From NCBI GenBank assembly GCA_965237725.1, contig OZ250151.1, positions 2,435,086 to 2,499,085 on the forward strand: a stretch of 64,000 nt of DNA. Direction: 5' to 3'. Below, in pieces: positions 1-64,000 of the stretch; the stretch's first letter is position 1, and every line of letters starts with the position of its first letter. Source of the stretch: Candidatus Spongiihabitans sp. Lineage in GTDB: Bacteria > Pseudomonadota > Gammaproteobacteria > Arenicellales > Poriferihabitantaceae. Made by a program: the position numbers and the translations under genes. The notes under the pieces are model-generated. The model was not told the DNA's origin, ran no database searches, and saw only the letters and a list, made by a program, of their open reading frames with translations.

Positions 1-514
1 CAGAAATATAAGATATCCAGGCAATAAGCTCATACCAGACTTTCCCTATATTGCGTTTCTCCCAGAACCCCAGAACACTTCCCTGGTATAAATCTTCATT
101 CAGTCCTTCCAGGGCTCGGGTTGCATAACGTAAATGCTGATAAATATCTGATGGAACTTCGTCGTATACACCAAATAGCCAGTGGTAAAGCGATACAAAA
201 ATCAGTATCGTTACAACTGTCCAAATCGACAATGTCGTGCTGAAGAGCTGTTGGTAAATTCCAGTGTATTCTGGTCTGCGCCAGCGCTTGCCCAAGAATA
301 CGGCCAGACCCAGAACCAATAAAGACACGCCATACAACATTGTCAGATCATTGGCGGAAAATGAAAATGTGCCGGCAAGGGACAGCAATACGATAAAGTA
401 AAAATAGGACAGGACGACAGCAAACAGAAATCTATATTCACGAACTCGGAGTAATCCGCAGATAAGCAATCCTGGAATTAGAAGCGTGGCCAGTAGTAGT
501 GCCGGGAAAAGCAT
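1..514 (-). CDS. Polytopic membrane protein, N-terminal part (gene runs off the left window edge); function unknown, polysaccharide-cluster context
   Basis: Not in the ORF track because there is no stop inside the window. My own minus-strand translation from ATG 514-512 gives MLFPALLLATLLIPGLLICGLLRVREYRFLFAVVLSYFYFIVLLSLAG... and stays open to position 1. Several hydrophobic helices. It starts 8 bp after the stop of the upstream sugar-transferase gene. Confidence 0.5.
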   Translation of the reverse strand, partial: MLFPALLLATLLIPGLLICGLLRVREYRFLFAVVLSYFYFIVLLSLAGTFSFSANDLTMLYGVSLLVLGLAVFLGKRWRRPEYTGIYQQLFSTTLSIWTVVTILIFVSLYHWLFGVYDEVPSDIYQHLRYATRALEGLNEDLYQGSVLGFWEKRNIGKVWYELIAWISYIS

Positions 515-521
515 ATTCTGG

Positions 522-1850
522 CTAGCGTCCAAGGCCCTTTAGGATGACAATAAATGTACGCAGGATTATTGCCAGGTCCAGGCGCAGCGAATGATTCTTG
601 ATATAGTACAAATCATATTCGAGTTTTTTTCGAGCATCTTCCACCGTAGAACCATACGAATACATAACCTGGGCCCAGCCGGTTAGGCCCGGAGGAACAA
701 GATGTCGCAAATCGTAGTAGGGAATTTCCTGTTTTAATTGTTCAACAAATTCAGGTCGTTCGGGCCGTGGGCCAATCAGACTCATATTTCCTAGAATAAG
801 ATTCCAGAATTGCGGTAACTCGTCCAGTCTGCTTGCGCGTAAAAATTTTCCGAGCCTGGTAATTCTTGGATCATCGACTTCAGACCATTGCGCCCCTACC
901 GATTCAGCACTTTCTATCATGCTACGAAATTTGTACAGAGTAAAAACCTCTCCATTGAGTCCAACCCTGCGTTGTTTAAAAATTACGCCCCCTGGGGACT
1001 CCAAATAAATTAATCCAGCGATGGCCGGTATCAAAGGTAATGTAATAATAATTCCAGTGACTCCAAGCAAAAAGTCAGCGACCCGTTTCAGTCGAATGCC
1101 AATACTGTCATGCAAAAGGTTAAACCCGCGATTGCGAAGAAACCACCCCTCACCCAGATTCAATACTGGTAATTTAGTCCAGAATCTTTCGTAAAACTCT
1201 GAAATGGTAAGAATTGGAATTGTATCTGTACGCATGGCAATCAATTGATTGGAAATATCTTCAGCAAGTCTGGTATCGCTATCAAAAATTATTCCGGACT
1301 TTCGTGGATTATCCTCTAGCCATTGTTTTATCTGTTCACCAGACTCATCAACCCCAATGTGTTCGGCACTTAATTCGGGGTATTTTTCCTGATTATCCTG
1401 AATAAAATCTGAGAAAGTATGATCAGAGCAAATCAGCAGCCAGTTCACCACTGCGTGGGTGCTTTTATGCCACCTGGAAAAAACTAAACGGCAAATCGCC
1501 GCCCATATCGCAAACATGGCAAGGGCAACGGGCAATACGCCGCGACCGAAAATCGAAGTAAATTGATCGACACCAAATGCATAAGTCACAAATACACTGG
1601 TTATGAAAACCACGATCACCGCAACGAAAGTATTTAAAGGCAAATGTTCTGCACCGTGGGATACACTTAATCGATATACGTCCATAACATAGAGCGTCAA
1701 TATGGCCACAACAATCAGAATCCATAGATAGCCCGATGTTGGAGAAAGCCATTGGCCTAATCGCATGTTGTGCGCAAGATTGTAAAAGCAAAACAACCCG
1801 CCAATATCCAGGCAGAGTAACAGTCCACTCCTACTTAAAGATGATCGCAT
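522..1850 (-). CDS. Polyprenyl-phosphate sugar phosphotransferase (bacterial sugar transferase family, WbaP/PglC-like initiating enzyme)
   Basis: 442 aa. N-terminal TM helices plus the C-terminal block FKQRRVGLNGEVFTLYKFRSM...DPRITRLGKFLRASRLDELPQFWNLILGNMSLIGPRPERPEF, typical of this family. Confidence 0.9.
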   Translation of the reverse strand: MRSSLSRSGLLLCLDIGGLFCFYNLAHNMRLGQWLSPTSGYLWILIVVAILTLYVMDVYRLSVSHGAEHLPLNTFVAVIVVFITSVFVTYAFGVDQFTSIFGRGVLPVALAMFAIWAAICRLVFSRWHKSTHAVVNWLLICSDHTFSDFIQDNQEKYPELSAEHIGVDESGEQIKQWLEDNPRKSGIIFDSDTRLAEDISNQLIAMRTDTIPILTISEFYERFWTKLPVLNLGEGWFLRNRGFNLLHDSIGIRLKRVADFLLGVTGIIITLPLIPAIAGLIYLESPGGVIFKQRRVGLNGEVFTLYKFRSMIESAESVGAQWSEVDDPRITRLGKFLRASRLDELPQFWNLILGNMSLIGPRPERPEFVEQLKQEIPYYDLRHLVPPGLTGWAQVMYSYGSTVEDARKKLEYDLYYIKNHSLRLDLAIILRTFIVILKGLGR

Positions 1851-1894
1851 CTAGGATGATTGCAGCAAGGAAGATTGCATTTTCGAGTATCAGA

Positions 1895-3010
1895 TCAGCT
1901 GGTTGCAGATTTTATCAAATCGATGATTTTTCCTTGATCACTTTCCTGCAGATAAGGATGGATGGGCAAGCTAATCACTTCTTTGGCCAACATGTCGGAA
2001 ATCGGCATATCTTCTCCACCACCTACTGCGTCTTTGAAGGCTGGTTGTCTATGCAGCGGCGCTGGATAATAAACCGCACAAGGCACACTGTTTTCCTGCA
2101 ACAACTCTCTAATTCGATCACGTTTGCTCGATCGAATGGTATATACCGCCCAGGCACTTTGATATCCTGCAGGAATCATCGGGGTGATGACATTGTCCTT
2201 TAATTCGTTATGGTAATTATTTGCCACCATCTGTCTTTGCGCCAGTTCCTGATCAAATATTTTTAACTTGCAGCTTAAAATAGCTGCCTGTAATGTGTCG
2301 AGTCTTCCTGTAATTCCGATTCGAACATTTTCATATTGGCTCACACCTTTTCCATGAAATCGAATTGATTCAAGAACACCCGCAGTTTCAGCATCATTGG
2401 TGAACACCGCGCCGCCGTCCCCATAACAACCAAGGGGCTTTGCCGGAAAAAAACTGGTGGCAGAAATATCTCCAAAATTACCTGCCTTTTTATCTTTATA
2501 ATGTGCTCCAAAACTTTGTGCTGCGTCACTTAAAATAAACAGGTCGTATTTGTCAGCAATGGTCTGGATAGCATCATAATCCGCAGGTAATCCAAACAAG
2601 TCCACCGGAATAATGCCTTTCAATTTAAGTTTTCCATCTCGGTTAACTTTCTCGATCGCACCTTCGAGCTGATTAGCATCGATGTTAAAAGTAGATTCAT
2701 CGACATCAACGAAAACCGTTGTAGCGCCCAGCAACTGAATCACTTCCGCAGTAGCAACAAAAGTAAATGGCGGTGCAATAATGGCATCTCCCGGCCCGAC
2801 ACCATAGGCCATTAATGCCATCAGCAGGGCATCTGTGCCGCTGGCTGCACTAATCACATGCTTGGCGCCGCAATAGTCGCCGAGTTGTTTTTCCAACTCC
2901 CCAACTTCAGGGCCCATAATAAATTGTTTGTGGCCTAATACCTTGTCTATGGCACTTCGAACTTCAGTATCAATGGATTCGAGTTGCGCATCTAAATCGA
3001 CAAATTTCAT
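1895..3010 (-). CDS. DegT/DnrJ/EryC1/StrS-family PLP aminotransferase (nucleotide-sugar aminotransferase, PglE/WbpE-like)
   Basis: 371 aa. IMGPEVGELEKQL, SGTDALLMAL and DAAQSFGA...SFFPAKPLGCYGDGGA blocks are typical of sugar aminotransferases. Adjacent to the initiating sugar transferase. Confidence 0.9.
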   Translation of the reverse strand: MKFVDLDAQLESIDTEVRSAIDKVLGHKQFIMGPEVGELEKQLGDYCGAKHVISAASGTDALLMALMAYGVGPGDAIIAPPFTFVATAEVIQLLGATTVFVDVDESTFNIDANQLEGAIEKVNRDGKLKLKGIIPVDLFGLPADYDAIQTIADKYDLFILSDAAQSFGAHYKDKKAGNFGDISATSFFPAKPLGCYGDGGAVFTNDAETAGVLESIRFHGKGVSQYENVRIGITGRLDTLQAAILSCKLKIFDQELAQRQMVANNYHNELKDNVITPMIPAGYQSAWAVYTIRSSKRDRIRELLQENSVPCAVYYPAPLHRQPAFKDAVGGGEDMPISDMLAKEVISLPIHPYLQESDQGKIIDLIKSATS

Positions 3011-3034
3011 GCTTTTAAAATTCCTGATCTGGTT

Positions 3035-3886
3035 TTAGTTTTGAAACGCTGATAACACCGCTTCCTGGCTAGGTATTTTGCTCGCGCTATACCCCAATCG
3101 CCCTGGTTGCTTGATTTCGCTATCGTACATTAGTGTAGCCGCGCCGGGCACCGGTAATTGTAGCTGCACACCACAAACATTTTCCAATTCGCTTTGAGGG
3201 TCTCGGTCGAATAACCCGGTAACGTCACTTTGCCAACTATGATGATTGAGATCAACAAACAAATTGGCATGATTCATGTTGTATCGTATCCCCACGCCAA
3301 GAACTTTGCCATAAGCTTCTTTTCTGGTCCAAGCGGCTAGCATGGCATCATTACGCCCGGATTCTGGCACCGTGTCCCAACTGGATATTTCCTCAGCTGA
3401 CAGAATTCGCTTGGCCATTGCCTCATAGCTGATTTTGCGCGGAAATATTTCTAGATCCACACCCAACGCACGATTCCAGGCGATGCCATACAACGCATGC
3501 CCCATTGACAAGGTATAGTTGAAAGTCAGTTCACCTTGTTCCACCGCGTTCATCAGTTTTGGCTTGCCGCGTTGTCCGTATCCGAACGCCAGATCCTGAT
3601 TGTCAATACCGGTATATCCGGACATCAGAGCGCGCAAACCTATCCTGCCACCGAGGTACAGCTGGCGGTGGTGTTTGCTGATTATTCCCATGGATCGGGA
3701 AATTTCCCCATCACCGAGCAAGTCTTGCGGGTTATATAGGTCGGATCCGAAAACCTTATTTAGGTCAAGCAGCCAGAGATGAATTTCATTTTCCCTCAAT
3801 TGCCGATCCATGCTGGCGATTTGCCAATTCAGATTCCGCTCAGCTACAGCCGACGCCGAATTACCATGTGTCAAATATCGGTCCAA
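3035..3886 (-). CDS. 4'-phosphopantetheinyl transferase (Sfp/EntD-type)
   Basis: 283 aa. RGKPKL, GVDLE and WTRKEAYGKVLGVG motifs of the PPTase superfamily. The true start may be the internal ATG at 3811 (MDRQLRENEIHLWLLDL). Confidence 0.75.
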   Translation of the reverse strand: MDRYLTHGNSASAVAERNLNWQIASMDRQLRENEIHLWLLDLNKVFGSDLYNPQDLLGDGEISRSMGIISKHHRQLYLGGRIGLRALMSGYTGIDNQDLAFGYGQRGKPKLMNAVEQGELTFNYTLSMGHALYGIAWNRALGVDLEIFPRKISYEAMAKRILSAEEISSWDTVPESGRNDAMLAAWTRKEAYGKVLGVGIRYNMNHANLFVDLNHHSWQSDVTGLFDRDPQSELENVCGVQLQLPVPGAATLMYDSEIKQPGRLGYSASKIPSQEAVLSAFQN

Positions 3887-4088
3887 AATTATTTATTTGT
3901 GCGAGGGCTGTTTCTTCTACCGAGGCATCATACCCTTTTTGCTTTTTCTCAATGATGCGATGTTGCAAACCCTGCTTGTCGAACAAATAAGTTGTCGAAG
4001 ACAGATGTAATTCCACCACAAACCCCTCTCCGGGAATATTGTATATCCCGCCAAGTTCCGCCGTTTCACTTATGTCGATTTCAGTCAC
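3861..4088 (-). CDS. Small hypothetical protein (75 aa)
   Basis: ORF only, with no recognisable motif. It overlaps the long version of the PPTase ORF but not the 3811 start. It lies between MITE-1 and the PPTase gene. Confidence 0.25.
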   Translation of the reverse strand: MTEIDISETAELGGIYNIPGEGFVVELHLSSTTYLFDKQGLQHRIIEKKQKGYDASVEETALAQINNFGPIFDTW

Positions 4089-4109
4089 TAATACTTCAAC
4101 CTGATTGTT

Positions 4110-4306
4110 CTAAGGAGCCTCTGATTAAAACTGGGCAGATCAAGTTGCCACTTATAAATGGCACTGGGAAAATGATCAAGTTCAAGGCGCGAAACGCACG
4201 CCCAAGTCAAATAAGCTTGGGCACGGCTATTGCGAAGTTTTGCAACGCAGAAATTGATCATTTTAAACGCAAATTGACTGTTCATGTTTTGATCAGAGGC
4301 TCCTTA
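4110..4306. mobile_element. MITE-1: non-autonomous element with ~20-bp terminal inverted repeats and flanking TA
   Basis: Left end TA-AGGAGCCTCTGATTAAAAC, right end GTTTTGATCAGAGGCTCCT-TA (20/21 inverted match). The interior shares ctgggc.gatcaagtt and aaaatgatcaag.tcaaggc blocks with MITE-2/3. No coding capacity. Confidence 0.6.
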
Positions 4307-5854
4307 ACGTAAAAACAGACTATACACCGGATTTTCAGTTTCTTCGCGGTAAGCATATCCGAGCTGTTTTAAAAATGCGTTGAATGCCCCCCGACTGGCA
4401 TTTGGCACCTGGATTCCACACAACACCCGACCAAAGTCCGAGCCATGGTTTCGATAATGAAATAATGTGATATTCCAGCTTGTGCCGATTTGATCGAGAA
4501 AATTTCCCAATGCCCCGGGGCGCTCTGGAAACTCGAAGCTGAAAATCCGCTCATTGGTCAGTTCGGGCACCCGTCCCCCAACCATATACCGCCCATGGAT
4601 CTTGGCAAGCTCGTTGTCGGTCAGATCGATGCTGGGTATTCCCCGGGATTCGAGTTTCTTAATTAATTCTCCAATTTCATTGAGTTTCTTGATTTGCACA
4701 CCAAGAAATATGTGGGCTTCTTTGTCATTGGAATATCGATAATTAAATTCCGACACACTTCGTTTACCCAGTGCACGATAGAAACGTCGAAAACTGCCCC
4801 GGGATTCGGGAATGGTAACCGCGATTATCGCCTCTCGTTTTTCCCCAATCTCGGCGCGTTCTGATACATGCCTTAATCGATCAAAGTTCATATTTGCACC
4901 GGAGGCAATGGCAACCAGGCTCATCCGAGCGGGTTTCTTTTTATTCGAATGAATGCCATAACCATTGTCTTTCATCCAGCGTTTGATCCCGGCAATGCCC
5001 AATGCACCGGATGGCTCTACAATTGTCCGGGTGTCTTCACATATATCTTTGATTGCTGCACACAATTCATCCGTAGAAACTCTAACCACTTCATCAACAA
5101 AGTCCCGGCAAATTTTAAAATTTTCCTTGCCAACCTGTTTGACCGCCACACCGTCGGCAAAAATTCCGACTTTTTTCAGAACCACTCGTTTGTTCGCTTT
5201 CAATGATTGATACAGGGCATCAGATTCATAAGGTTCAACACCAATAACCTTAATCTCTGGCCGCAATTGCTTGATATAGGCGGCAACCCCTGAAATCAAT
5301 CCGCCGCCGCCAACCGGCACAAAAACCGCATCCAGACTGCTCGGGTGTTGTTTCAAAATTTCCAGCCCTACAGTGCCCTGGCCGGCGATAATCAACGGGT
5401 CATCAAATGCACTGATAAACACCCGCTTCTGCTTTTTACACACCAACTGCGCATAGTCATAGGCTTCCTGATAGGAATCCCCGGTTAATTTAATTTTTGC
5501 CCTCCATTGTCGTACTGCCTCAACTTTTATGGTTGGCGTGGTAACCGGCATAACGATGAGCGCTTCACAACCCAGCTGCCGGGCGCTCATGGCAACACCC
5601 TGGGCATGGTTTCCCGCTGAAGCCACAACCACCCCGCGAGACAGTTCCCTGGGGCTCAGGCTGATCATTTTATTGTATGCGCCGCGAATTTTGTAACAGA
5701 AAATTGGCTGGGTATCTTCGCGCTTCAGGAAAACGTTTGCGCCCAGACGATCAGACAAGCGTTGAGCCTGATCCAAATCGGTTTCCTTGGCCACCTCGTA
5801 GACCCTGGAATTGAGTATGGCCTTAAGATAGTTTGCTGGATAGTCCTTTGACAT
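4304..5854 (-). CDS. ilvA: Threonine ammonia-lyase (biosynthetic threonine dehydratase)
   Basis: 516 aa. FLKREDTQPIFCYKIRGAYNKM PLP-lysine motif, GNHAQGVA, and a C-terminal pair of ACT-like regulatory domains of the length typical for IlvA. Confidence 0.95.
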   Translation of the reverse strand: MSKDYPANYLKAILNSRVYEVAKETDLDQAQRLSDRLGANVFLKREDTQPIFCYKIRGAYNKMISLSPRELSRGVVVASAGNHAQGVAMSARQLGCEALIVMPVTTPTIKVEAVRQWRAKIKLTGDSYQEAYDYAQLVCKKQKRVFISAFDDPLIIAGQGTVGLEILKQHPSSLDAVFVPVGGGGLISGVAAYIKQLRPEIKVIGVEPYESDALYQSLKANKRVVLKKVGIFADGVAVKQVGKENFKICRDFVDEVVRVSTDELCAAIKDICEDTRTIVEPSGALGIAGIKRWMKDNGYGIHSNKKKPARMSLVAIASGANMNFDRLRHVSERAEIGEKREAIIAVTIPESRGSFRRFYRALGKRSVSEFNYRYSNDKEAHIFLGVQIKKLNEIGELIKKLESRGIPSIDLTDNELAKIHGRYMVGGRVPELTNERIFSFEFPERPGALGNFLDQIGTSWNITLFHYRNHGSDFGRVLCGIQVPNASRGAFNAFLKQLGYAYREETENPVYSLFLR

Positions 5855-6108
5855 GTTTAAACTCTATTAAAATATTTACTGGAATATTGACCGACACAAC
5901 GCCTTTTCGCAGGTCGGTTTAGTGTCGGGAATTATAAACTAAGCAACTGAGAATTCCTTTTAATTATGCAACATCAGCGTCATCGGATATCCAGAAATTG
6001 AAATTCGTAAGCAGTCAAAAAAGAACCTCGGCAAACGGTATATTCCTGATTAATTTTGATAAGATACCTTGAATTCATTTTCAGCTTACAGAATCAAATA
6101 TAAATTTT

Positions 6109-6762
6109 ATGGATTACGAAATTGCCCGCGCTAACATGATCGAACAACAGATTCGACCATGGAATGTTTTACAAGTCCAAACTCTGAATGCACTGAATTC
6201 CGTCAGGCGCGAAGACTTCGTTCCAGAGCAATACAAGGATCGGGCTTTTGCTGATGTGCAAATACCTATCGGTGACGATGAAGTGATGCTGGAACCCAAG
6301 CTCGGCGCGCGAATGATTGAATCCCTGGATATAAAGCCTGATCACAGAATACTGGAAATAGGCACCGGCACTGGTTATTTGACCGCTTTAATGGCATCCA
6401 TGGGCGCTCATGTTACCAGCATTGAAATTGATCAAAGCCTTTCCACCCAAGCCGGGATTAATCTGGCCATGGCCGGAATCACCAATGTGGAACTTGTGTA
6501 CAACGATTGCTTTGCAGTTTTTCAGGACCGTAAATATCCAAGTAACAAATTTGACCGGGTGCTGATTTCCGGATCGGTTGTTTCATTGGATCAGACTTTC
6601 TGCAGCCTGATCCATGAATCCGGGTGGGTTGTCGGCATAGAAGGAAACGACCCGGCAATGTGCGTGGTGCTTGGTCAGCATGACGGCGCGAAACGCGGAC
6701 TGTTTGAAACCAGTGTGCCGCGGTTACGAAATATCAATGAAAGCCCCACATTTACTTTCTAA
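6109..6762 (+). CDS. Protein-L-isoaspartate O-methyltransferase-family protein
   Basis: 217 aa. SAM motif ILEIGTGTGYLTALMA. The position immediately upstream of tolC is the usual gammaproteobacterial arrangement for this pcm paralog. Confidence 0.8.
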   Translation: MDYEIARANMIEQQIRPWNVLQVQTLNALNSVRREDFVPEQYKDRAFADVQIPIGDDEVMLEPKLGARMIESLDIKPDHRILEIGTGTGYLTALMASMGAHVTSIEIDQSLSTQAGINLAMAGITNVELVYNDCFAVFQDRKYPSNKFDRVLISGSVVSLDQTFCSLIHESGWVVGIEGNDPAMCVVLGQHDGAKRGLFETSVPRLRNINESPTFTF

Positions 6763-6767
6763 ATATC

Positions 6768-8096
6768 ATGAATAAATTTCAGTCTAGTATCATTTCCCTG
6801 GGCACGCTTGTGTTCACAGTGATTTCAGGGGGCACTGCCCAAACGAGCTTTGCTGCGGATTTATGGGAGATATATGAACTGGCGCTTGCAAGCGATCCGG
6901 GTTACCGCGCTGCGGCTCTTAACCACGAGGCGACGCTGTTGAATTTACCTTTAGCAAAATCGGGATTTAAACCGTCGCTATCAACCAGCGCGGTACTGGG
7001 GCGACAAACTACCGATATTAGAGGCCCCGATGTCACTTCTGACGAAAACCAGTATAGCATTGACGCCAGCTTGCCGCTGTATGATAAATCCAAACGTCTG
7101 GAAATAACCCAAAGCCGGTATGCAACAGAAATTTCTGCGCTACAGCTCCTCGACGAAAAGCATCGACTGATGCTCGAAGTAGCAAACCGCTATTTTAATT
7201 TACTTGCCGGTCAGGATGCCCGAGAGGTTGCACGGCTGGAAAAAATTGCGATCAAACGACAAATGGATTTTGCCAGCGAACGCCTCGAAGTGGGTCTCGG
7301 CACCCGAACTGATCTGTTCGATGCCAAGGCGCGATTCAAACAGGCCGAAGCCAATGAAATTCAAGCCCAGAATAAAATCAACAACGATATAGCATTACTC
7401 AAACAGCTGATTGGCAGCACCCCGGAGGCCCTGGCAACTTTGAGTGATACAGCACCGCTGGACTTGCCCTTGCCAAACGACGTGGATGCCTGGATCGATG
7501 TATCATCAAATGGCAATGTGCCTTTAAATATTGAAACCCTGAACCTGGAAATTGCCAGGGCGGAAATTGATAAACAAAGAAGCGCGCGAAGGCCAACTCT
7601 GGATCTCACCGCCAGTCACCGCATTCGAGAATCCGGCGCAAATTTTTCATCCAATTCGGAAACCAATACGTCCACAGTTGGGATAACCCTGACCTTTCCG
7701 ATATATCTCGGCGGCACCATCAACCTGCGTACCAAACAGGCCGGATTTCAGTTTAATCGAAATGAACAATTACTCGAACAGGCTAAACGGCAGGCTGCCA
7801 CCGAAACCACTACCGCGTTTTTGGCGGTATCCAGTGGGGTTAGTCAGGTGGAAGCGCTGGCTGACGCAATCACCGCAGGAGAAAGTGCGCTGGAAGCAAA
7901 AGAAGAAGGTTTTTATGCCGGACTGACCACCAATATCGATGTCCTCGATGCTCAGCGGGATTTGTCGCGTTCACGCACGGATTACTTGCGCGCCCGGTAC
8001 ACCTATATCCTGTCTGTACTTGATCTCGAAAGATCAACCGGCCAGCTTGATGAAGAAGATATCAAGCGCATAAACAGCTGGCTCGAATCTTCATAA
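6768..8096 (+). CDS. tolC: TolC-family outer-membrane efflux channel
   Basis: 442 aa. Signal peptide ending in AQTSFA, an N-terminal LWEIYELALASDPGYRAA motif, and a two-repeat OEP architecture. Confidence 0.9.
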   Translation: MNKFQSSIISLGTLVFTVISGGTAQTSFAADLWEIYELALASDPGYRAAALNHEATLLNLPLAKSGFKPSLSTSAVLGRQTTDIRGPDVTSDENQYSIDASLPLYDKSKRLEITQSRYATEISALQLLDEKHRLMLEVANRYFNLLAGQDAREVARLEKIAIKRQMDFASERLEVGLGTRTDLFDAKARFKQAEANEIQAQNKINNDIALLKQLIGSTPEALATLSDTAPLDLPLPNDVDAWIDVSSNGNVPLNIETLNLEIARAEIDKQRSARRPTLDLTASHRIRESGANFSSNSETNTSTVGITLTFPIYLGGTINLRTKQAGFQFNRNEQLLEQAKRQAATETTTAFLAVSSGVSQVEALADAITAGESALEAKEEGFYAGLTTNIDVLDAQRDLSRSRTDYLRARYTYILSVLDLERSTGQLDEEDIKRINSWLESS

Positions 8097-8148
8097 TAAT
8101 CCCTATTGGCCCTATTGGCCTAACAGCGATTTCGGAGTAAGCCGTCTG

Positions 8149-9600
8149 TCAGCTTTTCCAGAATACCGGGGATATCAAAACCAGCAGGGTAAATAATTCC
8201 AGCCTGCCCAGCAACATTGCAAATGTCAGCACAACTTTTCCAGGATCGGTGATGCTGGCATAGTTGTGTGAAACATCTCCAAGACCCGGCCCCAGATTGT
8301 TCAGACAAGCGGTTACTGCGGTAAAAGCGGTGAGTAAATCGCAACCCGTGGCGAGCATCAAAATCAACAGGATGGCGAAGCTGAAAATATATAGAGACAA
8401 AAATCCCCAAACCGCATTAACCACATTGTCGGGCACGGGTTTGCCGCCCAGCTTAATCGGAATCAGGGCGCTGGGGTGAACTAATCTGGAAATTTCCCGG
8501 GTCCCCTGCTTGAATAACAGGGTCATGCGAATAATTTTCATCCCCCCGGCGGTGGATCCGGCACACCCCCCTGCGGTGCTCAATAAGATCAGCAGCACTG
8601 GGATAAATGTTGGCCACAGCGAAAAATCTGTGGTGGCAAATCCCGTTGTGGTGACAATGGAAACCACCTGAACTATGTCCTGTATCAAACTGGTGTCGAG
8701 ATTTTCGTAGGTATCGTGCCTTACCAGCATGAATACGGTAACGATGACAGCAGACAATATCAGGCCAAAATATACTTTTGCTTCCGGGTCTTTGAGATAT
8801 ACCGAAACCTGTCTGAATCGAAACGCGGAAAAATGTAAGGCAAAATTCAAACCCGCCAGAATCATAAACAGGGTGGCGATGCCATAAACCGCATTGTTCT
8901 GGAAAAATCCCAGGCTTTGGTTATGGGTAGAGAAACCGCCGATAGCGATGGTGGAAAAGGCATGACAGATGGCATCGAATCCAGACATGCCAGCGAAATA
9001 ATAGGACAGGCCGCAAACAAGGGTCAGTCCGATATAGATATACCAGATTGCTTTCGCGGTTTCGGTTAAGCGCGGGGTTAATTTATTATCCTTGATTGGA
9101 CCTGCAGTTTCCGCTCGATAGAGCTGCATACCACCAACCCCAAGGGCCGGCATTACCGCCACCGCAAGCACAATGATCCCCATGCCACCGAGCCATTGCA
9201 ATTGCTGACGGTAATACAGCACCGAAAAAGGCAATTCGTCAATATCGGTAATTACCGTTGCACCGGTAGTGGTCAGCCCCGAAGTAGATTCGAACAAGGC
9301 GTTAATCAGGCCGATGGCCATGCTATCCATCAGTAAAAATGGAATTGATGCCATAATCGAAAGTACAACCCAGATTAACACCACTACTACAAATCCGTTT
9401 CTGAATCGCAAATCCCCCTTAAATTGCCTGGCGGGGAGCCAGAAAATGATGCCGACGGAGAGGATGATCAGGAATGCGCTGATGAAAGGCTGGTGAACGC
9501 CATCGCCGTACCACAAAGATACTGCAACTGGCGGCAGCAGAGTGGTGCTGAATATGGCAATCAAAGTGCCGAGAATTTTTAATACGCCCAGAACTTGCAT
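8149..9600 (-). CDS. trkH: Trk-system potassium uptake protein TrkH
   Basis: 483 aa polytopic protein. TrkH-like N-terminus and repeated MPM pore motifs (TTTGF, GGFST, STAGG). Adjacent to trkA. Confidence 0.95.
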   Translation of the reverse strand: MQVLGVLKILGTLIAIFSTTLLPPVAVSLWYGDGVHQPFISAFLIILSVGIIFWLPARQFKGDLRFRNGFVVVVLIWVVLSIMASIPFLLMDSMAIGLINALFESTSGLTTTGATVITDIDELPFSVLYYRQQLQWLGGMGIIVLAVAVMPALGVGGMQLYRAETAGPIKDNKLTPRLTETAKAIWYIYIGLTLVCGLSYYFAGMSGFDAICHAFSTIAIGGFSTHNQSLGFFQNNAVYGIATLFMILAGLNFALHFSAFRFRQVSVYLKDPEAKVYFGLILSAVIVTVFMLVRHDTYENLDTSLIQDIVQVVSIVTTTGFATTDFSLWPTFIPVLLILLSTAGGCAGSTAGGMKIIRMTLLFKQGTREISRLVHPSALIPIKLGGKPVPDNVVNAVWGFLSLYIFSFAILLILMLATGCDLLTAFTAVTACLNNLGPGLGDVSHNYASITDPGKVVLTFAMLLGRLELFTLLVLISPVFWKS

Positions 9601-9611
9601 AGCTATCTAAC

Positions 9612-10988
9612 CTAAAAGAAGGTTGCGGACACCTGAAACAGTTTTTCGACGTCGGGAATTTTTCGCTTATCGATGACAAATATAATCACATGATCGCCAT
9701 CTTCAATCACAACATCATCGTCCAGGCTAAGCAATTCATTGGCGCGCATGATCGCCCCAATGGTTGCGCCTTTGGGCAGTTTTATATCGGCCAGTTTACG
9801 GCCTACTATTTTTGATGTCTTTTTATCGCCGTGGGCCACGGCCTCTATGGCCTCAGCTACACCGCGGCGAAGAGAATGCGCCGCCACCACATCTCCTCGT
9901 CTTACATGGGATAACAATGCACTCACCGTACTCAACCGCGGTGAAATTGCGATATCCAACACGCTGCTTTCGATTAGCTCAATGTAAGCCGCACGATTGA
10001 CGATGGCCATTGCACGCCTGGCACCCAGTCTTTTGGCCAGCATTGCAGATAAAATATTCGCTTCATCTTCATTGGTCAGCGAGCAAAACAATTCCATACC
10101 ATCTATATTTTCCTGAACCAGTAAATCTTCGTCTGCGGCGTCACCGTGTAACACTACGGTATTTTCGAGCTGCTCGGAAACTCGTCGTGCGCGCATCGCA
10201 TCACGTTCAATTAATTTAACCTTAAATCCACGGCTCTCCAGTGACTTCGCCAGTCCAGCGCCAATATTGCCTGCGCCGGCGATCATCACCTTCTTGCCAC
10301 CTTCCTCGATGCTGCGAAGTTCCTGCATCACCTTTTTAATATCTTCCTGGGTAGCAATGAAAAACACTTCATCATCCGCTTCGATAATGGTTTTACCCGT
10401 GGGGATAATTGCCCGGTCATGTCGGTATATCGCCGCCACACGGGTTTTAACCGAAGGCAAATGATCCTTGAGATCTTTTAGTTCGTGACCAACCAGTGCG
10501 CCGCCGTGGAACGCTTTTAGTCCCACCAGCCGAATTTTCCCACCGGCAAAATCGATAACCTGCAATGCCCCAGGATACTCAATCAGGCGTTGGATTTGAT
10601 TGGTAAGAATTTGCTCGGGACTGATTAATACATCGATGGGGATGGATTCTTTACAGAACAACTCAGGGTGGTCGAGAAAATCAGAGGATCGCACCCGGGC
10701 AATTTTAGTTGGGGTATGAAACAAAGTATGGGCAACCTGGCATGCGACCATGTTGACCTCGTCAGAATTGGTCACCGCCAGCAGTAAATCCACGTCATCA
10801 ACCCCTGCCTGTTTAAGCACTTCGGGGGATGCTGCATTGCCCTGCACCGTTCGAATATCCATTCGATCCTGCATCATATTAAGCACATCGCGATCCTCAT
10901 CGATGACGGTAATGTCATTTTCTTCTCTGGAAAGAATTTCAGCGATTGATGCCCCTACCGTACCGCCGCCAAGAATGGCAATTTTCAT
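9612..10988 (-). CDS. trkA: Trk-system potassium uptake protein TrkA (tandem RCK/NAD-binding domains)
   Basis: 458 aa. MKIAILGGGTVG and a second IAGAGNIG Rossmann motif. Reads as collinear with E. coli TrkA. Confidence 0.95.
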   Translation of the reverse strand: MKIAILGGGTVGASIAEILSREENDITVIDEDRDVLNMMQDRMDIRTVQGNAASPEVLKQAGVDDVDLLLAVTNSDEVNMVACQVAHTLFHTPTKIARVRSSDFLDHPELFCKESIPIDVLISPEQILTNQIQRLIEYPGALQVIDFAGGKIRLVGLKAFHGGALVGHELKDLKDHLPSVKTRVAAIYRHDRAIIPTGKTIIEADDEVFFIATQEDIKKVMQELRSIEEGGKKVMIAGAGNIGAGLAKSLESRGFKVKLIERDAMRARRVSEQLENTVVLHGDAADEDLLVQENIDGMELFCSLTNEDEANILSAMLAKRLGARRAMAIVNRAAYIELIESSVLDIAISPRLSTVSALLSHVRRGDVVAAHSLRRGVAEAIEAVAHGDKKTSKIVGRKLADIKLPKGATIGAIMRANELLSLDDDVVIEDGDHVIIFVIDKRKIPDVEKLFQVSATFF

Positions 10989-11010
10989 AATTTAATTCCG
11001 AAACTAGAGG

Positions 11011-12270
11011 TTAGGAACCTCTGCAAATGTCATGACCGAATTGTGTAATTTCGCCAAACATATCGGGAAGGGATTGTAATTCATAACCATCCGCAGAATG
11101 GATGAATTTTTCGATAACATCGTCGTTCTCAGCCCGCAATAGCGAACAAGTGACATACAATAACAGACCTCCGGGTTTCAGAACCTGCCATGCAGAATTA
11201 ATCAAATCGAATTGCTGCTGGGCAAATTTCTCAACATCCGCGGCCTTCCTGCGGTGTTTAATATCTGGGTGCCTTCTTATAACCCCGCTACCAGAACACG
11301 GCACATCGAGTAGAATTTTATGAAATGGCTCACCATCCCACCAGGATTCAAGTTCACACAGATCCGCCGGGATAACTTTTGCCTTTAATTTCAACCGATT
11401 CAGGTTTTCATGGATCTGATCAACCCGATGGGGCAAATCCACTGCTACCATGAAAAATTGATCGAGCTTGGAGAACGTGGATTCCAGCAGCAAACAAGTT
11501 TTTCCCCCGGGGGCAGCACAGCCATCCAGCACCCGCTGATCTTCTTGAATATCCAAAATTGATGAAATCAACTGGGCCGACTCATCCTGCACAGAAACCA
11601 GGCCCTGATCAAAACCTGGAATGTTGCTCACCCCAACCGGCTTATCCAGGGTCAGGCCTAGTTCACTCTGCTCGCTCACAGTGTAATCAATATTATTTTG
11701 ATCTAGTTCTTGCTGGTATTGTGCCCTGGATAGTTTCGCCTGGTTTACTCTTAATGTCAGGGGTGGCTTTTGATTTGAAGCCTGGATAATTGCCTGATGC
11801 TGTTTTGGCCAGTCTTCGCCAATCCGGTCATACAGGAATTTCGGAAATGAATGAATCACATGGGGTTTCTTTAAACTGGCAACAACTTCGGCCTTATTGC
11901 GCAAAAAGTTTCTTAAAACGCCATTAACGAGATTTCGAGCCCAGGCCTGTTTCGAAGTTGCAGCTGCGTTTACCGCTTCGTTAACCACGGCGTGGTCGGG
12001 GCTATGCATGTATTCAATCTGGTACAAAGCACTAATCAAAAGAAAGTGAATGATCCGATCTTTTTCCTTTATGGGCTTTTGTAACAGTGCGCCCAACAGA
12101 CCATTCAAATAACCATAGTAACGACAACCACCAAACGAAATTTCCTTTAGCTCAGAATAATTGCCCTGGAAACTGTCATCAATCTGATCAAATCCCGAAT
12201 CTAGAGACTGACCCTTGTCGATCACCCAACGCAAAACCCGGGCGGCCGCCATGGATACGGGAAGTGTCAT
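11011..12270 (-). CDS. rsmB: 16S rRNA (cytosine967-C5)-methyltransferase RsmB, with an atypical C-terminus
   Basis: 419 aa. NusB-like N-domain, DGCAAPGGKT SAM motif, DVPCSGSGVIRRHPD and YVTCS catalytic Cys motifs. The last ~10 codons (TQFGHDICRGS*) match a MITE end (see findings). Confidence 0.9.
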   Translation of the reverse strand: MTLPVSMAAARVLRWVIDKGQSLDSGFDQIDDSFQGNYSELKEISFGGCRYYGYLNGLLGALLQKPIKEKDRIIHFLLISALYQIEYMHSPDHAVVNEAVNAAATSKQAWARNLVNGVLRNFLRNKAEVVASLKKPHVIHSFPKFLYDRIGEDWPKQHQAIIQASNQKPPLTLRVNQAKLSRAQYQQELDQNNIDYTVSEQSELGLTLDKPVGVSNIPGFDQGLVSVQDESAQLISSILDIQEDQRVLDGCAAPGGKTCLLLESTFSKLDQFFMVAVDLPHRVDQIHENLNRLKLKAKVIPADLCELESWWDGEPFHKILLDVPCSGSGVIRRHPDIKHRRKAADVEKFAQQQFDLINSAWQVLKPGGLLLYVTCSLLRAENDDVIEKFIHSADGYELQSLPDMFGEITQFGHDICRGS

Positions 12271-12276
12271 TCTGAT

Positions 12277-13215
12277 TTATTCGCTGGACAACACACTGCC
12301 CTGGGTAATGGGCATGCCGTTTAAAAATTCGGCGGCGGTTAACGCCTTGCCTCCGGGTTTCTGTATGATTTCCAGGTTTAGCTGGCCATCCGCGGTTTGA
12401 ATCCGAATGCCGTTTTTATCCGCGCGCATCACCTGTCCGGGCTCACCGCCACTGTTCCCGGCCACATAGCTGGCCCTTAATACTCGCAACACCCTTCCCC
12501 CGAGATTTATGGTGCAAACCGGCCATGGATTAAACGCTCTGATTTTTCGCTCCAAAGTCATTGCATCAATCTGCCATGAAATTGCAGATTCTTTCTTTTC
12601 CAGTTTTTTGGCAAAGGTCACGCCCTGACTATCCTGGGGAATGGCCTCCAGAGCTTTGTCAAGAATGTCCGGCAATTTCGTTGATAATAACTCGCCGCCC
12701 AGTTGCGACAATTTATCGTGAAGACTGCGGCCAGTTTCATCCGCGGTGATTTCAGTTTCCTGTATAGCCAAAATGGGACCGCTATCCAGCGCCAGCGCCA
12801 TCTGCATAAGGGTAACCCCGGTTCGGGTGTCACCAAATTCGATGGCTCGCTGGATAGGTGCGGCACCGCGCCAGCGAGGCAACAAAGAGGCGTGGACGTT
12901 GATACAGCCCAGAGCTGGGATATCAAGCACTGCCTGGGGCAACAGCAATCCGTATGCGGTAACCACGAGTAAATCTACATTCAGATTTTTTAATTCTTCC
13001 ACCACTGCGGTTTCCCTGAATGACAGGGGCTGGAAAACTGGCAACTCATGTTTTTCAGCAAGAACCTTTATCGGGCCCGCCGTGGATTTTTTGCCACGTC
13101 CGGCGGGCCGATCGGGTTGGGTAAAAACGCCGACAACATCAATAATCTCCGCATCGATTAGTGCGTTTAGGGAAGGCACGGAAAATTCGGGAGTCCCCGC
13201 AAATACAACTCGCAT
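12277..13215 (-). CDS. fmt: Methionyl-tRNA formyltransferase
   Basis: 312 aa. MRVVFAGTPEF and HASLLPRWRGAAPIQRAI motifs. def-fmt operon order. Confidence 0.95.
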   Translation of the reverse strand: MRVVFAGTPEFSVPSLNALIDAEIIDVVGVFTQPDRPAGRGKKSTAGPIKVLAEKHELPVFQPLSFRETAVVEELKNLNVDLLVVTAYGLLLPQAVLDIPALGCINVHASLLPRWRGAAPIQRAIEFGDTRTGVTLMQMALALDSGPILAIQETEITADETGRSLHDKLSQLGGELLSTKLPDILDKALEAIPQDSQGVTFAKKLEKKESAISWQIDAMTLERKIRAFNPWPVCTINLGGRVLRVLRASYVAGNSGGEPGQVMRADKNGIRIQTADGQLNLEIIQKPGGKALTAAEFLNGMPITQGSVLSSE

Positions 13216-13233
13216 GATTAGACAATCAGTGCT

Positions 13234-13758
13234 TTATGCCGCCTCATGCTCGGCGAGTCGGGCTTCTTTTGCTTCTTTTAAAAGCCGTTTGCGCACTTTA
13301 TCCTGCTTTAACCGGGACAAATAGTCGACAAAAACCTTGCCATTGAGGTGATCAACTTCGTGTTGAATACATATTGAAAGCAATTCATCGGCTTGAATTT
13401 CGAATGCATTGCCTTGGATATCCTGGGCATTTATTTGCACCTTTTCAACCCGCTCAACTGCAGCAAATATTCCCGGGACGGACAAACAGCCTTCTTCCAT
13501 TTCAACTGTGCCACCCAGGGGTGTAATTTTCGGATTGATGAACACCTGGAGGTCGTCGCGATTTTCAGACAGATCCATTATAACCACCCGTTTGGGCACA
13601 TCTACCTGAATCGCAGCCAGCCCGATCCCCGGTGCCTCGTACATAGTTTCCGCCATGTCATTGACCAGCACCGACAATTCTTCATCAAATTCCGTGATTT
13701 CCGCGGATTGGTCCCGTAGCCTGGGATTTGGATAGACTAATATGTCTCGAATGGCCAT
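13234..13758 (-). CDS. def: Peptide deformylase
   Basis: 174 aa. GIGLAAIQV, EGCLS and QHEVDHL metal-binding motifs. Confidence 0.95.
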   Translation of the reverse strand: MAIRDILVYPNPRLRDQSAEITEFDEELSVLVNDMAETMYEAPGIGLAAIQVDVPKRVVIMDLSENRDDLQVFINPKITPLGGTVEMEEGCLSVPGIFAAVERVEKVQINAQDIQGNAFEIQADELLSICIQHEVDHLNGKVFVDYLSRLKQDKVRKRLLKEAKEARLAEHEAA

Positions 13759-13872
13759 AAATTAAGGTGAATAACTTGTTTGGGTTGCAAAGGACGGATT
13801 GTATTCCCAACGCCGAAAAACGTCCATAACAGCACCGCTACAGCTGTCTATGGATTCCCGCGAGTTTATCGC

Positions 13873-15426
13873 TTAACCACCGTTTTTCCTGCGAATTTCA
13901 AACAATTTGACCGTATATCCGGCCCGGGAATAATCCTCGATGTGTACATCATATGCATTGTCTATTTGAGCCTGATCTACCAGCGCCTGGATTTTCCCAC
14001 CGCCGTGGATTTCGCTGGCTTTTAACAAATAAAAATGATCCGGGTACTCTGCCAGAGGCATTTGAAGATACTGTGGGGTAAAAACCGGGTAGACATTGGG
14101 GATCACAGAATCCACATATCCCATCATGGGATGTGAAACCATATAGTTAATTTCTTTGGTTACATAGGCCGGAATTTCGTCTGGCTTTTTGACTAAAGCG
14201 TTAATCCCATCAACCTTAACGGCGTTAAAACCCTGGTAGGCGTGGGACCGTTCGATAACTGAAAAACTGTTGAGATTCTCCGGGTAAAATTTACCATTGG
14301 TGTTAGCAATAAAAAAAACATGCATGGGAATCAGCAAAAACAGTATCAATTTCTGCTGACCCAGTTGTTTGATCAATAAAAGAATCGAGATTAGCGCAAA
14401 GGGTATCACCGGGACCAGGTAACGGGGCAGCAGTAAGGTTTGGGTAAATGAGGCCAATACAATAGTGGCGCAAAACACGGGGGTGATGAACAGACATATC
14501 AATTTAGCCTGACTTACTGGGTCGGGCTTGATGTTTTCCTGGGAACCTCTGAACCTGTTAGCCAACTGAAAAATAACCACAACCACTGAACAGCCAATCC
14601 CTGCCAACATTAACCATGACAAGTCAGGAATCGCGGTCATGCGGGCGTTCAATTGAGCAAACAATAATTCCGCATTGCCCCAGCCACCGCCTAGAAATTC
14701 AGAGCGACCCAGTAGCCCGGGCAAGTTCCTGATCAGGACTATCAGGCCACACAATATCAACACTCGCATACCGTTAGCAAACCGAGCCGATCTGGATTGA
14801 CCTATTGCGGTTATTAAAAGCATCAGCACCATGGCGATGCCCAAAGCTATGGCGGTGAATTTGACCAGCAGCGCAATAACGCAAATGCCAATGGCTATGT
14901 CGATTTGCCCTCGGCTCCAGCGCTCAACCGCCATGACGGATAAAACAAGGACTGGTATTTCGGTATACATATAACCCACCTGCACCAGGCTAACCGGAAA
15001 CAACAAAACAAAAAATCCGCTGGCTACCGCAACATAACGATTAAACCCCAAACGCTGGATTAGTTGCACAAAAATCATCAGCCCATAACTCATTGCCAGA
15101 AAAGTCAATGAATGCAGCGCCAGAAATGTGGATTGGGCATCGGCGGCAGATTTCATTGCCAACGCCGCGACCCAGGTTACCAGGGACAACGAATGTACAT
15201 TGGGGCCGCCTTGCCACCAGTTTTTTTCCTGCAGCAAGGCCAACAGATCAAAATTATTTTCAAACAAATAAATCGCCGGAGCAAATACGCCCATAGCCGT
15301 ATCCCAAACTGGCGGAGACAAGATGACACTATATTTGAGCACAATGATCGCCAGCAACCAGAACATCATCATGGATAAGTTGTGTCTGGATCGGGAGGTT
15401 AAATCGAAGTGTCGCGTCAGATCCAT
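13873..15426 (-). CDS. Large polytopic membrane protein with a C-terminal soluble domain; candidate GT-C-fold (ArnT/PMT-like) polyprenyl-P-sugar-dependent glycosyltransferase
   Basis: 517 aa. About 11-12 hydrophobic helices followed by a ~130-aa hydrophilic C-terminal domain. An acidic residue follows TM1 (PPVWDTAMG). Divergent from an operon that encodes an ArnC/GtrB-type GT2. The fold assignment is inferred from architecture and context only. Confidence 0.55.
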   Translation of the reverse strand: MDLTRHFDLTSRSRHNLSMMMFWLLAIIVLKYSVILSPPVWDTAMGVFAPAIYLFENNFDLLALLQEKNWWQGGPNVHSLSLVTWVAALAMKSAADAQSTFLALHSLTFLAMSYGLMIFVQLIQRLGFNRYVAVASGFFVLLFPVSLVQVGYMYTEIPVLVLSVMAVERWSRGQIDIAIGICVIALLVKFTAIALGIAMVLMLLITAIGQSRSARFANGMRVLILCGLIVLIRNLPGLLGRSEFLGGGWGNAELLFAQLNARMTAIPDLSWLMLAGIGCSVVVVIFQLANRFRGSQENIKPDPVSQAKLICLFITPVFCATIVLASFTQTLLLPRYLVPVIPFALISILLLIKQLGQQKLILFLLIPMHVFFIANTNGKFYPENLNSFSVIERSHAYQGFNAVKVDGINALVKKPDEIPAYVTKEINYMVSHPMMGYVDSVIPNVYPVFTPQYLQMPLAEYPDHFYLLKASEIHGGGKIQALVDQAQIDNAYDVHIEDYSRAGYTVKLFEIRRKNGG

Positions 15427-15617
15427 GATTAAACTTGAGAATTTAAAATCATTGTTTGTTGCAGTCCAATTGAGGATAATCCCGACATCCTATCATTTTA
15501 TTAGAATTTCTCCCCCAGTTGCAGTAAAACTCATTTTTCAAAACCAGGGCATATTGTATTTAAGAGGCAGATTCCATTGGCAGTTGAAATTACCCGACGC
15601 ATAGTCACGAACAAACT

Positions 15618-16352
15618 ATGAATAACAGTATCGATTATTTATACCACGGTGAGGCCAGGGATTTTATCAATGCCCTCGAACTGGAAATTTCCAGTCACAA
15701 GGCATTAAATCACCCATTTCTGGATCGCCTCAAGCAGGGCGATTTCGAAAACGTCGGTGCCGTGCTGCGGGATTATGCCCATCAATACTCCATTTATAGC
15801 GAATGGTTTACCCGCTATCTTGATGGTGTTATCAAAAATCTGGATTCGAAAGAGCATATTCAGGCCTTAATGGAAAACATGGAAGAAGAAAAAGGCAAGC
15901 CGAACAGCCCGAACATCGAAGAGCGGTCCCATGTGGAATTATTCCAACGGTTCAAGGATCAAATCGGTGCCGATCAGGACTATTGTAAAAATAATCCACC
16001 CTGCACCACAGTGTTGTTGTGGCGGGATTTGTTTCTGCAAAAGTGCAATTCCGAAATTCGCGGGGTCGGACTTGCTGCCATCGGCCTGGGTACGGAGTTT
16101 ATTATTTCGACAATTTACCCCAACATAATACGCGCCATCGAAGACCATACCGAACTCGGCCAGGACGGCAGTCTTTTTTTCCGCTTACACGTAGACTGTG
16201 ATGACAATCATGCAGAGGTGGTTAAAAAAATAACCGAAGAAGTTGCAGAGGATATATCTTCGCGGGAAGCCATTCGGTTTGGCGTATTTTCTTCATTAAA
16301 TTTGCGCGCCGCATTTTGGGACACCCAACTTTCCCGCGCGCTGCATCTATAA
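15618..16352 (+). CDS. Heme-oxygenase-like diiron (HDO) / iron-containing redox enzyme family protein (PqqC/CADD-like fold)
   Basis: 244 aa. LNHPFLDRLKQG, RDYAHQYSIYSEWFTRYL, NMEEEKG...SHVELFQRF and RLHVDCDDNHAE carry the E...H / E...H...D..H ligand pattern of this family. Confidence 0.7.
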   Translation: MNNSIDYLYHGEARDFINALELEISSHKALNHPFLDRLKQGDFENVGAVLRDYAHQYSIYSEWFTRYLDGVIKNLDSKEHIQALMENMEEEKGKPNSPNIEERSHVELFQRFKDQIGADQDYCKNNPPCTTVLLWRDLFLQKCNSEIRGVGLAAIGLGTEFIISTIYPNIIRAIEDHTELGQDGSLFFRLHVDCDDNHAEVVKKITEEVAEDISSREAIRFGVFSSLNLRAAFWDTQLSRALHL

Positions 16353-16527
16353 TAAATCTGTTGTCTGATCACCAGATCATGGGTTTCGAAAAACCAGTTT
16401 AGGGCAATAATCAAAACATTCATTGCGGTACAATACGCAATCGCCATAATTTTGGAAATCTGCTTTGGTTCTTTTCTGCAATAATCTGGGTTGAATAAGA
16501 ACACATGAACTTCTGTCACTAAACACC

Positions 16528-17388
16528 ATGCAAAAACAGGAAAAGTTAAATACACCATTAACTTTAAACGAATTGCTGGAGCGAACCATGATCACCGCAT
16601 CCAGCCCGGAAAATATCGATCGTAGCAAGCTCGCCGGGGTTCTCAACGATTACTCTTTTGCAGTGATTCGAGGCATCATCAACCGCGATGATATTCTCAA
16701 AGCTCGAGAAAAGTTTTTTCAACTCTATTCTCCCGATAACGATAATCCGGCGACTGGCGAGACTCCCGACCAAATAATGGATAATTACCAGAAGTTATCT
16801 ATTGGTGGCGCCGAGCACTCCGGGGTCTACCGTCCACGTTGTATGCGAACATTTTATAATCCGGTTTGGTCCGATGATATTTATGGACTGCGAAAATCAT
16901 TTACCCTGACCGCCCAGACCCGAAACATTATTTATGGCATGGATATGAATTATGCCATTGATAGAGTGGAAGACGGATTTTGGACTGCAGCGAGAATTCA
17001 CCATTTTCCTGCGGGCGGCGGGTTTCTGGTGTCCCACGTTGATGATGTGGTTCCCGTTGTACAAAAAGCAGAAGGCATTAGTCGGTATTTCCAGCCGCTG
17101 ATCGTAATGAGCAAGAAAGGCACTGCTGAAGATTGCGATTTTCAAACCGGCGGCGGATTCTTCGAAGTCAGTGGCCAACGCTACTATTATGAAGAAGGCT
17201 GTGAAATGGGCGACATTGTGATTTATTCTGGCGCAACGGTACACGGTGTGGCGGATATCGATTTGCATAAGATTTTTGATAATCGCCGCCCCGATGGCAG
17301 GATGGCGGCATTTGTTACCTTGTACAAGCATTTTGAGCGAAAGGGCCAACTGGAACAATACGTCGGCAAAGCTAAAAATGAATATTAG
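16528..17388 (+). CDS. Putative Fe(II)/2-oxoglutarate-type dioxygenase (cupin/DSBH-like)
   Basis: 286 aa. Candidate facial triad HHFPAGGGFLVSHVDD (HxD) plus a distal GATVHGV, and a basic GRMAAFVTLY near the C-terminus. Motif-level call only. Confidence 0.5.
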   Translation: MQKQEKLNTPLTLNELLERTMITASSPENIDRSKLAGVLNDYSFAVIRGIINRDDILKAREKFFQLYSPDNDNPATGETPDQIMDNYQKLSIGGAEHSGVYRPRCMRTFYNPVWSDDIYGLRKSFTLTAQTRNIIYGMDMNYAIDRVEDGFWTAARIHHFPAGGGFLVSHVDDVVPVVQKAEGISRYFQPLIVMSKKGTAEDCDFQTGGGFFEVSGQRYYYEEGCEMGDIVIYSGATVHGVADIDLHKIFDNRRPDGRMAAFVTLYKHFERKGQLEQYVGKAKNEY

Positions 17389-17400
17389 CAATTTGCAGTC

Positions 17401-18162
17401 ATGACGAAAAACAATAAACGGCACAACACTAAATCGGAATCATACAATTCCGCTGAACAAGGCATCCAGCAGGCTTTAGAGAACAGCGCCATCCCGGATT
17501 CAGAAATGCTGGAGAATTTACATTTATTTATCTCTCCCCAGCAGATGCGGCGGATTTTGTTTCTGTATGAAGTCTACAAACAAATTGTCACCGTGCCCGG
17601 GGTAATCATGCAATTTGGTGTGCGCTGGGGACGAGAGATGGCGCTATTCGAAAGTCTGCGCACGACTTTTGAGCCATTTAATCACAGCCGAAAGATCATT
17701 GGATTTGATACTTTTTCTGGCTACCAGGGGGTTGACTCCAAAGACGGTGGTCACAAGGTCATGCAAGACGGCAACCTGACCACCACCAGTAATTATGAGG
17801 ACGAACTGGAAAAAATTCTGACTCTTAGAGAGCAGCTAAGCCCTATCCCCCATGTCAAAAAATTTCAACTGATCAAAGGCAATGCAGAGGAAACCCTGGA
17901 AAAATACCTTGAAGAAAATCCCCAGACCATAATTTCCCTGGCTCACCTGGACATGAATCTGTATCGACCCACCAAAAAATGCCTGGAGTTACTGAAACCC
18001 AATATGCCAAAAGGCGCCATCGTTATTATCGACGAGGTCAATCTCGACATGATGCCGGGTGAAACCATTGCGCTGAAAGAGGTTTTTGGAATCAACAAGA
18101 TTCGTCTGCAACGAGACTCCCATGTCAATCCAACCTGGCCTGCTTATTTCGTAATCGAATAG
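17401..18162 (+). CDS. TylF/MycF-family SAM-dependent (sugar) O-methyltransferase
   Basis: 253 aa. GVIMQFGVRWGREMALF, FDTFSGY and LAHLDMNLYRPTKKCLELLKPNMPKGAIVIIDE match the TylF-type pattern (ECGV.rG / DsFeG / D.DlYesT). Confidence 0.75.
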   Translation: MTKNNKRHNTKSESYNSAEQGIQQALENSAIPDSEMLENLHLFISPQQMRRILFLYEVYKQIVTVPGVIMQFGVRWGREMALFESLRTTFEPFNHSRKIIGFDTFSGYQGVDSKDGGHKVMQDGNLTTTSNYEDELEKILTLREQLSPIPHVKKFQLIKGNAEETLEKYLEENPQTIISLAHLDMNLYRPTKKCLELLKPNMPKGAIVIIDEVNLDMMPGETIALKEVFGINKIRLQRDSHVNPTWPAYFVIE

Positions 18163-18192
18163 TTTTACGAAACTCTAAAATAATTTCTGCCA

Positions 18193-19152
18193 ATGAATGT
18201 GATTGAAGCCAGCGCGTCAAAAAAGGATTTCAGCGTTTTAATCCCGGTATACAACTCAGAAAAAAGCCTGCCGCTGGTTATCGAAGGCGTCAGGGAAGTT
18301 TTTGCGCATTCAAAATACAGCTATGAATTTGTGCTGGTTGACGATGGCAGCAAAGACCAATCCTGGGAAGTGATCAGCCAGCAACACCAACGGGGTGACA
18401 TCTGCGGGATTCGTTTCATGAAAAACCAGGGACACAGCATTGCCTTGAAACGCGGCCTGGAGTTTTGTCAGGGCGAATGGGTGATTACCATGGACGACGA
18501 TTTACAACATCCACCATCAGAATTACCCAAACTGATAAGCGCAAGCCGGGAGATGAAAGATGTAGACGTCATTATGGGCGCTTATGATTCAAGTCGTGGG
18601 AAAGCCCATAAAAGCCTGGGTGCAAAACTGTATCAATTCATTTTGCGATCGACATTTTCTTTATCCAAAGATTTAACAATCACCAGTTTTCGTATCATTC
18701 ACAAACGCGTGGTCCATGAAATTGTAAATCGAAATTTGGCAAATCCTCATGCCGGCTTCCTCATCCTCAGCGCCACAAACAAAATCGCCAACATCGAGGT
18801 TGAGCGTCACGACCGCCAGTATGGTGAGTCCGGGATGAGTCTGAAAAAATCGGTAACGACGCTTATTGACAGCCTGGTTCTGAATTCTGAAATACCTTTA
18901 AAAATGATTGGTTTTGGTGGTCTTTCACTTTCGCTGTTTGCGGTCTTGCTGGCAATCTACTATGCAGCAAAATTTTACTTTGGCCAAATTGGGGTTTCCG
19001 GATTTACCACAATTGTTTTGCTGGTGATTGGTTTTTCTGGAATTATTCTTGCTTCAATCAGTGTTGTCGGTTTATACATCATGCGACTGCTACAACAGGC
19101 GACATTTTCTCCACACTACAGTTTGCGTGAACACCTACCGCGTCCCGAATAA
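18193..19152 (+). CDS. GT2 polyprenyl-phosphate glycosyltransferase (ArnC/GtrB/DPM1-like) with two C-terminal TM helices
   Basis: 319 aa. FSVLIPVYNSEKSLP, FVLVDDGSKD and TMDDDLQHPPSELPKLI motifs. C-terminal helices LSLSLFAVLLAIYYAAKF and TTIVLLVIGFSGIILASISVVGLYI. Confidence 0.85.
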   Translation: MNVIEASASKKDFSVLIPVYNSEKSLPLVIEGVREVFAHSKYSYEFVLVDDGSKDQSWEVISQQHQRGDICGIRFMKNQGHSIALKRGLEFCQGEWVITMDDDLQHPPSELPKLISASREMKDVDVIMGAYDSSRGKAHKSLGAKLYQFILRSTFSLSKDLTITSFRIIHKRVVHEIVNRNLANPHAGFLILSATNKIANIEVERHDRQYGESGMSLKKSVTTLIDSLVLNSEIPLKMIGFGGLSLSLFAVLLAIYYAAKFYFGQIGVSGFTTIVLLVIGFSGIILASISVVGLYIMRLLQQATFSPHYSLREHLPRPE

Positions 19153-19179
19153 GCTCGTTCCGAATAAAAATGCGTCAAA

Positions 19180-20466
19180 TTACAATTTCAGACGACTGAC
19201 GATTTTATCCAGAGCCGAAGTGGGCCATTGATTCTGCTCCAGCATTTTTGTGGTTCGCTGAATGCCGGGCTCAGGATCATCTAAATCAATGAAAGCAGAA
19301 CTCAAACTGCCATCGATGGCATCCAGCCGGGAAAGATATTGTTCCATGGACAAATCCGGCTCGTCTCGTTTCCATACCTCAGCCAATGCCATCAAGTCGA
19401 CGTGGGCATAATCTGCTTTTATGGTTTCCTCACTGGCAACTACCATTTTTCCCGCGCTATCCTTTCCCAAATCATCTTGAATTAACTGTTCGGTGTAATT
19501 CAAACCCAGGCGCTGGTAGAAACCATTAAACAACCAGTGTCTGGGATTGATTTCTACCACCTTCCATCCACCACCTTTTTTGTCTTTTACAAATTCAATC
19601 ATCAGTATTCCCCGATAACCCAGAGCGCTGACAACGCTTTGCGCCAGTTCGAGCAATTCCTGCAACCAGGCGAACCTGAGCACGATGGCTGTGCCAAAAG
19701 GAAAAGGCTCTATGACTTCCTTGATTCCATTGCCCGCCATGGTGATATTGTGATTGCGATCAGCATATAAATAAAAGGGAATTTCATCGTATACCGAATC
19801 AAAAATCAGCTTTTCCTGAACCACAAGATCAAACCCATTATCGAGCTCTGCTTTTAAACAGGATCGTAGCTGATTTTGATCTTTGCATTCAATGGCCTTG
19901 TTGCCATTGTGTGCTCGATAAAATGTCTGCCCGTAATCTTTTACCGTGGGCTTGTATATAGCAGGATAAACCATGTTCTCAACAACAGTTTCAATCTCAG
20001 GGTGATGTTGGCAACGCTGGGTTACCGGCACAATTTCCGGATTTGACTTAGCCAGCAATTTGGCACATTCAAATTTATTGATCACATCCGACCGTGGCGT
20101 TGAAAAGTCCTGATGCCCCATCACCTTGATGAAATCCTGGAACTCATGGTAATGATCGAGCAGGAACATCAAGTTGGTATCTCCAGACGGCAGCACCATC
20201 AGCCGAGTGCCGTAGACCTTAAACAAATCTGAGAATATTTCTTTTAACTGAGTGACCGCCAATGCGCTATGAGTGAACGGATTGGAAATAACCCTGGGAT
20301 CGGAATAACAGTTCGAATACTGAGAATACCAAATCGGTGCTTCGGGCCAGGTAAATATGACAGGTATGGTGGGAATGCCAGCAGCCTTGCACGAACGTAA
20401 AATACCCAGAAAACAAATGTCATTGCTGCGTAACACTACCACCGGTAGCTGACTCGAATCAGCCAT
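19180..20466 (-). CDS. ATP-grasp family ligase (predicted carboxylate-amine ligase)
   Basis: 428 aa. A pre-ATP-grasp N-domain, YPAIYKPTV..., and the C-terminal GILMIEFVKDKKGGGWKVVEINPRHW motif typical of ATP-grasp enzymes. Confidence 0.7.
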   Translation of the reverse strand: MADSSQLPVVVLRSNDICFLGILRSCKAAGIPTIPVIFTWPEAPIWYSQYSNCYSDPRVISNPFTHSALAVTQLKEIFSDLFKVYGTRLMVLPSGDTNLMFLLDHYHEFQDFIKVMGHQDFSTPRSDVINKFECAKLLAKSNPEIVPVTQRCQHHPEIETVVENMVYPAIYKPTVKDYGQTFYRAHNGNKAIECKDQNQLRSCLKAELDNGFDLVVQEKLIFDSVYDEIPFYLYADRNHNITMAGNGIKEVIEPFPFGTAIVLRFAWLQELLELAQSVVSALGYRGILMIEFVKDKKGGGWKVVEINPRHWLFNGFYQRLGLNYTEQLIQDDLGKDSAGKMVVASEETIKADYAHVDLMALAEVWKRDEPDLSMEQYLSRLDAIDGSLSSAFIDLDDPEPGIQRTTKMLEQNQWPTSALDKIVSRLKL

Positions 20467-20467
20467 A

Positions 20468-21223
20468 TTACTTTTTAATTTTAAATGCGAGATGTAATGG
20501 TATGTCTTCGACGGGGGAAAAAAATTTATTATCCATTGCGATCATGTCTTCGGTGACGCCATACTCCTGAACAGTGGGAAGACGATCAAAACCTGCCTGG
20601 GCCAGTGCTTCGAAATAGTCATCCAGGGTTTTGGGAATCATCTGCACCTTTAATACGTTGCCATCCCGGCAATGAATTTCCCCCTGGCATAATTGATTTC
20701 GACTACTAAAGTAACCTTTGTTTTGGGTATCAAAATAAAACGGTGGGCTGTGACTGGTTTTGATAAAAGGGAACGAAGGGTGGGGTACAGAAAACACAAA
20801 CTCTCCTCCGGGTTTTAGCACCCTGAAAACTTCACCAAACGACGTTTTGGTTTGTTCAACATCCAGGTAGTTATAAACAAACACACCAACCGCCAGATCA
20901 AATGCCTTGTCATCATAGGGTAGCTGGGTAACATTGCCGCATTCATAGCTGATCACCTGATCATCTTCAGCCTGCTGGCCCTTTGCCATTTCCACCATGG
21001 CTTCGGACAGCTCAATGCCTCGGATTTGGCCTGCACCCATATCTGCCAGCACCCTTGCGCAATAGCCCTCTCCGGCGCCAAGATCAACAATGGATTTACC
21101 TTTCACATCTCCACATAGGGCAAACACTCGCGGGCGCGCAGTAAAATCCGACAGGGAATTCGGCTCACGCCGACTCCACCTGGCCGCGGTCTGGTTATAA
21201 AGTTCCTGGGTATCCTGACTCAA
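20468..21223 (-). CDS. Class I SAM-dependent methyltransferase
   Basis: 251 aa. VDLGAGEGYCARVLADMGA (motif I) and VLKPGGEFVFSVPHP. Its stop is 1 bp from the downstream ATP-grasp start. Confidence 0.85.
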   Translation of the reverse strand: MSQDTQELYNQTAARWSRREPNSLSDFTARPRVFALCGDVKGKSIVDLGAGEGYCARVLADMGAGQIRGIELSEAMVEMAKGQQAEDDQVISYECGNVTQLPYDDKAFDLAVGVFVYNYLDVEQTKTSFGEVFRVLKPGGEFVFSVPHPSFPFIKTSHSPPFYFDTQNKGYFSSRNQLCQGEIHCRDGNVLKVQMIPKTLDDYFEALAQAGFDRLPTVQEYGVTEDMIAMDNKFFSPVEDIPLHLAFKIKK

Positions 21224-21405
21224 AACAGTATTTGAATTATGTTAAAACTGAATTATAACCGTTGACCGATTTTATTTCGCCGGTTGTGAATACTTAAGAC
21301 ACTAACCATAAATCACAATGGAAAATTGCATAAACATCATCTGTACCTTAGGAACAAATTTCAGTAACATCCCCATGGAGCTTTATTCTAACTAAACAAC
21401 CCGCA

Positions 21406-22551
21406 ATGGAATTCGACCCAATCCCGTTTAATAGACCCTACATGACCGGGGATGAGCTCGAATATATACGTCAAGCCCACGAATACGGCAAGCTCGCCGG
21501 GGATGGTGCGTTCACTCAATTTTGTCATCGCTGGTTGGAAACTAACATCAGCTGCACAAAATCCCTGCTCACCCATTCTTGTACCGCCGCACTGGAAATG
21601 TGTGCCTTGCTGCTGAATATTCAGCCCGGCGACGAAATCATCATGCCTTCATTCACATTTGTTTCCACCGCAAATGCATTTGTTTTGCGTGGCGGAATAC
21701 CGGTTTTTGTCGATATCCGCGAAGACACCCTGAACATCGACGAATCCCTTATCGAAGCGGCCATCACGTCGCGTACCAAAGCCATCGTCGTGGTTCACTA
21801 TGCCGGCGTGGCCTGTGACATGGATAAAATTAATGCGCTGGCCAGCAAACATGATTTGCCGGTTATTGAAGATGCGGCCCAGGCCATCCTGGCAAAATAC
21901 AAAAACCAGCCCCTGGGTGGACTCGGTGATTTAAGCGCATTGAGTTTTCACGAGACAAAAAATATCATGGCAGGAGAAGGTGGTGCGTTGTTGATCAATG
22001 ACCACAAGCATATTGTAAATGCTGAGGTCATTCGGGAAAAAGGCACGGACCGATCACAATTTTTTCGTGGGGAAATTGACAAATACACATGGCAAAGTCC
22101 CGGCTCTTCATTCTTGCCCGGAGAATTGATTGCTGCTTTTTTGCGTGCCCAACTCGAAAATGCTCAGGAAATCACCCAGTCGAGAATGCTTCTCTGGAAC
22201 AACTATCACAAACTACTCGAGGACATGGAACAAAAGGGTCTGGTTCGACGACCTGTTGTGCCGCCAGACTGTGAACACAATGCTCATATTTATTATGTTT
22301 TACTGAATGATAAAATTAATCGACAAAAATTCCTGGAAGAATTTAAAAAACAGGGTATCCATCCGGTGTTCCATTATGTGCCATTACATTCATCCCCGGC
22401 GGGAAAACGATTTGGTAAAACCAGTGGCGCCATGACCCAAACCGACCGGCAGTCAGCACGTCTGGTTCGATTGCCACTATGGGTAGGATTAGCTGATTCC
22501 CAGCAGCAACGCATAGTAGAAATTCTTACCCAGCTTGCAGGTGTTTCTTAG
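21406..22551 (+). CDS. wecE: dTDP-4-amino-4,6-dideoxygalactose (Fuc4N) transaminase-like DegT-family aminotransferase
   Basis: 381 aa. Long collinear similarity to E. coli WecE as I recall it: PFNRPYMTGDELEYI..GKLAGDGAFT, IMPSFTFVSTANAFVLRG, VVHYAGVACDM, SFHETKN, IREKGTDRSQFFRGEIDKYTW, VFHYVPLHSSPAG. Confidence 0.88.
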   Translation: MEFDPIPFNRPYMTGDELEYIRQAHEYGKLAGDGAFTQFCHRWLETNISCTKSLLTHSCTAALEMCALLLNIQPGDEIIMPSFTFVSTANAFVLRGGIPVFVDIREDTLNIDESLIEAAITSRTKAIVVVHYAGVACDMDKINALASKHDLPVIEDAAQAILAKYKNQPLGGLGDLSALSFHETKNIMAGEGGALLINDHKHIVNAEVIREKGTDRSQFFRGEIDKYTWQSPGSSFLPGELIAAFLRAQLENAQEITQSRMLLWNNYHKLLEDMEQKGLVRRPVVPPDCEHNAHIYYVLLNDKINRQKFLEEFKKQGIHPVFHYVPLHSSPAGKRFGKTSGAMTQTDRQSARLVRLPLWVGLADSQQQRIVEILTQLAGVS

Positions 22552-22554
22552 ACG

Positions 22555-23313
22555 CTATTTATTGTAGCGTTTTCTCGCTATTTCAAGATCTTCTTCAGTA
22601 TCGATTCCCGGGCCCGGGGTTTCTACTGCTTCAACCACGAGAATCTTGTCTCCATGCCAGATGCTTCTAAGCTGTTCGAGTTTCTCACGATATTCCAGAT
22701 CACAACTGCTGAGGGCGGAAAACTTTTTCAGGTAAGCCACCCGATAGGCATAAATGCCCAGATGCCGACGCACGATTTCCCATGCATCAGCAGCAAGCCC
22801 TGAATCATTTTCGCTTCTCACCCAGGGAATGGTTGCGCGGCTAAAATAAACTGCATAATCATATTTATCCGTAACCACCTTAACAATGGATGGATCCTGT
22901 AACTGCTGAATGTCGTCGAGGGGTGCGCTGGCGGTTGCGGACATCGCTTTGGACTCTGAGAACAATGCATCAGCCAGCTGGTTAATCAGTGCGGCTGGCA
23001 TGTCCGGCTCATCTCCCTGAACATTGACGACGATGGTATCGTCATCGAAATTCAGAATTTCACAGGCCTCCGCTATTCGATCACTTCCAGATTCATGGTC
23101 TGATGATGTCAGCACGCTTTGTCCGCCAAATCCGGCAACCGCTTCGACAATTCGATTGTCATCGGTGGCAACAACCACACTGATCGCGTCACTACGTTTA
23201 CAACACTCGACCACATGCTGAATCATGGGCTTGTCACCTATGGTCACCAACGCTTTACCCGGCAGTCGGCTGGACTGATAACGAGCAGGAATGATAATGT
23301 GAAAAGGTGTCAT
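22555..23313 (-). CDS. kdsB: 3-deoxy-manno-octulosonate cytidylyltransferase (CMP-Kdo synthetase)
   Basis: 252 aa. IIPARYQSSRLPGKAL, NVQGDEP, and the msbA-lpxK-kdsB order. Confidence 0.95.
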   Translation of the reverse strand: MTPFHIIIPARYQSSRLPGKALVTIGDKPMIQHVVECCKRSDAISVVVATDDNRIVEAVAGFGGQSVLTSSDHESGSDRIAEACEILNFDDDTIVVNVQGDEPDMPAALINQLADALFSESKAMSATASAPLDDIQQLQDPSIVKVVTDKYDYAVYFSRATIPWVRSENDSGLAADAWEIVRRHLGIYAYRVAYLKKFSALSSCDLEYREKLEQLRSIWHGDKILVVEAVETPGPGIDTEEDLEIARKRYNK

Positions 23314-23345
23314 TTAATTAACTTCTGTTCTAATTAGCTTCTGTT

Positions 23346-24362
23346 CTAATTACTTGCTGTTGAACTTGGGAATATGTGAGATTCGATTTTCTGAAAAATC
23401 GATTCCTCGATGTTTACGTCCGCAGTCACCACCCAGATATTTTTTGCCATACTCATATCCCGACATTTTATCCCATCCTTTTCCGTCATCAGTAATTTTT
23501 CATCCCCACCAAATTCGAGATCGTTCTCGGTGTACTTATGATGATCAGGAAATGCATGGCTTACAAGATTAATTCCAGCGGCTTCGAGTTGGGAAAAAAA
23601 CCGTACCGGATTGCCCACCCCGGCTACAGCATGTACATTTTCTCCGCCAAAGTCGGATAACTCCCGTCTTGCGCCACTGGCCAGGTTATAGGTATCCCGA
23701 AGGACCATACTCATGGGGTGGATTGCGTACTCCTCCAGTTTATGCTTGCCCTGTTGAATATCATCATTGACCAGTATCAATTGCGCGCGTTCAAGGGCCG
23801 AAATCGGCTCCCGCAACGGCCCGGCGGGCAAACAAAAACCATTACCAAATCCATAGTTTCCGTCAATCACCACAACATCGAAATCACGGTTCAATGCAAA
23901 ATGTTGAAATCCATCATCGCTTACAACGACGTCACAACCCAGTTCATTAACCAAAACCTGTCCTCCGGCAGCCCGATTTGCACCCACCACCACCGCAACC
24001 TTGCAAACTTCAAAAATCATCTGCGGTTCGTCACCGACAAGATCAGTGGAAGTTGTTGCACTAACCTGGAGAGGTTGTATTTCACTGGCTCCTCCATAGC
24101 CTCTTGAAACCACGCCAGGCTGATAGCCTCGTTGTTGCAGAAATTTCACCAGGGCAATCACCACTGGGGTTTTGCCGCTACCCCCTGCGCTGATTCCACC
24201 AATCACGACAACTGGAACGGCCAGCGAAAAAGATTTAAATATGCCTACCCGATAGCAACCCTGTCGCAACTTATGTAGCAAAAGATACAAAAGCGAAAAT
24301 GGAACCAGTAAATAATTCAGCAGTCCTGGTTTGCGCCATCCTTGCTGTATTTTATCCAGCAT
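23346..24362 (-). CDS. lpxK: Tetraacyldisaccharide 4'-kinase
   Basis: 338 aa. P-loop GGISAGGSGKTP and SRGYGG motifs. Overlaps the msbA stop by 11 bp. Confidence 0.9.
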   Translation of the reverse strand: MLDKIQQGWRKPGLLNYLLVPFSLLYLLLHKLRQGCYRVGIFKSFSLAVPVVVIGGISAGGSGKTPVVIALVKFLQQRGYQPGVVSRGYGGASEIQPLQVSATTSTDLVGDEPQMIFEVCKVAVVVGANRAAGGQVLVNELGCDVVVSDDGFQHFALNRDFDVVVIDGNYGFGNGFCLPAGPLREPISALERAQLILVNDDIQQGKHKLEEYAIHPMSMVLRDTYNLASGARRELSDFGGENVHAVAGVGNPVRFFSQLEAAGINLVSHAFPDHHKYTENDLEFGGDEKLLMTEKDGIKCRDMSMAKNIWVVTADVNIEESIFQKIESHIFPSSTASN

Positions 24363-26127
24363 CTGTATCCGAATTTGTTTCTGTTTCTGTGCGCCGATAC
24401 TGGGTGTTGTACAGATGATAGTATTGCCCGTGTTGCGCCAATAATTCTTCGTGATTACCCCTCTCGATAATTTTTCCCTTGTCCAGCACCAAAATTAAAT
24501 CTGCGTTTTCGATTGTGCTCAATCGATGAGCGATTACCAGCGTAGATCGGTTTTTGATTAACTTGTGTATTGCCTTCTGTATATGCTGCTCGGACCGGGA
24601 ATCCAGTGATGAAGTGGCTTCGTCCAGAATTAAAATGGGCGCATCTTTGTATAACGCCCGAGCAATAGCAATACGTTGTCGTTGACCTCCGGATAAACGC
24701 GTCCCGGACTCGCCAACCATAGTATCCATTCCATCAGCAAAGGTATCTATAAATTCGGTGATGTGCGCCGCTTTCACCGAATCGGCCAGTTTCTTCTCAT
24801 CAATCTCACCGGATTCGCCATAAGTAATATTGTTTCTTACGTTATCGTCAAACAATACAATATCCTGGCTGACAATGGCCGCATTGTCTCGCAATGACGC
24901 CAGAGTTATGTTTTCAATGGGATGATCATCGATTGATATTTCACCTTTAAGCGGACTGTAGAATCTCATCAATGTAGATGCGACTGTGGACTTGCCTGCG
25001 CCCGATGGCCCTACCAGCGCCACTGTGGTTCCCGGTTCTATTTCAAAACTAATGCCATCCAGAATCGGCGTCTCATCTTCGGCATACCGAAATGAAACAT
25101 TTTTGAATGAAACCTTTCCCGAAACCTTTTCAAGTACCACCGTACCGTCATCTACCTCGGTCTCAAGATCCATTGTATTAAATACCGATTCCGCCCCCGC
25201 CATTCCGGTTTGTATCACTTCGTTGACCTTAGAAAGATTTTTTACTGGCCGCACGATCATGGTCATGGACACCAGATAGGATGTGAAAACCCCTGGTTTA
25301 ATTTCCAAGGCAAATGCAAACCAGATGACCACGGCAACGCCAATGCCCATAAGCAAAACCAGCAACGGAACACTGGCAGACAAAATCGCCGCTTTTTTCA
25401 TTGATTGTTGGCGATTGCGGTTATTGGCATCGAAAAATATTTTCTTTTCATGCTCATAGCCACCGAAAATTTTTACCAGCCTGTGACCCTGAAAACTCTG
25501 TTTGGCGATATGGGTTATGTCGCCGACACTTTCCTGAATCCTCGAGCTGATGTTTCTGAATCGTCCACTGGTAAACTTAAAGATATAAAACGCCGCAGGG
25601 AATATAACCAGAAATATCAGAGACAGTTTCCAGCTCAAATAAAACATCAGCGACAGCAAAAATATCGATTTAATAAAGTCTCGAAACAAAACCCTGAAAG
25701 CGCTGCTGCTGGCCCGTGCAACCTGCTCCACATCATAGGTCAATCTGGAAACCAGACTGCCGCTGGACTGATTGTCGAAATAACCCGTTGGCGCATAAAT
25801 CAAGCGATCAAACATTTTTTGTCGAAGGTCCTGGACAACCCGGCGGGCAACCCAGTTAATGCAATAACCGTCCACCAGATCTCCGAGGGCACGCGTCACC
25901 GCAATAAACACCAATGCCACGGGAATCCACTTTATATAAGTCGGGTCACGCTCAACAAAACCTTTATCCATCATCGGCTGCAAAACCCATGCGAATGAAG
26001 TATCCGCTGCAGCCACTACCAGCATGCCCAGCAATCCGGCCAGGAACGCCATTTTATAGGGCCACACATGGCGAAATAACCGTTTATACAGGTTAACGCT
26101 GGGCAATTTTTCGGTTGAGTCTGTCAC
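24352..26127 (-). CDS. msbA: Lipid A export ATP-binding/permease protein MsbA
   Basis: 591 aa. Six-TM ABC exporter domain, Walker A GPSGAGKST, signature LSGGQRQR, Walker B ILILDEATS. Upstream of lpxK. Confidence 0.9.
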   Translation of the reverse strand: MTDSTEKLPSVNLYKRLFRHVWPYKMAFLAGLLGMLVVAAADTSFAWVLQPMMDKGFVERDPTYIKWIPVALVFIAVTRALGDLVDGYCINWVARRVVQDLRQKMFDRLIYAPTGYFDNQSSGSLVSRLTYDVEQVARASSSAFRVLFRDFIKSIFLLSLMFYLSWKLSLIFLVIFPAAFYIFKFTSGRFRNISSRIQESVGDITHIAKQSFQGHRLVKIFGGYEHEKKIFFDANNRNRQQSMKKAAILSASVPLLVLLMGIGVAVVIWFAFALEIKPGVFTSYLVSMTMIVRPVKNLSKVNEVIQTGMAGAESVFNTMDLETEVDDGTVVLEKVSGKVSFKNVSFRYAEDETPILDGISFEIEPGTTVALVGPSGAGKSTVASTLMRFYSPLKGEISIDDHPIENITLASLRDNAAIVSQDIVLFDDNVRNNITYGESGEIDEKKLADSVKAAHITEFIDTFADGMDTMVGESGTRLSGGQRQRIAIARALYKDAPILILDEATSSLDSRSEQHIQKAIHKLIKNRSTLVIAHRLSTIENADLILVLDKGKIIERGNHEELLAQHGQYYHLYNTQYRRTETETNSDTDAG

Positions 26128-26212
26128 GGAATGGTTATACCAATTTTGTGTCCTTAGATTTTAACCCAGGCCAGGTTAATTCCAGCCAATTCAGTTTAGC
26201 GGGCCGGGATGA

Positions 26213-27187
26213 TTAATTGAGCTGTTTATGGGCCTTTCTTTCATCGCGAGGTGGAATACCAAAATATTCGCGATAACATTTGCTGAAGTGGGGGGTAGAT
26301 ACGAAGCCGCTGGCAAAGGCAATTTCGACTATGGGCATACTGGTCTGCAAAAGTAGCTGCCTGGCGTGCATCAGCCGCAGGCGCATATAATAACGCGTGG
26401 GCACACAGTGCAGGTATTTCTGAAACAGCCTTTCCAGTTGCCGCCGTGACAGCCCAACGTGACCGGCGATTTCATCCAGGCTAATCAACTCTTCTATATT
26501 GGCTTCCATGAATGCCACCGCTTCCGCCAGCTTTGGCTGACTGGCACCCAGTTGTAATCGTAACGGTAGTCTTTGACGGTCATTTCGACCACGGATACGT
26601 TCAACCAGAAATTCCTCTGCAATATCCGTGGCCAGGTCCCAGCCGTGTTTTTGTGCTATCAAATAAACCATCATATCCATGGCCGCGCTGCCACCGGCGC
26701 AGGTATAACGATCACGGTCAATTTCAAACAAGTCGGGGCTTATGATTAACTCGGGAAATCGCTCACGCAATCCAATCATATTTTCCCAGTGGATGGTGCA
26801 ACGATAATCTTTCAACAATCCGGCCTCAGCCAGAATATAGGTTCCCGTGCAAATCGCGCCGATGTGAACCCGGTTTTTGGCCTGCTCTCTAAGCCAGGTG
26901 GTAATTGGTCTTGTGGACTTGGTATCTATATGGGTGCCACCACAGACAAATACCGCATCAAGCTTTCCGGAACTCCTCATCTCTGTAGTGGCCACGGACA
27001 TTTCAGTACTGGCATACACAGGCTTGTCGGTCTCGGAAAGTATGACCCATTCATACAATTGTTTGCCCGATAACCGGTTAGCCATGCGCATCTGATCGAT
27101 AGCGGCGGTAAACGCCATCATCGAATACTCTGGCATAAGCAAGAAGCCATACCGATTAAATTCCGGGCTTAAACTAGTTTCTGACAT
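26213..27187 (-). CDS. GlxA-family transcriptional regulator (DJ-1/PfpI-like sensor domain + AraC HTH; GbdR/CdhR-like)
   Basis: 324 aa. N-terminal class-I-amidotransferase-like domain (GAICTGTYILAEAGLL) and a C-terminal AraC HTH (GFVSTPHFSKCYREYFGIPP). Divergent from the MttB-family gene. Confidence 0.85.
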   Translation of the reverse strand: MSETSLSPEFNRYGFLLMPEYSMMAFTAAIDQMRMANRLSGKQLYEWVILSETDKPVYASTEMSVATTEMRSSGKLDAVFVCGGTHIDTKSTRPITTWLREQAKNRVHIGAICTGTYILAEAGLLKDYRCTIHWENMIGLRERFPELIISPDLFEIDRDRYTCAGGSAAMDMMVYLIAQKHGWDLATDIAEEFLVERIRGRNDRQRLPLRLQLGASQPKLAEAVAFMEANIEELISLDEIAGHVGLSRRQLERLFQKYLHCVPTRYYMRLRLMHARQLLLQTSMPIVEIAFASGFVSTPHFSKCYREYFGIPPRDERKAHKQLN

Positions 27188-27335
27188 TAAAATCCATTGT
27201 TTTCTGAATAACAGTGATTATTAACCATGTCATGCCAGTGGCGCAATCGGTTATACCGAGGTCGCGCCATGGCCTGTGTTACAACCTGCATCACCCCATA
27301 CTCCATGTTTCGATCAAGTAACTAACAACCAATAC

Positions 27336-28868
27336 ATGTCTGAACAAGCTAAAAAACGCGGCGGTAGAAGAGGTCGCCAGGATGCCAAACAAGCCGAGGT
27401 GCCAAGCATAACGCCTTTTATTACCCGTAAGATCCCTGAGTACGAGTTAATTGGCGAGGAAGGACTGGCGTTAATTGAAAAGAATGCAGACACCATTCTT
27501 GAAGAAATAGGCATAGATTTTAGATACGAGCCGGCGTTAAAGCTTTTCAAGGAGGCCGGCGCAGATGTCCAGGGGGAACGGGTTCGTTTTCCAGCGGGTA
27601 TGTGCCGAAAAATTATTCAGAATTCAGCCCCAGCGATTTTTGAGCAAAAAGCGCGTAATCCTGCACGCAATGTCACTATTGGCGGGAAAAACACCGTGTT
27701 TGCACCGGTCTATGGACCGCCATTCATTCGCGATCTGGACAAGGGCCGTCGCTATGCCATGATCGAGGACTTTCGTAATATTGTGAAACTGACTTACATG
27801 CTGCCTTCCCTGCATCACTCGGGTGGAACGGTTTGTGAGCCCACGGATTTGCCGGTCAATAAACGCCACTTCGATATGGTGTATAGCCATATGAAGTATA
27901 GCGACAAACCGTTTATGGGATCAGTGACTCAGCCCGAGCGCGCCCAGGACACCGTCGACATGTGCAAAATCCTGTTTGGCGAACAGTTCGTAGAAGATAA
28001 TACGGTGCTGGTTAGTCTGATCAATGCCAATTCTCCCATGACCTTCGATGAAACCATGCTCGGGGCGTCGGAAGTTTATGCGCGCAATAATCAGGCCAGT
28101 GTAATTTCACCCTTCATCCTTGCTGGTGCCATGTCGCCGGTAACCTCTGCAGGCACAATGGCTCAGATACTGGCGGAAGCCATGGCCGGAATGTCATTCA
28201 CTCAGTTGGTCCGCCCGGGCTCGCCGGTGATTTTTGGTACCTTCGCAAGCTCCATATCCATGCAATCCGGCGCGCCGACTTTCGGCACCCCTGAGCCCGC
28301 CATTGTTTTACATGGCTGCGCAGCGTTAGCCCGCCGCCTTGGAGTTCCATTTAGAAGCGGTGGATCGCTATGCGGTTCAAAAATTCCCGATGCCCAGGCC
28401 GCCTATGAAAGCGCCAATACCCTGCTGCCCACTGTAACAGCGGGAGTTAATTTTGTCCTCCATGCCGCTGGATGGCTCGAAGGTGGATTGTCTTCTGGTT
28501 ATGAAAAATTAATTATGGATGCCGATCAGCTCGGCATGATGCAGGTATTCGCTGAGGGGCTGGATTTATCAGAAAACGCCCAGGCCTTAGACGCGATTCG
28601 TGAAGTGGGTCCCGGCACCCATTTCCTCGGCTGCGATCACACCCAGAATAATTTCATGACTGCGTTTTATCGCTCCAATATTGCGGATAATAATAGTTTT
28701 GAGCAATGGGAAATGGATGGCTCCCAGGACGCCATCATGCGCGCCAATAAAATCTGGAAACAGATGTTAAATGACTATGTGGCGCCGGAGATGGATCCGG
28801 CAGTGGACGAAGCGCTGCTGGCATTTATTGATCAACGAAAAGGTTCTTTTGCAGATTCGAATATATAG
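27336..28868 (+). CDS. MttB-superfamily methyltransferase without pyrrolysine (quaternary-amine:corrinoid methyltransferase, MtgB-like)
   Basis: The ORF track opens at GTG 27276. I prefer ATG 27336 (MSEQAKKRGGRRGRQ...), giving 510 aa. MttB-family blocks (HHSGGTVCEP, LINANSPMTFD, FVLHAAGWLEGGL) and no in-frame TAG. Confidence 0.88.
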   Translation: MSEQAKKRGGRRGRQDAKQAEVPSITPFITRKIPEYELIGEEGLALIEKNADTILEEIGIDFRYEPALKLFKEAGADVQGERVRFPAGMCRKIIQNSAPAIFEQKARNPARNVTIGGKNTVFAPVYGPPFIRDLDKGRRYAMIEDFRNIVKLTYMLPSLHHSGGTVCEPTDLPVNKRHFDMVYSHMKYSDKPFMGSVTQPERAQDTVDMCKILFGEQFVEDNTVLVSLINANSPMTFDETMLGASEVYARNNQASVISPFILAGAMSPVTSAGTMAQILAEAMAGMSFTQLVRPGSPVIFGTFASSISMQSGAPTFGTPEPAIVLHGCAALARRLGVPFRSGGSLCGSKIPDAQAAYESANTLLPTVTAGVNFVLHAAGWLEGGLSSGYEKLIMDADQLGMMQVFAEGLDLSENAQALDAIREVGPGTHFLGCDHTQNNFMTAFYRSNIADNNSFEQWEMDGSQDAIMRANKIWKQMLNDYVAPEMDPAVDEALLAFIDQRKGSFADSNI

Positions 28869-28928
28869 TCTGTTCGAAACCAGAGATCATGGCCTGAATC
28901 AAGACTTGTGCCAGGCCTCGATCGGACT

Positions 28929-29384
28929 TTAGATCAGGAATTTTCGCATATAGATTCGATCGAAGCCTTTTTCGGTAATCCTTCGAACTATGCTGTAACC
29001 CCATTTTTCATAAATTTCTACATTTTCAGTCATAAGTTCATGGGTATAAAGCTCAATAGCATCAAAGCCAAGTTGTGCCGCCCGCGCCTCCGCAAATGCC
29101 ACCAGTTTCTTGCCCAGCCCCTGACCCTGGGCCTGGTTTGATACCGCAACATTATCCAGCAAACAGCGTTCCTCATCGATGATCAACACCAGTACGCCAA
29201 CAACAATATCGTCAGACCTGATCACATAAGCTTCATCGTTTTTAATCCGATTCTCATAGTCATCCAGCATTGGCCCGGGGGGCTTGCCCAGGCGCTCGAT
29301 GTAATGCTCGTAAGCCTGGTTCACACAATCAATCATCCCGGGGATGTCGTCCAAAGTGGCACGCCGAATATCAGATGTGTCCAT
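28929..29384 (-). CDS. GNAT-family N-acetyltransferase
   Basis: 151 aa. AVSNQAQGQGLGKKLV acetyl-CoA binding motif (Q/RxxGxG/A). Confidence 0.85.
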   Translation of the reverse strand: MDTSDIRRATLDDIPGMIDCVNQAYEHYIERLGKPPGPMLDDYENRIKNDEAYVIRSDDIVVGVLVLIIDEERCLLDNVAVSNQAQGQGLGKKLVAFAEARAAQLGFDAIELYTHELMTENVEIYEKWGYSIVRRITEKGFDRIYMRKFLI

Positions 29385-29414
29385 TAATAGCTGGACCTGG
29401 GATGCATCCCAGAA

Positions 29415-30377
29415 CTACTTACTGGAAATAGCTCGCTTATGATCATCCCATAACCATATGTTGTCTTTGCTCAGATGAACACCGCCAATCCAACGGTCTG
29501 GACTATGCCAGTCCATCCAATTCATTTCTCCAGCCAAAATGGCCTTACCTTCCGGAGTTAACGAAAAAACATCTTGTTTGTTTCGTGGATCGAATTCGAG
29601 TTTCTTACCCGGTAATTTAATCAGCGGCCATTGCCCTTTTAATAACTCGCTCAATACATTCCAGAAACTGAGGTCTCCCATAAAAATTCTTTGCTCGCTT
29701 TTTTGCTGTGACCCGAACAGTTTCCCTGGATGAACCTTTTGGGATTGAATTATTTTCATTGTGCTGCTCGCGGTTCGTGACAGGCCGGTTTGACTATCTG
29801 GATACTCCTGGAGCTGGCGTTCAATGGCGCCATGAAGAAAAGGCAATGCCGAGGTGTCTGACTTAAGTAATTCTGCCCACTGCATCGGTGTGCTCTGGCG
29901 AAATGCAAACCATGCCCTGGAAGCAAGCTCCAGTTGCTCTGGAATTACTGGTTTTTCATGTTCAGAGAGTTCCGCAATCTGATCCGGTGTCTGGCGGCCT
30001 AGATATCGATCCGTACAAATCATGGATAATCGCGTCCCCACCAGATTTTGATTAGAGAACCAGTCCAGGATCTGCAGAATTTGCAGCTGATCATACAGGT
30101 CGTGTTCAAACCACAGGATCACTCGATCATAGTTGACAAATGAATTTAGAATTTCATCGCGCTGCTCAAAACTATTAAGAATATCCGATGCATCTCCCCA
30201 ACCTATGTCGGCAATATAATTTGCTCGCTGTCGAGACAATTGCGCCAGATTCAGATCATCGGGTACAGGGCCATCGTGCAACACATCTCGCCAGGGCAAA
30301 AACTCCCCGGGGACATCACCTTCGCGCATTAAACTCACCGCTGAATCGCCGTTGGTGATGTTGAGAATTTTTGGCAT
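29415..30377 (-). CDS. DUF1835/DUF3658-like protein of unknown function
   Basis: 320 aa. The N-terminus LNITNGDSAVSLMREGDVPGEFLPWRDVLHDGPVP matches my memory of the DUF1835 signature. Same strand, 54 bp downstream of the RACo-like gene. Confidence 0.55.
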   Translation of the reverse strand: MPKILNITNGDSAVSLMREGDVPGEFLPWRDVLHDGPVPDDLNLAQLSRQRANYIADIGWGDASDILNSFEQRDEILNSFVNYDRVILWFEHDLYDQLQILQILDWFSNQNLVGTRLSMICTDRYLGRQTPDQIAELSEHEKPVIPEQLELASRAWFAFRQSTPMQWAELLKSDTSALPFLHGAIERQLQEYPDSQTGLSRTASSTMKIIQSQKVHPGKLFGSQQKSEQRIFMGDLSFWNVLSELLKGQWPLIKLPGKKLEFDPRNKQDVFSLTPEGKAILAGEMNWMDWHSPDRWIGGVHLSKDNIWLWDDHKRAISSK

Positions 30378-30431
30378 GGCAGAAGTGTAACCAGCCGAGT
30401 TGGAACTAGCCAGCCCTGGCCAGCGCTACAA

Positions 30432-32450
30432 CTAACGCCGCTTACGTCGTCGTGGCCTTGCGCCTTCTTTTTCTTCGCTGCCACCTGAGCTCGGCTCCGG
30501 TAAATCAACTTCTTTTTTCAGGTTTACGAAATCTGCGGTTTTATGGGGTATAGCCAGGGCTTCAACAAAATGATCCTGAAATTTGGGCTCTATGGCCGTT
30601 TCCACTTTCTGGATACGCTTTACCACATCTTCAATTTCATGCCGGGCATCGATGTCGAGCAGAGTAATAGTCGCGCCCGTACCCGCGGCGTTTCCCGCAG
30701 AAGTCACATGCTCGAGCTCACAGTCCGGAATCATGCCCAGTACCATGGCATATTTTACGTCGATGTGTGCACCAAACGCCCCAGCCAACCTGATTCTGTC
30801 TACCGTATCTATATTTAATTTATCCATTAGCAATCGGGCGCCGGCGTACAGCGCTGACTTGGCCAGTTGGATGGCGCGGACGTCGTTCTGGGTAATCACT
30901 ACTTTCACCGAACCCTGATCATAAAGGTTGTAGCTCCAGGTCTTTTCGTCAGCAATTACCCGTGGGGATTTATTCGACATGGCGCCATCGATGACACCAT
31001 CGGTTTTGATTATTCCAGCCAGAAACATCTCTGCAATGACTTCAATTATTCCGGAACCACAAATACCGGTGACACCAATATCCGCAGTGGCCTGTTCAAA
31101 TCCCGGCTCATCGGACCAGACCTCGCTACCGATTACGCTGAATCGGGGCTCCAGTGTATCCCTGTCTATTCTTACTCGTTCAATGGCGCCGGGAGCAGCG
31201 CGTTGACCGCCGCTGATTTGAGCGCCTTCGAAGGCCGGTCCCGTGGGACTCGACGCCGCCACCATTTTTTTATTGTTGCCCAGTACAATTTCCGCATTTG
31301 TTCCCACATCCACCAGCAGGGTGAGTTCATCCCGCTCATAGGGTGCTTCGGACAGGGTCGCCGCAGCGGCATCAGCACCCACATGCCCGGCGATACAAGG
31401 CAGGATATACGCCCGGGCACCCGGATTTACATTTAGATCAAGATCAGAGGCTTTAATGTTTAAAGCGCCGTCGGTGGCCAGAGCAAAAGGTGCGCCACCG
31501 AGTTCCACAGGATTAATCCCGAGCAACAAATGATGCATCACCGGATTGCCCACAAGGGTCATATCCACTACATCGTTGATATCAACATCGACCTCTTCAA
31601 CCAGTTCTTTAAACAGACCTTGCAATGCTTCACGCACCGCAATGGTCATATCCACCTCACCACCCGGATTCATCATCACATAGGAAACCCGGCTCATCAG
31701 GTCTTCGCCAAACCGAATCTGTGGATTCATCCGGCCGGTAGAATTTATCGCCTCACCGCTGATCAGATCACACAAATGTGCCGCAATGGTGGTTGAACCG
31801 ACGTCAACCGCAACCCCATAGACTTTATTTTTTATCCCGGGCCAGATGGCAATGGCCTGGCGTTCATTGTGGATGGCTAAGGTCACTTTCCAGTCACCTT
31901 GACGCAAAACCGTTTGCAGCGATCCCAGTAAATGAAAATCAACTTCAATATCGGTTAGTCCCCAATCGAACTCCAGGGCATCGAGCATGCGTTGCAGATC
32001 GCCGGTGGGATCGTGCATATTCGGTTCCGGCACTTCAACATAATGTAATCTTACCGATGGGTTGACGGTTATATTATGCACATCCAGTCGTTTGCGGACG
32101 ACCTGGCGATGGGCCTGGCTTTCCGGCGGAATATCGATAACCACATCCCCCACCAGTTTGGCCTGGCATCCCAGACGCCGGGTGGACTTTGTTCCATCGG
32201 GGAAAAATTCTTTCTCGCTTTCGCTTCGGGGAGACAGATGCTCTGGGTTGGAATGAATTTTAAACTTGGCAAATTCACCCACGCTATGGTCGATCTGGCA
32301 GCGATCACAAATGCCTCGACCACCGCATACCGTATCCAGGTCAACGCCGAGCTGTTGTGCCGCTTCCAGCACCGACTTGCCCACAGCGATGTCGCCGTGC
32401 TTTCCGGAAGGGGTGAAAACAACCTGGACGGTTGTATCCTGGTTGCTCAT
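30432..32450 (-). CDS. Reductive activator of corrinoid enzymes (RACo/RamA-like; N-terminal 2Fe-2S ferredoxin + ASKHA ATPase domain)
   Basis: 672 aa. Plant-type ferredoxin Cys cluster (CGGRGICDRCQ), a central/C-terminal ASKHA-fold region (VDVGSTTIAAHL, LVDVGTNAEIV), and a basic tail ARPRRRKRR. Confidence 0.85.
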   Translation of the reverse strand: MSNQDTTVQVVFTPSGKHGDIAVGKSVLEAAQQLGVDLDTVCGGRGICDRCQIDHSVGEFAKFKIHSNPEHLSPRSESEKEFFPDGTKSTRRLGCQAKLVGDVVIDIPPESQAHRQVVRKRLDVHNITVNPSVRLHYVEVPEPNMHDPTGDLQRMLDALEFDWGLTDIEVDFHLLGSLQTVLRQGDWKVTLAIHNERQAIAIWPGIKNKVYGVAVDVGSTTIAAHLCDLISGEAINSTGRMNPQIRFGEDLMSRVSYVMMNPGGEVDMTIAVREALQGLFKELVEEVDVDINDVVDMTLVGNPVMHHLLLGINPVELGGAPFALATDGALNIKASDLDLNVNPGARAYILPCIAGHVGADAAAATLSEAPYERDELTLLVDVGTNAEIVLGNNKKMVAASSPTGPAFEGAQISGGQRAAPGAIERVRIDRDTLEPRFSVIGSEVWSDEPGFEQATADIGVTGICGSGIIEVIAEMFLAGIIKTDGVIDGAMSNKSPRVIADEKTWSYNLYDQGSVKVVITQNDVRAIQLAKSALYAGARLLMDKLNIDTVDRIRLAGAFGAHIDVKYAMVLGMIPDCELEHVTSAGNAAGTGATITLLDIDARHEIEDVVKRIQKVETAIEPKFQDHFVEALAIPHKTADFVNLKKEVDLPEPSSGGSEEKEGARPRRRKRR

Positions 32451-32451
32451 T

Positions 32452-32844
32452 TTAGTCAGCGTCGGTTAAAACAGGAAGATCGTGATAATCACTCTTGTCT
32501 TCGATAAATATATTTTTTTCGGTGATTAATCCAGTAGGCTTATCCACAGTTCCCGCTGTAATGCTGATGGAATCCGTACCGTTTCTCTGCCAGAACAAAC
32601 TGCTTCCGCAACGATTACAAAATCCGCGGCGTGCGTCCGTCGAAGAATCATACCAATGCAGAGTGTCTTCGCAAGTTAACTCGAAATTATCCATAGCGAT
32701 GCTGGTGGCAGCAAAATGATGTCCAGTGGTTTTTTGGCACTGAGTACAAAAACAGTTAGTAACCGGACGACATGGACCGGTTAATCTGTATCGAACGCCT
32801 TCACACAAACAGCCCCCAGTTCGTACTTCAACATTTTCAGCCAT
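32452..32844 (-). CDS. GFA-family (glutathione-dependent formaldehyde-activating enzyme / CENP-V-like) zinc protein
   Basis: 130 aa. GGCLCEGVRY..., CFCTQCQK and FCNRCGS cysteine clusters of the GFA domain. Its stop lies 1 bp from the RACo start. Confidence 0.85.
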   Translation of the reverse strand: MAENVEVRTGGCLCEGVRYRLTGPCRPVTNCFCTQCQKTTGHHFAATSIAMDNFELTCEDTLHWYDSSTDARRGFCNRCGSSLFWQRNGTDSISITAGTVDKPTGLITEKNIFIEDKSDYHDLPVLTDAD

Positions 32845-32881
32845 TGAAAATACCTGTAGTTATACTTCGTGTTGAGGAAAT

Positions 32882-33784
32882 TTAGGCCCGACGTCTGCGA
32901 CGGTTAGACCGGACACCGCCGGCACCGGTATTCTCTGCTGCTGGATCACGATATTTTTTCAACCACTTGACACAATTATTATCATGTCCCATGACAACAT
33001 CCGCAGCCATGACACCCTGCATGACTTCTTCGTGCATGGGATTGGTTATTGCTGAGGTCATACCAGAGCCGATAGCCATGCTGAGAAAATGCCCGTCCAT
33101 GCCCTTTCGGTTGGGAATACCAAAGCTGAAATTGGATGCACCACAGGTTGTATTCACTTTCAATTCTTCGCGCAGCCGCTTAACCAGATGCAAAACCTGC
33201 CGTCCCGCGCTGTTTACCGCGCCCACCGGCATAACCAGCGGATCGACAACGATGTCGCTGTAATGAATGCCATGGTCCGCTGCACGTTCGATAATTTTCT
33301 TGGCCACATCAAATCGCTCGTCGGGATTTTCTGAAATCCCGGCCTCATCATTAGATATAGCAACTACCGCGCAGTTATATTTTTTAACTAACGGCAGCAC
33401 CACTTCCAGACGCTCGTCTTCACCGGTCACCGAGTTCAGCAGCGGTTTGCCCTGATAGGCTTCCAGTCCGGCTTCGAGGGCGGCCACAATTGAGGAGTCA
33501 ATGGACAACGGTACGTCGGTGATAGATTGCACTAGCCGGATCGCTTCTGCAAGAATCCTGGGTTCATCGGCCAGGGGAATTCCGGCATTGACGTCGAGCA
33601 TTTTAGCACCCGCGGCCACCTGGGCCAGTGCATCACTTTCTACCCGGCTATAGTCACCATTCTTCATTTCCTCAGCGAGAATTTTCCTCCCGGTGGGGTT
33701 TATACGTTCACCAATAATTACAAATGGCTGATCGTATCCAATTCTTAGTTCTTTGGTTGCTGAACTGATAACCGTATCTGTCAT
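32882..33784 (-). CDS. Methyltetrahydrofolate:corrinoid methyltransferase (pterin-binding domain; MtgA/MetH-module-like)
   Basis: 300 aa. Pterin-binding TIM-barrel blocks (IGERINPTG, MLDVNAG, LSIDSS, LLNSV, GASNFSFG) and a basic tail SNRRRRRA. Confidence 0.85.
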   Translation of the reverse strand: MTDTVISSATKELRIGYDQPFVIIGERINPTGRKILAEEMKNGDYSRVESDALAQVAAGAKMLDVNAGIPLADEPRILAEAIRLVQSITDVPLSIDSSIVAALEAGLEAYQGKPLLNSVTGEDERLEVVLPLVKKYNCAVVAISNDEAGISENPDERFDVAKKIIERAADHGIHYSDIVVDPLVMPVGAVNSAGRQVLHLVKRLREELKVNTTCGASNFSFGIPNRKGMDGHFLSMAIGSGMTSAITNPMHEEVMQGVMAADVVMGHDNNCVKWLKKYRDPAAENTGAGGVRSNRRRRRA

Positions 33785-33828
33785 GCTTCTACTCTGATAA
33801 TAATGTTGCTGTAATGGTGTTACTTAAC

Positions 33829-33994
33829 TATGGAACCTCTGAACAAGTCATGACCGATCAAATTGAGTCCAAAATAATCAATATCGTCGTTAAAAAATCT
33901 CGGAATAGCCCTGCTATTGCTACGATGTTTTGCCTTGATCTTGATCATTTTGATTCTCAATTTGATTCGCCCAAACTTGTTCAGAGGTTCCCTA
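33829..33994. mobile_element. MITE-2: same family as MITE-3 but in opposite orientation, TA-flanked
   Basis: TA-TGGAACCTCTGAACAAGTC ... AACTTGTTCAGAGGTTCCC-TA. The reverse complement aligns along most of its length with MITE-3 (gggcgaatcaa, aaatgatcaagatcaaggcaaaa, tcgtagcaatagca, tgatcggtcatgacttgttcagaggttcc). Confidence 0.7.
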
Positions 33995-34079
33995 AATCTA
34001 CCCAGGCGCTATCGCCAAAATGTGTCTGAATATTGCCCGTTTTAATTTCGCTACACTGTCTCAATAGCGCCTCAAAATA

Positions 34080-34394
34080 TCAGGATTGGGCTGTGTTGTC
34101 CTCCTTGTTGCCATGATTTCGGATCAATGCCATTAATCTATCCTTGTCATATTCCGCTTCGAGTCGCGCGGCTTCCGCTTCAGCTTCCCCACGAAGGTCG
34201 TCGCCACAATCCACGGCGACTCTTTTCCACTCTTCGAGATAGGCATCCGAGCCCATTAGTCCGGCGCGCATGGCTGCGCGATCGATGGCATCAGCAAATC
34301 GCTCGGTAAGCTCAACTTTTTCAGAAACCCGGCGCTCTTTGGCCATAACCTGGGCTGGAATATCGCGCCAGTAAACGGTAATCAGTTTTGCCAT
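34080..34394 (-). CDS. Small virulence-factor-domain-like protein (unknown function; recurrent companion of DUF1638/corrinoid genes)
   Basis: 104 aa. The N-terminus MAKLITVYWRDIPAQVMAK matches my memory of this small family. Sits inside the corrinoid operon. Confidence 0.5.
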   Translation of the reverse strand: MAKLITVYWRDIPAQVMAKERRVSEKVELTERFADAIDRAAMRAGLMGSDAYLEEWKRVAVDCGDDLRGEAEAEAARLEAEYDKDRLMALIRNHGNKEDNTAQS

Positions 34395-34454
34395 TATTTA
34401 TAATCTCCTCTTAAAATATTGTTGTGGATAGTGGGTAGTAATTATTCTCATCAG

Positions 34455-35090
34455 CTATCCATTAGAAGGCTGGGGTTGTTTATGACTTCCAATTTTCACC
34501 GCCAAGGCAGATTGAAAATGATCATCGCCTGTAAAAATTCGTTGATATTCCAGGTCAAGATAATCAGCAGCTTCACGGGCCTTTTTATCTATGTCCTTAT
34601 CATCCAGCTGGGCGAGGTAAATCAACTTCTTGTAATTGCCGAAAAACTGCTGCTTTAACACCGGAAAACGGTCGAGTCCCAGGCCTTTTATCACCAGCCG
34701 ATCAAAATGGTTTGCCAAGAAATCGGTTAAATAAAATGTGCCCAACTCTGCCTCATGAAGCTGGTTAAAAACCTTTGCGCCGGAAAACATCTCATAACAA
34801 TGGGCGCCAGGTAAACGCTGAATACCTTCTTTTTCCAGCATCGAATCCAGCAATCCACCGGTACCGCAGTCAGAATAGGCCACAAACATTTGTTGATAGT
34901 CATTGCGATTTTCAACAATTTTCGCTTGCACCTCTCCAGGAATTTTCTGGGGATGATTATGCAATTCTGCGGGCAGGCACTGGATATCCATATGATCCCA
35001 GTTGTTCAGGGCTTTTATCCGCACGAGCTCGTGGGCCAATGCACCACAGGCGATAATCAAAACCCGATTTGAAAGCAGCTGGTCCGACAT
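34455..35090 (-). CDS. DUF1638 domain protein
   Basis: 211 aa. NRVLIIACGALAHEL N-terminus and a CGTGG block. Typical partner of MttB/corrinoid clusters. Confidence 0.7.
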   Translation of the reverse strand: MSDQLLSNRVLIIACGALAHELVRIKALNNWDHMDIQCLPAELHNHPQKIPGEVQAKIVENRNDYQQMFVAYSDCGTGGLLDSMLEKEGIQRLPGAHCYEMFSGAKVFNQLHEAELGTFYLTDFLANHFDRLVIKGLGLDRFPVLKQQFFGNYKKLIYLAQLDDKDIDKKAREAADYLDLEYQRIFTGDDHFQSALAVKIGSHKQPQPSNG

Positions 35091-35134
35091 AGTAAACGAC
35101 CTCTACCGAGATACCCCGAATTAATATGCAGCAA

Positions 35135-35212
35135 TTTCAGCAGTGCTGAAAGGTCCACCGGAAAAAATATTTTCCGGTGTTGCCTGAAGTCAAGTCCGGG
35201 GCAATTGCCCCG
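35135..35212 (-). promoter_or_regulatory. Three consecutive perfect palindromes/hairpins in the corrinoid-gene/DUF1638 intercistronic spacer
   Basis: TTTCAGCA-G-TGCTGAAA (35135-35151); CACCGGAAAA-aata-TTTTCCGGTG (35156-35179); CGGGGCAATTGCCCCG (35197-35212). The sequences are directly visible; their function is inferred. Confidence 0.3.
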
Positions 35213-35244
35213 TCCAAATTCTACGAAGTGAGTGCCGCCAGATT

Positions 35245-35943
35245 TTAGGCGGCTCGCTTTTCCGCCATTTTTGCCTGAGCGGTCTCCACTGCCACTGCAG
35301 CGTCCCGACAGTAGGCATCAGCACCAATTGCGGCACCAAATTCTTCGTTAAGTGGCGCCCCGCCAACCAATACGATGTAGTCATCGCGCATACCCTTTTC
35401 AACCAGGGTATCGATTACAACTTTCATATAGGGCATGGTTGTGGTCAACAGCGCAGACATACCAATGATATCGGGCTTGTGCTCCTCGATGGCGTCCAGG
35501 TAACTATCAACCGCATTATCGATACCCAGATTGATTACCTCAAACCCCGCACCTTCCATCATCATTGCCACCAGGTTTTTACCGATATCATGGATATCGC
35601 CTTTAACCGTGCCGATTATCATTTTGCCGATGGGTTCAGCGCCGGTTTCCGCCAGCAAGGGTCTGAGAATGGCCATTCCCCCTTTCATCGCATTGGCTGA
35701 CATCAAAACTTCGGGAACGAACAGAATACCGTCACGAAAGTCGATACCAACAATACGCATGCCTTCAACCAGTGCGTCGTCGAGAACCTTGCTCGCAGTC
35801 CATCCGCGGCCTAATAAAATATTTGTGCCTTCTATTATTTCTTCGCGCAAGCCATCATAAAGATCGTCGTGCATTTGTTCGACAAGCTCGTCGTCGGGCA
35901 ACGAGGATAAATCTAGATCATCATCGTTATTTTCATCTACCAT
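35245..35943 (-). CDS. Corrinoid (cobalamin-binding) methyl-carrier protein, MtgC/MttC-like
   Basis: 232 aa. B12-binding helical cap plus a Rossmann domain with the DxHxxG motif (GDIHDIGKNLV) and GMSALLTTT. Strongly acidic N-terminal extension MVDENNDDDLDLSSLPDDE. Confidence 0.9.
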   Translation of the reverse strand: MVDENNDDDLDLSSLPDDELVEQMHDDLYDGLREEIIEGTNILLGRGWTASKVLDDALVEGMRIVGIDFRDGILFVPEVLMSANAMKGGMAILRPLLAETGAEPIGKMIIGTVKGDIHDIGKNLVAMMMEGAGFEVINLGIDNAVDSYLDAIEEHKPDIIGMSALLTTTMPYMKVVIDTLVEKGMRDDYIVLVGGAPLNEEFGAAIGADAYCRDAAVAVETAQAKMAEKRAA

Positions 35944-36263
35944 TTCAAAATCCTGTCAAAAGTTTAGGAACAAAAGTTTTATTACGGTTTTCTTCGCATC
36001 GGGCACGAAAAATCATCGGCGAAATATACAAATCTACTACGAATAGAATTGTCGCCGCCGCGACATTACGAATCAAAATCGCGACGCCTATTCTAGGGCG
36101 ATTTTTTCCGAAATTTACGTTCTAGCTGCGACAATATTTCACCATTTTATTACGCTTATGTGTAAATCCAGCTGAAAATTCAAACAATTCAGGCTGTTAG
36201 GTCACTTCAACTTCTATAAACGGCCTGCTCCAGAGCAATACCTTCAACGGCCAATTTGGCTCG

Positions 36264-36827
36264 TTAAACTTTCACATTCTGGATGATTTTAAACAGATTG
36301 CCTTTTCCGGCTTTGAGTTCTTCTTCGCTTAAGTCCTGAACTTCGTGGGGAAAAACCAACCATTTATCGGTATTTCGCAAATAATAATCCGGCTCCCGAT
36401 CGGTTTTGTTGTTACCCGGCTTAAACCATGGCGCCGCAACCTTGATCTGTGACGGCGTATTTTTTCGAGTCCGCGCGGTGAGCTGCTCGATAACCGCTTT
36501 GATGCTGCGACCGGAGTCATAGACGTCATCCACTATTAACAATGCATTTTCCGAATTGAGGTTCTTGACCAGATAATCCAGGCCATGAACCCGGACTTTT
36601 TTGCTGGTAGACGAGATACCGGTGTATAACGAAGTCCGAACACTGATGTGGTCGGTGGAAATTCCAAAATATTCCAGCATTTCCTGGATCGCAATGCCTA
36701 CTGGTGCGCCGCCACGCCAGATGCCGACAATAAAATCGGGACGAAACCCGCTTTCAATGATCTGGCTGCCAAGCTGGTAGGAATCCTCGAGCAACTCCTG
36801 GGCGCTAATATAATGTTTTTCGGACAT
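36264..36827 (-). CDS. Phosphoribosyltransferase family protein (purine PRTase-like)
   Basis: PRPP motif LLIVDDVYDSGRS. The ORF track extends to 36896, but ATG 36827 (MSEKHYISAQELL) fits the family N-terminus better. Confidence 0.8.
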   Translation of the reverse strand: MSEKHYISAQELLEDSYQLGSQIIESGFRPDFIVGIWRGGAPVGIAIQEMLEYFGISTDHISVRTSLYTGISSTSKKVRVHGLDYLVKNLNSENALLIVDDVYDSGRSIKAVIEQLTARTRKNTPSQIKVAAPWFKPGNNKTDREPDYYLRNTDKWLVFPHEVQDLSEEELKAGKGNLFKIIQNVKV

Positions 36828-37068
36828 AGAAGATGACAGGTTGTAGTCGGTTAGATGATTTCTGGCTGCAATACCATTTCCCATTGAGTGTATCAATTGA
36901 GCCCGAATAATACGATGGTGTTTAAACTAACAAACAGAAATCTAATTCTGAAATCTGGGGAAAATCTGGGGACATAATACTCAATTAAAAACGAACGGGA
37001 TGGCGCTTATAATTATTGTTTATTGTGTCACCAGGATACTCTCTCGAATTCAATGGCTGGGAAATATA

Positions 37069-37155
37069 TGGTACCCGGGGCCGGACTTGAACCGGCACGA
37101 TGTTTCCATCGAGGGATTTTAAGTCCCTTGCGTCTACCAATTCCGCCACCCGGGC
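37069..37155 (-). tRNA. leuZ: tRNA-Leu (anticodon UAA)
   Basis: Minus strand GCCCGGGTGGCGGAATTGGTAGACGCAAGGGACTTAAAATCCCTCGATGGAAACATCGTGCCGGTTCAAGTCCGGCCCCGGGTACCA. It has a long variable arm, a CTTAAAA anticodon loop and an encoded CCA, and is close to E. coli leuZ. Confidence 0.92.
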
Positions 37156-37590
37156 ATTAGGGCTAATTTGCGTTAGGCCTGATAGTGCCTTTAAAACAAA
37201 CTGTAGACGCAGGCGTCTACTCATATCAACTTGGCCACCACCAAAACATTGTAGGTCTGATAGCACCTTGACTGCGAATTGTAGACGCTTGCGTCTACGC
37301 TTACCATTTTTGGCCACCACCCGGGCATTAGGGCTAATTTGCGTTAGGCCTGATAGTGCCTTTAAAACAAACTGTAGACGCAGGCGTCTACTCATATCAA
37401 CTTGGCCACCACCAAAACATTGTAGGTCTGATAGCACCTTGACTGCGAATTGTAGACGCTTGCGTCTACGCTTACCATTTTTGGCCACCACCCGGGCATT
37501 AGGGCTAATTTGCGTTAGGCCTGATAGTGCCTTTAAAACAAACTGTAGACGCAGGCGTCTACTCATATCAACTTGGCCACCACCCGGTAC
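37146..37590. repeat. Tandem repeat, 171-bp unit x ~2.6; copies are identical by eye; built of tRNA-Leu 5'-half-like sub-units with GTAGACGC/GCGTCTAC hairpins
   Basis: The anchor cattag recurs at 37155, 37326 and 37497 (period 171). Five perfect 8+8 inverted repeats lie at 37203-20, 37281-98, 37374-91, 37452-69 and 37545-62. The first copy overlaps nt 1-10 of tRNA-Leu. Confidence 0.92.
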
Positions 37591-37627
37591 TATCCGTTAG
37601 CGCGTAATAAACCAATGAAAATAAAAA

Positions 37628-37701
37628 TGGAGGCTGAGCCCGGAATCGAACCGAGGTCAACGGCTTTGCAGGCCGCTGCATAACCACTCTGCCACTCAGC
37701 C
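37628..37701 (-). tRNA. cysT: tRNA-Cys (anticodon GCA)
   Basis: Minus strand GGCTGAGTGGCAGAGTGGTTATGCAGCGGCCTGCAAAGCCGTTGACCTCGGTTCGATTCCGGGCTCAGCCTCCA. Cloverleaf with a CTGCAAA anticodon loop. Confidence 0.92.
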
Positions 37702-37757
37702 CCAGAATCGATACCAGTGCGCTTCTATAACAAAGTCTGGCTACGCATGAATCAAAA

Positions 37758-37832
37758 TGGAGCGGGAAACGAGATTCGAACTCGCGACCCCAACCTTGGC
37801 AAGGTTGTGCTCTACCACTGAGCTATTCCCGC
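37758..37832 (-). tRNA. glyW: tRNA-Gly (anticodon GCC)
   Basis: Minus strand GCGGGAATAGCTCAGTGGTAGAGCACAACCTTGCCAAGGTTGGGGTCGCGAGTTCGAATCTCGTTTCCCGCTCCA. Nearly identical to E. coli glyW as I recall it. Confidence 0.92.
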
Positions 37833-37902
37833 ATATATGGCATAGTGAACATGAGGGGTGTTGATTCTATGCACGCATTGACAACTGTCAATAGCTATCC
37901 GG

Positions 37903-38496
37903 TTATTTTGCCACAATATCGTTCTTTTCAAGCAGAAACGGCATGGCTGCGCGCAAATAAACCCACATCGACCAGATTGTCAGTACGGCAGCGACATAAA
38001 ATGCTATCTCCCCAATTCTGAAAATTGGTATGCCATAAATTGGAATGCCGTATAGCAAAATCCCGATAGACACCATTTGAAAAACGGTTTTTATCTTTCC
38101 GAGGGGGCCAACGGCGACATATCCGCGCTCCCCAAGCTCTGCCATCCACTCCCGCAGCGCAGAAATGACAATTTCCCGGCCAATAATGATACAAACCGCA
38201 ATGGCAAAAGGCAGGGGATGTAATACTTTATGCAGGACATTGAGATCTGAAACCAGTAATACCAGAGCAGTGGAAACAATCAACTTATCCGCCACGGGAT
38301 CGAGAAATGCCCCCAATTTGGACATGGCATTGAGTTTCCTTGCCAGATAACCATCGAGCCAGTCGGTTATTGCCGCGAGGACAAATACCCCACAAACCAG
38401 GATTTCTCGATTTTTTTCGACCCAGAAATACACAACTACCAGTACGGGTATGAGCAAAATTCTAAATAATGTCAGCAGATTTGGAATATTGAGCAT
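37903..38496 (-). CDS. pgsA: CDP-diacylglycerol--glycerol-3-phosphate 3-phosphatidyltransferase
   Basis: 197 aa. CDP-alcohol phosphatidyltransferase motif DWLDGYLARKLN...GAFLDPVADK. uvrC-pgsA-tRNA order as in E. coli. Confidence 0.95.
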   Translation of the reverse strand: MLNIPNLLTLFRILLIPVLVVVYFWVEKNREILVCGVFVLAAITDWLDGYLARKLNAMSKLGAFLDPVADKLIVSTALVLLVSDLNVLHKVLHPLPFAIAVCIIIGREIVISALREWMAELGERGYVAVGPLGKIKTVFQMVSIGILLYGIPIYGIPIFRIGEIAFYVAAVLTIWSMWVYLRAAMPFLLEKNDIVAK

Positions 38497-38614
38497 AGTT
38501 GTCGGCTGAATGTTTTAGAAATAAATGAATAAGAAGAACAAATTGGATTAGTCCATGAGTGTAAGAGATTCCATAGCTAACGGGAATGGTGATTTATCAA
38601 AAACCCGCAATTAC

Positions 38615-40456
38615 TCATGAATGAAATTGATTGTATATACGTTGGGCCAATGTTGGGCTGATCCCCTGTACTTTGGTCAGGTCTTCTACGCCGGCACGCT
38701 TGATTTCCTGCATGCCACCAAAATATCGGAGCAGATTTCGTCGCCTTTTATCCCCGACACCATCAATGTTCTCCAGGGGTGACGATGTCCTGGCTTTGGA
38801 ACGCTGCTGGCGATGGCTGGTAATGGCAAATCGGTGAGCTTCATCCCGGATACGCTGGACCAGATGAGAAGCTGCGGAAGTGCCTTTGGGCTGAATGGGA
38901 TTTTTTCTATGCAGCAAATGAAACTGTTCCTCACCGGCCTTGCGCAGCGGCCCCTTTGAAACTCCCATTAATATAACCGCGTCCACAATTTGTAATTCTT
39001 CAAACACTTTTTGGGCAATGCCAAGCTGACCCTTACCGCCATCGATCAAAACCAGATCGGGCAACTTACCGTCGTTCTCAATAACCCGTTGGTACCGACG
39101 GGTCAACACTTGCTCCATGGCGGCGTAATCATCGCCACCCTGAATTCCTGTGATGTTATAGCGCCGATAGTCTGACTTAACCGCGCCCTGATCATCGAAT
39201 ACAACGCAGGAACCCACCGTGCGCTCGCCCATGGTATGGCTGATATCAAAACATTCGATTCGTCCCGGCACTTCATCGAGTTTCAACAAATCTGCAAGGG
39301 CGGCAAACTGGGCCGTAATCTGGCTGCGTTCATTTAGATGTCGCCGCAGGTTATCCGCGGTATTAATCCGCGCAGATTCAATCCAGCGTGCGCGGTAGGA
39401 TCGACATTGTTGTTTGATTTCAACTTTGGATTTGTTCTCAATGGAAAAAACCTGCTGTAGCGAACTTCGGCTTTCGATATTCTCGCTCAACAAAATCTCG
39501 GGCGGAATCACACGACCGAGATAGTTCTGGGGCAGGAAGGCTTCGAGCAATTGCGACTCGGTAAGATCGAGGGGATTTTTCTGAATGTGAAAGCGTGCGC
39601 CCAAATTGCGGCCATTCCTGATGGATACCACACCAAAACAAACCAGCCCGGACTCCGCTGCCACCGCCACTACGTCAGCATCATTGGAATCCGAAGACAC
39701 ATATTGTTTTTCACGAATTCGTTGCAATAGGGCGATGCGATCACGATATAGCGCCGCGGTTTCAAAGCTCAATTCTGATGAGGCGGTTTCCATTCTATTG
39801 CTGAGCTCGTCCATCAATTTGGAATCTTCACCGGCCAGCATGGCCTTTGCCTGACGAATATCCTCCAGATAATCTTTTTGTTCGATGCGACCAACGCAGG
39901 GTGCGCTGCAACGTTTGATCTGATGCTGCAAACAAGGCCGTGAACGGTTTCTGAAAAAAGCATCGTCACACTGACGCAGCTGAAAAATTTTGTTTAAATG
40001 GCCCAGCATTTCACGTACCGCTCCAGCGTTAGGATAGGGGCCATAATATTTCCCCGGCCGTGACCGACGACCACGATAAAATCCAAATCGCGGAAAGGCA
40101 TCGTCTTCGGTCAGACGAATATAGGGGAAACTTTTATCATCGCGCAGAGAAATATTGTAACGTGGGCGTTTGTCCTTGATCAGATTGTTTTCCAGTAACA
40201 GCGCTTCGCTTTCTGTGCGCGTCTGCTGAGTCTCAGCATTGGCAATTTTGGACACCATCAGCTGGGTCTTTGGCGTCAGTCCGGTGCTCCTGAAATAACT
40301 CTGCAATCGCTTTTTCAAATTTCGGGCTTTGCCAACGTAAAGGGCTTTGCCTTCGTTATCATAAAACACATAGACACCAGGCATCGCGGAAGCGGTTTCC
40401 AGAAAAGTTTTTGAATCAAAATCCGAATTTGAGTTTTCAGTAGCGGAATCGGTCAA
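38615..40456 (-). CDS. uvrC: Excinuclease ABC subunit C
   Basis: 613 aa. N-terminal GIY-YIG (PGVYVFYD...ALYVGKA), a UVR domain, an RNase H-like endonuclease domain and a C-terminal HhH. Confidence 0.95.
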   Translation of the reverse strand: MTDSATENSNSDFDSKTFLETASAMPGVYVFYDNEGKALYVGKARNLKKRLQSYFRSTGLTPKTQLMVSKIANAETQQTRTESEALLLENNLIKDKRPRYNISLRDDKSFPYIRLTEDDAFPRFGFYRGRRSRPGKYYGPYPNAGAVREMLGHLNKIFQLRQCDDAFFRNRSRPCLQHQIKRCSAPCVGRIEQKDYLEDIRQAKAMLAGEDSKLMDELSNRMETASSELSFETAALYRDRIALLQRIREKQYVSSDSNDADVVAVAAESGLVCFGVVSIRNGRNLGARFHIQKNPLDLTESQLLEAFLPQNYLGRVIPPEILLSENIESRSSLQQVFSIENKSKVEIKQQCRSYRARWIESARINTADNLRRHLNERSQITAQFAALADLLKLDEVPGRIECFDISHTMGERTVGSCVVFDDQGAVKSDYRRYNITGIQGGDDYAAMEQVLTRRYQRVIENDGKLPDLVLIDGGKGQLGIAQKVFEELQIVDAVILMGVSKGPLRKAGEEQFHLLHRKNPIQPKGTSAASHLVQRIRDEAHRFAITSHRQQRSKARTSSPLENIDGVGDKRRRNLLRYFGGMQEIKRAGVEDLTKVQGISPTLAQRIYNQFHS

Positions 40457-40459
40457 AAC

Positions 40460-41119
40460 TTATTCTCTCAATTCCCGGGCAATGGTTTTGAATACATCGT
40501 GGAACATGGACTCGGTTAATCGCTTTGTCTGGGTATTGTATCTGCTGCAATGATAACTGTTAATTAACTTGATGCCGTTGTCCAGAGCATGCACCTGGTT
40601 ATGACCGAATTTATATTGATTCAATTTATAACCATAAGAACGTAACAAAGAGCGGTGGGCCAGGCCGCCAAGGGCGAGGATAATTTTCAAATCGGTCTGG
40701 GCGATTTCGGCGGTCAAAAAATGATTGCAGTTTTTTTCTTCATCACCTACGGGTTTATTTTGGGGCGGCAAGCATTTTACCGCATTGGTTATTCGGCAGT
40801 TGGTTAAGCATAATTCATCCTCGGCATGGCTGGATTGTGGATGGGAGGCATAGCCAAACTTATGCAAGGTTTCATACAGCAACACGCCGGCATAATCTCC
40901 GGTAAATGGTCGGCCCGTTGCATTGGCGCCATGTTTACCCGGCGCGAGCCCCACAACCAGCAACTGTGCCTGGGGATCACCAAATGGCGGCACAGGCTTA
41001 CAAAAATAATCACTATGCTCGGCCTTGACCGCATCCAGAAACTCACTCAGTCGTGGGCATTGTCGACAATCGGCGTCATACCACTGATCTGGCATTGCCG
41101 GGTTGTTGCCTGATGTCAT
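40460..41119 (-). CDS. Uracil-DNA glycosylase superfamily protein, Fe-S family 4/5 type (UdgB-like GLAPG motif)
   Basis: CRQCPRL and LLVVGLAPGKHGANATGRPFTGDYAG motifs. The ORF track extends to 41200, but I prefer ATG 41119 (MTSGNNPAMPDQW), which avoids overlap with the efp start region. Confidence 0.8.
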   Translation of the reverse strand: MTSGNNPAMPDQWYDADCRQCPRLSEFLDAVKAEHSDYFCKPVPPFGDPQAQLLVVGLAPGKHGANATGRPFTGDYAGVLLYETLHKFGYASHPQSSHAEDELCLTNCRITNAVKCLPPQNKPVGDEEKNCNHFLTAEIAQTDLKIILALGGLAHRSLLRSYGYKLNQYKFGHNQVHALDNGIKLINSYHCSRYNTQTKRLTESMFHDVFKTIARELRE

Positions 41120-41171
41120 TGTGAATACAATCCTCCCCTCATTAAATTGCTCAACCACTGGAATAAGCCTC

Positions 41172-41732
41172 ATGAAAATCTCAGCCTTCGAAACCCGCAT
41201 CGGTAACCTGATGGAGTATCAGGGTAAATTGTGGCGTATCCTCAAGAAAAACCACGTCAAACCCGGCAAGGGCGGTGCATTTGTCCAGCTTGAGATGAAG
41301 TGTATCAGTGATGGCACCAAACTCAATGAGCGATTTCGGTCAGAGGAAAAAATGGACAAAGCCCATGTGGAACCGCGCAATATGCAATACCTTTATCTCG
41401 ACGGCGAAAACTATGTATTCATGGATAATGAAAGTTATGAACAGATGACTATTTCTGCTGATGACCTGGAAGCCGAGGCGCCCTATTTATTGCCCAATAC
41501 CGATGTGCAGATCAATTTTCATGACGACAACCCCATTGGCGTTGAGCTGCCTCAATGGGTGGCCTTGGAAGTGGTGGAAACCGATGGGGTGGTCAAAGGC
41601 CAAACCGCATCAGGCAGTGGCAAACCCGCCACACTGGAAACCGGTCACAAGGTCACCGTGCCGACGTTCATAACCGTGGGTGAGAAAGTCAAAGTCAATA
41701 CCGATACTGGGGAGTATATGGAAAGGGCGTAA
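41172..41732 (+). CDS. efp: Elongation factor P
   Basis: 187 aa from ATG 41172 (MKISAFETRIGNLMEYQGKLW...); the track's upstream extension is unlikely. The KPGKGGAFVQ loop carries the conserved Lys. Three-domain EF-P length. Confidence 0.9.
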   Translation: MKISAFETRIGNLMEYQGKLWRILKKNHVKPGKGGAFVQLEMKCISDGTKLNERFRSEEKMDKAHVEPRNMQYLYLDGENYVFMDNESYEQMTISADDLEAEAPYLLPNTDVQINFHDDNPIGVELPQWVALEVVETDGVVKGQTASGSGKPATLETGHKVTVPTFITVGEKVKVNTDTGEYMERA

Positions 41733-41755
41733 CAGTGATTGATTAATGGTTCCCG

Positions 41756-41917
41756 GATATTGCTGCGCAATTCCGGGATGACGTCGAGGATATCGCTTCG
41801 CAATTCCGGGATGACGTCGAGGATATCGCTGCGCAATTCCGGGATGACGGTGGGGGATATTGCTGTGCGATTCTGGGATGACGGTGAGGGATATCACAGT
41901 GTGATTCCAGGAGGACG
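41756..41917. repeat. Tandem repeat, 33-34-bp unit x ~5 (GATATYGCTGCGCAATTCCGGGATGACGTCGAG)
   Basis: Units at 41756-88, 41789-821, 41822-55, 41856-89 and 41890-917 decay progressively toward the right. It begins 24 bp after the efp stop. Confidence 0.88.
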
Positions 41918-42030
41918 AAGAGCATCGTTAGGTTTTAGGCGAAAATTGTATCGTTTGAACATTTTGGCCCCTGCTCGAAAGAATCATTATCCTCAGGGGA
42001 ACTCGCCGCCTCAAACACTCACCCCTCGTC

Positions 42031-42051
42031 ATTCCGGACTTGATCCGGAAT
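42031..42051. repeat. REP-like hairpin ATTCCGGA-cttga-TCCGGAAT, preceded by CGTCATTCCGGA (related to the CGTCATCCCGGAAT core of the 33-bp repeat)
   Basis: A perfect 8-bp stem and 5-nt loop, seen directly. Confidence 0.5.
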
Positions 42052-42083
42052 CCATCAAAAAGATTTTTGGGTGTTGAAAAAAC

Positions 42084-42752
42084 TTAATCGTTGTCATTAA
42101 GCCCAGCACCTGCACCGGCAAGGCGTGACGCTTCGCTGGCTTCCACATAAGTGCGATGGGCATAAATTTCCAGCTGCTTCCAGGATTTTAGATTTACTTC
42201 AGCATCACCAATGTTCATAGGAATGTCTTTGGTATCCGCCGATATAGAAATTTGGGTATAGCTGATTTGGCCCACCAATTTCATATCAATATCTTCTGTG
42301 TTCCCAGTTACCACAAGCACGTCGCGGTTGAGCTGCATGGTCACCGACGACCATTTCAGCGCCACAGACTGGTCCGAGGTTAACGCCGTCTGACCTAAAA
42401 ATCCTGCAGTGATTAACGGCCATGCAATGGGCCCGACCGTAATGGTTCGCTCCGCCATTGTGTTAATGCAGTCACACAGACTAATACCCGCCATAATTGG
42501 GCTAAGCACACCCCGCTGGCTGGTCCAGATTCCCTCCAGGGATTGGGGCGCATAGTCCAGGTGATGGTGATGATCGTATTCCTCAAACAATCCACATAAA
42601 CTGGTCACACCATCAAATCCATAAACATGCAACCAGCGTATGGCCTTGCCTACTTCGTCAGCGATACCCCAGGGCAGACCACAGCCTTTGGCCGCCTTGC
42701 GGCAGGTGTGTTCAATTTCGCCCAGGGAACGCATATTCTTTGACTTGCTCAA
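42084..42752 (-). CDS. Hypothetical protein (reminiscent of DUF3726-type proteins; unverified)
   Basis: 222 aa from TTG 42752, which overlaps the upstream stop, or 216 aa from ATG 42734 (MRSLGEIEHTCRKAAKGCGLPWGIADEVGKAIRWL). No catalytic motif recognised. Confidence 0.5.
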   Translation of the reverse strand: MSKSKNMRSLGEIEHTCRKAAKGCGLPWGIADEVGKAIRWLHVYGFDGVTSLCGLFEEYDHHHHLDYAPQSLEGIWTSQRGVLSPIMAGISLCDCINTMAERTITVGPIAWPLITAGFLGQTALTSDQSVALKWSSVTMQLNRDVLVVTGNTEDIDMKLVGQISYTQISISADTKDIPMNIGDAEVNLKSWKQLEIYAHRTYVEASEASRLAGAGAGLNDND

Positions 42753-44464
42753 GGTATAAGTGGCGGATAAATCCAGCCGTCGGCGTCAAATTCATTGAAT
42801 TCGTCGGGGAATGGGGCATGCTGATACATATTAATCCGCACCCAGCGATCAGATTTCGGATCAAATTTATTGGCGCCGAAGAAGGACAACTTACATCGCA
42901 ACAAGTCCACCGGCATCATGGTTGATGACAGCAGGTTGTCCTGAATTTCCGAGTAATCCAATTTGTCCGTAATCTGGATACGACGCAGGCTATGACGATG
43001 CTGGGGGTGTTTAAGCGCAAAGTTCGCAATGATTTGATCAGCACCAAACTCATCAGCATAACTTTTTAAGTCATCATATAAATTCGAAACATCCCGACCA
43101 TAGGACAATGGGTGTTCTTTCTCTGCGCCGGGCTCATCGTAGCGTTCCCCTACTCGAGGTTCGAGCTTTTCCTCGGAGTAATACCAAAACCGAGCCGAGT
43201 TTTCTTTGATTGAATAATCAATTACCAGCGCCCAGGCATATTTTTGTTTGATAATTTTCAGCGCATCAGCGATGGTCGCACTACCATCGATGGGAAAGTG
43301 CTGGGCTTCATCGATGGCCATGGTGTCCGCCAGATCATCAACAAATTCTCCGTGGGGTTCAATCACCAGGCTGACCACCATCTCCTGGCCTTCAATACTT
43401 AATGCAGATTCCGACCATTGCACCAGCTGATCCCAGGGTCGAGGCATTTTTAATCCAGGCGTTTTGACATAAGCCATCAGTTTCAACAAATCCTGTTTCA
43501 GTTCCTGGACACGCTGGTGCTGTCTTTCATCCGCGGTATTCCAGCTTTCAACACCGAGCATCATTCGGGAAATCAATTCGCTAAAACGGTTTTGGGACTG
43601 AGGATCGCTTTGTTCGATATTCCGCACCCGGGCCAGGGCAGTTTCCCGGGCCAGCATCCAGCTGTGAATCAACGACGGATGGAGAATCAGAAAGGGCGCC
43701 ATACCGAGACCGGTAGAATTGCCCACCCCCAGTCGTCGCCGCAGATCAGAATTTAATTGAATCGCCTGATCGCCGCCTTCGACCCGAGCCATGTGCTCTA
43801 CGATGTCCACCGTAAACCCGCGTATCAACCACACCGCCAGCAACTCCGAATGAAACGCAGAGCGAAATTCCGGCCGGTTGGATATGCGGTCTCGGTCACC
43901 AATGCCAAATTTGCCATTACCATAAACCGCGGTGGTGCGCATCAGATATCCCACGCTATCCAGAGATTCCGCATCGGGCTGAATACCTTTTGCCAAACAG
44001 GTTTTCACATGCTCAAACAGGCGCACACTGCGATTGGCCCGGGCCAGCACCAGTTCACTCTGGGAACAATGTCCCGCCTCCTGTTTCGGCACATTGGCGC
44101 GCAATCGTTCGATATCCTCTTCGCTGGGTATGCCATCGAACAAGGTAAATGCAGCGTCCCATTCTGTGGCAATCACTCGGTCCGAGCGTTTCTCCGGTGG
44201 CAGGTCATTGGCATAGCATATTAATGAATAGGTATTTTCCGGACCCGTAGCCTGGTAAATCGCTACACCCACGCCCTTGTGGTTCACATCCCAAACCGTG
44301 CGTTCAAATTGCCAGTCATTGTCTTTGAGTGAGCGCAACAGCGCGCGCATGAAACTTAAGCGCGTCTGATGAAAACAACCCATGCGGTCCATGCGCATGA
44401 CAACCTCAGGGGGCCGCAATGGCACCGTCTGGGTGCTGGGGTTTATAATTTCAGTTTCAGTCAA
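42749..44464 (-). CDS. Large conserved-looking hypothetical protein (571 aa), no family recognised
   Basis: A long uninterrupted ORF, soluble-looking with no TM helices, tightly coupled to the downstream 222-aa gene. Divergent from a PqqD-like gene across a 120-bp AT-rich spacer. Confidence 0.6.
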   Translation of the reverse strand: MTETEIINPSTQTVPLRPPEVVMRMDRMGCFHQTRLSFMRALLRSLKDNDWQFERTVWDVNHKGVGVAIYQATGPENTYSLICYANDLPPEKRSDRVIATEWDAAFTLFDGIPSEEDIERLRANVPKQEAGHCSQSELVLARANRSVRLFEHVKTCLAKGIQPDAESLDSVGYLMRTTAVYGNGKFGIGDRDRISNRPEFRSAFHSELLAVWLIRGFTVDIVEHMARVEGGDQAIQLNSDLRRRLGVGNSTGLGMAPFLILHPSLIHSWMLARETALARVRNIEQSDPQSQNRFSELISRMMLGVESWNTADERQHQRVQELKQDLLKLMAYVKTPGLKMPRPWDQLVQWSESALSIEGQEMVVSLVIEPHGEFVDDLADTMAIDEAQHFPIDGSATIADALKIIKQKYAWALVIDYSIKENSARFWYYSEEKLEPRVGERYDEPGAEKEHPLSYGRDVSNLYDDLKSYADEFGADQIIANFALKHPQHRHSLRRIQITDKLDYSEIQDNLLSSTMMPVDLLRCKLSFFGANKFDPKSDRWVRINMYQHAPFPDEFNEFDADGWIYPPLIP

Positions 44465-44584
44465 TTAATACGATGCCAATTTATAAAGAGTTTGATAATA
44501 TAGCGCAAATATTTTTATTGAAACCCAATTCAAAATTTACATTTAATTTTTTCTTTAATATTTTTTGAGATTAGCCAGGACAAC

Positions 44585-44896
44585 ATGAACGATACCACTA
44601 CGGTAACATTTCCAGCTACATCTATACCCAAGCAGCGTCCAGGTTATGAACTTCAGAAAACAGCTTGCTGCTATTTTTTGAAAGATAGCGAAGCTGATAA
44701 ACTGGTAAAGTTAAACGACTCCAGTGTGTTGATCTGGCAGGTATGCACCGGCGAATGGTCGGTTGGAGAAATCATTGACGTGCTCAAGGAAAGTTACCCC
44801 GATGCAGCGGATTCCATGGAAGAAGATGTCCACCGCACTCTCGATTTGTTGGTAGAGGAAGGGGTGATCGATATTCCAGATGCTGGTCTCAATTAA
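44585..44896 (+). CDS. PqqD-family protein (RiPP-recognition-element-like small peptide-binding domain)
   Basis: 103 aa. LNDSSVLIWQVCTGEWSVGEIIDVLKESYPDAADSMEEDVHRTLDLLVEEGVI fits the PqqD pattern (LN.tg..IW.l.dG..tv.eI...l...y......v..Dv..fl..L...gli). Confidence 0.7.
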   Translation: MNDTTTVTFPATSIPKQRPGYELQKTACCYFLKDSEADKLVKLNDSSVLIWQVCTGEWSVGEIIDVLKESYPDAADSMEEDVHRTLDLLVEEGVIDIPDAGLN

Positions 44897-44968
44897 ATTT
44901 TCGAGTTAAACTTTTTGAGTAAAATTGGTAAAATTTTTTCCGGGTTAAACCCAAGGAATAAACAATAG

Positions 44969-45312
44969 TGGGAGTTGGCCGATAAGCCGGGTTCTGTCGA
45001 GAACAGTTATTCATCTGGGTCGTTTGTCACCAAACGCCTCTAGCAACCTACCCGGATCCAACGCGGGCCACGCCATACGGATCCCTATTCGGTCTTGCTC
45101 CAGGTGGGGTTTACCCTGCCGCTAAAGTTACCAGTAGCGCGGTGCGCTCTTACCGCACCATTTCACCCTTACCTTATAAAAAGGCGGTATATTTTCTGTG
45201 GCACTAGCCGTCAGCTCACGCTGCCCAGGAATTACCTGGCACCTTCGCCCTATGGAGCCCGGACTTTCCTCGATATCCCGAAGGATAGCGCAACTGTCTG
45301 GCCAACTCCCGA
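44969..45312 (-). ncRNA. rnpB: RNase P RNA, bacterial type A
   Basis: The minus strand reads GGGAGTTGGCCAGACAG...GAGGAAAGTCCGGGCTCCATAGGGC...GGTAAGGGTGAAATGGTGCGGTAAGAGCGCACCGC...ACAGAACCCGGCTTATCGGCCAACTCCC. It is collinear with E. coli M1 RNA, and the P1 stem closes GGGAGTTGGCC/GGCCAACTCCC. The ends are approximate. Confidence 0.92.
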
Positions 45313-45406
45313 GCCGAGGGTACTGGATCATCTACCGAAAAACAACTGTACAAATCACAGTAACATTTTTCCACAAATATTCATGGCCTAAAAGTATAAT
45401 CGCCGC

Positions 45407-46336
45407 ATGTTCGCCATACCCGCAACAAAACAAACCATCGTCGTAACCCTATTGTTACTCGCTGGCCTTTTGGTCAACACCGACCTGACTTCCCTATTAA
45501 ACTGGATTCAGATATTGGGTATTTGTGTGGGCTTTGTTTATATCTGTTTTATAGTGAACATTCCCGAGGATAAAGCCGCGGCGCTTATGCGCTGGATTTT
45601 TGTTATCGGGATTGCTGCAATACTCCTGCTGATCTGGCATAGCCAGAATGCAATCGTTGCCATTTATCTTGTTGGCGCTACGTTTTTAACGGGTTATTTT
45701 ATAGCCTGCCAGTTCAATCTGACGTCAGGCCATCGCCCTTTGACAACAACAATTAGCATCGCCATTATTGTTAGCCTTATATTAATTTGCTCTCCAACCA
45801 CCATCAGTCGAATCGAAATCAGCCTGATTAACTTACCCGTCCCGAGCAAGTTCTGGCTCTACAGTGACGATGCGCGTCAGGCGCCCCATACAGTTTCAAA
45901 AGGTTTTGGTATGCCTACCATGCATGCTCTTAAAGTACATTTGAATGCAGACAATGTGGGGATTACTGAACCCATGCCTTCGATACGACTCCAGGGACGA
46001 CACGATACGTTGTTCTCCATTGATCGTATTCGATACAAATTTTTACATGTGACTGTTCACCAACTACTGGCTGACAACCTGTCCGAGATAAAGTTGGGTG
46101 AAAACAGCGATGAGGTCATCCTGGAAAAAATACCAACTGGCATATTAATCTCGGATGTGAATCAGGGGGAATCGGTGTGGCTTGATCTTCCCGACCTGGA
46201 TTCCAAAGCGATATCCACCAGCGTAATACTAAAAACCATAGTTGTGAAAGTATTTGTCTGGTTACTGGCCTGTACCGTGTTTTTTAGCTGGGCACCCGGT
46301 CTGCGGCAAGCCAGCGTAGGAGAGTCGGGAAATTGA
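45407..46336 (+). CDS. Hypothetical membrane protein (about 5 N-terminal TM helices, ~130-aa loop domain, 1 C-terminal TM)
   Basis: 309 aa. Hydrophobicity pattern only; no motif recognised. Confidence 0.55.
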   Translation: MFAIPATKQTIVVTLLLLAGLLVNTDLTSLLNWIQILGICVGFVYICFIVNIPEDKAAALMRWIFVIGIAAILLLIWHSQNAIVAIYLVGATFLTGYFIACQFNLTSGHRPLTTTISIAIIVSLILICSPTTISRIEISLINLPVPSKFWLYSDDARQAPHTVSKGFGMPTMHALKVHLNADNVGITEPMPSIRLQGRHDTLFSIDRIRYKFLHVTVHQLLADNLSEIKLGENSDEVILEKIPTGILISDVNQGESVWLDLPDLDSKAISTSVILKTIVVKVFVWLLACTVFFSWAPGLRQASVGESGN

Positions 46337-47538
46337 GTACTGTGAAAAACCTGTCCAAAAAACTGGCTATCCCCTGGTGGTACTGGATGTGGGGAATCCA
46401 CATACTGCTGGTCGGCTCGCTATATCTTTACATGTTCACCCCATACAAGACCGACTGGTTCAAGCTGATGTTTCCAACCATCAGCCTGGGCCAGGAAGAA
46501 AACTATGCCGTGTGGTGGTCGGGAATTTGTCTGTTTATTGCATCTTCGCTGTTTTATAAGATTGCCAGCGCCAATCCGACGCTTAAGTCATCCTGGAAGT
46601 GGGGGGTTTTATCCCTGGCTATGCTTGCCCTGGCCTTTGATGAAATTGGTTCGCTACATGAAGTTGTGAGTAAATTTGGTGGTTGGGAAGCGTTGATTCC
46701 CTTTGCCCTGATTTTTATCGTCGGCTTTATGGCAGCACTATTTGTTTTAGTGCGAACCCCGGGTTACCGTATTGCCGCTGTATTGATATTTCTTGGTATT
46801 GCATTGTTCGCCTCGGTAGCGCTTCTGGAATTTGTCGAACACAATCTGGAATTGACCAATCGTCAGCAAAGACGCCGCCTGCTTATCGAGGAAGGGGTTG
46901 AGTTGTTTGCGATGTCTTTGATCATCATCGCCGGCTTAATCTCGATGAAACGCGAAGGCATAACTCAACGCAGTTTGTCCGAGGTGATCGGAAACACCCG
47001 GCAGCTGTTTTTTCATCCGACACTGGTTTTTGCGTTGTTCGGAATTCAATTTGTAGCGATTAGCGGATTTGCGGTTCCCCATGCGGGGATGTTTTCTGAG
47101 GGCAATCCCGCCAGCGTGTTTCCAATTTTCATGTACTACATCCTTTCGATGATGTGTATTCACATTGGCCATGTGCAACGCAATTATGTACTGTGGTGGG
47201 GATTTGCCGGATTATTTCTGTTTACCTCGTTGTGTCAGATTCTCAGCGTCATTTCATTAATACTGCGATTGCAGTTTAATTTTTATTATTTTCTCTATCC
47301 ACCCAGCACCTGGATGGTCACCCTGATACCCATGGCCGTGCTTTGCGCCGTATTCCTTTTTAATCGCTGGATTTCGTTAAGGAAACTAATTCCGGAATTG
47401 ATTCTGGTGTTTTGTGTGATCATCTTTTTATACCCGGACAATCACTCATACATGGTTTATTTTTTATTCAGCAGCTGTACGGCATTATTTTGTTACCGCC
47501 TGCTCAACCACTACGTCCAATCTTTGGCCGACGAGTGA
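46333..47538 (+). CDS. Hypothetical polytopic membrane protein (~10-12 TM)
   Basis: 401 aa. The TTG start overlaps the upstream stop (aaTTGA); an alternative GTG lies at 46342. No motif recognised. Confidence 0.55.
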   Translation: MSTVKNLSKKLAIPWWYWMWGIHILLVGSLYLYMFTPYKTDWFKLMFPTISLGQEENYAVWWSGICLFIASSLFYKIASANPTLKSSWKWGVLSLAMLALAFDEIGSLHEVVSKFGGWEALIPFALIFIVGFMAALFVLVRTPGYRIAAVLIFLGIALFASVALLEFVEHNLELTNRQQRRRLLIEEGVELFAMSLIIIAGLISMKREGITQRSLSEVIGNTRQLFFHPTLVFALFGIQFVAISGFAVPHAGMFSEGNPASVFPIFMYYILSMMCIHIGHVQRNYVLWWGFAGLFLFTSLCQILSVISLILRLQFNFYYFLYPPSTWMVTLIPMAVLCAVFLFNRWISLRKLIPELILVFCVIIFLYPDNHSYMVYFLFSSCTALFCYRLLNHYVQSLADE

Positions 47539-47547
47539 AGCCCTGAT

Positions 47548-48396
47548 CTAGACGTCTTGCTGTTTAAACTCCAGAGCGAGTTCATACAACCGATTTTTAT
47601 TAACATCGAAAGTTTTACTGGCAATTTTTGCCGCCTGTTTTACCGACATGGTTTCAACCAGCAATTTAAGCAAACGAATTGCTGAATCGAGCTCAGCATC
47701 ATCATTACTTTTTACCGCAACAACGATGACAAACTCGCCTTTCAGATTCATCGCATCCTGATCGATTTGAGCAATCACCGCATCAAAACTGCCGAAATAG
47801 AATGATTCAAATTTCTTGGTCATTTCTCTGGCAATGGTGACTTCGGTGTCACCGCCAAAACACTTCGCCATGTCATCCAGAGTGGCTCTGATCCGATGGC
47901 TGGATTCGTAAAATACCAGGGTACGGGTTTCATTTGACATCGCTTCGAGGCGCTGGCATCGCTGACCAGATTTTGCCGGCAAAAACCCCTCGAAAGTAAA
48001 TCGATCCGTTGGTAAACCGCTGGCACTGATCGCCGCGATAATGGCGCTTGGCCCGGGAACCGGTGAGATTTCGATACCATTGATTCTGGCGTGCCGGACC
48101 AGACGGTATCCGGGATCGCTGATTAATGGTGTGCCCGCATCGCTGATCAATGCGATGCTAGTTCCATCGCGAAGCAATTCCAGAATGCTCTCAAAACTCG
48201 CATCTTCATTATGCTCGTGAAAGGAACGGGTTTTGGTTGATATGCCAAATTTGGATAGCAATACGCCAGCGTGGCGGGTATCTTCAGCCAGGATTAACGC
48301 TACCTGTGATAATACTGATTTTGCCCGTTCGCTGATGTCATCGAGATTTCCGATGGGGGTCGCAACTATGAATAATTTTCCTGGATTGTTGTTCAT
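47548..48396 (-). CDS. rsmI: 16S rRNA (cytidine1402-2'-O)-methyltransferase
   Basis: 282 aa. LFIVATPIGNLDDIS, EDTRH and SDAGTPLISDPG motifs. Divergent from lpoA as in E. coli (yraL/yraM). Confidence 0.95.
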   Translation of the reverse strand: MNNNPGKLFIVATPIGNLDDISERAKSVLSQVALILAEDTRHAGVLLSKFGISTKTRSFHEHNEDASFESILELLRDGTSIALISDAGTPLISDPGYRLVRHARINGIEISPVPGPSAIIAAISASGLPTDRFTFEGFLPAKSGQRCQRLEAMSNETRTLVFYESSHRIRATLDDMAKCFGGDTEVTIAREMTKKFESFYFGSFDAVIAQIDQDAMNLKGEFVIVVAVKSNDDAELDSAIRLLKLLVETMSVKQAAKIASKTFDVNKNRLYELALEFKQQDV

Positions 48397-48473
48397 CTTT
48401 GCTGTTCCTTAGTGGGTCTCGTATACTTTGACACTAAATTTAGTCGATACCGAAAACCTGAGAATATAACAAT

Positions 48474-50732
48474 ATGACTCCCAATGGCCGAATAAAACCT
48501 GCCCACAGTGCCGGGGAGAACTGTTTATGGACCCTGATATCGCTTAACAGGCAATGGCTTTTCAGAAAACTGTCAGTGCTCGCGATCTGCGCACTACTCG
48601 GCAGTTGCACGCTATCGTCAAATTATCTGCCCAGAACGACCCCTGTGGTAGATGAGACGACAACAGATGAAGGATCTGAAATTGAAGAACAGGGTGCAAT
48701 AACCCATGCTTTTGTCGATGAAACAGAAATTGTCGTCATAGAAGATCCGTGGGAGCTGGTAGATCGCGCCAATGGTGCCGAACCATCTGAAGTCCCGGAA
48801 TTATTGATTCGTGCGACGGAAGAATTCCTCAATCGAGGCCAGCTGTTCACTGCGGAAACATTGGTTACGCGAATCCAGAGTTACCCCTTAAGCCCCGAGG
48901 AAAATTATTCACTGCAATTCATTCGCGCACGGCTCGCCAGTGAATTTGGACAACATAAACGGGCAATGTCATTGCTATTCAGACTGAATCGCGGTGAGAT
49001 TCACGATCTAAATAGGAAAATCCAGTATTTGGGAATAATTGCGAATTCACAAATTGCACTAGACCGAACAGCCGATGCAGTGAACACCTTGCTCGAACTA
49101 GATCCGTTGTTAGCCGATGGCGAGCAACTGGAAAATCAGAGACAATTATTAAAATTGCTGCAGTCCATGGACGATCTCCAGATTGCGTTGTTAAGAGAAA
49201 ATTCCAGTAACAATGTGCTCGAAGGCTGGTTGGCGCTGGTTGATACATTGAAAGCTACCACCCCAACCTATCGAAAGGCGGACATCGAAAGCTGGCGCTC
49301 GGTTTATTTAAACCATCCTGTGCAGGTTCAGCTGTTGGTCCCCGGAGCAGGTTCTGCCCGCAGCGAAAAATATAATCAGATCGCGCTTCTATTACCGCTA
49401 ACCTCCCAATACGGCAATGCTGCAAAGGCCTTTTATGATGGTTTTATGCAGGCCCACGCCAGTAATTATGCTTTTCATCAGCCCCAAGTTCTTTTATACG
49501 ATATTGGCGAAGAATCTTTTCTGACCTCATTTTATTACCAGGCGGCGGTAAAAGACGGCGCGGATTTTGTGGTTGGACCCCTGGGCCGTGATGCCGCAGA
49601 AAATCTGCTGAACAGCCAGCAGCCTGCTGTACCAACCCTGGTTATTGCCGAAATACCCGAGCAAAATGTTTCAGAAAATCTGTTTGGCATAAGCCTGTCT
49701 CCGGAACAAGAAGCTGCCCAGGTTGCTCAAAAAGCATTCGCTGACGGTCATCGACAGGCCACAATTTTTCGTAGCGAATCCGAATGGGGACAACGAGTGG
49801 CCAACGCGTTTGCCCAAAACTGGCAGGATCTTGGCGGCATCGTCGTCAAAAACAGTTATTTTCCCAAAGACATTTCTGACTACACCCGTATCATTCAGCA
49901 ATTTCTGGATTTGGACGAAAGCATCGTACGACATCGTTTGGTGGAAGCAAAAGCTGGGATTAGTCTGAAATTTACCCCAAGGCGCCGCGATGACATGGAC
50001 TTGCTATTTCTCGCCGCCAACGCTGGACAGGGACGACTGGTTGTACCGCAATTGCGCTTTTTCCAGGCTCACGACTTGCCGATTTATGCTACCTCCTACA
50101 TATTTGACGGTGATCCAAATCCCGGAATGGACGCAGATTTGGACGGATTAATTTTTGGGGATATGAAATGGATGCTGGACAGTGTTGCTATATACAAGGA
50201 AAAAGTTGCTACGGAAGCGGCCAAAAAACAGGCTGAGAAAGACATAGCCGCTGAGGCTGAGGCGGCGGCCCTAGCAGACGAAGAGGCAGAGTCGGAAAAC
50301 AATGATGAACCCGGTGACGTCCTCGCCATGGAAGATGACGATCTGGTTAGTGATGGCCTTTACCAGGGCGAGGGCGAGGATGAGGAAGTTGAAAGTATAC
50401 TGGTTGAACCTGTGGATGAACTCGCGGTTTCTGAATACGATTTTTCAGCCAACGTTGATAATGACCTGGCCGGTCGAAACGCGCTATCAGCTAGCAGAAG
50501 CCCTTACCAGAATTCTTCTCTGGACCGATTATATGCCCTTGGCCTACAAAGCTACCCGCTCATTCCCCAGTTAATCACCCTGAGAAAAGATGACTGGGGC
50601 ACTTTTTATGGTGAGGCAATGACGGTAAGCGTAAATCCCAATGGTAGCGTCGAGCGACACCCAACCTGGGCGAAATTTGAATCGGGACTGGCTGAACCGA
50701 TTAACCCCGTCGATCGCATTGTCACGGATTAA
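48474..50732 (+). CDS. lpoA: Penicillin-binding protein activator LpoA (outer-membrane lipoprotein), with an acidic insertion
   Basis: 752 aa. Lipobox LLGSC, an N-terminal TPR-like region and a C-terminal periplasmic-binding-protein-like domain (VVGPLGRD). rsmI/lpoA-yraN-dolP synteny. The start codon is uncertain because the signal peptide lies ~45 aa into the track ORF. Confidence 0.8.
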   Translation: MTPNGRIKPAHSAGENCLWTLISLNRQWLFRKLSVLAICALLGSCTLSSNYLPRTTPVVDETTTDEGSEIEEQGAITHAFVDETEIVVIEDPWELVDRANGAEPSEVPELLIRATEEFLNRGQLFTAETLVTRIQSYPLSPEENYSLQFIRARLASEFGQHKRAMSLLFRLNRGEIHDLNRKIQYLGIIANSQIALDRTADAVNTLLELDPLLADGEQLENQRQLLKLLQSMDDLQIALLRENSSNNVLEGWLALVDTLKATTPTYRKADIESWRSVYLNHPVQVQLLVPGAGSARSEKYNQIALLLPLTSQYGNAAKAFYDGFMQAHASNYAFHQPQVLLYDIGEESFLTSFYYQAAVKDGADFVVGPLGRDAAENLLNSQQPAVPTLVIAEIPEQNVSENLFGISLSPEQEAAQVAQKAFADGHRQATIFRSESEWGQRVANAFAQNWQDLGGIVVKNSYFPKDISDYTRIIQQFLDLDESIVRHRLVEAKAGISLKFTPRRRDDMDLLFLAANAGQGRLVVPQLRFFQAHDLPIYATSYIFDGDPNPGMDADLDGLIFGDMKWMLDSVAIYKEKVATEAAKKQAEKDIAAEAEAAALADEEAESENNDEPGDVLAMEDDDLVSDGLYQGEGEDEEVESILVEPVDELAVSEYDFSANVDNDLAGRNALSASRSPYQNSSLDRLYALGLQSYPLIPQLITLRKDDWGTFYGEAMTVSVNPNGSVERHPTWAKFESGLAEPINPVDRIVTD

Positions 50733-50753
50733 TCGTTATCTCTGTGTTTTGAT

Positions 50754-51113
50754 TTGAAGGCAAAACACCTGCAGCGAGGAGAAGATGTGGAAACTGCTTC
50801 TCGACAACACCTGGAATCCAGGGGCCTGAGATTTTTGCAAAAGAATTTCCGGTCAAAATATGGCGAACTTGATTTGATTATGATGGATAATCAGGACCTG
50901 GTTTTTGTAGAGGTGCGTTATCGAAAAAATGATCTTTTTGGTGGCGCTGCACAAAGCATAAATGCACAAAAACAATTAAAATTACGGCGCACTGCAGAAT
51001 CGTTTCTACAAAAGTATGCGACCCTAAAATTTGATGGTTGCCGGTTCGATGTGGTTGCAGTAAGCGGCAATCAGTCAGATTATAAATTTGACTGGATATG
51101 TGATGCTTTTTAA
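50754..51113 (+). CDS. yraN: YraN-family (UPF0102) predicted endonuclease
   Basis: 119 aa, TTG start. GELDLIMMDNQDLVFVEVRYR core. Synteny after lpoA. Confidence 0.85.
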   Translation: MKAKHLQRGEDVETASRQHLESRGLRFLQKNFRSKYGELDLIMMDNQDLVFVEVRYRKNDLFGGAAQSINAQKQLKLRRTAESFLQKYATLKFDGCRFDVVAVSGNQSDYKFDWICDAF

Positions 51114-51228
51114 TCGCCTGAAAAACAAAAAGAGTTTAGCGCGAATCAGGAAAGGTTCAGCAAACAGGATATACTATTGCCGAGTGTTAGAACTTTCATG
51201 TACGTGACATAAACCAGAGACTAAAAAT

Positions 51229-51843
51229 ATGCCCCAGTTTATAAAGACAAGAATCCCCTCAGTAAAAACCATTTGTTTAAGTTTGCTGTTAATTTTTAGC
51301 TTGCAAGTTTTAACCGCCTGCGTACCAATTTTTCTCGGCACAGCAACGGTAACCGCGATAGATCTGATAATGGAACGCCGTACCGTTGGAAGGAATATCG
51401 ATGACAACGCCCTGGAATTGAAATTAAGAAAAGACTATCTGATCGACGAAAAACTGGGGACGCCGGTTAACATCAGCACGACTATCATAAACGGCATTGT
51501 GCTCTTGACTGGGGAAGTTAATACCGATGAACAGCGTCAATATGCAGCGGAAATTGCCAAGCAGTATCAGGAAACCCGGGAAGTTATTAACGAGCTAGAA
51601 TTATCTGGCAGAACGAATTTAAACAGCAGGGCAAACGATACTTATCTCACTGGCAAAGTTAAGTCCAAACTGTTGCGGGCTGACAACGTGCCTTCCACCA
51701 ATATAAAGGTGGTTACCGAACGCGGCAAAGTTTATTTGCTTGGACTTGTGACCACAGCAGAAGCTGAAGCCGCAGTTACTGCAGCCCAAACCGTACGCGG
51801 CGTCACCCATATCGTTAAAGTTTTCGAATACATCGAGCCCTAA
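51229..51843 (+). CDS. dolP: Dual-BON-domain outer-membrane lipoprotein (DolP/YraP-like)
   Basis: 204 aa. Lipobox VLTAC and two BON repeats (INGIVLLTGEV / ERGKVYLLGLV). Synteny with lpoA-yraN; no diaA between them. Confidence 0.8.
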   Translation: MPQFIKTRIPSVKTICLSLLLIFSLQVLTACVPIFLGTATVTAIDLIMERRTVGRNIDDNALELKLRKDYLIDEKLGTPVNISTTIINGIVLLTGEVNTDEQRQYAAEIAKQYQETREVINELELSGRTNLNSRANDTYLTGKVKSKLLRADNVPSTNIKVVTERGKVYLLGLVTTAEAEAAVTAAQTVRGVTHIVKVFEYIEP

Positions 51844-51868
51844 CAACTACAACAAAAAATATATCGAA

Positions 51869-52366
51869 TTGTTCCGTTCACCCTATCAGAACAAAATATT
51901 CCTGTCCCCCAGTAGTCCGGGCTTCGAACAATGGCTTAACCAATTAAACCGGCCACTGGTGTTTACCAATGGTTGTTTCGATATATTGCATCGCGGCCAT
52001 GTCAGTTATTTACAAAGCGCCGCTCAATTAGGCGTCGCTCTGGTTGTTGGACTAAACACCGATGATTCTGTGAGGCGGCTTGGTAAAGATCCGCGCAAGC
52101 CCCTGAACTCGCTCGACGACCGAATGGCGCTGGTGGCTTCCCTTGAAAACGTTGACGCTGTAATTTCATTCGATCAGGAAACACCGCTGGAGTTAATAAA
52201 AGCGGTTCATCCCGAGGTTCTGGTAAAAGGTGGTGATTGGCCTGTGTCTGAAATAGTAGGCGCAGAAGAGGTCAGCGGATGGGGTGGTACGGTGCATTCC
52301 ATAGCATTTGAGTTCGAGCGATCAACTACCGCCCTGATCGATAAAATTTCAAAAGCGAAAGACTAA
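51869..52366 (+). CDS. D-glycero-beta-D-manno-heptose 1-phosphate adenylyltransferase (stand-alone HldE domain II / RfaE2)
   Basis: 165 aa, TTG start. FTNGCFDILHRGHVSYL cytidylyltransferase HxGH motif and the VLVKGGDW block. Confidence 0.85.
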   Translation: MFRSPYQNKIFLSPSSPGFEQWLNQLNRPLVFTNGCFDILHRGHVSYLQSAAQLGVALVVGLNTDDSVRRLGKDPRKPLNSLDDRMALVASLENVDAVISFDQETPLELIKAVHPEVLVKGGDWPVSEIVGAEEVSGWGGTVHSIAFEFERSTTALIDKISKAKD

Positions 52367-52372
52367 ATCAGA

Positions 52373-52813
52373 TCACCACTCGCCGATGTTTGGCATAGAC
52401 GACCAGGGCTCTTTGGCTTCCAGTGCATCGCCTTGCTGAAGCAATTCGATTGAAACGCCATCGGGGGAACGAACAAAAGCCATATGCCCGTCTCGCGGCG
52501 GTCGATTGATGGTGATGCCTGCATCCATTAATTTCTCGCAGGTAGCGTAAACATCTTCCACTCGAAATGCCAGATGACCAAAGTTTCTGCCCCTGGAATA
52601 TTCTTCTGTGTCCCAGTTATAGGTAAGCTCCAGCATGGGTGAGTTTTCACTTTTGGCACGATCGAAGTCATCGGTTGCGGCCAACATGACCAGTGTAAAT
52701 CTTCCCTCTTCATAGTCCCATCGATCGACCTGAGCCATGCCGAGACAATTACAATAAAAATCCAGCGCAGCATCCAGGTCTTTGACCCGGACCATGGTGT
52801 GTAAATATTTCAT
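52373..52813 (-). CDS. gloA: Lactoylglutathione lyase (glyoxalase I)
   Basis: 146 aa. [17 protein letters not shown] and GHLAFRVED motifs; VOC fold. Confidence 0.9.
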
Positions 52814-52838
52814 TTCGTCTCTCTATACAAATTTATCT

Positions 52839-53045
52839 CTAGTAATGGGGTGGTTTCTCAAAATTTGAAAAACTGTTACCGCCAGATTCTGTAAACTGGA
52901 TTATTCTCGATTCAAGTAGCTGAATTTTCTTTTCCATGGCCGCCGTCTTTTCCATCTGGATAATCAGTTGTTCGCTCAGGTTCTCAATGGCCCGTTGCTG
53001 ATCCATAAGCAACATTTGCAATTCGGTTAATTCCTGCTTAGCCAT
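52839..53045 (-). CDS. slyX: SlyX-family coiled-coil protein
   Basis: 68 aa. LTELQMLLMDQQRAIENLSEQL heptad pattern typical of SlyX. Confidence 0.75.
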   Translation of the reverse strand: MAKQELTELQMLLMDQQRAIENLSEQLIIQMEKTAAMEKKIQLLESRIIQFTESGGNSFSNFEKPPHY

Positions 53046-53066
53046 GTTTCAATAATTTTCTCCTGA

Positions 53067-54041
53067 TCAACTTGCAGTAAAAGATGATTCGAAAAAATTA
53101 AACCAGTTTTTACCCATCACTTTTTCGATATCCGCTTCGGAAAATCCCGCCTTCTCAAGTCCTAATACGAGATTGCTGTAGTGGGTGGAGTCGCTAAACC
53201 AATCCGGTTGTTTCGGCCAGCCGGCATTGGAAGCCGTGCCTTCACCAAAATCGGCGACCTTGCTCCATCGACCATTTCGCATCCAGGTCACCACGGCGTC
53301 TTCCTGATCCTGGCATAAATCCGAACCAATGCCGATATGATCAATTCCCATCATCTCTGCTGCTTCCCCGATCATCGCGCAAAACTGCTCCACGGTACAG
53401 TCCGGCCCATTTTTAAGATGAAATGGATACAGACTAAATCCAAGCATGCCGCCGCTCTCGCCAAGGGCTTTCATCACTGCATCTGATTTATTTCGCAATG
53501 CCGGCTCGAAAAACGTTGGGTTGGCATGAGTAATGGCAATGGGTCGTTGGGACAATTCGATGGCTTCCAGGGTGGAACGCTCGGCACTATGGGACATGTC
53601 AATCACCATACCAACCCGATTCATTTCCTGGATTATCTGTTTACCAAATCGAGTAATGCCGGGGTCGTTTTCTTCATAACAGCCCGTGGCCAGCAAGCTT
53701 TGATTGTTATAACTCAACTGCATGAAGCGCACCCCAAGGGCGTGAAAAATCTCTACCAGTGAATAATCATCTTCGATGGGAGAGCAGTTTTGAAAGCCAA
53801 AAACCACGCCGGTTTTCTTATCCTTTTTCGCCTGCAGTACCTCTTCAGCAGATCCAACTTTGGTTATCAAATCACCATACTGCTCAAATAACTGATTCCA
53901 TTTACCGATGTTGCGTAAGGTCTCCAAACAGGTTTCATGATACGCGATGGTGACATGAACACAATCCAGGTCGCCCTGTCGCATCTGTTCGAAAATTTTT
54001 CGACTCCAGTTGGAATATTGTAAACCGTCTATGGTAATCAT
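53067..54041 (-). CDS. Peptidase M19 (renal/membrane dipeptidase) family protein
   Basis: 324 aa. IDGLQYSNW N-terminus, VIDMSH, ITHANP and HIGIGSD metal-ligand blocks of the M19 amidohydrolase fold. Confidence 0.75.
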   Translation of the reverse strand: MITIDGLQYSNWSRKIFEQMRQGDLDCVHVTIAYHETCLETLRNIGKWNQLFEQYGDLITKVGSAEEVLQAKKDKKTGVVFGFQNCSPIEDDYSLVEIFHALGVRFMQLSYNNQSLLATGCYEENDPGITRFGKQIIQEMNRVGMVIDMSHSAERSTLEAIELSQRPIAITHANPTFFEPALRNKSDAVMKALGESGGMLGFSLYPFHLKNGPDCTVEQFCAMIGEAAEMMGIDHIGIGSDLCQDQEDAVVTWMRNGRWSKVADFGEGTASNAGWPKQPDWFSDSTHYSNLVLGLEKAGFSEADIEKVMGKNWFNFFESSFTAS

Positions 54042-55471
54042 GGTTTCAAGTAAGTGGTTTTGACCTGGGTATAAAACTCCGCGGCGTAGGTGCCCTGCTC
54101 TCTTGAGCCAAAACTGGAATTCTTCCGCCCACCAAATGGCACATGGTAATCCGTCCCCGAAGTTGGCAGGTTAACCATCACACACCCGGTTTTGGAATTC
54201 TTTTTGAAATCGGATGCTTTTGACAGCGACTGGGTGATGACGCTTGAAGTCAGACCGAACTCGGTATCATTCCCTAGGGCCAAAGCCTGATCATAGTCGT
54301 CGGCCTTGATCACACAGGTTATGGGACCAAACACTTCGTCCTTGTTAATCTGCATGGCATTGTTGCCATTAATAAATAATGCGGGTTGCATGTAGTGGCC
54401 AGGTGAAGCCAGTTCCAATGCTTCCCCACCGCATACCAGTTCCGCGCCCTCTTTCTTGCCAATGTCCAGATAAGCCAGGTTCTGTTTAAGCTGGGCACCG
54501 TCAACCGCAGGACCAATATTACTTTTTACATCCAGTGCATGGCCAACAACCAGTTTACCCATGGATTCTTGCATGGCTTCCACAAATTGATCATGAATAC
54601 CGGCGGTGACAATTATCCTCGAGGAAGCGGTACACTTTTGACCGGTACTACCGAAGGCGCCATTGACTGCACATGCCACTGCAGTGTCCAGATCAGCATC
54701 ATCGAGAACCACCAGGGGGTTTTTGCTGCCCATTTCCATTTGTACCTTGGTTAAGTTTTGCGCAGCAGCAACCGCTATTCGTTTGCCCGTACCCAGGGAA
54801 CCGGTGAAGGTAATTGCATCGACCTCACTGGAATTAATAATCGCCTCACCTACTTTCTTGCCCGAACCCAGAACCATATTAACCAGTCCGTCGGGCAGGT
54901 CCTGCTCGGCGATGATTTCCATTAATGCCGTACCACTGGCCGGTGTCAGATTTGCCGGCTTCCAGACCACCCCATTACCATAGGCAATGGAAGGCGCAAT
55001 TTTCCAGGCGGGTAAGGCGGTAGGGAAATTCCAAGGAGTAATGATGCCGATAACACCCATGGGTTCACGGGTTACCTGCACTTCGACTCCAGGTCGGACG
55101 GAGTCGCAAATGTCACCCATCTGACGCAGTGTCTCCCCAGCATAATAGGTAAAAAACTGACCGGCACGAAACACCTCTCCTTTACCTTCGGGCAGGGTCT
55201 TGCCTTCTTCGCGACACAACAATTCACCCAGCTCCGCACTGCGATCCATCATCGCAGTTCCGATGGCCATTAACACGTTATAACGTTGCTCGGGCCCGGT
55301 AGTTGCCCATTTTTTTTGCGCCTGGCTGGCGGCAGCAATGGCCTCTTCTACCTGGCTGGTGCTGGCCTGGGCAAAGTCACCAATGGACTCTCTCGTGTCT
55401 GATGGATTAATATTCGCTACGTTTTCTTCCCCGGCTACCCATTGACCATTGATGTAATTTTCGGTTTTCAT
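54038..55471 (-). CDS. NAD(P)-dependent aldehyde dehydrogenase
   Basis: 477 aa. ITPWNFP, FTGSLGTG, MEMGSKNP and GQKCTASSR (catalytic Cys) motifs. 4-bp overlap with the downstream dipeptidase gene. Confidence 0.9.
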   Translation of the reverse strand: MKTENYINGQWVAGEENVANINPSDTRESIGDFAQASTSQVEEAIAAASQAQKKWATTGPEQRYNVLMAIGTAMMDRSAELGELLCREEGKTLPEGKGEVFRAGQFFTYYAGETLRQMGDICDSVRPGVEVQVTREPMGVIGIITPWNFPTALPAWKIAPSIAYGNGVVWKPANLTPASGTALMEIIAEQDLPDGLVNMVLGSGKKVGEAIINSSEVDAITFTGSLGTGKRIAVAAAQNLTKVQMEMGSKNPLVVLDDADLDTAVACAVNGAFGSTGQKCTASSRIIVTAGIHDQFVEAMQESMGKLVVGHALDVKSNIGPAVDGAQLKQNLAYLDIGKKEGAELVCGGEALELASPGHYMQPALFINGNNAMQINKDEVFGPITCVIKADDYDQALALGNDTEFGLTSSVITQSLSKASDFKKNSKTGCVMVNLPTSGTDYHVPFGGRKNSSFGSREQGTYAAEFYTQVKTTYLKP

Positions 55472-55578
55472 TTCAAAGTTTAAATAATGTTAGTATCGTT
55501 AAAAATTAGTTCGGATCATAACTTGAATCAATTTTGGTTACATTATAAACAACACAATTTCCTATTTTCGGAGCCCAT

Positions 55579-56589
55579 ATGAGCGACATCACTCTTAGCC
55601 TAGACCAGGTCCATGAACTGGCCACGGCCACGCTGTTAGCGAATGGTTGCAATCAAGAAAACGCCACTGCGGTTGCAGATACCATAACCCTGGCCGAGCG
55701 CGACCTGTGCCATTCCCACGGTCTGTTTCGTCTCCCCGGCTATGTCGCCGCGCTCAAGAGCGGCAAGGTCAACGGCAAGGCTGAACCGAAAGTTGAGAAA
55801 CTGGCACCTGCTGTTTTACGGGTTGACGGTGACGACGGTTATGCACCCCTGGCATTAAAAGCTGCCCGGGATCCATTGGCACAATGCGCCAGTGAAAATG
55901 GCATTGCGGCAATGTCCCTGATTAAGGTACATCACTTTGCAGCATTGTGGGTTGAAATTGAATCGCTGACCGAAAAGGGATTGTGCGCCATGGCATTTAC
56001 CGCCTATATGCCCTCGGTGGCGCCCGCTGGCGGTATCAAACCTTTTTACGGTACGAATCCAATGGCATTTGGTTGGCCACGCCCAGGGAAACCGCCAATG
56101 GTATTCGACCAGGCTACGGCAACCCAGGCCAGAGGTGAAGTGATGATTGCGGCCCGGGATGGCCATGAATTGCCCCCAGGGGTTGGCATCGATAGTGAGG
56201 GCAATCCAACCACCGATCCCAACGAAGTATTGAAAGGCTGTCTACTTCCTTTTGGTGGACACAAAGGTGCTTCTATTGCCTTGATGATTGAACTGCTGGT
56301 TGGGCCATTAATTGGTGAGCGCGCGAGTTTCGAAGCCGCTGCCGCAGACAACAAGGACGGCGGCCCACCGCGAGGGGGTGAATTGATTATTGCTATTGAT
56401 CCAAAGCGGTTTGGAAACAGTGAAGATCCATTTGCCCATGCTGATCGTTTGTTCAGCGCATTGCTTGAACAGGAAGGCACCCGACTGCCCGGCGAGCGCC
56501 GGGTAAAAAACCGTGCCATCAGCGCCGAGCAAGGTATTTCTATTCCCCAGAGCCTGCATGACAAGATTCAGGAATTGATGGGCTCTTGA
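55579..56589 (+). CDS. Ldh_2-family (malate/L-lactate dehydrogenase type 2) oxidoreductase; family includes imine/pyrroline-2-carboxylate reductases
   Basis: 336 aa. HSHGLFRLPGYV, GTNPMAFGWP and FGGHKGASIALMIELL blocks. Confidence 0.85.
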   Translation: MSDITLSLDQVHELATATLLANGCNQENATAVADTITLAERDLCHSHGLFRLPGYVAALKSGKVNGKAEPKVEKLAPAVLRVDGDDGYAPLALKAARDPLAQCASENGIAAMSLIKVHHFAALWVEIESLTEKGLCAMAFTAYMPSVAPAGGIKPFYGTNPMAFGWPRPGKPPMVFDQATATQARGEVMIAARDGHELPPGVGIDSEGNPTTDPNEVLKGCLLPFGGHKGASIALMIELLVGPLIGERASFEAAAADNKDGGPPRGGELIIAIDPKRFGNSEDPFAHADRLFSALLEQEGTRLPGERRVKNRAISAEQGISIPQSLHDKIQELMGS

Positions 56590-56594
56590 TAAAC

Positions 56595-56615
56595 TAGGGA
56601 ACCTCTGATTAAGAC
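56595..56615. repeat. Solo MITE terminal inverted repeat (TA-GGGAACCTCTGATTAAGAC)
   Basis: Matches the MITE-1/-2/-3 termini and has the flanking TA. I found no partner TIR within about 300 bp. Confidence 0.4.
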
Positions 56616-56645
56616 TTTGTTTCTACCCCTTCGCTGAAGTATTCC

Positions 56646-57551
56646 ATGGCAATAAGTACCCAAGGCTGGGCCAAGCTTGCCAGCATATTCGCCGGACTGG
56701 TATTCGGCATCTACTGGATCCCCCTGCGCGCCATGGACCAGTCCGGGTTTGCCGGCATCTGGGCAGTGGCCCTGTTTAGCCTGGCCGCATTTTTGGTTGT
56801 TCTTCCAATAGCCATTTTTAGATTTAGACAACTGGTTCCCGGCCGCTGGCGTTTACATATTAACTGCGCACTCACTGGATTAGCATTTGTGATGTATGCC
56901 GGTGCATTCGTTTATACCGAAGTCATCCGAGTCATCGTTCTGTTTTACCTGACCCCTATTTGGGGTTTTTTAATTGCCCGGGTTGTGACTGGTGAGAAAA
57001 TAACCGGGATTCGCTGGGTGTCCATGGCCTTAGGACTACTTGGCCTGGTAGCGATTTGTGGCGTTGAAAACGGTTTTCCCATGCCCGCAAACATCGGCGA
57101 CTGGATGGCGCTGGGTGGCGGTATATTATGGGCGGCGACATCAATGTCCATTCTTACCGATCGTCAGGATTCGATCAATTACGCAATTTCGTTTTTGTTC
57201 TGGTCCACCGTGATTGCCATGGGCGCCGCCGCCATCGCCACCCATCAGGGTGCTCTGGCTGCACCCCATTGGCCACAAATTGAATCTATATGGCCATGGC
57301 TCGTTCCATTTGCGATATTCATCATTGTGCCCGGCGCTTATGCAACCTTGTATGGTCCGTCCCAACTGAACCCTGGGGTAGTGGGTTTGTTATTTATGAT
57401 TGAAATCAGCGTCGGCACAACTACCGCGGCGCTATTTGCCGGGGAGCCTTTTGGGACCAAAGAAATTACCGGTGTGGTGCTGATTACCCTAGCGGGTATC
57501 GCAGAAACCCTTTATCAATGGCTGTGTAAGAAACAGCCCATGACAACTTAG
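56646..57551 (+). CDS. DMT-superfamily (EamA-like) transporter
   Basis: 301 aa, about 10 TM helices in two repeats. Motif-poor call based on architecture. Confidence 0.7.
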   Translation: MAISTQGWAKLASIFAGLVFGIYWIPLRAMDQSGFAGIWAVALFSLAAFLVVLPIAIFRFRQLVPGRWRLHINCALTGLAFVMYAGAFVYTEVIRVIVLFYLTPIWGFLIARVVTGEKITGIRWVSMALGLLGLVAICGVENGFPMPANIGDWMALGGGILWAATSMSILTDRQDSINYAISFLFWSTVIAMGAAAIATHQGALAAPHWPQIESIWPWLVPFAIFIIVPGAYATLYGPSQLNPGVVGLLFMIEISVGTTTAALFAGEPFGTKEITGVVLITLAGIAETLYQWLCKKQPMTT

Positions 57552-57557
57552 TGCGAC

Positions 57558-58217
57558 CTAGACCCCTAGAACAATATCAAATCGACCGAGAAACTCATTG
57601 CCATTAATGGTTTCCACTTCCGTGGTTACGGCGGATTTTTGCACAGAGTTCAGTCGTCGGTATAGACCATCCCACTGATTTAACGGCTCATCCGCAATAT
57701 ACATCTGAGTAATTAATGGACGAGCGAGTAGCGGCGTATCAATTTTGTAGTGAATATGGGGCGCACGCCCGGTATATGGCACGGGTAGAATAGTTCGAAA
57801 ATAATACTCGCCACCCGCTTCGCTGGCTGTTCTGCCGAATCCCTGAAAATAGCGATCTCTTTTGCTGCCTTGGTCCCGATCAAAACGATGAATATACCTG
57901 CCATTAACATCGCACTGCCAGATTTCAATAGACGCATCAGCAATGGGTACACCGAGTTGGGTCTGTATCACACCCAGTAAATGCAGGATTTGGCCGCCCG
58001 CTTTTTTGGTTTCGGTATCCAGCTTTACCAGATCATGGTCGATGTCACTGAACCGGTCTGACTCTGGCGGATAAAACGGGCCTTCGCTTTGTGCCGGAGT
58101 CGGGGTTAAATCCAGTTGGGCCATGCCGGGTAGCGCCGCAAGTCCTGCGCCAACCCCGACCAGGGTTTGAATCAATGATCGTCGCGTCCAGTATGAAACT
58201 GTGTCATTACATTTCAT
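57558..58217 (-). CDS. Tat-exported intradiol ring-cleavage dioxygenase-family protein
   Basis: 219 aa. Twin-arginine signal WTRRSLIQTLVGVGAGLAALPGMAQ and YTGRAPHIHYKI (the intradiol dioxygenase R.AHIH motif). Confidence 0.75.
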   Translation of the reverse strand: MKCNDTVSYWTRRSLIQTLVGVGAGLAALPGMAQLDLTPTPAQSEGPFYPPESDRFSDIDHDLVKLDTETKKAGGQILHLLGVIQTQLGVPIADASIEIWQCDVNGRYIHRFDRDQGSKRDRYFQGFGRTASEAGGEYYFRTILPVPYTGRAPHIHYKIDTPLLARPLITQMYIADEPLNQWDGLYRRLNSVQKSAVTTEVETINGNEFLGRFDIVLGV

Positions 58218-58306
58218 TTGCGACTTTTCATTTTCCAGGGGATTTATCTTTTCAGGATAATTCTTTGGCCGCGAATTCGACTATAAGTTCACTGGTTTTG
58301 TATTCA

Positions 58307-59251
58307 CTAGCCGGGGTCGCGTTTTAACGCCTGACACATGCAATGCACCCCGCCGCCGCCAGGTGTGATCATAGACATATCCGGATCAAAAACTTCAATG
58401 CCGTGAGCTCGAACTTTTTCCTTGAGCACCACACTTTTTTCCGGCATCAGGATTCGATCATTTCCCAGGGCCACCACATTGCACCCCAGATCCAGAGTAT
58501 CCTGAAATGGCACAGAAATGATTTCGATGTTTTTGGATTCAAGCCATTTGACCACTTCGGGGTCGGTGGACTCGAGACATACCGCCGCCAGTTTTGGGGC
58601 CAGCATCACCACCATCAGATCGATATGCACATAAAATGGATCGATGTCGGTTAATTTGACTTCCCAGCCTTCAGCTTCAAACCAGTTTTTGAGTTGCAGC
58701 GCAGCGCCTTCCTGGCTGCGACCTTCATCACCCTCCCAGCCGATTAACACCGTGCCGGGTTCCACCACATTGAAATCACCACCTTCAAAATGACCCGCGG
58801 TGACATAATCATAAATTGGTATTCCTAGTCGATGGTAAGTTTCGATAGCGCGAAAGTTTTCCCCGCGCCGCCACCAGTTGGCCATGTTGGTAATAATCGC
58901 ACCATAGGGTGTCATCACCGATGAGTCCCGGGCGAACACCTGATAGGGCAATACCGGATCGGCTTCGTGTAAATGCACATTAACGTCGGCGGATTCGTAA
59001 GCGGCTATCATTTCCGCGTGTTGCTTTTTCGCCACCCTGGTATCAAATTTCAGCCCCCGCCTGATGCTTTTTTTGGACACCGAACTGGTCTCCAGCCATT
59101 GATAGTGATCGGCGGGGCCCAACAACACATCCCGCAATACGCCATAGTCACAATCCGCTCCCCAACTTGAAAGTTCAGGGGTGCCGCCGCCCTGCTTACG
59201 GCAGCGAATGGAAAAACTGCTAGTGACGTCTGTTTTAAGTTCGATATTCAT
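58307..59251 (-). CDS. Guanidino-group-modifying enzyme superfamily protein (amidinotransferase / arginine deiminase / DDAH-like)
   Basis: 314 aa. FARDSS, FEGGDF, VHIDL and a C-terminal GGGGVHCMCQ (catalytic Cys context). Confidence 0.7.
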   Translation of the reverse strand: MNIELKTDVTSSFSIRCRKQGGGTPELSSWGADCDYGVLRDVLLGPADHYQWLETSSVSKKSIRRGLKFDTRVAKKQHAEMIAAYESADVNVHLHEADPVLPYQVFARDSSVMTPYGAIITNMANWWRRGENFRAIETYHRLGIPIYDYVTAGHFEGGDFNVVEPGTVLIGWEGDEGRSQEGAALQLKNWFEAEGWEVKLTDIDPFYVHIDLMVVMLAPKLAAVCLESTDPEVVKWLESKNIEIISVPFQDTLDLGCNVVALGNDRILMPEKSVVLKEKVRAHGIEVFDPDMSMITPGGGGVHCMCQALKRDPG

Positions 59252-59404
59252 ATCTGTGCTCGCTGTATATTATTGGATCTGTAAATTGGAATTCTGAGTT
59301 CAATAGCCCCATGTTAAACAACATATCTCCCCTGAGCAAATGCTAATTAATGCTGAACTGGTACAAAAATTGCCGAATTAGTCTGTTCCAATTAATTTGT
59401 CCAA

Positions 59405-59797
59405 CTAATCGGTTATGCGTAATTGCGCCATGCAGGTAATCTCAACCTTGCTGCCACCAAACAGTTTTGGTGATTCCGTAGTTGTTCTTGCCGGGAATTT
59501 CTCCGGCTCAAAATGCTGTTTATAAGCCAGGTCCATGGCAGAAAAATCGTCCAGATCTGTCAGATGTACGTCTACGCGCACGATGTCATTCATATCCAGT
59601 TCGATTTCTCCGAGAATGCGTTCAATGACATTGAGCACAGCATGAGTTTCTTTCTCCACATCACCCAGCACATTTTGCCCCTCAGGGAAGTCCGCAGCTA
59701 CCAAACCCGCCAGATGTGCATAATGATGGTCGATACTAACCTGGCTGAACGGGGCATCAGATTCGGGGACGGCTTTGGGCTGAAAGTGGCGTATCAT
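59405..59797 (-). CDS. RidA/YjgF-family reactive-intermediate deaminase
   Basis: 130 aa. RidA-family length and a C-terminal PARTTTESPKLFGGSKVEITCMA block. Confidence 0.88.
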   Translation of the reverse strand: MIRHFQPKAVPESDAPFSQVSIDHHYAHLAGLVAADFPEGQNVLGDVEKETHAVLNVIERILGEIELDMNDIVRVDVHLTDLDDFSAMDLAYKQHFEPEKFPARTTTESPKLFGGSKVEITCMAQLRITD

Positions 59798-59810
59798 TGC
59801 GCTTTTATTT

Positions 59811-59999
59811 TAGGAACCTCTGAACAAGTCTGGGCGAATCAAGTTTAGAGCAAAAATGATCAAGATCAAGGCAAAAATTCGTAGCAATAGCACGGCCCAT
59901 ACAATCACTTGGGCGAGAATTTTTAACGAAGATATTGCCACGCCATATATTGGGGTTGGGCTCAAGTTGATCGGTCATGACTTGTTCAGAGGTTCCTTA
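59811..59999. mobile_element. MITE-3: TA-flanked element with 18-bp perfect TIRs GGAACCTCTGAACAAGTC
   Basis: TA-GGAACCTCTGAACAAGTC ... GACTTGTTCAGAGGTTCC-T-TA. Homologous over most of its length to the reverse complement of MITE-2. It starts 13 bp upstream of the RidA start codon. Confidence 0.7.
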
Positions 60000-60073
60000 G
60001 CCACACAGTCCGGCGCAACTAATAGCCCCAATCCATCAACCCAAGATATTCTAATTTCCCCGCAATCTCTATT

Positions 60074-61345
60074 GTGAACACCAATTCACCATCCACCGAA
60101 GTCACCCGCCGAAGTGCCATCGTGGCATTTTCCCTGGGTGCAATTTTTTTCGGCTATGCCTTCATGCAGCGGGTTGCGCCGAGCATCATGACTAATGAAC
60201 TGATGCGCGACTTTGCTGTGGGCGGCGCTGCTTTGGGCTCTTTATCGGCGTTTTATTTTTATGCCTATGCCTCAATCCAGCTGCCTGTGGGCATGCTCAC
60301 CGATCGATACGGCCCGCGTAAACTGATCAGCTTTGCCGCCGCGGTTTGTGCCCTGGCCTCCATTGGATTCGCAATCAGCGATTCCCTTTTAGTTGCCTCA
60401 TTGTGTCGGGCGTTGATTGGCGCTTCCGTGGCATTTGGTTTTGTTGGCGCCCTTGCCATCGCCGGTTACTGGTTCAAGGCTTCACAATACGCCATGCTGG
60501 CTGGCATCGTTCAGGCTGCGGGTATGAGCGGCGGAATTTTTGGACAGGCTCCTTTGCGTTATGTAGTTGAATCTTTTGGATGGCGCGGCATGATGATGCT
60601 GCTCGCGGGCATTGCGCTGTTGCTTTCTGTGCTAATTTATATGCTGGTACCAAAAAGATCGGGGGAGCAAAAACAAACTGAATATACCGTTGGCTTACTC
60701 CATGGACTTAAAGCGGTTTCGTCCAATATCCAGACCTGGTTGTGTGCCCTGATCGGTTTTGGCATGGCGGCAATTATGCTGGGCTTTGGCGCATTATGGG
60801 CGGTGCCCTGGTTAAATTCCGTCCACGGTTATTCCACGCCCCAGGCAGCCGGTATCGCTTCAACATTATTCATCGGCTGGGCCTGTTTTTCCCCACTGGT
60901 TGGATGGGCATCAGACCGCATCGGTCGACGTAACCCAATCATGATATCTGGTTGCCTGCTATGCTTGTTTGCTTTTACAACAACCATTTTCTTCACCCCG
61001 AGCAACACAGCGCTGCTAGTAGCGCTGATATTTTTAACCGGAATGGGGGGTTGCACCATGACCATCGCATTTAGTTGCGTCAAGGAACACAACACCCTGA
61101 CCTTCAGCAGCACCGCCCTGGGTCTGATGAACATGTTTGTGGTCGGCGCCGGCGCTGTCATGCAACCCCTTATCGGCTGGTTGCTGGACATCAACTGGTC
61201 TGGGGAAATTTACAATGGTGCACGGATTTATTCCGAGCACGCCTATACCGTGGCATTTTCCAGTTTACTGGTTGTTACCGCAGCCGCCTTCGTGGGGACA
61301 TTGCTGCTTCGGGAAACGTGGTGCAAGCAAGTTGAACAAGCTTGA
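60074..61345 (+). CDS. MFS transporter
   Basis: 423 aa, GTG start, 12 TM helices. The MFS loop 2-3 motif GMLTDRYGPRK. Confidence 0.85.
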   Translation: MNTNSPSTEVTRRSAIVAFSLGAIFFGYAFMQRVAPSIMTNELMRDFAVGGAALGSLSAFYFYAYASIQLPVGMLTDRYGPRKLISFAAAVCALASIGFAISDSLLVASLCRALIGASVAFGFVGALAIAGYWFKASQYAMLAGIVQAAGMSGGIFGQAPLRYVVESFGWRGMMMLLAGIALLLSVLIYMLVPKRSGEQKQTEYTVGLLHGLKAVSSNIQTWLCALIGFGMAAIMLGFGALWAVPWLNSVHGYSTPQAAGIASTLFIGWACFSPLVGWASDRIGRRNPIMISGCLLCLFAFTTTIFFTPSNTALLVALIFLTGMGGCTMTIAFSCVKEHNTLTFSSTALGLMNMFVVGAGAVMQPLIGWLLDINWSGEIYNGARIYSEHAYTVAFSSLLVVTAAAFVGTLLLRETWCKQVEQA

Positions 61346-61348
61346 ATG

Positions 61349-62233
61349 CTATTGTGGGAATTCGGTCCGAGCCTCTTCAACAATCCAGTTGCGAAATGTA
61401 GATAATACCGGGTTATCCAGCGCGCCCTTTGGATAAGCCAAATGGTAGCCATAGTCACTCAGTTCTACATCACTAAACTGAAACAATGATCCCTGGGATA
61501 TTTCGCTCTCAATCAGATAATCGTTTAGCGCAACACCCTGCCCATCGATCACCGCCTGGACCCGGACGTTGGGGTCGAGAATGACCAGATCATTGGTTTT
61601 TGAATGATAGGCCACCCCGGCAAGTTCGTGCCAGTCCCTCCATACATCACTACCCTCACAATCGTGAAGTAGGGTGATGTCTGCCATGGCATTGTCTAGT
61701 CCTTGTTGATTGATTTTCTCAATCAAGCTTTGTCCCGCAGTGGGGATTGCCGGGCAGGCAAATAATAATTCGGTTTCAAGATCGGTCCAACTGCCATTGC
61801 CCCATCGAACTTGCATGTGGATGTTTTCTTCGATGATATCAATCTCGCCTACAGTGGGCTGCAATCGCAATCCGATTTCCGGGAACTGATTGGTAAATCC
61901 CATCAGTCGTGGGGATAACCATCGCGAGGCGAAGTAGGTCGTCATGCCGATGGTGATTTGATGACTGTTGTGATTGGTAATTTGTTCCAGCTCCGACTCC
62001 AAGGCGTCGAGAGACAGCTGGGAAGCGTGCCAGACTTCTCTGCCCTTGTTGGTTAACTGGACGCCGCCATGGGCTCGGGTAAACAGTGGGAACCCAAGTT
62101 CTTCCTCCAGATGCTTAATCTGATAACTAACCGCGCCTTTTGTCAGATGCAGTTCTCCCGCGGCCTGGGTAAAACTCATATGGCGGGCCACCACATCCAG
62201 CATTCTCAAAGAATCAAATGATCGAAATTTCAT
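61349..62233 (-). CDS. LysR-family transcriptional regulator (GcvA-like)
   Basis: HTH SFTQAAGELHLTKGAVSYQIKHLEEELGFPLF. I prefer ATG 62233 (MKFRSFDSLRML) over the track start at 62284. Divergent from the second MttB-family gene. Confidence 0.9.
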   Translation of the reverse strand: MKFRSFDSLRMLDVVARHMSFTQAAGELHLTKGAVSYQIKHLEEELGFPLFTRAHGGVQLTNKGREVWHASQLSLDALESELEQITNHNSHQITIGMTTYFASRWLSPRLMGFTNQFPEIGLRLQPTVGEIDIIEENIHMQVRWGNGSWTDLETELLFACPAIPTAGQSLIEKINQQGLDNAMADITLLHDCEGSDVWRDWHELAGVAYHSKTNDLVILDPNVRVQAVIDGQGVALNDYLIESEISQGSLFQFSDVELSDYGYHLAYPKGALDNPVLSTFRNWIVEEARTEFPQ

Positions 62234-62350
62234 TATCTTGTTCAATAATTTTATACGATTGTATAAAACTTTTGCCTTGCGCAATACCCCAAAAACCCTG
62301 CAATATCGGCATCTGGCAGCAAAACAGCTATTAATACGAGAATAAATTTA

Positions 62351-63886
62351 TTGAACAAGCGAAGAATCAGAGCTGGGGGGCGAAGTGCTCGAATCGCCCT
62401 GCGTGAGAAACCCCTGGAAATCACCGCAGCAACTGCATTTCGCAACATTCCCACTACGGAAATCTTCGATGACCACGACCTGGACAAGCTCGAAGCCCAC
62501 GCCCATTGGATTCTCGAAGAAATTGGTATCGAATTTCGTGGTGATGCCGAAGTCCTGGAGTTATTCAAACAGGCTGGGGCCACCATCAAAGGCGAAGCCG
62601 TGCATTTCGATCCAGGTCATGCAAAAGCACTTTGCGCTACCGCGCCGGAAAAATTTGTCATGCACGGCCGAAATCCCGCTCATTCCATTGAGGTTGGCAG
62701 CGATGCTGTGTCCTTTACCCCAGGTTACGGCTCTCCATTTGTAACCGACAATGACAACGGTCGGCGTTATGCCACCCTGGAAGATTTTCAGAACTTCGTA
62801 AAACTAACTTACACCACACCCTGGCTCCACCATTCTGGCGGTACGGTTTGTGAGCCGGTAGACATTCCAGTTAACAAACGCCATCTGGATATGGTCTATA
62901 CCCATTTGCGTTATTCCACCAAGCCCTTTATGGGCGGCGTGACCGCAGCGGAGCGGGCCGAGGATTCCATCGCCATGGCTCGGATCGTCTATGGCGACGA
63001 GTTTATGGAAAACAATTGTGTCATTCAGGGCAATATCAATCTCAATTCACCCCTGGTTCTGGACAGCATTATGTCGGGTTCGTTAAAGGCTTATGCCCGG
63101 GCCAATCAGTGTAATTTCATTTCACCTTTCCTGCTCGGCGGCGCCATGGGTCCAGTAACCCAGGCAGCGCTTATCGCCCAGGCCCATGCTGAAACTATTG
63201 CCGCCATCGCCCTGACCCAGCTGGTTCGTCCGGGCGCCCCCGTAGTCTATGGCAATTTTCTCACCACCCTGGATCTGCAAACCGGGGCGCCGACCTTTGG
63301 CACCCCGGAAGCCAGCCTGTCCGCAATGGCACTGGGTCAGTTAAGTCGACGAATGAAACTACCCCTGCGGGGTATTGGCCAGGTGACCGCGGCCAAGGTG
63401 GCGGATGGTCAGGCTATGCAGGAATCTTCAGACAACATGACAGCGGCTTTAATGGCGGGCTCCCATATTGTTTTCCATGCCGCTGGCTGGCTGGAAGGCG
63501 GACTGACCATGGGTTATGAAAAATTTGTTATGGATCTGGATCGCTGCGGGATGATGTGTCGAATGCTCGAAGGGCTTACAATCGATGACAACCAGCTGGC
63601 TAAAAGTGCGTTTAAACAGGCCGGCCCCGGAGAGAACTTCCTCAGCGTGGACCATACCCTGGAAAATTTTGAAACCGCAAACTATAAATCAACCTTGCTC
63701 AGCGATACCCAGTCCTTCGAACAATGGACCGAAGCCGGCTGTCTGGATACCGAAACCCGGGCCAACCAGCATTACAAAAACCTTCTGGCGCAATACCAGG
63801 CTCCGGATATGGATCCGGCTATAGATGAAGCCTTACTCGAATACATGGCCTTAAAAAAACAGGCGGCAACCGATCAATGGTATTAA
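62351..63886 (+). CDS. Second MttB-superfamily methyltransferase without pyrrolysine
   Basis: 511 aa, TTG start. Collinear with the 27336-28868 paralog (HHSGGTVCEP, INLNSPLVLD, IVFHAAGWLEGGL). Basic N-terminus NKRRIRAGGRSAR. No in-frame TAG. Confidence 0.88.
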   Translation: MNKRRIRAGGRSARIALREKPLEITAATAFRNIPTTEIFDDHDLDKLEAHAHWILEEIGIEFRGDAEVLELFKQAGATIKGEAVHFDPGHAKALCATAPEKFVMHGRNPAHSIEVGSDAVSFTPGYGSPFVTDNDNGRRYATLEDFQNFVKLTYTTPWLHHSGGTVCEPVDIPVNKRHLDMVYTHLRYSTKPFMGGVTAAERAEDSIAMARIVYGDEFMENNCVIQGNINLNSPLVLDSIMSGSLKAYARANQCNFISPFLLGGAMGPVTQAALIAQAHAETIAAIALTQLVRPGAPVVYGNFLTTLDLQTGAPTFGTPEASLSAMALGQLSRRMKLPLRGIGQVTAAKVADGQAMQESSDNMTAALMAGSHIVFHAAGWLEGGLTMGYEKFVMDLDRCGMMCRMLEGLTIDDNQLAKSAFKQAGPGENFLSVDHTLENFETANYKSTLLSDTQSFEQWTEAGCLDTETRANQHYKNLLAQYQAPDMDPAIDEALLEYMALKKQAATDQWY

Positions 63887-63902
63887 TCCGATAACCATCG
63901 AG

Positions 63903-64000
63903 ATGGAATACAGCGGATCATGTCATTGTGGTGCAATAACGTTTAGTTTCAGTCACGACGAGATTGACTCTGGAATGCAATGTAATTGCTCCATTTGTAA
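63903..64000 (+). CDS. GFA-family protein, N-terminal fragment (runs off the right window edge)
   Basis: My translation from ATG 63903 gives MEYSGSCHCGAITFSFSHDEIDSGMQCNCSIC, the GFA-type Cys pattern. It is not in the ORF track because it is truncated by the window. Confidence 0.6.
   Translation, partial: MEYSGSCHCGAITFSFSHDEIDSGMQCNCSIC

Follow-up and report, generated by a model that had tools for sequence, protein, structure and literature searches.

Eight open reading frames, g1 to g8, lie between def and kdsB in the 64,000-nucleotide window (the whole stretch of DNA analysed here), flanked on the left by trkH, trkA, rsmB, fmt and def and on the right by kdsB, lpxK and msbA. All of the flanking genes pass their NCBIfam models or very nearly do so; the three on the right (22555-26127, minus strand) match equivalogs for Kdo activation, the lipid A 4'-kinase and the lipid A flippase. 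Their transcription alternates between the strands in four units; the only gaps in the island measure 27-191 bp, and g6 and g7 are one base apart. The same eight genes and four units had been described in an initial annotation of this DNA, and all of its reading frames are recovered exactly. The base composition of the island is not deviant and hence gives no sign of recent insertion. No flippase-like reading frame is present in the island and, msbA apart, no flippase gene in the window, nor were rmlA or rmlB found there. At the left end of the window lies a cluster of the EPS type, whose genes include a phosphoglycosyl transferase and a DegT aminotransferase.

Predicted sugar synthesis and tailoring enzymes

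The last gene of the island, g8 (21406-22551, plus strand, 381 aa), is predicted to encode a WecE-type dTDP-4-keto-6-deoxy-D-glucose 4-aminotransferase. Its score is 596 bits for the WecE equivalog NF008687 (cut-off 375) and 594 bits for TIGR02379 (cut-off 435), and it matches the solved WecE structures 6blg (E 4e-134) and 4piw (E 2e-132). As a single sequence, g6 (19180-20466, minus strand, 428 aa) is a borderline ATP-grasp protein (19.3 bits, cut-off 19.8). Its family profile, A3, matches the ATP-grasp domains of carbamoyl-phosphate synthetase (E 3e-11) and 2pn1 (E 3.6e-10) in the PDB, together with D-Ala-D-Ala ligases and L-amino-acid ligases; 23 of the 36 g6 relatives match PF02786, and Lys172, Glu291, Glu305, Asn307 and Arg309 are invariant in the family. 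Among loci that extend far enough to show it, most have a g6-type ligase together with WecE and a GT2. The ligase always accompanies WecE; Porticoccus L017 has a hexapeptide acyltransferase and KASIII in its stead. From this constant partnership and this replacement, we propose that g6 is an ATP-grasp carboxylate-amine ligase that N-acylates the 4-amino group of the sugar. In a Halomonas O-antigen-type cluster, homologues of WecE and g3 lie beside an ATP-grasp protein of the L-amino-acid-ligase type.

One base upstream of g6, g7 (20468-21223, minus strand, 251 aa) is a predicted class I SAM methyltransferase that matches Methyltransf_11 and Methyltransf_25 (E 5e-20), ToxA (E 8.5e-17) and phosphoethanolamine N-methyltransferases; its nearest solved relatives are N-methyltransferases. 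The second gene, g2 (15618-16352, plus strand, 244 aa), resembles the haem-oxygenase-like diiron oxidases (HDOs), such as CADD/4-aminobenzoate synthase, BesC, SznF and MboA, in its match to PF14518 (E 3e-21) and in its full diiron ligand set, since all six CADD-type metal ligands (E...H, E, H-x3-D-x2-H) are kept in an alignment with CADD. It matches CADD/CT610 and 4-aminobenzoate synthase (E 4e-9) and BesC (E 5e-6). Against the subfamily model of CADD it reaches only 62 bits, where the cut-off is 200, and against that of BesC 31 bits (cut-off 500). The positions of CADD Tyr27 and Lys152, which we take to be essential to its pABA chemistry, are Leu and Ile in g2, and the genetic context of g2 is envelope glycan biosynthesis rather than a secondary-metabolite cluster. 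We propose that g2 is an HDO responsible for oxidative tailoring of an acyl or amino-acid moiety. The mangotoxin cluster is alike in that its HDO adjoins an ATP-grasp ligase, as g2 does here, and the modification of an amino acid by an HDO encoded beside such a ligase is a recognised theme (PMC13185094).

No Pfam model matches g3 (16528-17388, plus strand, 286 aa), and none of its 111 homologues carries a name. Its predicted structure (pLDDT 92.7) is that of an Fe(II)/2-oxoglutarate-dependent dioxygenase, of a family lacking a Pfam model, with Foldseek matches to AndA, FtmOx1, AsqJ, EasH and P4H (E 5e-8 to 2e-6). His170, His239 and Arg258 are invariant, and position 172, Asp in g3, is Asp or Glu in 32 of 33 sequences. 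Every locus examined has a methyltransferase beside g3 or its homologue, whether g4 or one of the Methyltransf_23 family, and we propose that g3 is a hydroxylase partnered with an O-methyltransferase. By its profile matches, g4 (17401-18162, plus strand, 253 aa) is a CalS11/TylF-type nucleotide-sugar O-methyltransferase: it passes TylF (PF05711) at 25.2 bits (cut-off 23) and matches CalS11, the TDP-rhamnose 3'-O-methyltransferase of calicheamicin biosynthesis, nearly over its full length (E 7e-52, residues 18-236). This similarity suggests that one methylation falls on a hydroxyl of the dTDP-6-deoxyhexose; the context of g4, unlike that of CalS11, is primary envelope biosynthesis. Orthologues of g4 occur in L026 (74% identity), L081 (83%), L082, L054 and L070.

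The family calls of the initial annotation are thus each upheld or sharpened by profile and structure comparison. The WecE-type call for g8 passes an equivalog cut-off, the ATP-grasp call for g6 holds at the profile level, and the HxD...H oxygenase g3 is predicted to have an Fe(II)/2-oxoglutarate dioxygenase fold; "TylF-type" is correct for g4 as far as PF05711 goes, and CalS11-like is the more specific description.

Proposed lipid-linked donor synthase and membrane transferase

At the end of the first plus-strand unit, g5 (18193-19152, 319 aa) matches PF00535 (E 1.6e-30) and aligns along its full length to the model of PgfS, its best NCBIfam match (E 1e-38), and to that of ArnC (E 3.5e-33, residues 11-312 of 316 model positions); in both cases it scores far below the equivalog cut-off. 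A DDD motif and two C-terminal hydrophobic segments, predicted to be TM helices, agree with the ArnC/GtrB-type GT2 that had been annotated here, and we propose that g5 is an ArnC/GtrB/PgfS-type polyprenyl-phosphate sugar synthase. The absence of a flippase gene, as originally noted, is true of the island, but relatives do carry candidates beside the GT2: in L036 two EamA proteins that pass the Pfam cut-off, in L019 GtrA, and in L008, L041 and L017 LPG_synthase_TM. Their lack here is therefore a trait of this locus and not of the system.

The polytopic membrane protein g1 (13873-15426, minus strand, 517 aa) carries a C-terminal alpha/beta domain at about residues 375-517. Its AlphaFold model (pLDDT 89.9, pTM 0.90) gives top matches to solved structures that are all GT-C enzymes dependent on polyprenyl- or dolichyl-phosphate sugars, with ALG9 first (E 3.6e-5), followed by DPY19, ALG12, STT3, AftA, PglB, Pmt4 and Emb. 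ArnT does not appear among the top 50 fold matches; g1 has no Pfam match of its own, and a few of its relatives match GT87, PMT_2 or ALG10 weakly. Membership of the ArnT or PMT family was rejected. From the predicted structure, we confidently assign g1 to the GT-C glycosyltransferases, in a small family lacking a Pfam model, in keeping with the GT-C-like protein first suspected, and propose that it is the final transferase, using a polyprenyl-phosphate-linked sugar. A PPVWD motif (Asp42) that closely follows TM1 is conserved without exception, in 21 of 21 members of the family. The public annotation (P0001) is 473 aa long; its start would be Met45, which drops both TM1 and this motif.

Recurrence and separability of the genes

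An operon of WecE, HDO, methyltransferase, ATP-grasp ligase and GT2 recurs in over 15 loci from metagenomes and genomes of several phyla (L029-L037, L050, L054-L057, L059, L070). The order HDO, methyltransferase, ATP-grasp is conserved among loci, the HDO lying immediately upstream of a g7-type methyltransferase and the ligase in more than 15 of them. In Spirochaetaceae L008, g1, g3, GT2, ATP-grasp, g7, HDO and WecE occur together, and L081 and L082 have the same divergent layout of g1 and HDO-g3-g4 beside def. An ArnC-like GT2 lies within 10 kb of g1 in about 12 of the 17 informative g1 loci, representing at least six phyla, and directly adjoins g1 in L016, L018 and L021. Since these genes are grouped in other genomes too, their arrangement here is not a chance juxtaposition, and the expectation that they would travel together is borne out across phyla. 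In our profile and structure comparisons, WecE is the sole gene of the eight with homologues belonging to a characterised pathway, O-antigen and ECA synthesis included.

The eight genes are not one indivisible unit. In the syntenic relative L001, whose gene order is otherwise identical, g1 is the only gene separating kdsB from def, with msbA-lpxK-kdsB-g1-def on one strand and a 137-bp space ahead of g1. Conversely, the 3.4-Mb contig L026 carries g2-g8 in the same order at 56-74% identity, with no g1 within 10 kb of the set, and no protein from this contig appeared in the g1-family search. Because g1 and the seven-gene set are separable, their coupling at the present locus is putative.

Proposed pathway, acceptor and alternatives

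Our favoured reading, to which we give a probability of roughly 0.6, is that the island encodes a three-component envelope glycosylation system (cytoplasmic GT2, flippase, periplasmic GT-C) for a heavily tailored 4-amino-4,6-dideoxyhexose, much as initially suggested. In the pathway that we infer, g8 would aminate dTDP-4-keto-6-deoxy-D-glucose, supplied by RmlA and RmlB encoded outside the window, and g6 would attach a small carboxylate, in all likelihood an amino acid, to the 4-amino group so formed. The acyl residue may be altered before or after ligation by g7, probably through N-methylation, and by g2 through oxidation. The dioxygenase g3 and g4 could form a hydroxylate-then-methylate pair, or g4 could methylate a sugar hydroxyl at the dTDP-sugar stage. 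The finished sugar would be loaded onto undecaprenyl phosphate by g5, cross the membrane via a flippase encoded outside the island and be handed by g1 to an envelope acceptor, here most likely lipid A or the Kdo-core region of LPS.

Of the known systems, Arn (PmrHFIJKLM: ArnB, ArnA, ArnC, ArnD, ArnE/F, ArnT), which places L-Ara4N on lipid A, shares with the island a DegT-family 4-aminotransferase, an ArnC-like GT2 that ends in two TM helices, a GT-C final transferase, an LPS gene context and, as proposed here, N-acylation of the new amine ahead of lipid loading. It differs in its sugar nucleotide (UDP-Ara4O, as against a dTDP-6-deoxyhexose from WecE), in its ArnA formyltransferase/decarboxylase, ArnD deformylase and ArnE/F, none of which the island has, and in its ArnT/PMT_2 transferase; Arn has nothing that corresponds to the HDO, the dioxygenase, the ATP-grasp ligase or the two methyltransferases. 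The three-component systems GtrA/GtrB/Gtr(type), CsbB/GtcA/YfhO, PgfS/PgfM, FlmF/FlmK, LgmA/LgmB and PpgS/Rv3779 share the general logic, in which a GT2 makes a polyprenyl-phosphate sugar that is flipped and transferred outside the cytoplasm by a polytopic GT-C-type protein, and PgfS is the best NCBIfam match of g5. The sugar that they transfer is a hexose or hexosamine, either unmodified or no more than deacetylated; we know of none that uses a 4-amino-4,6-dideoxyhexose or has oxidative or ATP-grasp tailoring genes, and to our knowledge neither a diiron oxidase, an ATP-grasp ligase nor an unannotated membrane transferase family has been reported for such glycosylation. N-acylated 4-amino-4,6-dideoxyhexoses are common in O-antigens, and g8 links the island to the Fuc4NAc and Qui4N(acyl) pathways of ECA and O-antigen. 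The island differs from these in having no WecD-type acetyltransferase or WecF/GT56 transferase and in that its sugar is proposed to go to a polyprenyl-monophosphate GT2 and not into an oligosaccharide repeat unit; as far as we know, ECA is confined to Enterobacterales.

The acceptor is probably lipid A or the inner core of LPS, as the gene neighbourhoods of g1 and of the module point to LPS as the target. Here g1 lies between def and kdsB-lpxK-msbA, with which it is co-directional in L001; in L003-L005 and L013 it forms a tight co-directional run with an LpxO-family hydroxylase and DgkA; in Porticoccus a sulfatase-family (EptA/OpgB-like) membrane protein is directly upstream of it; and the L026 module is flanked by an LpxL-type acyltransferase and GT4s. 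The lipid A/core target named initially is thus plausible by its gammaproteobacterial neighbours, but the g1 family is also present in MAGs of Actinomycetes, Acidimicrobiia and Saccharimonadales, all without LPS, so lipid A cannot be the acceptor across the whole family. This distribution favours the same mechanism acting on a non-LPS acceptor, namely a protein (O-glycosylated in the manner of PgfS/PgfM or PMT), a side branch of a capsule or O-antigen, or periplasmic glucans, as do the role of PgfS as the GT2 of a protein O-glycosylation machine, the protein-modifying DPY19, PMT, PglB and STT3 among the g1 fold matches, and the EPS-type cluster at the left end of the window. With lipid A and Kdo genes so repeatedly near gammaproteobacterial g1 (kdsB-lpxK-msbA, LpxO-family with DgkA, LpxL-type) and no obvious target protein gene among the island ORFs, we hold such an acceptor to be possible, though on the unlikely side.

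Separability raises another alternative, that g1 is a conserved housekeeping GT-C belonging with msbA-lpxK-kdsB, with a different lipid-linked donor, and that the seven-gene module was inserted beside it, the lipid-linked sugar of the module passing to some other transferase or acceptor whose genes are elsewhere. L001 and L026 would fit such a history, as would L036 and the HDO-less loci, where other large unannotated polytopic proteins, not g1, lie beside the module. We consider it rather unlikely, given that g1 adjoins the module or WecE and GT2 in Spirochaetaceae, Deltaproteobacteria, Thermoanaerobaculia, Actinomycetes, Porticoccus and metagenomic L030-L032, that in the close relatives L081 and L082 g1 and the HDO gene still diverge from the same promoter region, and that the base composition is unremarkable. 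It is very unlikely that g5 is an ordinary cytoplasmic GT2, that the island feeds a dTDP-sugar to a Wzy- or ABC-dependent polysaccharide, and that g1 is polymerase- or ligase-like. In its favour, the g3 and WecE homologues of Halomonas sp. M4R1S46 sit in a classical O-antigen/capsule cluster that contains GT56, Wzy, Wzc and RmlA and lacks an ArnC-like GT2. Against it, g5 can be aligned over its whole length with ArnC and PgfS, both C-terminal TM helices included, flippase candidates adjoin the GT2 in relatives, every fold match of g1 is a GT-C that uses a lipid-phosphate sugar, and the Asp in the first loop of g1 is invariant. Least probable of all is a free, mangotoxin-type peptide-like product made by HDO, methyltransferase and ATP-grasp ligase independently of the sugar genes. 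Known clusters that pair an HDO with an ATP-grasp ligase do make small peptides (PMC13185094); here no exporter, second ligase or resistance gene was found among the island ORFs, and over 15 loci have the trio lying between WecE and the GT2 within a single co-directional operon.

The island genes and their predicted products

The eight genes at 13873-22551 (the island, genes g1 to g8), between def and kdsB, form four units on alternating strands as the initial annotation had it: g1 (minus), g2-g5 (plus), g7-g6 (minus, with one base between them) and g8 (plus). The flanking blocks also agree, with trkH-trkA-rsmB-fmt-def on the left, where fmt encodes the tRNA formyltransferase, and kdsB-lpxK-msbA on the right, followed past msbA by a GbdR-like regulator and an MttB-family gene. 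Neither rmlA nor rmlB is present within the window.

Three plus-strand genes encode predicted sugar and lipid-carrier enzymes. The WecE-type call for g8 (21406-22551) is borne out by a score of 596 bits against the NF008687 equivalog (cut-off 375) and a match to solved WecE structures at E 4e-134, identifying a predicted dTDP-4-keto-6-deoxyglucose 4-aminotransferase. The product of g5 (18193-19152) matches PF00535 (E 1.6e-30), aligns end to end with the PgfS model (3-303 of 308 positions) and with that of ArnC (6-309 of 316), and carries an MDDD sequence (DxD motif) and two hydrophobic C-terminal segments; it thus belongs with the polyprenyl-phosphate GT2 enzymes of the ArnC/GtrB/DPMS type, in agreement with its annotation as an ArnC/GtrB-type GT2. 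It is far under both the ArnC and the PgfS equivalog cut-offs, and at 115 bits against 529 for NF007986 it is not an ArnC orthologue. For g4 (17401-18162), annotated as TylF-type, the Pfam match is weak (PF05711, 25.2 bits, cut-off 23), and the description can be sharpened to a relative of CalS11, a TDP-rhamnose 3'-O-methyltransferase (E 7e-52), a match that marks g4 as a putative nucleotide-sugar O-methyltransferase.

The remaining soluble enzymes form the tailoring set. The g2 product (15618-16352, plus) scores 76 bits against PF14518 (cut-off 28.9; E 3e-21) and aligns all six metal ligands (E, H, E, H, D, H) with those of CADD, confirming a haem-oxygenase-like diiron oxidase (HDO). It scores well under the CADD and BesC family cut-offs, and CADD-like synthesis of 4-aminobenzoate (pABA) is rejected because the subfamily score is low (TIGR04305, 62 bits versus 200) and the Tyr and Lys of CADD, which we take to be its catalytic pair, are not conserved, their positions being occupied by Leu and Ile. 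For g3 (16528-17388, plus), which has no Pfam or PDB sequence match, the structural model (pLDDT 92.7) is a double-stranded beta-helix whose Foldseek matches are the Fe(II)/2OG dioxygenases AndA, FtmOx1 and AsqJ (E 5e-8); H170, H239 and R258 are invariant, and an acidic residue, D or E, occupies position 172 in all but one of 33 sequences. The predicted fold, the metal triad and the 2OG-binding Arg place the annotated HxD...H oxygenase among the Fe(II)/2OG dioxygenases. Its public record (P0030) is 266 aa long, shorter than the open reading frame.

The ATP-grasp call for g6 (19180-20466, minus) holds at the level of the family: the lone sequence falls just below the ATP-grasp cut-off (19.3 bits against 19.8), and a profile of 36 relatives matches the carbamoyl-phosphate synthetase ATP-grasp domain (E 3e-11) as well as those of biotin carboxylase, D-Ala-D-Ala ligase and L-amino-acid ligase, with the catalytic Lys and the E-x-N Mg2+ ligands (K172, E305, N307) invariant. 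The neighbouring g7 (20468-21223, minus) is, as annotated, a class I methyltransferase, and its closest solved relatives are N-methyltransferases (ToxA and phosphoethanolamine N-methyltransferases). What appears as a fusion of HDO and methyltransferase (P0392) seems to be a metagenomic gene call that is truncated and full of errors, and was left out of the evidence.

GT-C enzymes, among them PglB, STT3, PMT, ALG and Emb, share a polytopic membrane fold, and their first extracytoplasmic loop, which follows TM1, carries the catalytic acidic residue. The model of g1 (13873-15426, minus, 517 aa; pLDDT 89.9, pTM 0.90) has this superfamily fold: the top 30 Foldseek matches in the PDB are almost all GT-C proteins (TM-scores about 0.45-0.53), led by ALG9, DPY19, ALG12, STT3, AftA, PglB, PMT and Emb, making g1 a predicted GT-C glycosyltransferase, in line with its earlier description as GT-C-like. 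A PPVWD motif lies directly past TM1, its D42 invariant in 21 of 21 family members, and since the N-terminus is positively charged this loop would be periplasmic; hydropathy and positive-inside counts fix no membrane side for the C-terminal domain. The support for a polyprenyl-phosphate-linked sugar as the putative donor is the adjacency to ArnC-like GT2 genes. The 517-aa reading is better than the 473-aa public record (P0001), because a start at M45 deletes TM1 and the invariant PPVWD.

Membership of g1 in the ArnT/PMT_2 families (GT83/GT39) is rejected: it matches neither PF13231 nor PF02366, nor any other Pfam model at E up to 0.01, and ArnT is absent from its 50 best fold matches. Among 21 relatives, weak contacts occur with PMT_2 in two (E 0.0024) and with GT87 in two. 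The family is small: 5.8 billion proteins yielded 24 clusters at 90% identity. An hhalign comparison of its profile with large unannotated membrane proteins from two related loci (L036 and L041) found no similarity, a result that says little because these were single sequences. Both the g1 GT-C family and the g3 dioxygenase family are missed by current domain libraries.

Conservation and separability of the module

The expectation that the eight genes travel together held for the module as such; its partners vary between loci and g1 is separable from it. On a 3.4-Mb metagenomic contig (L026), g2-g8 are retained in the same order at 56-74% identity, with an additional 128-aa EamA-like gene past the GT2 gene, GT4 genes and an LpxL-type acyltransferase in the surroundings, and no g1 homologue within 10 kb of the module. 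The converse arrangement is found in a metagenomic relative (L001) that keeps synteny with the window over about 20 kb, from ilvA, PCMT-like, TolC, trkH, trkA, rsmB, fmt and def on one side to kdsB, lpxK, msbA, gbdR-like and mttB on the other. There, g1 is the sole gene between kdsB and def, in the same direction as msbA-lpxK-kdsB and with a 137-bp gap; from this locus with g1 alone, the seven genes are best seen as an insertion or deletion beside a resident g1. A recent horizontal acquisition of the island, or transfer of the seven genes, is argued against because base composition is ordinary (island GC 0.451 versus 0.476 for the window and close to that of the flanks, GC3 within the flank range) and flanking repeats are absent; scanning the island for repeats, promoters, terminators and Rfam families gave nothing above chance and no mobile-element signature.

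Two closer relatives (L081 and L082) share a divergent g1/HDO-g3-g4 layout, which in L082 adjoins def-fmt-rsmB-trkA, as in the window. In L082 the def/g1/HDO segment is also present twice, in diverged form (1-2841 and 6671-9689), with g1 split into calls of 220 and 292 aa; this reflects a frameshift, gene decay to a pseudogene or faulty assembly. In a Spirochaetaceae MAG (L008), g1-g3-methyltransferase faces LPG_synthase_TM-GT2-ATP-grasp-g7-HDO-WecE, and L006/L012, L007 and L030-L032 have similar layouts. The g1 and g3 homologues of L008 (2091-4520) share a frame that no stop codon interrupts; the resulting 809-aa open reading frame either encodes a fusion of GT-C and dioxygenase or arises by chance or through sequencing in GC-rich DNA.

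Scanning metagenomes with the ATP-grasp family as seed recovered co-directional WecE-HDO-g7-ATP-grasp-GT2 genes in more than 15 loci, together with a second class that combines WecE, GT2 and a distant ATP-grasp (31-39% identity) and contains neither HDO nor g7. The latter (L041, L044, L052, L060, L062) also encodes a protein resembling octopine/nopaline dehydrogenases, a 'sugar-transfer associated' ATP-grasp, a ~610-aa protein that weakly matches a B12-binding domain, and large polytopic proteins that match nothing in Pfam. Of the 17 informative g1-family loci in GTDB genomes, about 12 have a gene for an ArnC-like GT2 no more than 10 kb from g1, frequently together with WecE; these loci come from Spirochaetota, Deltaproteobacteria, Thermoanaerobaculia, Actinomycetes, Saccharimonadales and Porticoccus. 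One Porticoccus locus (L019) reads sulfatase-family protein-g1 / WecE-methyltransferase-GtrA-ATP-grasp-oxidoreductase-GT2, and in another (L017) a hexapeptide acyltransferase and a KASIII-like enzyme take the place of the ATP-grasp ligase.

The island has no flippase gene, as the initial annotation stated, and the window as a whole has no candidate either; its relatives do carry candidates beside the GT2 gene: the single EamA-like small 4-TM protein of L026 (12637-13023), a pair of small 4-TM, ArnE/F-like EamA proteins in L036 (4821-5590), GtrA in L019 (13776-14219) and the LPG_synthase_TM protein of L008 (5484-6470). From the constant and variable partners across these loci we therefore define a recurring core of WecE, an N-acylating enzyme, an ArnC-like GT2, a flippase candidate and a GT-C protein, in which the N-acylation chemistry differs by lineage.

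Two further contexts were observed. Halomonas sp. M4R1S46 (CP107008.1; L027, 2497-20789) has a g3 homologue (48% identity) and a second, weak g3 paralogue in an O-antigen/capsule-type cluster that is broken up by transposases and encodes RmlB-like, GT56 (WecF-like), WecE-like, L-amino-acid-ligase-type ATP-grasp, Amidohydro_2, Wzy, RmlA and Wzc proteins. In a gammaproteobacterial MAG (L003-L005 and L013; 8629-11563), an LpxO-family (Asp/Arg hydroxylase) gene, dgkA and a g1 homologue follow one another with gaps of 20-30 bp, in what looks like a lipid-A-remodelling operon.

Proposed pathway and relation to known systems

The best-supported reading of the island is a three-component glycosylation pathway, which upholds the overall interpretation of the initial annotation, with corrections. 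WecE (g8) would supply dTDP-4-amino-4,6-dideoxyhexose, and the ATP-grasp ligase (g6) would acylate its 4-amino group, a role assigned because the ligase is constantly found with WecE and is exchanged for an acyltransferase in Porticoccus L017. The HDO and g7 genes are always directly upstream of the ligase gene, and their products may tailor the acyl unit. This unit is probably an amino acid, by analogy with the precedent of HDOs beside ATP-grasp ligases (PMC13185094) and with the amino-acid-ligase-type ATP-grasp that accompanies WecE and g3 in Halomonas. The g3 gene always has a methyltransferase partner, either g4 or a Methyltransf_23 protein, and this constant pairing suggests hydroxylation by g3 followed by O-methylation; alternatively, g4 could act like CalS11 and methylate a hydroxyl of the ring while the sugar is still bound to dTDP. 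In either case g5 would place the sugar on undecaprenyl phosphate, a flippase encoded outside the island would translocate it, and g1 would hand it to the acceptor. In the window's organism, gene context favours lipid A or the Kdo core as acceptor because of the kdsB-lpxK-msbA neighbours (window and L001), the LpxO-family and DgkA genes (L003-L005) and the LpxL-type gene (L026); the g1 family is also present in LPS-less phyla. We infer the substrates, the acyl group, the order of steps and the acceptor alike.

In its fullest form, to which we give a probability of roughly one in three, this reading has an undecaprenyl-phosphate 4-amino-6-deoxyhexose, elaborated by HDO chemistry (in a first such case) and ATP-grasp amino-acylation, set on lipid A or the inner core by a new GT-C family, the amino-acyl group possibly being N-methylated, cationic or N-oxygenated. 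The Arn, Gtr, Flm, Lgm, Pgf and PpgS systems share the pathway logic. Membership in the Arn pathway itself is rejected: Arn uses a different nucleotide sugar, its partners ArnA, ArnD and ArnE/F are not in the island, g5 scores far under the ArnC cut-off and g1 falls outside ArnT/PMT_2. In the literature library that we searched, no Arn/Gtr-like system is described with an HDO, 2OG dioxygenase or ATP-grasp ligase, and nothing relevant connects LPS or undecaprenyl systems with HDOs, CalS11 or ATP-grasp ligases.

Lipid-carrier-dependent periplasmic glycosylation of the Arn and Gtr kind governs serotype, the masking of phage receptors and resistance to polymyxins and other cationic peptides. To these systems the locus would add a new sugar class (4-amino-4,6-dideoxyhexose on a polyprenyl monophosphate), a new GT-C family undetected by any current Pfam model, and a tailoring set (HDO, 2OG dioxygenase, ATP-grasp ligase and two methyltransferases) known to date from natural-product pathways. 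A glycoconjugate built in this way would, if true, mean that several phyla alter the charge or surface of their LPS by a chemistry of a new class. For LPS chemists the pathway offers a concrete predicted mass shift; for enzymologists it sets an HDO subfamily (~100 members) and a 2OG-oxygenase family (~110) in a defined pathway, with the likely class of substrate indicated. A 2026 survey counted 1447 HDOs adjoining ATP-grasp ligases in at least 25 cluster types, and itself characterised the mangotoxin type alone (PMC13185094).

Other features of the window

Near its left edge the window carries the end of an exopolysaccharide-type cluster (522-3886). Its genes encode a polyprenyl glycosylphosphotransferase (522-1850), another aminotransferase of the DegT family (1895-3010), which resembles PseC and shares 32% identity with g8, and a phosphopantetheinyl transferase similar to HetI (3035-3886). 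Farther right, at 26213-32450, the genes for the GbdR-like regulator and the methyltransferase of the MttB family (27276-28868) are grouped with one for a corrinoid activation protein resembling AcsV (30432-32450), probably a non-pyrrolysine quaternary-amine demethylation locus; an Rfam PYLIS_3 match (28369-28467) lies inside the uninterrupted MttB-family open reading frame. Three tRNA genes and a class A RNase P RNA, at 37072-37832 and 44967-45309, look ordinary.

Follow-up and report, generated by a model that had tools for sequence, protein, structure and literature searches.

The DNA analysed here (the window, 64,000 nt) comes from an Arenicellales-like gammaproteobacterium near the sponge symbiont Ca. 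Spongiihabitans and carries, between positions 26213 and 35943, a cluster of ten genes: a regulator, an mttB gene divergent from it (mttB1) and, on the minus strand, eight genes running from a corrinoid protein to a GNAT acetyltransferase. A first-pass annotation had read the cluster as a pathway moving methyl groups from betaine-type quaternary amines to tetrahydrofolate (THF), and Pfam returned all ten genes where that annotation had placed them and with the domains it had named. The complete methyl-to-THF module, the GbdR-like regulator and the aerobic-type host stood up to our analysis; the element of surprise, the grouping of five companion genes as a set and the significance of an inverted repeat did not.

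The open reading frame of mttB1 (27276-28868, plus strand) begins with a GTG at 27276, the likely start being the ATG at 27336 (27336-28868; Pfam MTTB, 768 bits). The frame is uninterrupted, thus lacking an in-frame TAG, as expected of the non-pyrrolysine MttB proposed beforehand. Its closest solved relative is 4yyc (773 bits, almost full-length match; about 70% identity as judged by eye from the alignment), a "putative trimethylamine methyltransferase" without assigned function, which we take to be a structural-genomics entry from Sinorhizobium meliloti. The score of MttB1 is about 3.5 times higher against the glycine betaine methyltransferase MtgB (structures 2qne and 9yce, 418 bits) than against true MttB (7xcl, 117 bits), and three of the four substrate-binding residues defined in MtgB (PMC13080624), namely Y97, R312 and H348, are retained. 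MttB1 is MtgB-like, and its predicted role is to transfer a methyl group from a quaternary amine to the corrinoid protein. The fourth residue, F356, is a glycine both in MttB1 and in a second non-pyrrolysine paralog, MttB2, so that specificity may differ from that of MtgB. MttB2 (62351-63886, plus strand; Pfam MTTB, 685 bits) lies outside the cluster as first delimited, is 48% identical to MttB1 and scores 340 bits against MtgB and 119 bits against MttB; its neighbours are an MFS transporter (60074-61345) and a LysR regulator (61349-62284) that lies divergent from it.

The minus-strand operon begins with the MtgC-like corrinoid protein (35245-35943; B12-binding_2 and B12-binding), whose cobalamin-binding DxHxxG motif, already noticed in the first reading, is D116-x-H118-x-x-G121. 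The protein is 72-96% identical over 57 loci, a SUP05 (Ca. Thioglobus) MAG among them, and stays under the NCBIfam MtgC_2 cut-off (198 vs 370 bits); the proteobacterial corrinoid protein has been described as a clade apart from the MtgC of anaerobes (Mausz et al., PMC12478193). The pterin-binding protein (32882-33784, minus strand; Pfam Pterin_bind), a candidate for the methyl-corrinoid:THF methyltransferase role of MtgD/MtgA, exceeds the NCBIfam cut-off for the methyl-THF:corrinoid methyltransferase PRK07535 (363 vs 259 bits), and its gene adjoins that of the reductive activase in 61 of the 62 comparable related loci over which conservation was counted. This RACo/RamA-type activase (30432-32450, minus strand; RACo_linker, Raco_middle, RACo_C_ter) shares with the RACo/AcsV/RamA proteins, such as that of Carboxydothermus hydrogenoformans, the order of an N-terminal 2Fe-2S domain, linker, middle domain and ASKHA ATPase, and its 2Fe-2S ligands C42, C48, C51 and C95 are invariant in 82 loci; it differs in falling below the cut-offs for both AcsV (411 vs 800 bits) and RamA (112 vs 500 bits), which indicates a distinct proteobacterial subgroup. 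Both assignments of the first-pass annotation, pterin methyltransferase and 2Fe-2S/ASKHA activator, are thus upheld. Across the module proteins, Pfam, NCBIfam and alignments found catalytic motifs intact and domains complete, which supports a complete set of substrate methyltransferase, corrinoid protein, methyl-THF methyltransferase and activase.

Two small companions belong to the core of the operon, the DUF1638 protein (34455-35090, minus strand; Pfam, 100 bits) and a protein of family PF13769 ("Virulence_fact"; 34080-34394, minus strand; 82.8 bits). Each is found in 51 of the 62 loci, and 48 have both (median gap about 51 nt). In 43 loci, spanning Alpha-, Beta- and Gammaproteobacteria and including the SUP05 MAG, the genes follow the colinear order corrinoid, DUF1638, PF13769, (metV-metF), pterin, RACo. 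A genetic study of 2018 connected DUF1638 with B12-dependent methionine synthesis (PMC5764234), and the protein is elsewhere genetically implicated in keeping the B12 cofactor active (PMC5764234, PMC12478193); our set shows no variation at C15, C75, C98, H44, H97, D74 or D123, and 52 of 55 sequences have C38. In the PF13769 protein, conserved as a partner alongside DUF1638 and the corrinoid protein, W9, R10, P13, R22, F33 and D38 are invariant (57/57), with D11, Y52 and W56 nearly so. For neither did predicted structures hint at a function: the AF2 model of DUF1638 (pLDDT 84.7) shows two alpha/beta lobes with no convincing match in the PDB, and the weak model of PF13769 (pLDDT 64) no fold match. 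Our literature search found no mention of PF13769; the main text of PMC12478193 mentions neither this family nor GbdR-type promoter sites, its supplements having been covered for "virulence" and specific locus tags.

The remaining operon-strand genes encode a GFA/CENP-V family zinc protein (32452-32844, minus strand; Pfam GFA, 72 bits), a DUF1835-like protein of 320 aa (29415-30377, minus strand; 18.5 bits, below the 21.1 cut-off, and no NCBIfam match) and, as the last gene, the GNAT acetyltransferase (28929-29384, minus strand; Acetyltransf_1, _7 and _10). The GFA protein has all seven Zn-site cysteines, with CxC, CxCxxC and CxxC motifs present and conserved; an assignment as bona fide Gfa ortholog was rejected at 21 bits against the NCBIfam equivalog cut-off of 234. 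The operon also holds a 295-nt ORF-free spacer (33785-34079), the slot of which measures 89-98 nt in close relatives and is occupied by metV-metF in most others. It folds at -102 kcal/mol, compared with -58.4 +/- 4.9 for shuffles (z = -8.9), and contains a palindromic MITE-like repeat element (33832-33991) with inverted arms of 39 nt, whose terminal 17-mer, GGAACCTCTGAACAAGT, is found again at 59813-59996, where it forms a second inverted pair.

The regulator (26213-27187, minus strand; HTH_18, HTH_AraC, DJ-1_PfpI) belongs to the GATase1-like AraC (GATR) subfamily and has the DJ-1/PfpI plus AraC architecture of Pseudomonas aeruginosa GbdR, CdhR, SouR and ArgR (PMC5806209). Its best NCBIfam model is GbdR, some 300 bits ahead of the next, at 447.7 bits (E 2.9e-134), slightly under the equivalog cut-off of 480, and the GbdR-like character claimed for it at the outset is thereby borne out; homologs of 45-60% identity occur in 25 of the 62 loci. 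The sites of this subfamily are direct repeats, GGTCGC-N15-GGTCGC (PMC5806209), and the window has two predicted sites of the same type, with GGTCGC-like direct half-sites and a 15-bp spacer. One lies in the divergent promoter upstream of mttB1 (27240-27265, plus strand; half-sites GGCGC and GTCGC, starting 21 bp apart), the other precedes the start of the corrinoid gene by 142 nt (36060-36085, minus strand; GTCGC-N16-GTCGC). The literature core GTCGC-N16-GTCGC is exact at the operon site and has one mismatch at the mttB1 site; GKCGC-N16-GTCGC matches only these two promoters in the window, against 0.11 matches expected, a statistic that is partly post hoc because this relaxed form was set once both sites had been seen. 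The motif recurs in 22 related loci, where it precedes the corrinoid gene by 85-182 nt in unchanged orientation, and the mttB1 site is conserved in locus L083. One difference from Pseudomonas is that GbdR there governs the oxygenase route through GbcAB, whereas here the regulator is apparently wired to the cobalamin route.

Two features stressed by the first-pass annotation fared less well. That all five companions are functional parts of the module is hardly credible, even if all are encoded on the operon strand at short intervals, GFA directly adjoins the start of RACo and three close genomes have GNAT after RACo. A full-length homolog of the DUF1835-like gene occurs in none of the 62 loci and L083 retains only a decayed, 49-residue C-terminal relic; its family is widespread in full-length form, with 959 representative clusters at E<1e-30 and a best identity of 52%, and here the gene is a passenger limited to the host sub-lineage. 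Only the nearest relatives, such as L083 (59% identity) and L085, have GNAT after RACo, and it occurs in just 2 of the 62 loci. GFA recurs as an accessory, mostly within the host lineage: 5 of the 62 loci have it between the pterin and RACo genes (as do truncated contigs, L005 and L015 among them), 11 have a homolog within 10 kb, and it is absent from the loci L082 and L084 of two of the five nearest relatives. Likewise, the inverted repeat in the regulator-mttB1 spacer (27235-27272) is present, but it is very improbable that this repeat, with its GCGCCATGG symmetry, is the operator of the regulator. It does sit within the divergent promoter region, and 10 positions pair once a 1-nt bulge is allowed, as in only 2.6% of shuffles; its perfect arms, however, are just 6 nt, a length reached by 57% of shuffles, and a repeat search around it with a minimum length of 8 returned no match. 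The changes in L083 are non-compensatory, and in Ca. Spongiihabitans, with a left half-site GGTCGC and a right flank GCGATATG, the palindrome is lost while the direct repeat is a perfect GGTCGC-N15-GGTCGC; upstream of the operon, too, the direct repeat occurs without a palindrome. The inverted repeat is incidental, and the conserved promoter element is the direct repeat G(G/T)CGC with 21 bp spacing, a predicted site of GbdR/CdhR type.

Two further alternatives concern the pathway itself. The genes for the corrinoid and pterin proteins, RACo and DUF1638 might mainly form a housekeeping split cobalamin-dependent methionine synthase, in which the pterin protein would run from methyl-THF to the corrinoid, a homocysteine methyltransferase would be encoded elsewhere and MttB would contribute as a secondary input only. 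Phaeobacter inhibens and Ruegeria pomeroyi need the homologous four genes for methionine synthesis, and, of the 62 hub loci, just 27 carry a gene of MttB1 type (at least 55% identity) no more than 10 kb away, so that the hub also exists without a linked MttB. We nevertheless consider this unlikely: the GbdR-type site common to the operon promoter and mttB1 points to catabolic induction, metV-metF in the operon of most relatives is consistent with methyl-THF oxidation, and the window has no homocysteine methyltransferase gene; moreover, the roles are not exclusive, a dual function having been proposed by Mausz et al. (PMC12478193). It is a more serious, albeit still doubtful, possibility that the module works as proposed on proline betaine, carnitine, gamma-butyrobetaine, choline or the like. 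The F356 to Gly change falls within a clade-specific AAGWLEGGL motif, and the aromatic pair varies among family members of differing substrate (Picking et al., PMC13080624); the regulator misses the GbdR cut-off slightly, carnitine-sensing CdhR has an identical site architecture (PMC5806209) and carnitine is abundant in sponge tissue. Glycine betaine is nonetheless favoured by the three retained MtgB residues, by the lead of the GbdR model and by the R. pomeroyi homologous system, which is needed for growth on glycine betaine (PMC12478193).

Taken together, the data support a pathway for quaternary-amine-to-THF methyl transfer. The analysis establishes which genes are present, that their domains are intact, that gene order and promoter motif are conserved and where the host belongs; the substrate, the enzyme activities, what the regulator senses and binds, and any part played by PF13769, GFA or GNAT are predictions. 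MttB1 would pass a methyl group, most likely from glycine betaine, to the Co(I) of the corrinoid protein, from which the pterin-binding protein would transfer it to THF; Co(II) formed by oxidation would be re-reduced by the activase using its 2Fe-2S cluster and ATP, and the cofactor may be kept active with the help of DUF1638 and probably also of its neighbour, the PF13769 protein. Both mttB1 and the operon would be switched on by the GbdR-like regulator through the direct-repeat sites, GFA and GNAT acting, if at all, as accessories mainly of the host lineage. Beside mttB1 there is no betaine transporter, and dimethylglycine and sarcosine genes as well as metF are absent from the window.

The three-component logic recalls the Desulfitobacterium hafniense MtgB/MtgC/MtgA system that Ticak et al. 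reportedly described in 2014. The likeness (2qne, 9yce; PMC13080624) extends to the MtgB score and retained residues of MttB1, and the differences to the anaerobic life of D. hafniense, F356 and the low MtgC score. Closer counterparts exist, as MtgBCD with RamA and DUF1638 is known from aerobic marine Alpha-, Delta- and Gammaproteobacteria, SUP05 included, where the genes are often clustered in operons (Mausz et al., PNAS 2025, PMC12478193). In aerobic R. pomeroyi the system, with RamA and DUF1638, was established by genetics and proteomics, only induction being shown for the MtgB proteins (PMC12478193), and for aerobic Roseobacters MtgC, MtgD, RamA and DUF1638 are likewise covered by both (PMC12478193, PMC5764234). 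The aerobic setting that the first-pass annotation had found puzzling is therefore already published. R. pomeroyi DSS-3, also an aerobic marine host, matches by part type (PF06253 non-pyrrolysine methyltransferase, B12-binding, pterin-binding, RamA-like and DUF1638), its parts being scattered and ours clustered; relative to the system of Mausz et al., the host here is related to sponge symbionts, and the operon lacks metF and has GFA, GNAT and DUF1835-like genes appended.

It seems probable that this MtgBCD-type system is a cobalamin-dependent hub with several inputs. All 32 hub-linked MttB genes of related loci (at least 55% identity) are of the MttB1 type; for MttB2, the motif search of the window found no GbdR-type site nearby, and the window encodes no second corrinoid, pterin or RACo set. 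Under its own LysR regulator, MttB2 probably feeds the same corrinoid protein with methyl groups from another substrate. This kind of system has thus been known since 2025 from oxygen-respiring marine bacteria, and the chief detail that we add is its small conserved partner, the PF13769 protein.

ORF listing and Pfam recovered every gene claimed by the first-pass annotation, and its reading of the cluster as a betaine-type methyl-to-THF pathway is supported as a prediction. A regulator combining AraC and DJ-1/PfpI domains (26213-27187, minus strand) lies beside mttB1, a MTTB-family gene (27276-28868, plus strand; Pfam, 768 bits). The minus strand further carries the genes of a corrinoid protein (35245-35943), a DUF1638 protein (34455-35090), a small PF13769 or "Virulence_fact" protein (34080-34394), a pterin-binding protein (32882-33784; Pterin_bind), a GFA-domain protein (32452-32844), a RACo-type activase (30432-32450), a 320-aa DUF1835-like protein (29415-30377; 18.5 bits, below the Pfam gathering score of 21.1) and a GNAT protein (28929-29384). 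The corrinoid protein is separate from MttB1, combines a B12-binding cap (B12-binding_2) with a B12-binding domain, and shows the expected DxHxxG motif as D116-x-H118-x-x-G121. NCBIfam models were used for finer assignment, and the pterin protein passes PRK07535, the model of methyl-THF:corrinoid methyltransferases (363 bits against a cut-off of 259). The N-terminal ferredoxin-like region of RACo holds four invariant cysteines (C42, C48, C51 and C95), and the operon unites a RamA/RACo-type activase with DUF1638, as in the aerobic version of the system. By its gene content, the cluster is thus supported as a putative MtgBCD-type quaternary-amine:THF methyltransferase system. The GFA protein contains all its zinc motifs (CxC, CxCxxC and CxxC); it falls far short of equivalog-level similarity to Paracoccus Gfa, the S-(hydroxymethyl)glutathione synthase (TIGR02820, 21 bits against a cut-off of 234.55).

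The mttB1 frame is uninterrupted, in agreement with the absence of in-frame TAG noted earlier, and its likely start is the ATG at 27336, given that Pfam aligns the GTG-initiated ORF only from residue 28 onwards. With no in-frame stop and 258 bits on TIGR02369 against a cut-off of 525, a true pyrrolysine MttB is ruled out. Rfam does report a PYLIS_3 match within the mttB1 coding region (28369-28467, plus strand; 47.4 bits against a gathering score of 38) and none in mttB2, the gene of the second paralog; given the continuous frame free of UAG, this match probably reflects coding homology. Both paralogs were compared with MtgB and MttB. Among solved structures, MttB1 scores 773 bits with 4yyc, a "putative trimethylamine methyltransferase" of unassigned function, 418 bits with Desulfitobacterium hafniense MtgB (2qne, 9yce) and 117 bits with true MttB (7xcl), the corresponding values for MttB2 being 552, 340 and 119 bits. 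In the betaine site of MtgB, Y97 and F356 make cation-pi contacts with the quaternary amine while R312 and H348 touch the betaine carboxylate (Picking et al. 2026, PMC13080624). Once the numbering of the 9yce chain (native minus 2) had been verified on the R, H, F and Y residues, the alignment indicated that the equivalents of Y97, R312 and H348 are retained in both paralogs, and that the F356 position is a glycine in both, inside a common AAGWLEGGL motif. Considering also the near-GbdR regulator next to it, glycine betaine is our best guess for the substrate of MttB1, slightly more likely than not; another carboxylate-bearing quaternary amine may be used instead.

MttB2 (62351-63886, plus strand; Pfam) is 48% identical to MttB1, and the window ends 114 nt past its gene. 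In its neighbourhood (53067-63886) are found a LysR regulator gene in divergent orientation, two transporters (MFS and EamA), a DDAH/amidinotransferase-like gene, an intradiol dioxygenase, an Ldh_2-family and an aldehyde dehydrogenase, and an M19 dipeptidase. Pyrroline/piperideine-2-carboxylate reductases and N-methyl-amino-acid dehydrogenases both belong to the Ldh_2 family, and from these neighbours the substrate of MttB2 might be a cyclic or N-methyl amino-acid betaine. The window places two MttB paralogs under different regulators, with a single set of corrinoid protein, pterin protein and RACo; as in the model of Mausz et al., several substrate-specific methyltransferases would probably share one corrinoid protein. 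All 32 hub-near MttB genes of related loci that are at least 55% identical belong to the MttB1 type, being 65-88% identical to MttB1 and 47-53% to MttB2, which makes MttB1 the canonical paralog linked to the hub.

Two of the points presented as surprising by the first-pass annotation, Co(I) chemistry in an aerobe and DUF1638 as an unexplained companion, proved to be already documented. In aerobic Ruegeria pomeroyi, both growth on glycine betaine and methionine synthesis depend on MtgC, the corrinoid protein, and MtgD, the pterin protein; N-osmolytes induce two PF06253 proteins together with one RamA-like and one DUF1638 protein (Mausz et al., PNAS 2025, PMC12478193). Among marine bacteria, mtgC homologs are reported from Alpha-, Delta- and Gammaproteobacteria, SUP05 among them, where they frequently share an operon with genes for reactivation (PMC12478193). 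The corrinoid protein of the window is 83% identical to that of one SUP05 MAG (L007). In Phaeobacter, also aerobic, RamA-like and DUF1638 proteins are genetically needed for B12-dependent methionine synthesis, a specific function of DUF1638 not being offered (Price et al. 2018, PMC5764234). Earlier work on aerobes thus documents the central surprise and one of the five companions.

The question arises as to which companions truly belong to the system, the five having been DUF1638, PF13769, GFA, DUF1835-like and GNAT. Around RACo homologs of 58-86% identity, we collected 80 loci of Alpha-, Beta- and Gammaproteobacteria and of a small number of further MAGs, added four more close relatives, searched all loci with the window proteins and counted over the 62 loci that extend 5.5 kb or more upstream of RACo. 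Homologs of the pterin protein were found in 61/62 loci, of the corrinoid protein in 52/62, and of DUF1638 and PF13769 in 51/62 each, jointly in 48; the single-strand order corrinoid, DUF1638, PF13769, pterin, RACo is kept in 43 of the 62. MttB1-type genes (at least 55% identity) and GbdR-like regulators are present in 27/62 and 25/62, respectively. GFA occurs in 11/62, five of them in the pterin-RACo slot as in the window, GNAT in 2/62 and the DUF1835-like gene in 0/62. These neighbourhood counts therefore split the companion set for which co-conservation had been at stake: DUF1638 and PF13769 are co-conserved, PF13769 being linked to the corrinoid protein as tightly as DUF1638, GFA is so in part, GNAT only locally and the DUF1835-like gene not at all. 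The same gradient appears at close range in six genomes, namely the window and the loci of its five nearest relatives (RACo at least 84% identical): the five core genes are retained in 6/6, GFA in 4/6, GNAT directly after RACo in 3/6, and the full DUF1835-like gene in the window only. One of these relatives, the Logan contig L083, contains between RACo and GNAT a 49-residue DUF1835-like relic (8672-8818; 47% identity, E 8e-9), and the gene was therefore apparently present in its common ancestor with the window lineage and then decayed. The DUF1835-like protein belongs to a large and widespread family whose full-length members have about 320 residues (959 representative clusters at E<1e-30, best 52% identity), for which a link to corrinoid clusters was not found.

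The tight linkage of PF13769 draws attention to this protein, which has about 8000 database homologs and for which the label "virulence factor" appears to be a misnomer. W9, R10, P13, R22, F33 and D38 are invariant in 57/57 sequences, D11, Y52 and W56 nearly so, and the 57 sequences share no invariant cysteine. Its AF2 model is weak (pLDDT 64), Foldseek returned no fold match in the PDB (best E 0.5) and our literature search found no mention of it; a PF13769-like protein is absent from the main text of Mausz et al. and the word "virulence" was not found in their supplementary text (PMC12478193). DUF1638 yields a good AF2 model (pLDDT 84.7) with two alpha/beta lobes, for which Foldseek gave generic alpha/beta matches and no convincing solved relative (best E 6e-3, TM at most 0.42). 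All 55 loci retain C15, C75, C98, H44, H97, D74 and D123, and 52/55 also retain C38. Conservation of these Cys, His and Asp residues suggests a metal or Fe-S site in DUF1638, and we infer that such a site would fit a redox helper role. It is tempting to go one step further and to propose, tentatively and with more doubt than confidence, that PF13769, rather than being a virulence factor, forms with DUF1638 an unrecognised accessory pair that keeps the corrinoid protein active in the largely aerobic corrinoid methyltransferase hubs of Proteobacteria, where the two proteins could, for example, relay electrons from RACo to the corrinoid protein or act as an adaptor between them.

Most related loci encode a MetV-like small subunit (PF12225) and a MTHFR (PF02219) in the slot that separates PF13769 from the pterin gene, in keeping with methyl-THF, the product of the hub, being oxidised; the window lineage has lost the pair from this slot. 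The slot is variable among loci (e.g., L048 7564-9038, L007 7176-8649, L085 7477-8541), that of L085 being occupied by an unrelated ORF of 354 aa that Pfam did not match. In the window it is a 295-nt ORF-free spacer (33785-34079) whose RNA fold is far stronger than that of shuffled sequences (z = -8.9), and the same slot measures only 89-98 nt in close relatives. The spacer contains a palindromic element (33832-33991) with inverted termini GGAACCTCTGAACAAGT; a second copy lies in an intergenic region (59813-59996) before the MFS gene near MttB2, and positions 11014, 14542 and 56598 show weaker matches to a single arm. With its palindromic structure, inverted termini and second copy, the element resembles a MITE-type insertion.

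The possibility that the whole cluster is a recently acquired island was considered and rejected. The nearest named relatives of RACo are found in Ca. Spongiihabitans sp. (86%), Arenicellales MAGs (75%) and Ca. Poriferihabitans (73%). The cluster is flanked by efp-UDG-uvrC-pgsA-comF and (msbA)-lpxK-kdsB, with the same synteny in Ca. Spongiihabitans and L083, and its GC content resembles the remainder of the window. The cluster is therefore inherited within the lineage. Other features of the window may be recorded here. Three tRNA genes (37072-37832, minus strand) stand between the comF-like gene and pgsA, one of them overlapped by a probably spurious 193-aa ORF (36985-37566, minus strand), and a bacterial class A RNase P RNA is found at 44967-45309 (minus strand). 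Long ORFs without Pfam match (517, 571, 309 and 401 aa) lie at 13873-15426 (minus), 42749-44464 (minus) and 45407-47538 (plus); a DUF3726 gene comes after the 571-aa ORF and likewise after a 549-aa gene beside efp in the related locus L082, a likeness of arrangement. A sugar or LPS-modification island (15618-22551) adjoins def-fmt-rsmB; its genes specify an iron enzyme resembling haem oxygenase (PF14518), methyltransferases of TylF-like and class I type, a GT2 glycosyltransferase, a CMP-sugar cytidylyltransferase, a DegT aminotransferase and an ATP-grasp-like protein.

Regulation of the cluster called for a revision of the operator proposed earlier. The regulator has the architecture of GbdR, a DJ-1/PfpI-like N-terminal domain followed by an AraC HTH (Pfam), and just misses the NCBIfam GbdR equivalog model (447.7 bits, E 3e-134; cut-off 480). 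The inverted repeat reported at 27235-27272, between regulator and mttB1, does exist and is weak: its perfect arms of 6 nt are matched in 57% of shuffles and its 10 pairs with one bulge in 2.6%, and a search of the regulator-mttB spacer with a minimum length of 8 returned no inverted repeat. Nor is it maintained among relatives, changes in L083 being non-compensatory and the Ca. Spongiihabitans site reading GGTCGC-ATTCGGTTATACCGA-GGTCGC then GATATG, a perfect direct repeat and no palindrome. This direct repeat matches the published CdhR site, which has GGTCGC in each half-site and a 15-bp spacer between direct repeats and is very similar to GbdR, SouR and ArgR sites (PMC5806209). In the window, GKCGC-N16-GTCGC defines two predicted GbdR-type sites, one facing mttB1 (27240-27265, plus strand) and one facing the corrinoid operon (36060-36085, minus strand). 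These are the only two matches on both strands, for 0.11 expected and with two matches in 0/100 shuffles, the first half-site having been relaxed to GKCGC after both sites were seen; the operon site is an exact match to the published core GTCGC-N16-GTCGC. Independent and stronger support comes from the related loci: 22 of them have the motif, in the same orientation, 85-182 nt before the corrinoid gene, for fewer than one predicted by the background density of all loci in 200-nt one-strand windows summed over 57 loci, and it also precedes MttB in L001, L017, L027 and L083. Direct half-sites about 21 bp apart thus stand in silico upstream of the putative target promoters, as for GbdR. A scan of 26000-36400 for sigma-70 promoters and terminators gave no more matches than shuffled sequences, and Rfam detected no riboswitch for cobalamin, THF or SAM within the cluster or close to it. 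We conclude, from the motif and its conservation, that a GbdR-type activator is predicted to co-regulate mttB1 and the hub operon. The predicted operator, conserved before the corrinoid operon in many Proteobacteria, connects the cobalamin route with a type of regulator that Pseudomonas is known to use for the oxygenase route.

Altogether, the literature and the neighbourhood analysis largely settle the novelty initially claimed, aerobic Co(I) chemistry and five unexplained companions, and none of our results overturns current understanding. What is new is modest: the membership of an Arenicellales lineage with relatives among sponge symbionts, a previously unreported core partner in PF13769, the Cys/His signature conserved in DUF1638, and a predicted GbdR-type operator widely conserved on the cobalamin route. 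If the accessory role that we tentatively propose is true, the PF13769/DUF1638 pair would be a new component of B12 reactivation beyond RamA/RACo. B12-dependent aerobic betaine demethylation, as predicted here and only recently described, would extend to an Arenicellales lineage related to symbionts of sponges, in whose tissue betaines and carnitine are abundant, and where the system takes the form of a compact regulated cluster and not of scattered genes.

Follow-up and report, generated by a model that had tools for sequence, protein, structure and literature searches.

We propose that a tandem duplication in two steps, specific to this lineage and started by an incomplete copy of the tRNA-Leu 5′ part, probably gave rise to the array between the tRNA-Cys and tRNA-Leu genes of this genome, and that the array would be transcribed and then discarded as spacer. 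It lies on the minus strand in a tRNA operon whose surroundings, uvrC-pgsA-tRNA(Gly-Cys-Leu), are found in the window (the whole stretch of DNA analysed, 64,000 nucleotides, on which positions are counted), in four related genomes and in E. coli K-12. No relative has a PgsA more than 83% identical to that of the window, and Candidatus Spongiihabitans, a genus among the closest PgsA matches, belongs to the Arenicellales. In the order of transcription, the locus comprises:

38615-40456, minus strand: uvrC
37903-38496, minus strand: pgsA
37864-37891, minus strand: sigma-70-type promoter between the pgsA stop codon and tRNA-Gly, TTGACA-16-TAGAAT, 11/12 matches in a pattern scan
37758-37832, minus strand: tRNA-Gly(GCC), first gene of the operon (ARAGORN and Rfam, 71.9 bits)
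37628-37701, minus strand: tRNA-Cys(GCA), second gene (ARAGORN and Rfam, 63.8 bits)
37590-37627, minus strand: unique AT-rich leader (about 38 nt), which opens the Cys-Leu spacer ahead of the array and is neither repeated nor part of the Tandem Repeats Finder array
37069-37155, minus strand: tRNA-Leu(UAA), intact (ARAGORN and Rfam, 57.5 bits)

The tRNA-Leu(UAA) gene differs by 1-7 nt from the tRNA-Leu genes of relatives, and past it lie a phosphoribosyltransferase gene and then B12-binding/DUF1638 genes.

From the coordinates of tRNA-Cys and tRNA-Leu, the spacer between them measures 472 bp, in line with the roughly 470 bp that a sequence-only reading of this DNA had assigned to it within the same conserved minus-strand operon. 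Tandem Repeats Finder places a single array at 37146-37584 with a period of 171 bp, 2.6 copies, 100% matches, 0% indels and a score of 878, well ahead of every other tandem repeat in the 64-kb window (the runner-up scores 194). The periodicity continues into the tRNA-Leu gene, perfectly for 10 nt and for 13 nt with one C/T mismatch, so that the array is seamlessly fused to the gene, as that reading had described. Its figure of 445 bp of perfect 171-bp repeat in 2.6 copies is right as to the identity of the copies, but the 445 bp include about 10 that are part of the tRNA gene. Along the direction of transcription the order is the leader, A1-B1-A2-B2-A3 and tRNA-Leu, and each 171-bp unit consists of two diverged sub-units, as had been noticed, although their sizes are 92 nt (A) and 79 nt (B) rather than 93 and 78:

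37498-37589, minus strand: sub-unit A1 (92 nt), with hairpin 37545-37562 followed by a AGTTTGTTTT tail, and second stem 37517-37532; 61.9 bits to the A/B profile
37419-37497, minus strand: sub-unit B1 (79 nt), starting GCCCGGGTGGTGG, with hairpin 37452-37469 and second stem 37424-37439
37327-37418, minus strand: sub-unit A2, with hairpin 37374-37391
37248-37326, minus strand: sub-unit B2, with hairpin 37281-37298
37156-37247, minus strand: sub-unit A3, with hairpin 37203-37220

A and B are clearly homologous (z=17.9) and share a common layout, in which the head GGTGGTGGCCAA and a linker of 10-11 nt are followed by a perfect 8+8 palindrome, a 10-nt linker and a second small stem-loop, AAGG-YR-CTATCAG-R-CCTA; the tails of A differ from those of B. 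The 18-nt palindrome GTAGACGC-NN-GCGTCTAC occurs five times against 0.02 expected, which agrees with the five perfect inverted repeats counted by the sequence-only reading, and GGTGGTGGCCAA also occurs five times (0.44 expected), with all copies of both inside the array. The palindrome folds into a 7-bp stem with a 4-nt loop (-9.6 kcal/mol). At the boundaries, the A1 head CCGGGTGGTGGCCAA is the same as the B head, and CCGGGTGG begins the A1 head, every B head and tRNA-Leu, whereas A2 and A3 begin TTTTGGTGG because they are preceded by a B tail. The A3 tail, ...CCCTAAT, adjoins the real tRNA-Leu exactly as A tails adjoin B heads.

Two phantom open reading frames run over the repeat, as the sequence-only reading had noted and put down to a period divisible by three, and neither matches a Pfam family:

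36985-37566, minus strand: phantom ORF of 193 aa, Arg/Lys-rich and repetitive (...NARVVAKNGKRRRKRLQFAVK...), which traverses the tRNA-Leu gene
37100-37600, plus strand: second phantom ORF

The first of these stays open only because 171 = 3 x 57. A further tandem repeat in the window, a 33-bp unit in 4.9 copies with 85% matches (41755-41917, consensus GGATATCGCTGCGCAATTCCGGGATGACGTCGA), is intergenic, lying between efp (41103-41732, plus strand), which ends just upstream of it, and a convergent ORF (42084-42752), and is covered only by phantom ORFs.

The earlier inference that the 5′ region of the neighbouring tRNA-Leu gave rise to the units is supported, since the array keeps the register of the gene and is continuous with it, and a global alignment of the B head with tRNA-Leu gives z=7.2, a value reached by 0/500 shuffles. 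The start of B, GCCCGGGTGGTGG, corresponds to tRNA-Leu nt 1-13 with one mismatch and is followed by a 10-nt expansion in the D-loop region and then by GTAGACGCAAG, which is identical to nt 19-29. Over nt 1-29 the head thus aligns at 13/14 nt, an insertion and 11/11 nt, so that the gapped copy of the tRNA 5′ part recognised earlier stands, with its segment extended from nt 1-27 to nt 1-29. The hairpin region of B is also aligned by the repeat finder (family D3) in register with tRNA-Leu nt 19-41 at 78% identity over 23 nt and so reaches into the anticodon arm. Sequence beyond the hairpin loop of B, GCGTCTA-CAATTC, equals the reverse complement of tRNA-Leu nt 13-26 at 13/14 positions (z=4.0). 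The palindrome is therefore best read as the tRNA D-arm joined to an inverted copy of itself, which we infer would be the footprint of a fold-back or template-switch event.

The resemblance ends with the 5′ part of the gene: neither A nor B resembles the 3′ half of tRNA-Leu in its own 3′ part (z 0.3-1.5), and in the region 36500-38300 the Rfam tRNA model at E<=10 matches only the three real tRNA genes and no array unit. The units are therefore tRNA fragments and not decayed whole genes. Full-length tRNA pseudogenes or tRNA-like structures were considered as an identity for the sub-units and rejected, given that these do not match the tRNA model, have 3′ parts unlike tRNA and fold no better than shuffles. 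Since A and B share derived changes relative to the tRNA, their common ancestor postdates the tRNA-derived step. A source for the non-tRNA parts of the unit was sought elsewhere in the 64-kb window and yielded just 9-11 nt chance matches, and an ancestral native spacer as the origin of the A tail was discarded for want of homology to the spacers of relatives.

Further copies of the unit were sought in several sequence collections and, within the source genome, in the 64-kb window. Exact motifs, blastn-short and an nhmmer profile of A and B all give zero copies in the window outside the array; with that profile the five sub-units score about 62-64 bits, and the best matches elsewhere in the window have E>=4.6, one of them being the true tRNA D-arm. 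Across 185,579 species genomes the hairpin core gave 71 singleton matches in unrelated phyla, about the number expected by chance, none of them with unit-like flanks or near a tRNA-Leu gene. The head-plus-hairpin pattern found 20 chance singletons and nothing else in metagenomes, viral contigs yielded nine chance singletons only, and phages and plasmids gave no match (blastn, distant mode). The sequence-only reading had named the occurrence of the unit at many non-tRNA loci as the finding that would speak against it, and in all of these collections the outcome was negative.

These searches bear directly on whether the array could be a dispersed REP/REPIN- or MITE-like element that was inserted and amplified beside the tRNA, its resemblance to the gene being coincidental. 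The palindromes of REP elements in the RAYT/REPIN literature have a GTAG...CTAC character, and the core of the array is similarly a short, perfect, intergenic palindrome that starts with GTAG and ends with CTAC. The array palindrome is, however, not dispersed in anything searched: there is no copy outside the array within the 64-kb window, no genome among the 185,579 species has more than one chance hairpin match, and none has one with unit-like flanks. Moreover, its arm is the D-arm of the adjacent tRNA, and the homology of the heads to that tRNA is highly significant and in register with the gene. We therefore consider such an element very unlikely. No transposase is among the flanking genes that were annotated. 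Other repeat classes were also set aside. A CRISPR array does not fit since the sequences between the palindromes are themselves perfectly repeated at the 171-bp period and leave no unique spacers, and for integron attC sites and retrons the spacers are likewise not unique and the associated genes are absent. We know of no match between the palindrome and the MetJ, LexA or other operator consensus sequences.

For comparison we used four related gammaproteobacterial genomes (L001, L004, L006 and L007) with PgsA sequences 77-80% identical to that of the window, all of which share the arrangement UDG-uvrC-pgsA-tRNA(Gly, Cys, Leu). Their Cys-Leu spacers measure 130 bp (L001), 28 bp (L004), 159 bp (L006) and 20 bp (L007), and none of the four contains a tandem repeat or has detectable similarity to A, B or the leader. 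The array, known from one genome, is thus lineage-specific and evolutionarily young as judged by its absence from these four relatives. Because the unit was found nowhere else and the spacers of the relatives are unrelated to it, the array is, as far as testable, neither a REP/MITE family nor the scar of a mobile element.

Separate observations concern the operons of relatives. In L004 (GCA_001543005.1, contig LFLB01000008.1), a 1.6-kb insertion at 3751-5385 separates tRNA-Gly from tRNA-Cys. It holds two called genes, one of 285 aa and one of 155 aa, neither of which belongs to a Pfam family, and the latter resembles a small membrane protein; the 2-kb gap past pgsA in this genome had been a candidate for a larger array and is accounted for by this unrelated insertion. 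The tRNA operon spacers of the clade are evidently hotspots for insertion and length change. Two Logan short-read contigs from a relative with an 80%-identical PgsA (L008 and L009) both stop about 100 bp past pgsA, at the start of the tRNA operon, a position in keeping with a tendency of short-read assemblies to break at tRNA or repeat sequence. Metagenome assemblies may therefore under-sample arrays like this one.

The sequence-only reading had also raised site-specific recombination, in which case the fragments would be att-site duplications left by a decayed or deleted integrative element in tRNA-Leu. Tandem partial copies beside a complete tRNA gene do recall such events, since the partial tRNA copies of att duplications are also direct repeats and, among documented origins of partial tRNA gene copies in prokaryotes, mobile-element integration is the commonest (PMC9897764). 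Integration, however, leaves one partial and one complete copy with a kb-scale element between them (PMC9897764), whereas here there are five fragments at spacings of 79-92 bp, all from the 5′ end, with only 79-171 bp between copies and neither integrase nor cargo. The ORFs of the array match no family, the genes on either side match those of relatives so that synteny is intact, and nothing similar appeared in the phage, plasmid or viral collections. The fragments left by integrative elements are normally 3′ fragments, with integrases typical. On these grounds we find the suggestion unsupported and regard it as most improbable.

We give equally little credence to the possibility that the assembler or a polishing step made the array or altered its copy number. 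A single assembly exists, and consensus polishing of a repeat would likewise be expected to leave its copies perfectly identical. The source contig, however, is chromosome-scale (4.41 Mb), and mis-assembly is not expected to yield two sub-units that have diverged from each other, an A1 head unlike those of A2 and A3, and an unbroken run into an intact tRNA gene. Assemblers tend to collapse tandem repeats and not to invent them.

The statement that no element of this kind had been described does not hold, because E. coli carries a comparable array. On the sequence of E. coli K-12 we found a 178-bp repeat in 3.1 copies with 95% matches downstream of tyrT-tyrV, fused to the 3′ end of tyrV, in which each unit ends with AATCCTTCCCCCACCACCA, the 3′-terminal 19 nt of tRNA-Tyr. 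Annotation at this locus lists the sRNA rttR and a 'protamine-like' ORF, tpr, and the RtT model RF00391 has four matches there (133-137 bits), one of them in the internal tyrT-tyrV spacer. The tyrT repeats yield RtT/rttR RNA (PMC3318445).

The two systems are alike in several respects. Both are tandem arrays within a tRNA operon, co-oriented with a tRNA gene and seamlessly fused to it, of similar size and copy number (178 bp x 3.1 in E. coli, 171 bp x 2.6 here), and in both each unit holds a fragment of the adjacent tRNA; one RtT copy likewise occupies an internal spacer, both have an Arg-rich ORF of doubtful reality, and GGTGGTGG is present in each unit of both. They differ in that there is no homology of sequence or structure between them, and RF00391 has no match at E<=10 on 36500-38300 (membership cut-off 45 bits). 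In arrangement they are mirror images, the array here lying upstream and carrying the 5′ part of its tRNA, the E. coli units carrying the 3′ part. Furthermore, the copies are 100% identical here against 95% in E. coli, the unit is a composite of A and B with a palindromised D-arm, and it is the E. coli array that is annotated as yielding an RNA, rttR. The array thus resembles the RtT kind in its architecture and probably in its origin, without belonging to that family. The tpr ORF of the tyrT repeat is Arg-rich (MRSFDQGSTRAPARERCRRQRPEGRSAQR; L101 788-877, minus strand), and the Arg-rich ORFs of both arrays are probably a by-product of G+C-rich hairpin sequence and not evidence of coding.

The shared motif GGTGGTGG occurs in every sub-unit of the array, in the majority orientation, and in every unit of the E. 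coli tyrT repeat. A Chi-type octamer, GNTGGTGG, is found 23 times in the window against 8.6 +/- 3.5 expected, with 20/23 copies on the minus strand and a ratio of 15 minus to 3 plus when the five array copies (within 37235-37584) are left out; examples elsewhere lie at 2016-2023, 10523-10530, 17780-17787 and 31310-31317. Chi is GCTGGTGG in E. coli and GNTGGTGG in H. influenzae. If GNTGGTGG were the Chi site of this organism, the array would be a local cluster of recombination hotspots, although gene orientation could be an alternative cause of the strand bias.

The sole strong promoter match lies upstream of tRNA-Gly, so that transcription is expected to include the array as an internal spacer. 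In the sense orientation each A hairpin is followed by AGTTTGTTTT, giving three terminator-like sites, one per A sub-unit, with a 7-bp stem of -9.6 kcal/mol and the tail AGUUUGUUUU; these are consensus matches only, and shuffles contain 1.5 +/- 1.3. An overlapping weak resemblance to a promoter, TTGATA-18-TACAGT (9/12 positions), is present in each A sub-unit too, again as a consensus match only. For the suggested roles of decoy, promoter or processing signal, the sequence offers no more than such weak matches. Between tRNA-Leu and the phosphoribosyltransferase gene (36900-37068), a pattern scan found no terminator-like hairpin. Single sub-units fold no better than shuffles (z -0.1 to -1.6), and for the whole array the z of -5 stems from the capacity of its repeated palindromes to pair with each other.

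A comparison of A with B gives a different kind of hint. Their alignment matches in 48/70 columns. The matches fall in perfect blocks (12, 8, 9 and 7 nt), between which the linkers have essentially no identity, and a permutation test for this clustering gives P=0.0003-0.003. The second stem reads AGGC/GCCU in A and AGGU/ACCU in B, a compensatory double change by which the closing pair is C-G in the former and U-A in the latter; its chance probability is about 0.02, a rough and post hoc estimate. With two sequences to compare, block-wise matches and a compensatory change would be more typical of constrained modules than of neutral decay, and segmental replacement of the linkers could alternatively have produced the block pattern.

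Since this pattern is not what uniform neutral decay predicts, we keep open a reading in which the array is retained because its transcript or structure acts, although we think it unlikely. Two versions may be envisaged: the spacer may give rise to one or more stable RNAs, like RtT from the tyrT repeats or 3′ETS-leuZ, or it may be an attenuator tunable by copy number, in which the hairpin-plus-U-tract motifs of A lower transcription into tRNA-Leu(UAA). The block-wise conservation, the compensatory change and the three sense-orientation terminator-like sites are in keeping with such roles. There are also precedents, as the tyrT repeats encode rttR (PMC3318445) and the orthologous E. coli operon, glyW-cysT-leuZ, carries the annotated regulatory RNA 3′ETS-leuZ, a spacer-derived sRNA sponge according to the account of Lalaouna et al. 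(2015) given in PMC8166272. The latter demonstrates that functional RNAs can come from the transcribed tRNA spacers of this operon, but it is a single 53-nt 3′ external spacer that is neither repeated nor derived from a tRNA, whereas the array is an internal spacer; Rfam detected no equivalent of it here.

Against a function stand the absence of the array from every relative examined and of a homologue from every collection searched, the lack of an Rfam match, and the folding results, in which single sub-units do no better than shuffles and the whole-array z of -5 comes from pairing between palindromes. In addition, the terminator and promoter matches are to weak consensus only, and the conservation argument is post hoc and drawn from two sequences. 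The specific proposal that five structured sub-units would be freed from the tRNA precursor as stable RNA, and/or that three hairpins would form a tunable attenuator of variable copy number, is in our view distinctly unlikely. No stable RNA derived from an internal transcribed spacer (ITS) had been reported (PMC8166272), and were the proposal true, this would be the first ITS-derived regulatory RNA; as an attenuator, the array would set the supply of tRNA-Leu(UAA) through its expansion and contraction.

We therefore favour tandem duplication from the tRNA-Leu 5′ part, for which we infer the following order of events. In an older first step, a segment reaching from the upstream spacer to about nt 30-40 of tRNA-Leu(UAA) would have been duplicated in tandem, the D-loop region of this partial copy replaced or expanded, and the sequence past the D-arm converted by fold-back or template switch to the exact complement of the D-arm, creating GTAGACGC-NN-GCGTCTAC. 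The resulting proto-unit would then have been duplicated again, its two copies diverging into sub-units A and B. In the second step the 171-bp A+B pair would have been amplified to A-B-A-B-A, which is taken to be recent because the copies are 100% identical. The recent amplification already suspected from this identity is upheld, in that such copies are either young or homogenised and the array is absent from the four relatives. The second step probably proceeded by slippage or unequal exchange on the direct repeats CCGGGTGG / GGTGGYGG, which head A1, every B and tRNA-Leu, followed by exchange on the 171-bp homology. The 472-nt internal spacer would be transcribed from the operon promoter and presumably removed when RNase P cuts at tRNA-Leu +1. 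The array most likely has no required function and its copy number should be unstable, while the three hairpin-plus-U-tract motifs may slightly lower read-through into tRNA-Leu.

Tandem arrays seeded by tRNA fragments in tRNA operons are thus not confined to E. coli tyrT, and can also form 5′ of a tRNA gene, within an internal spacer. If the spacer RNA were stable, or if the hairpins attenuate, the locus would exemplify a class that has yet to be documented, the regulatory internal tRNA spacer. Clean and very young, with perfect copies that sit on an older pair of diverged sub-units, the array is useful for studying the birth of such arrays through partial gene duplication, a fold-back palindrome and then unequal exchange.
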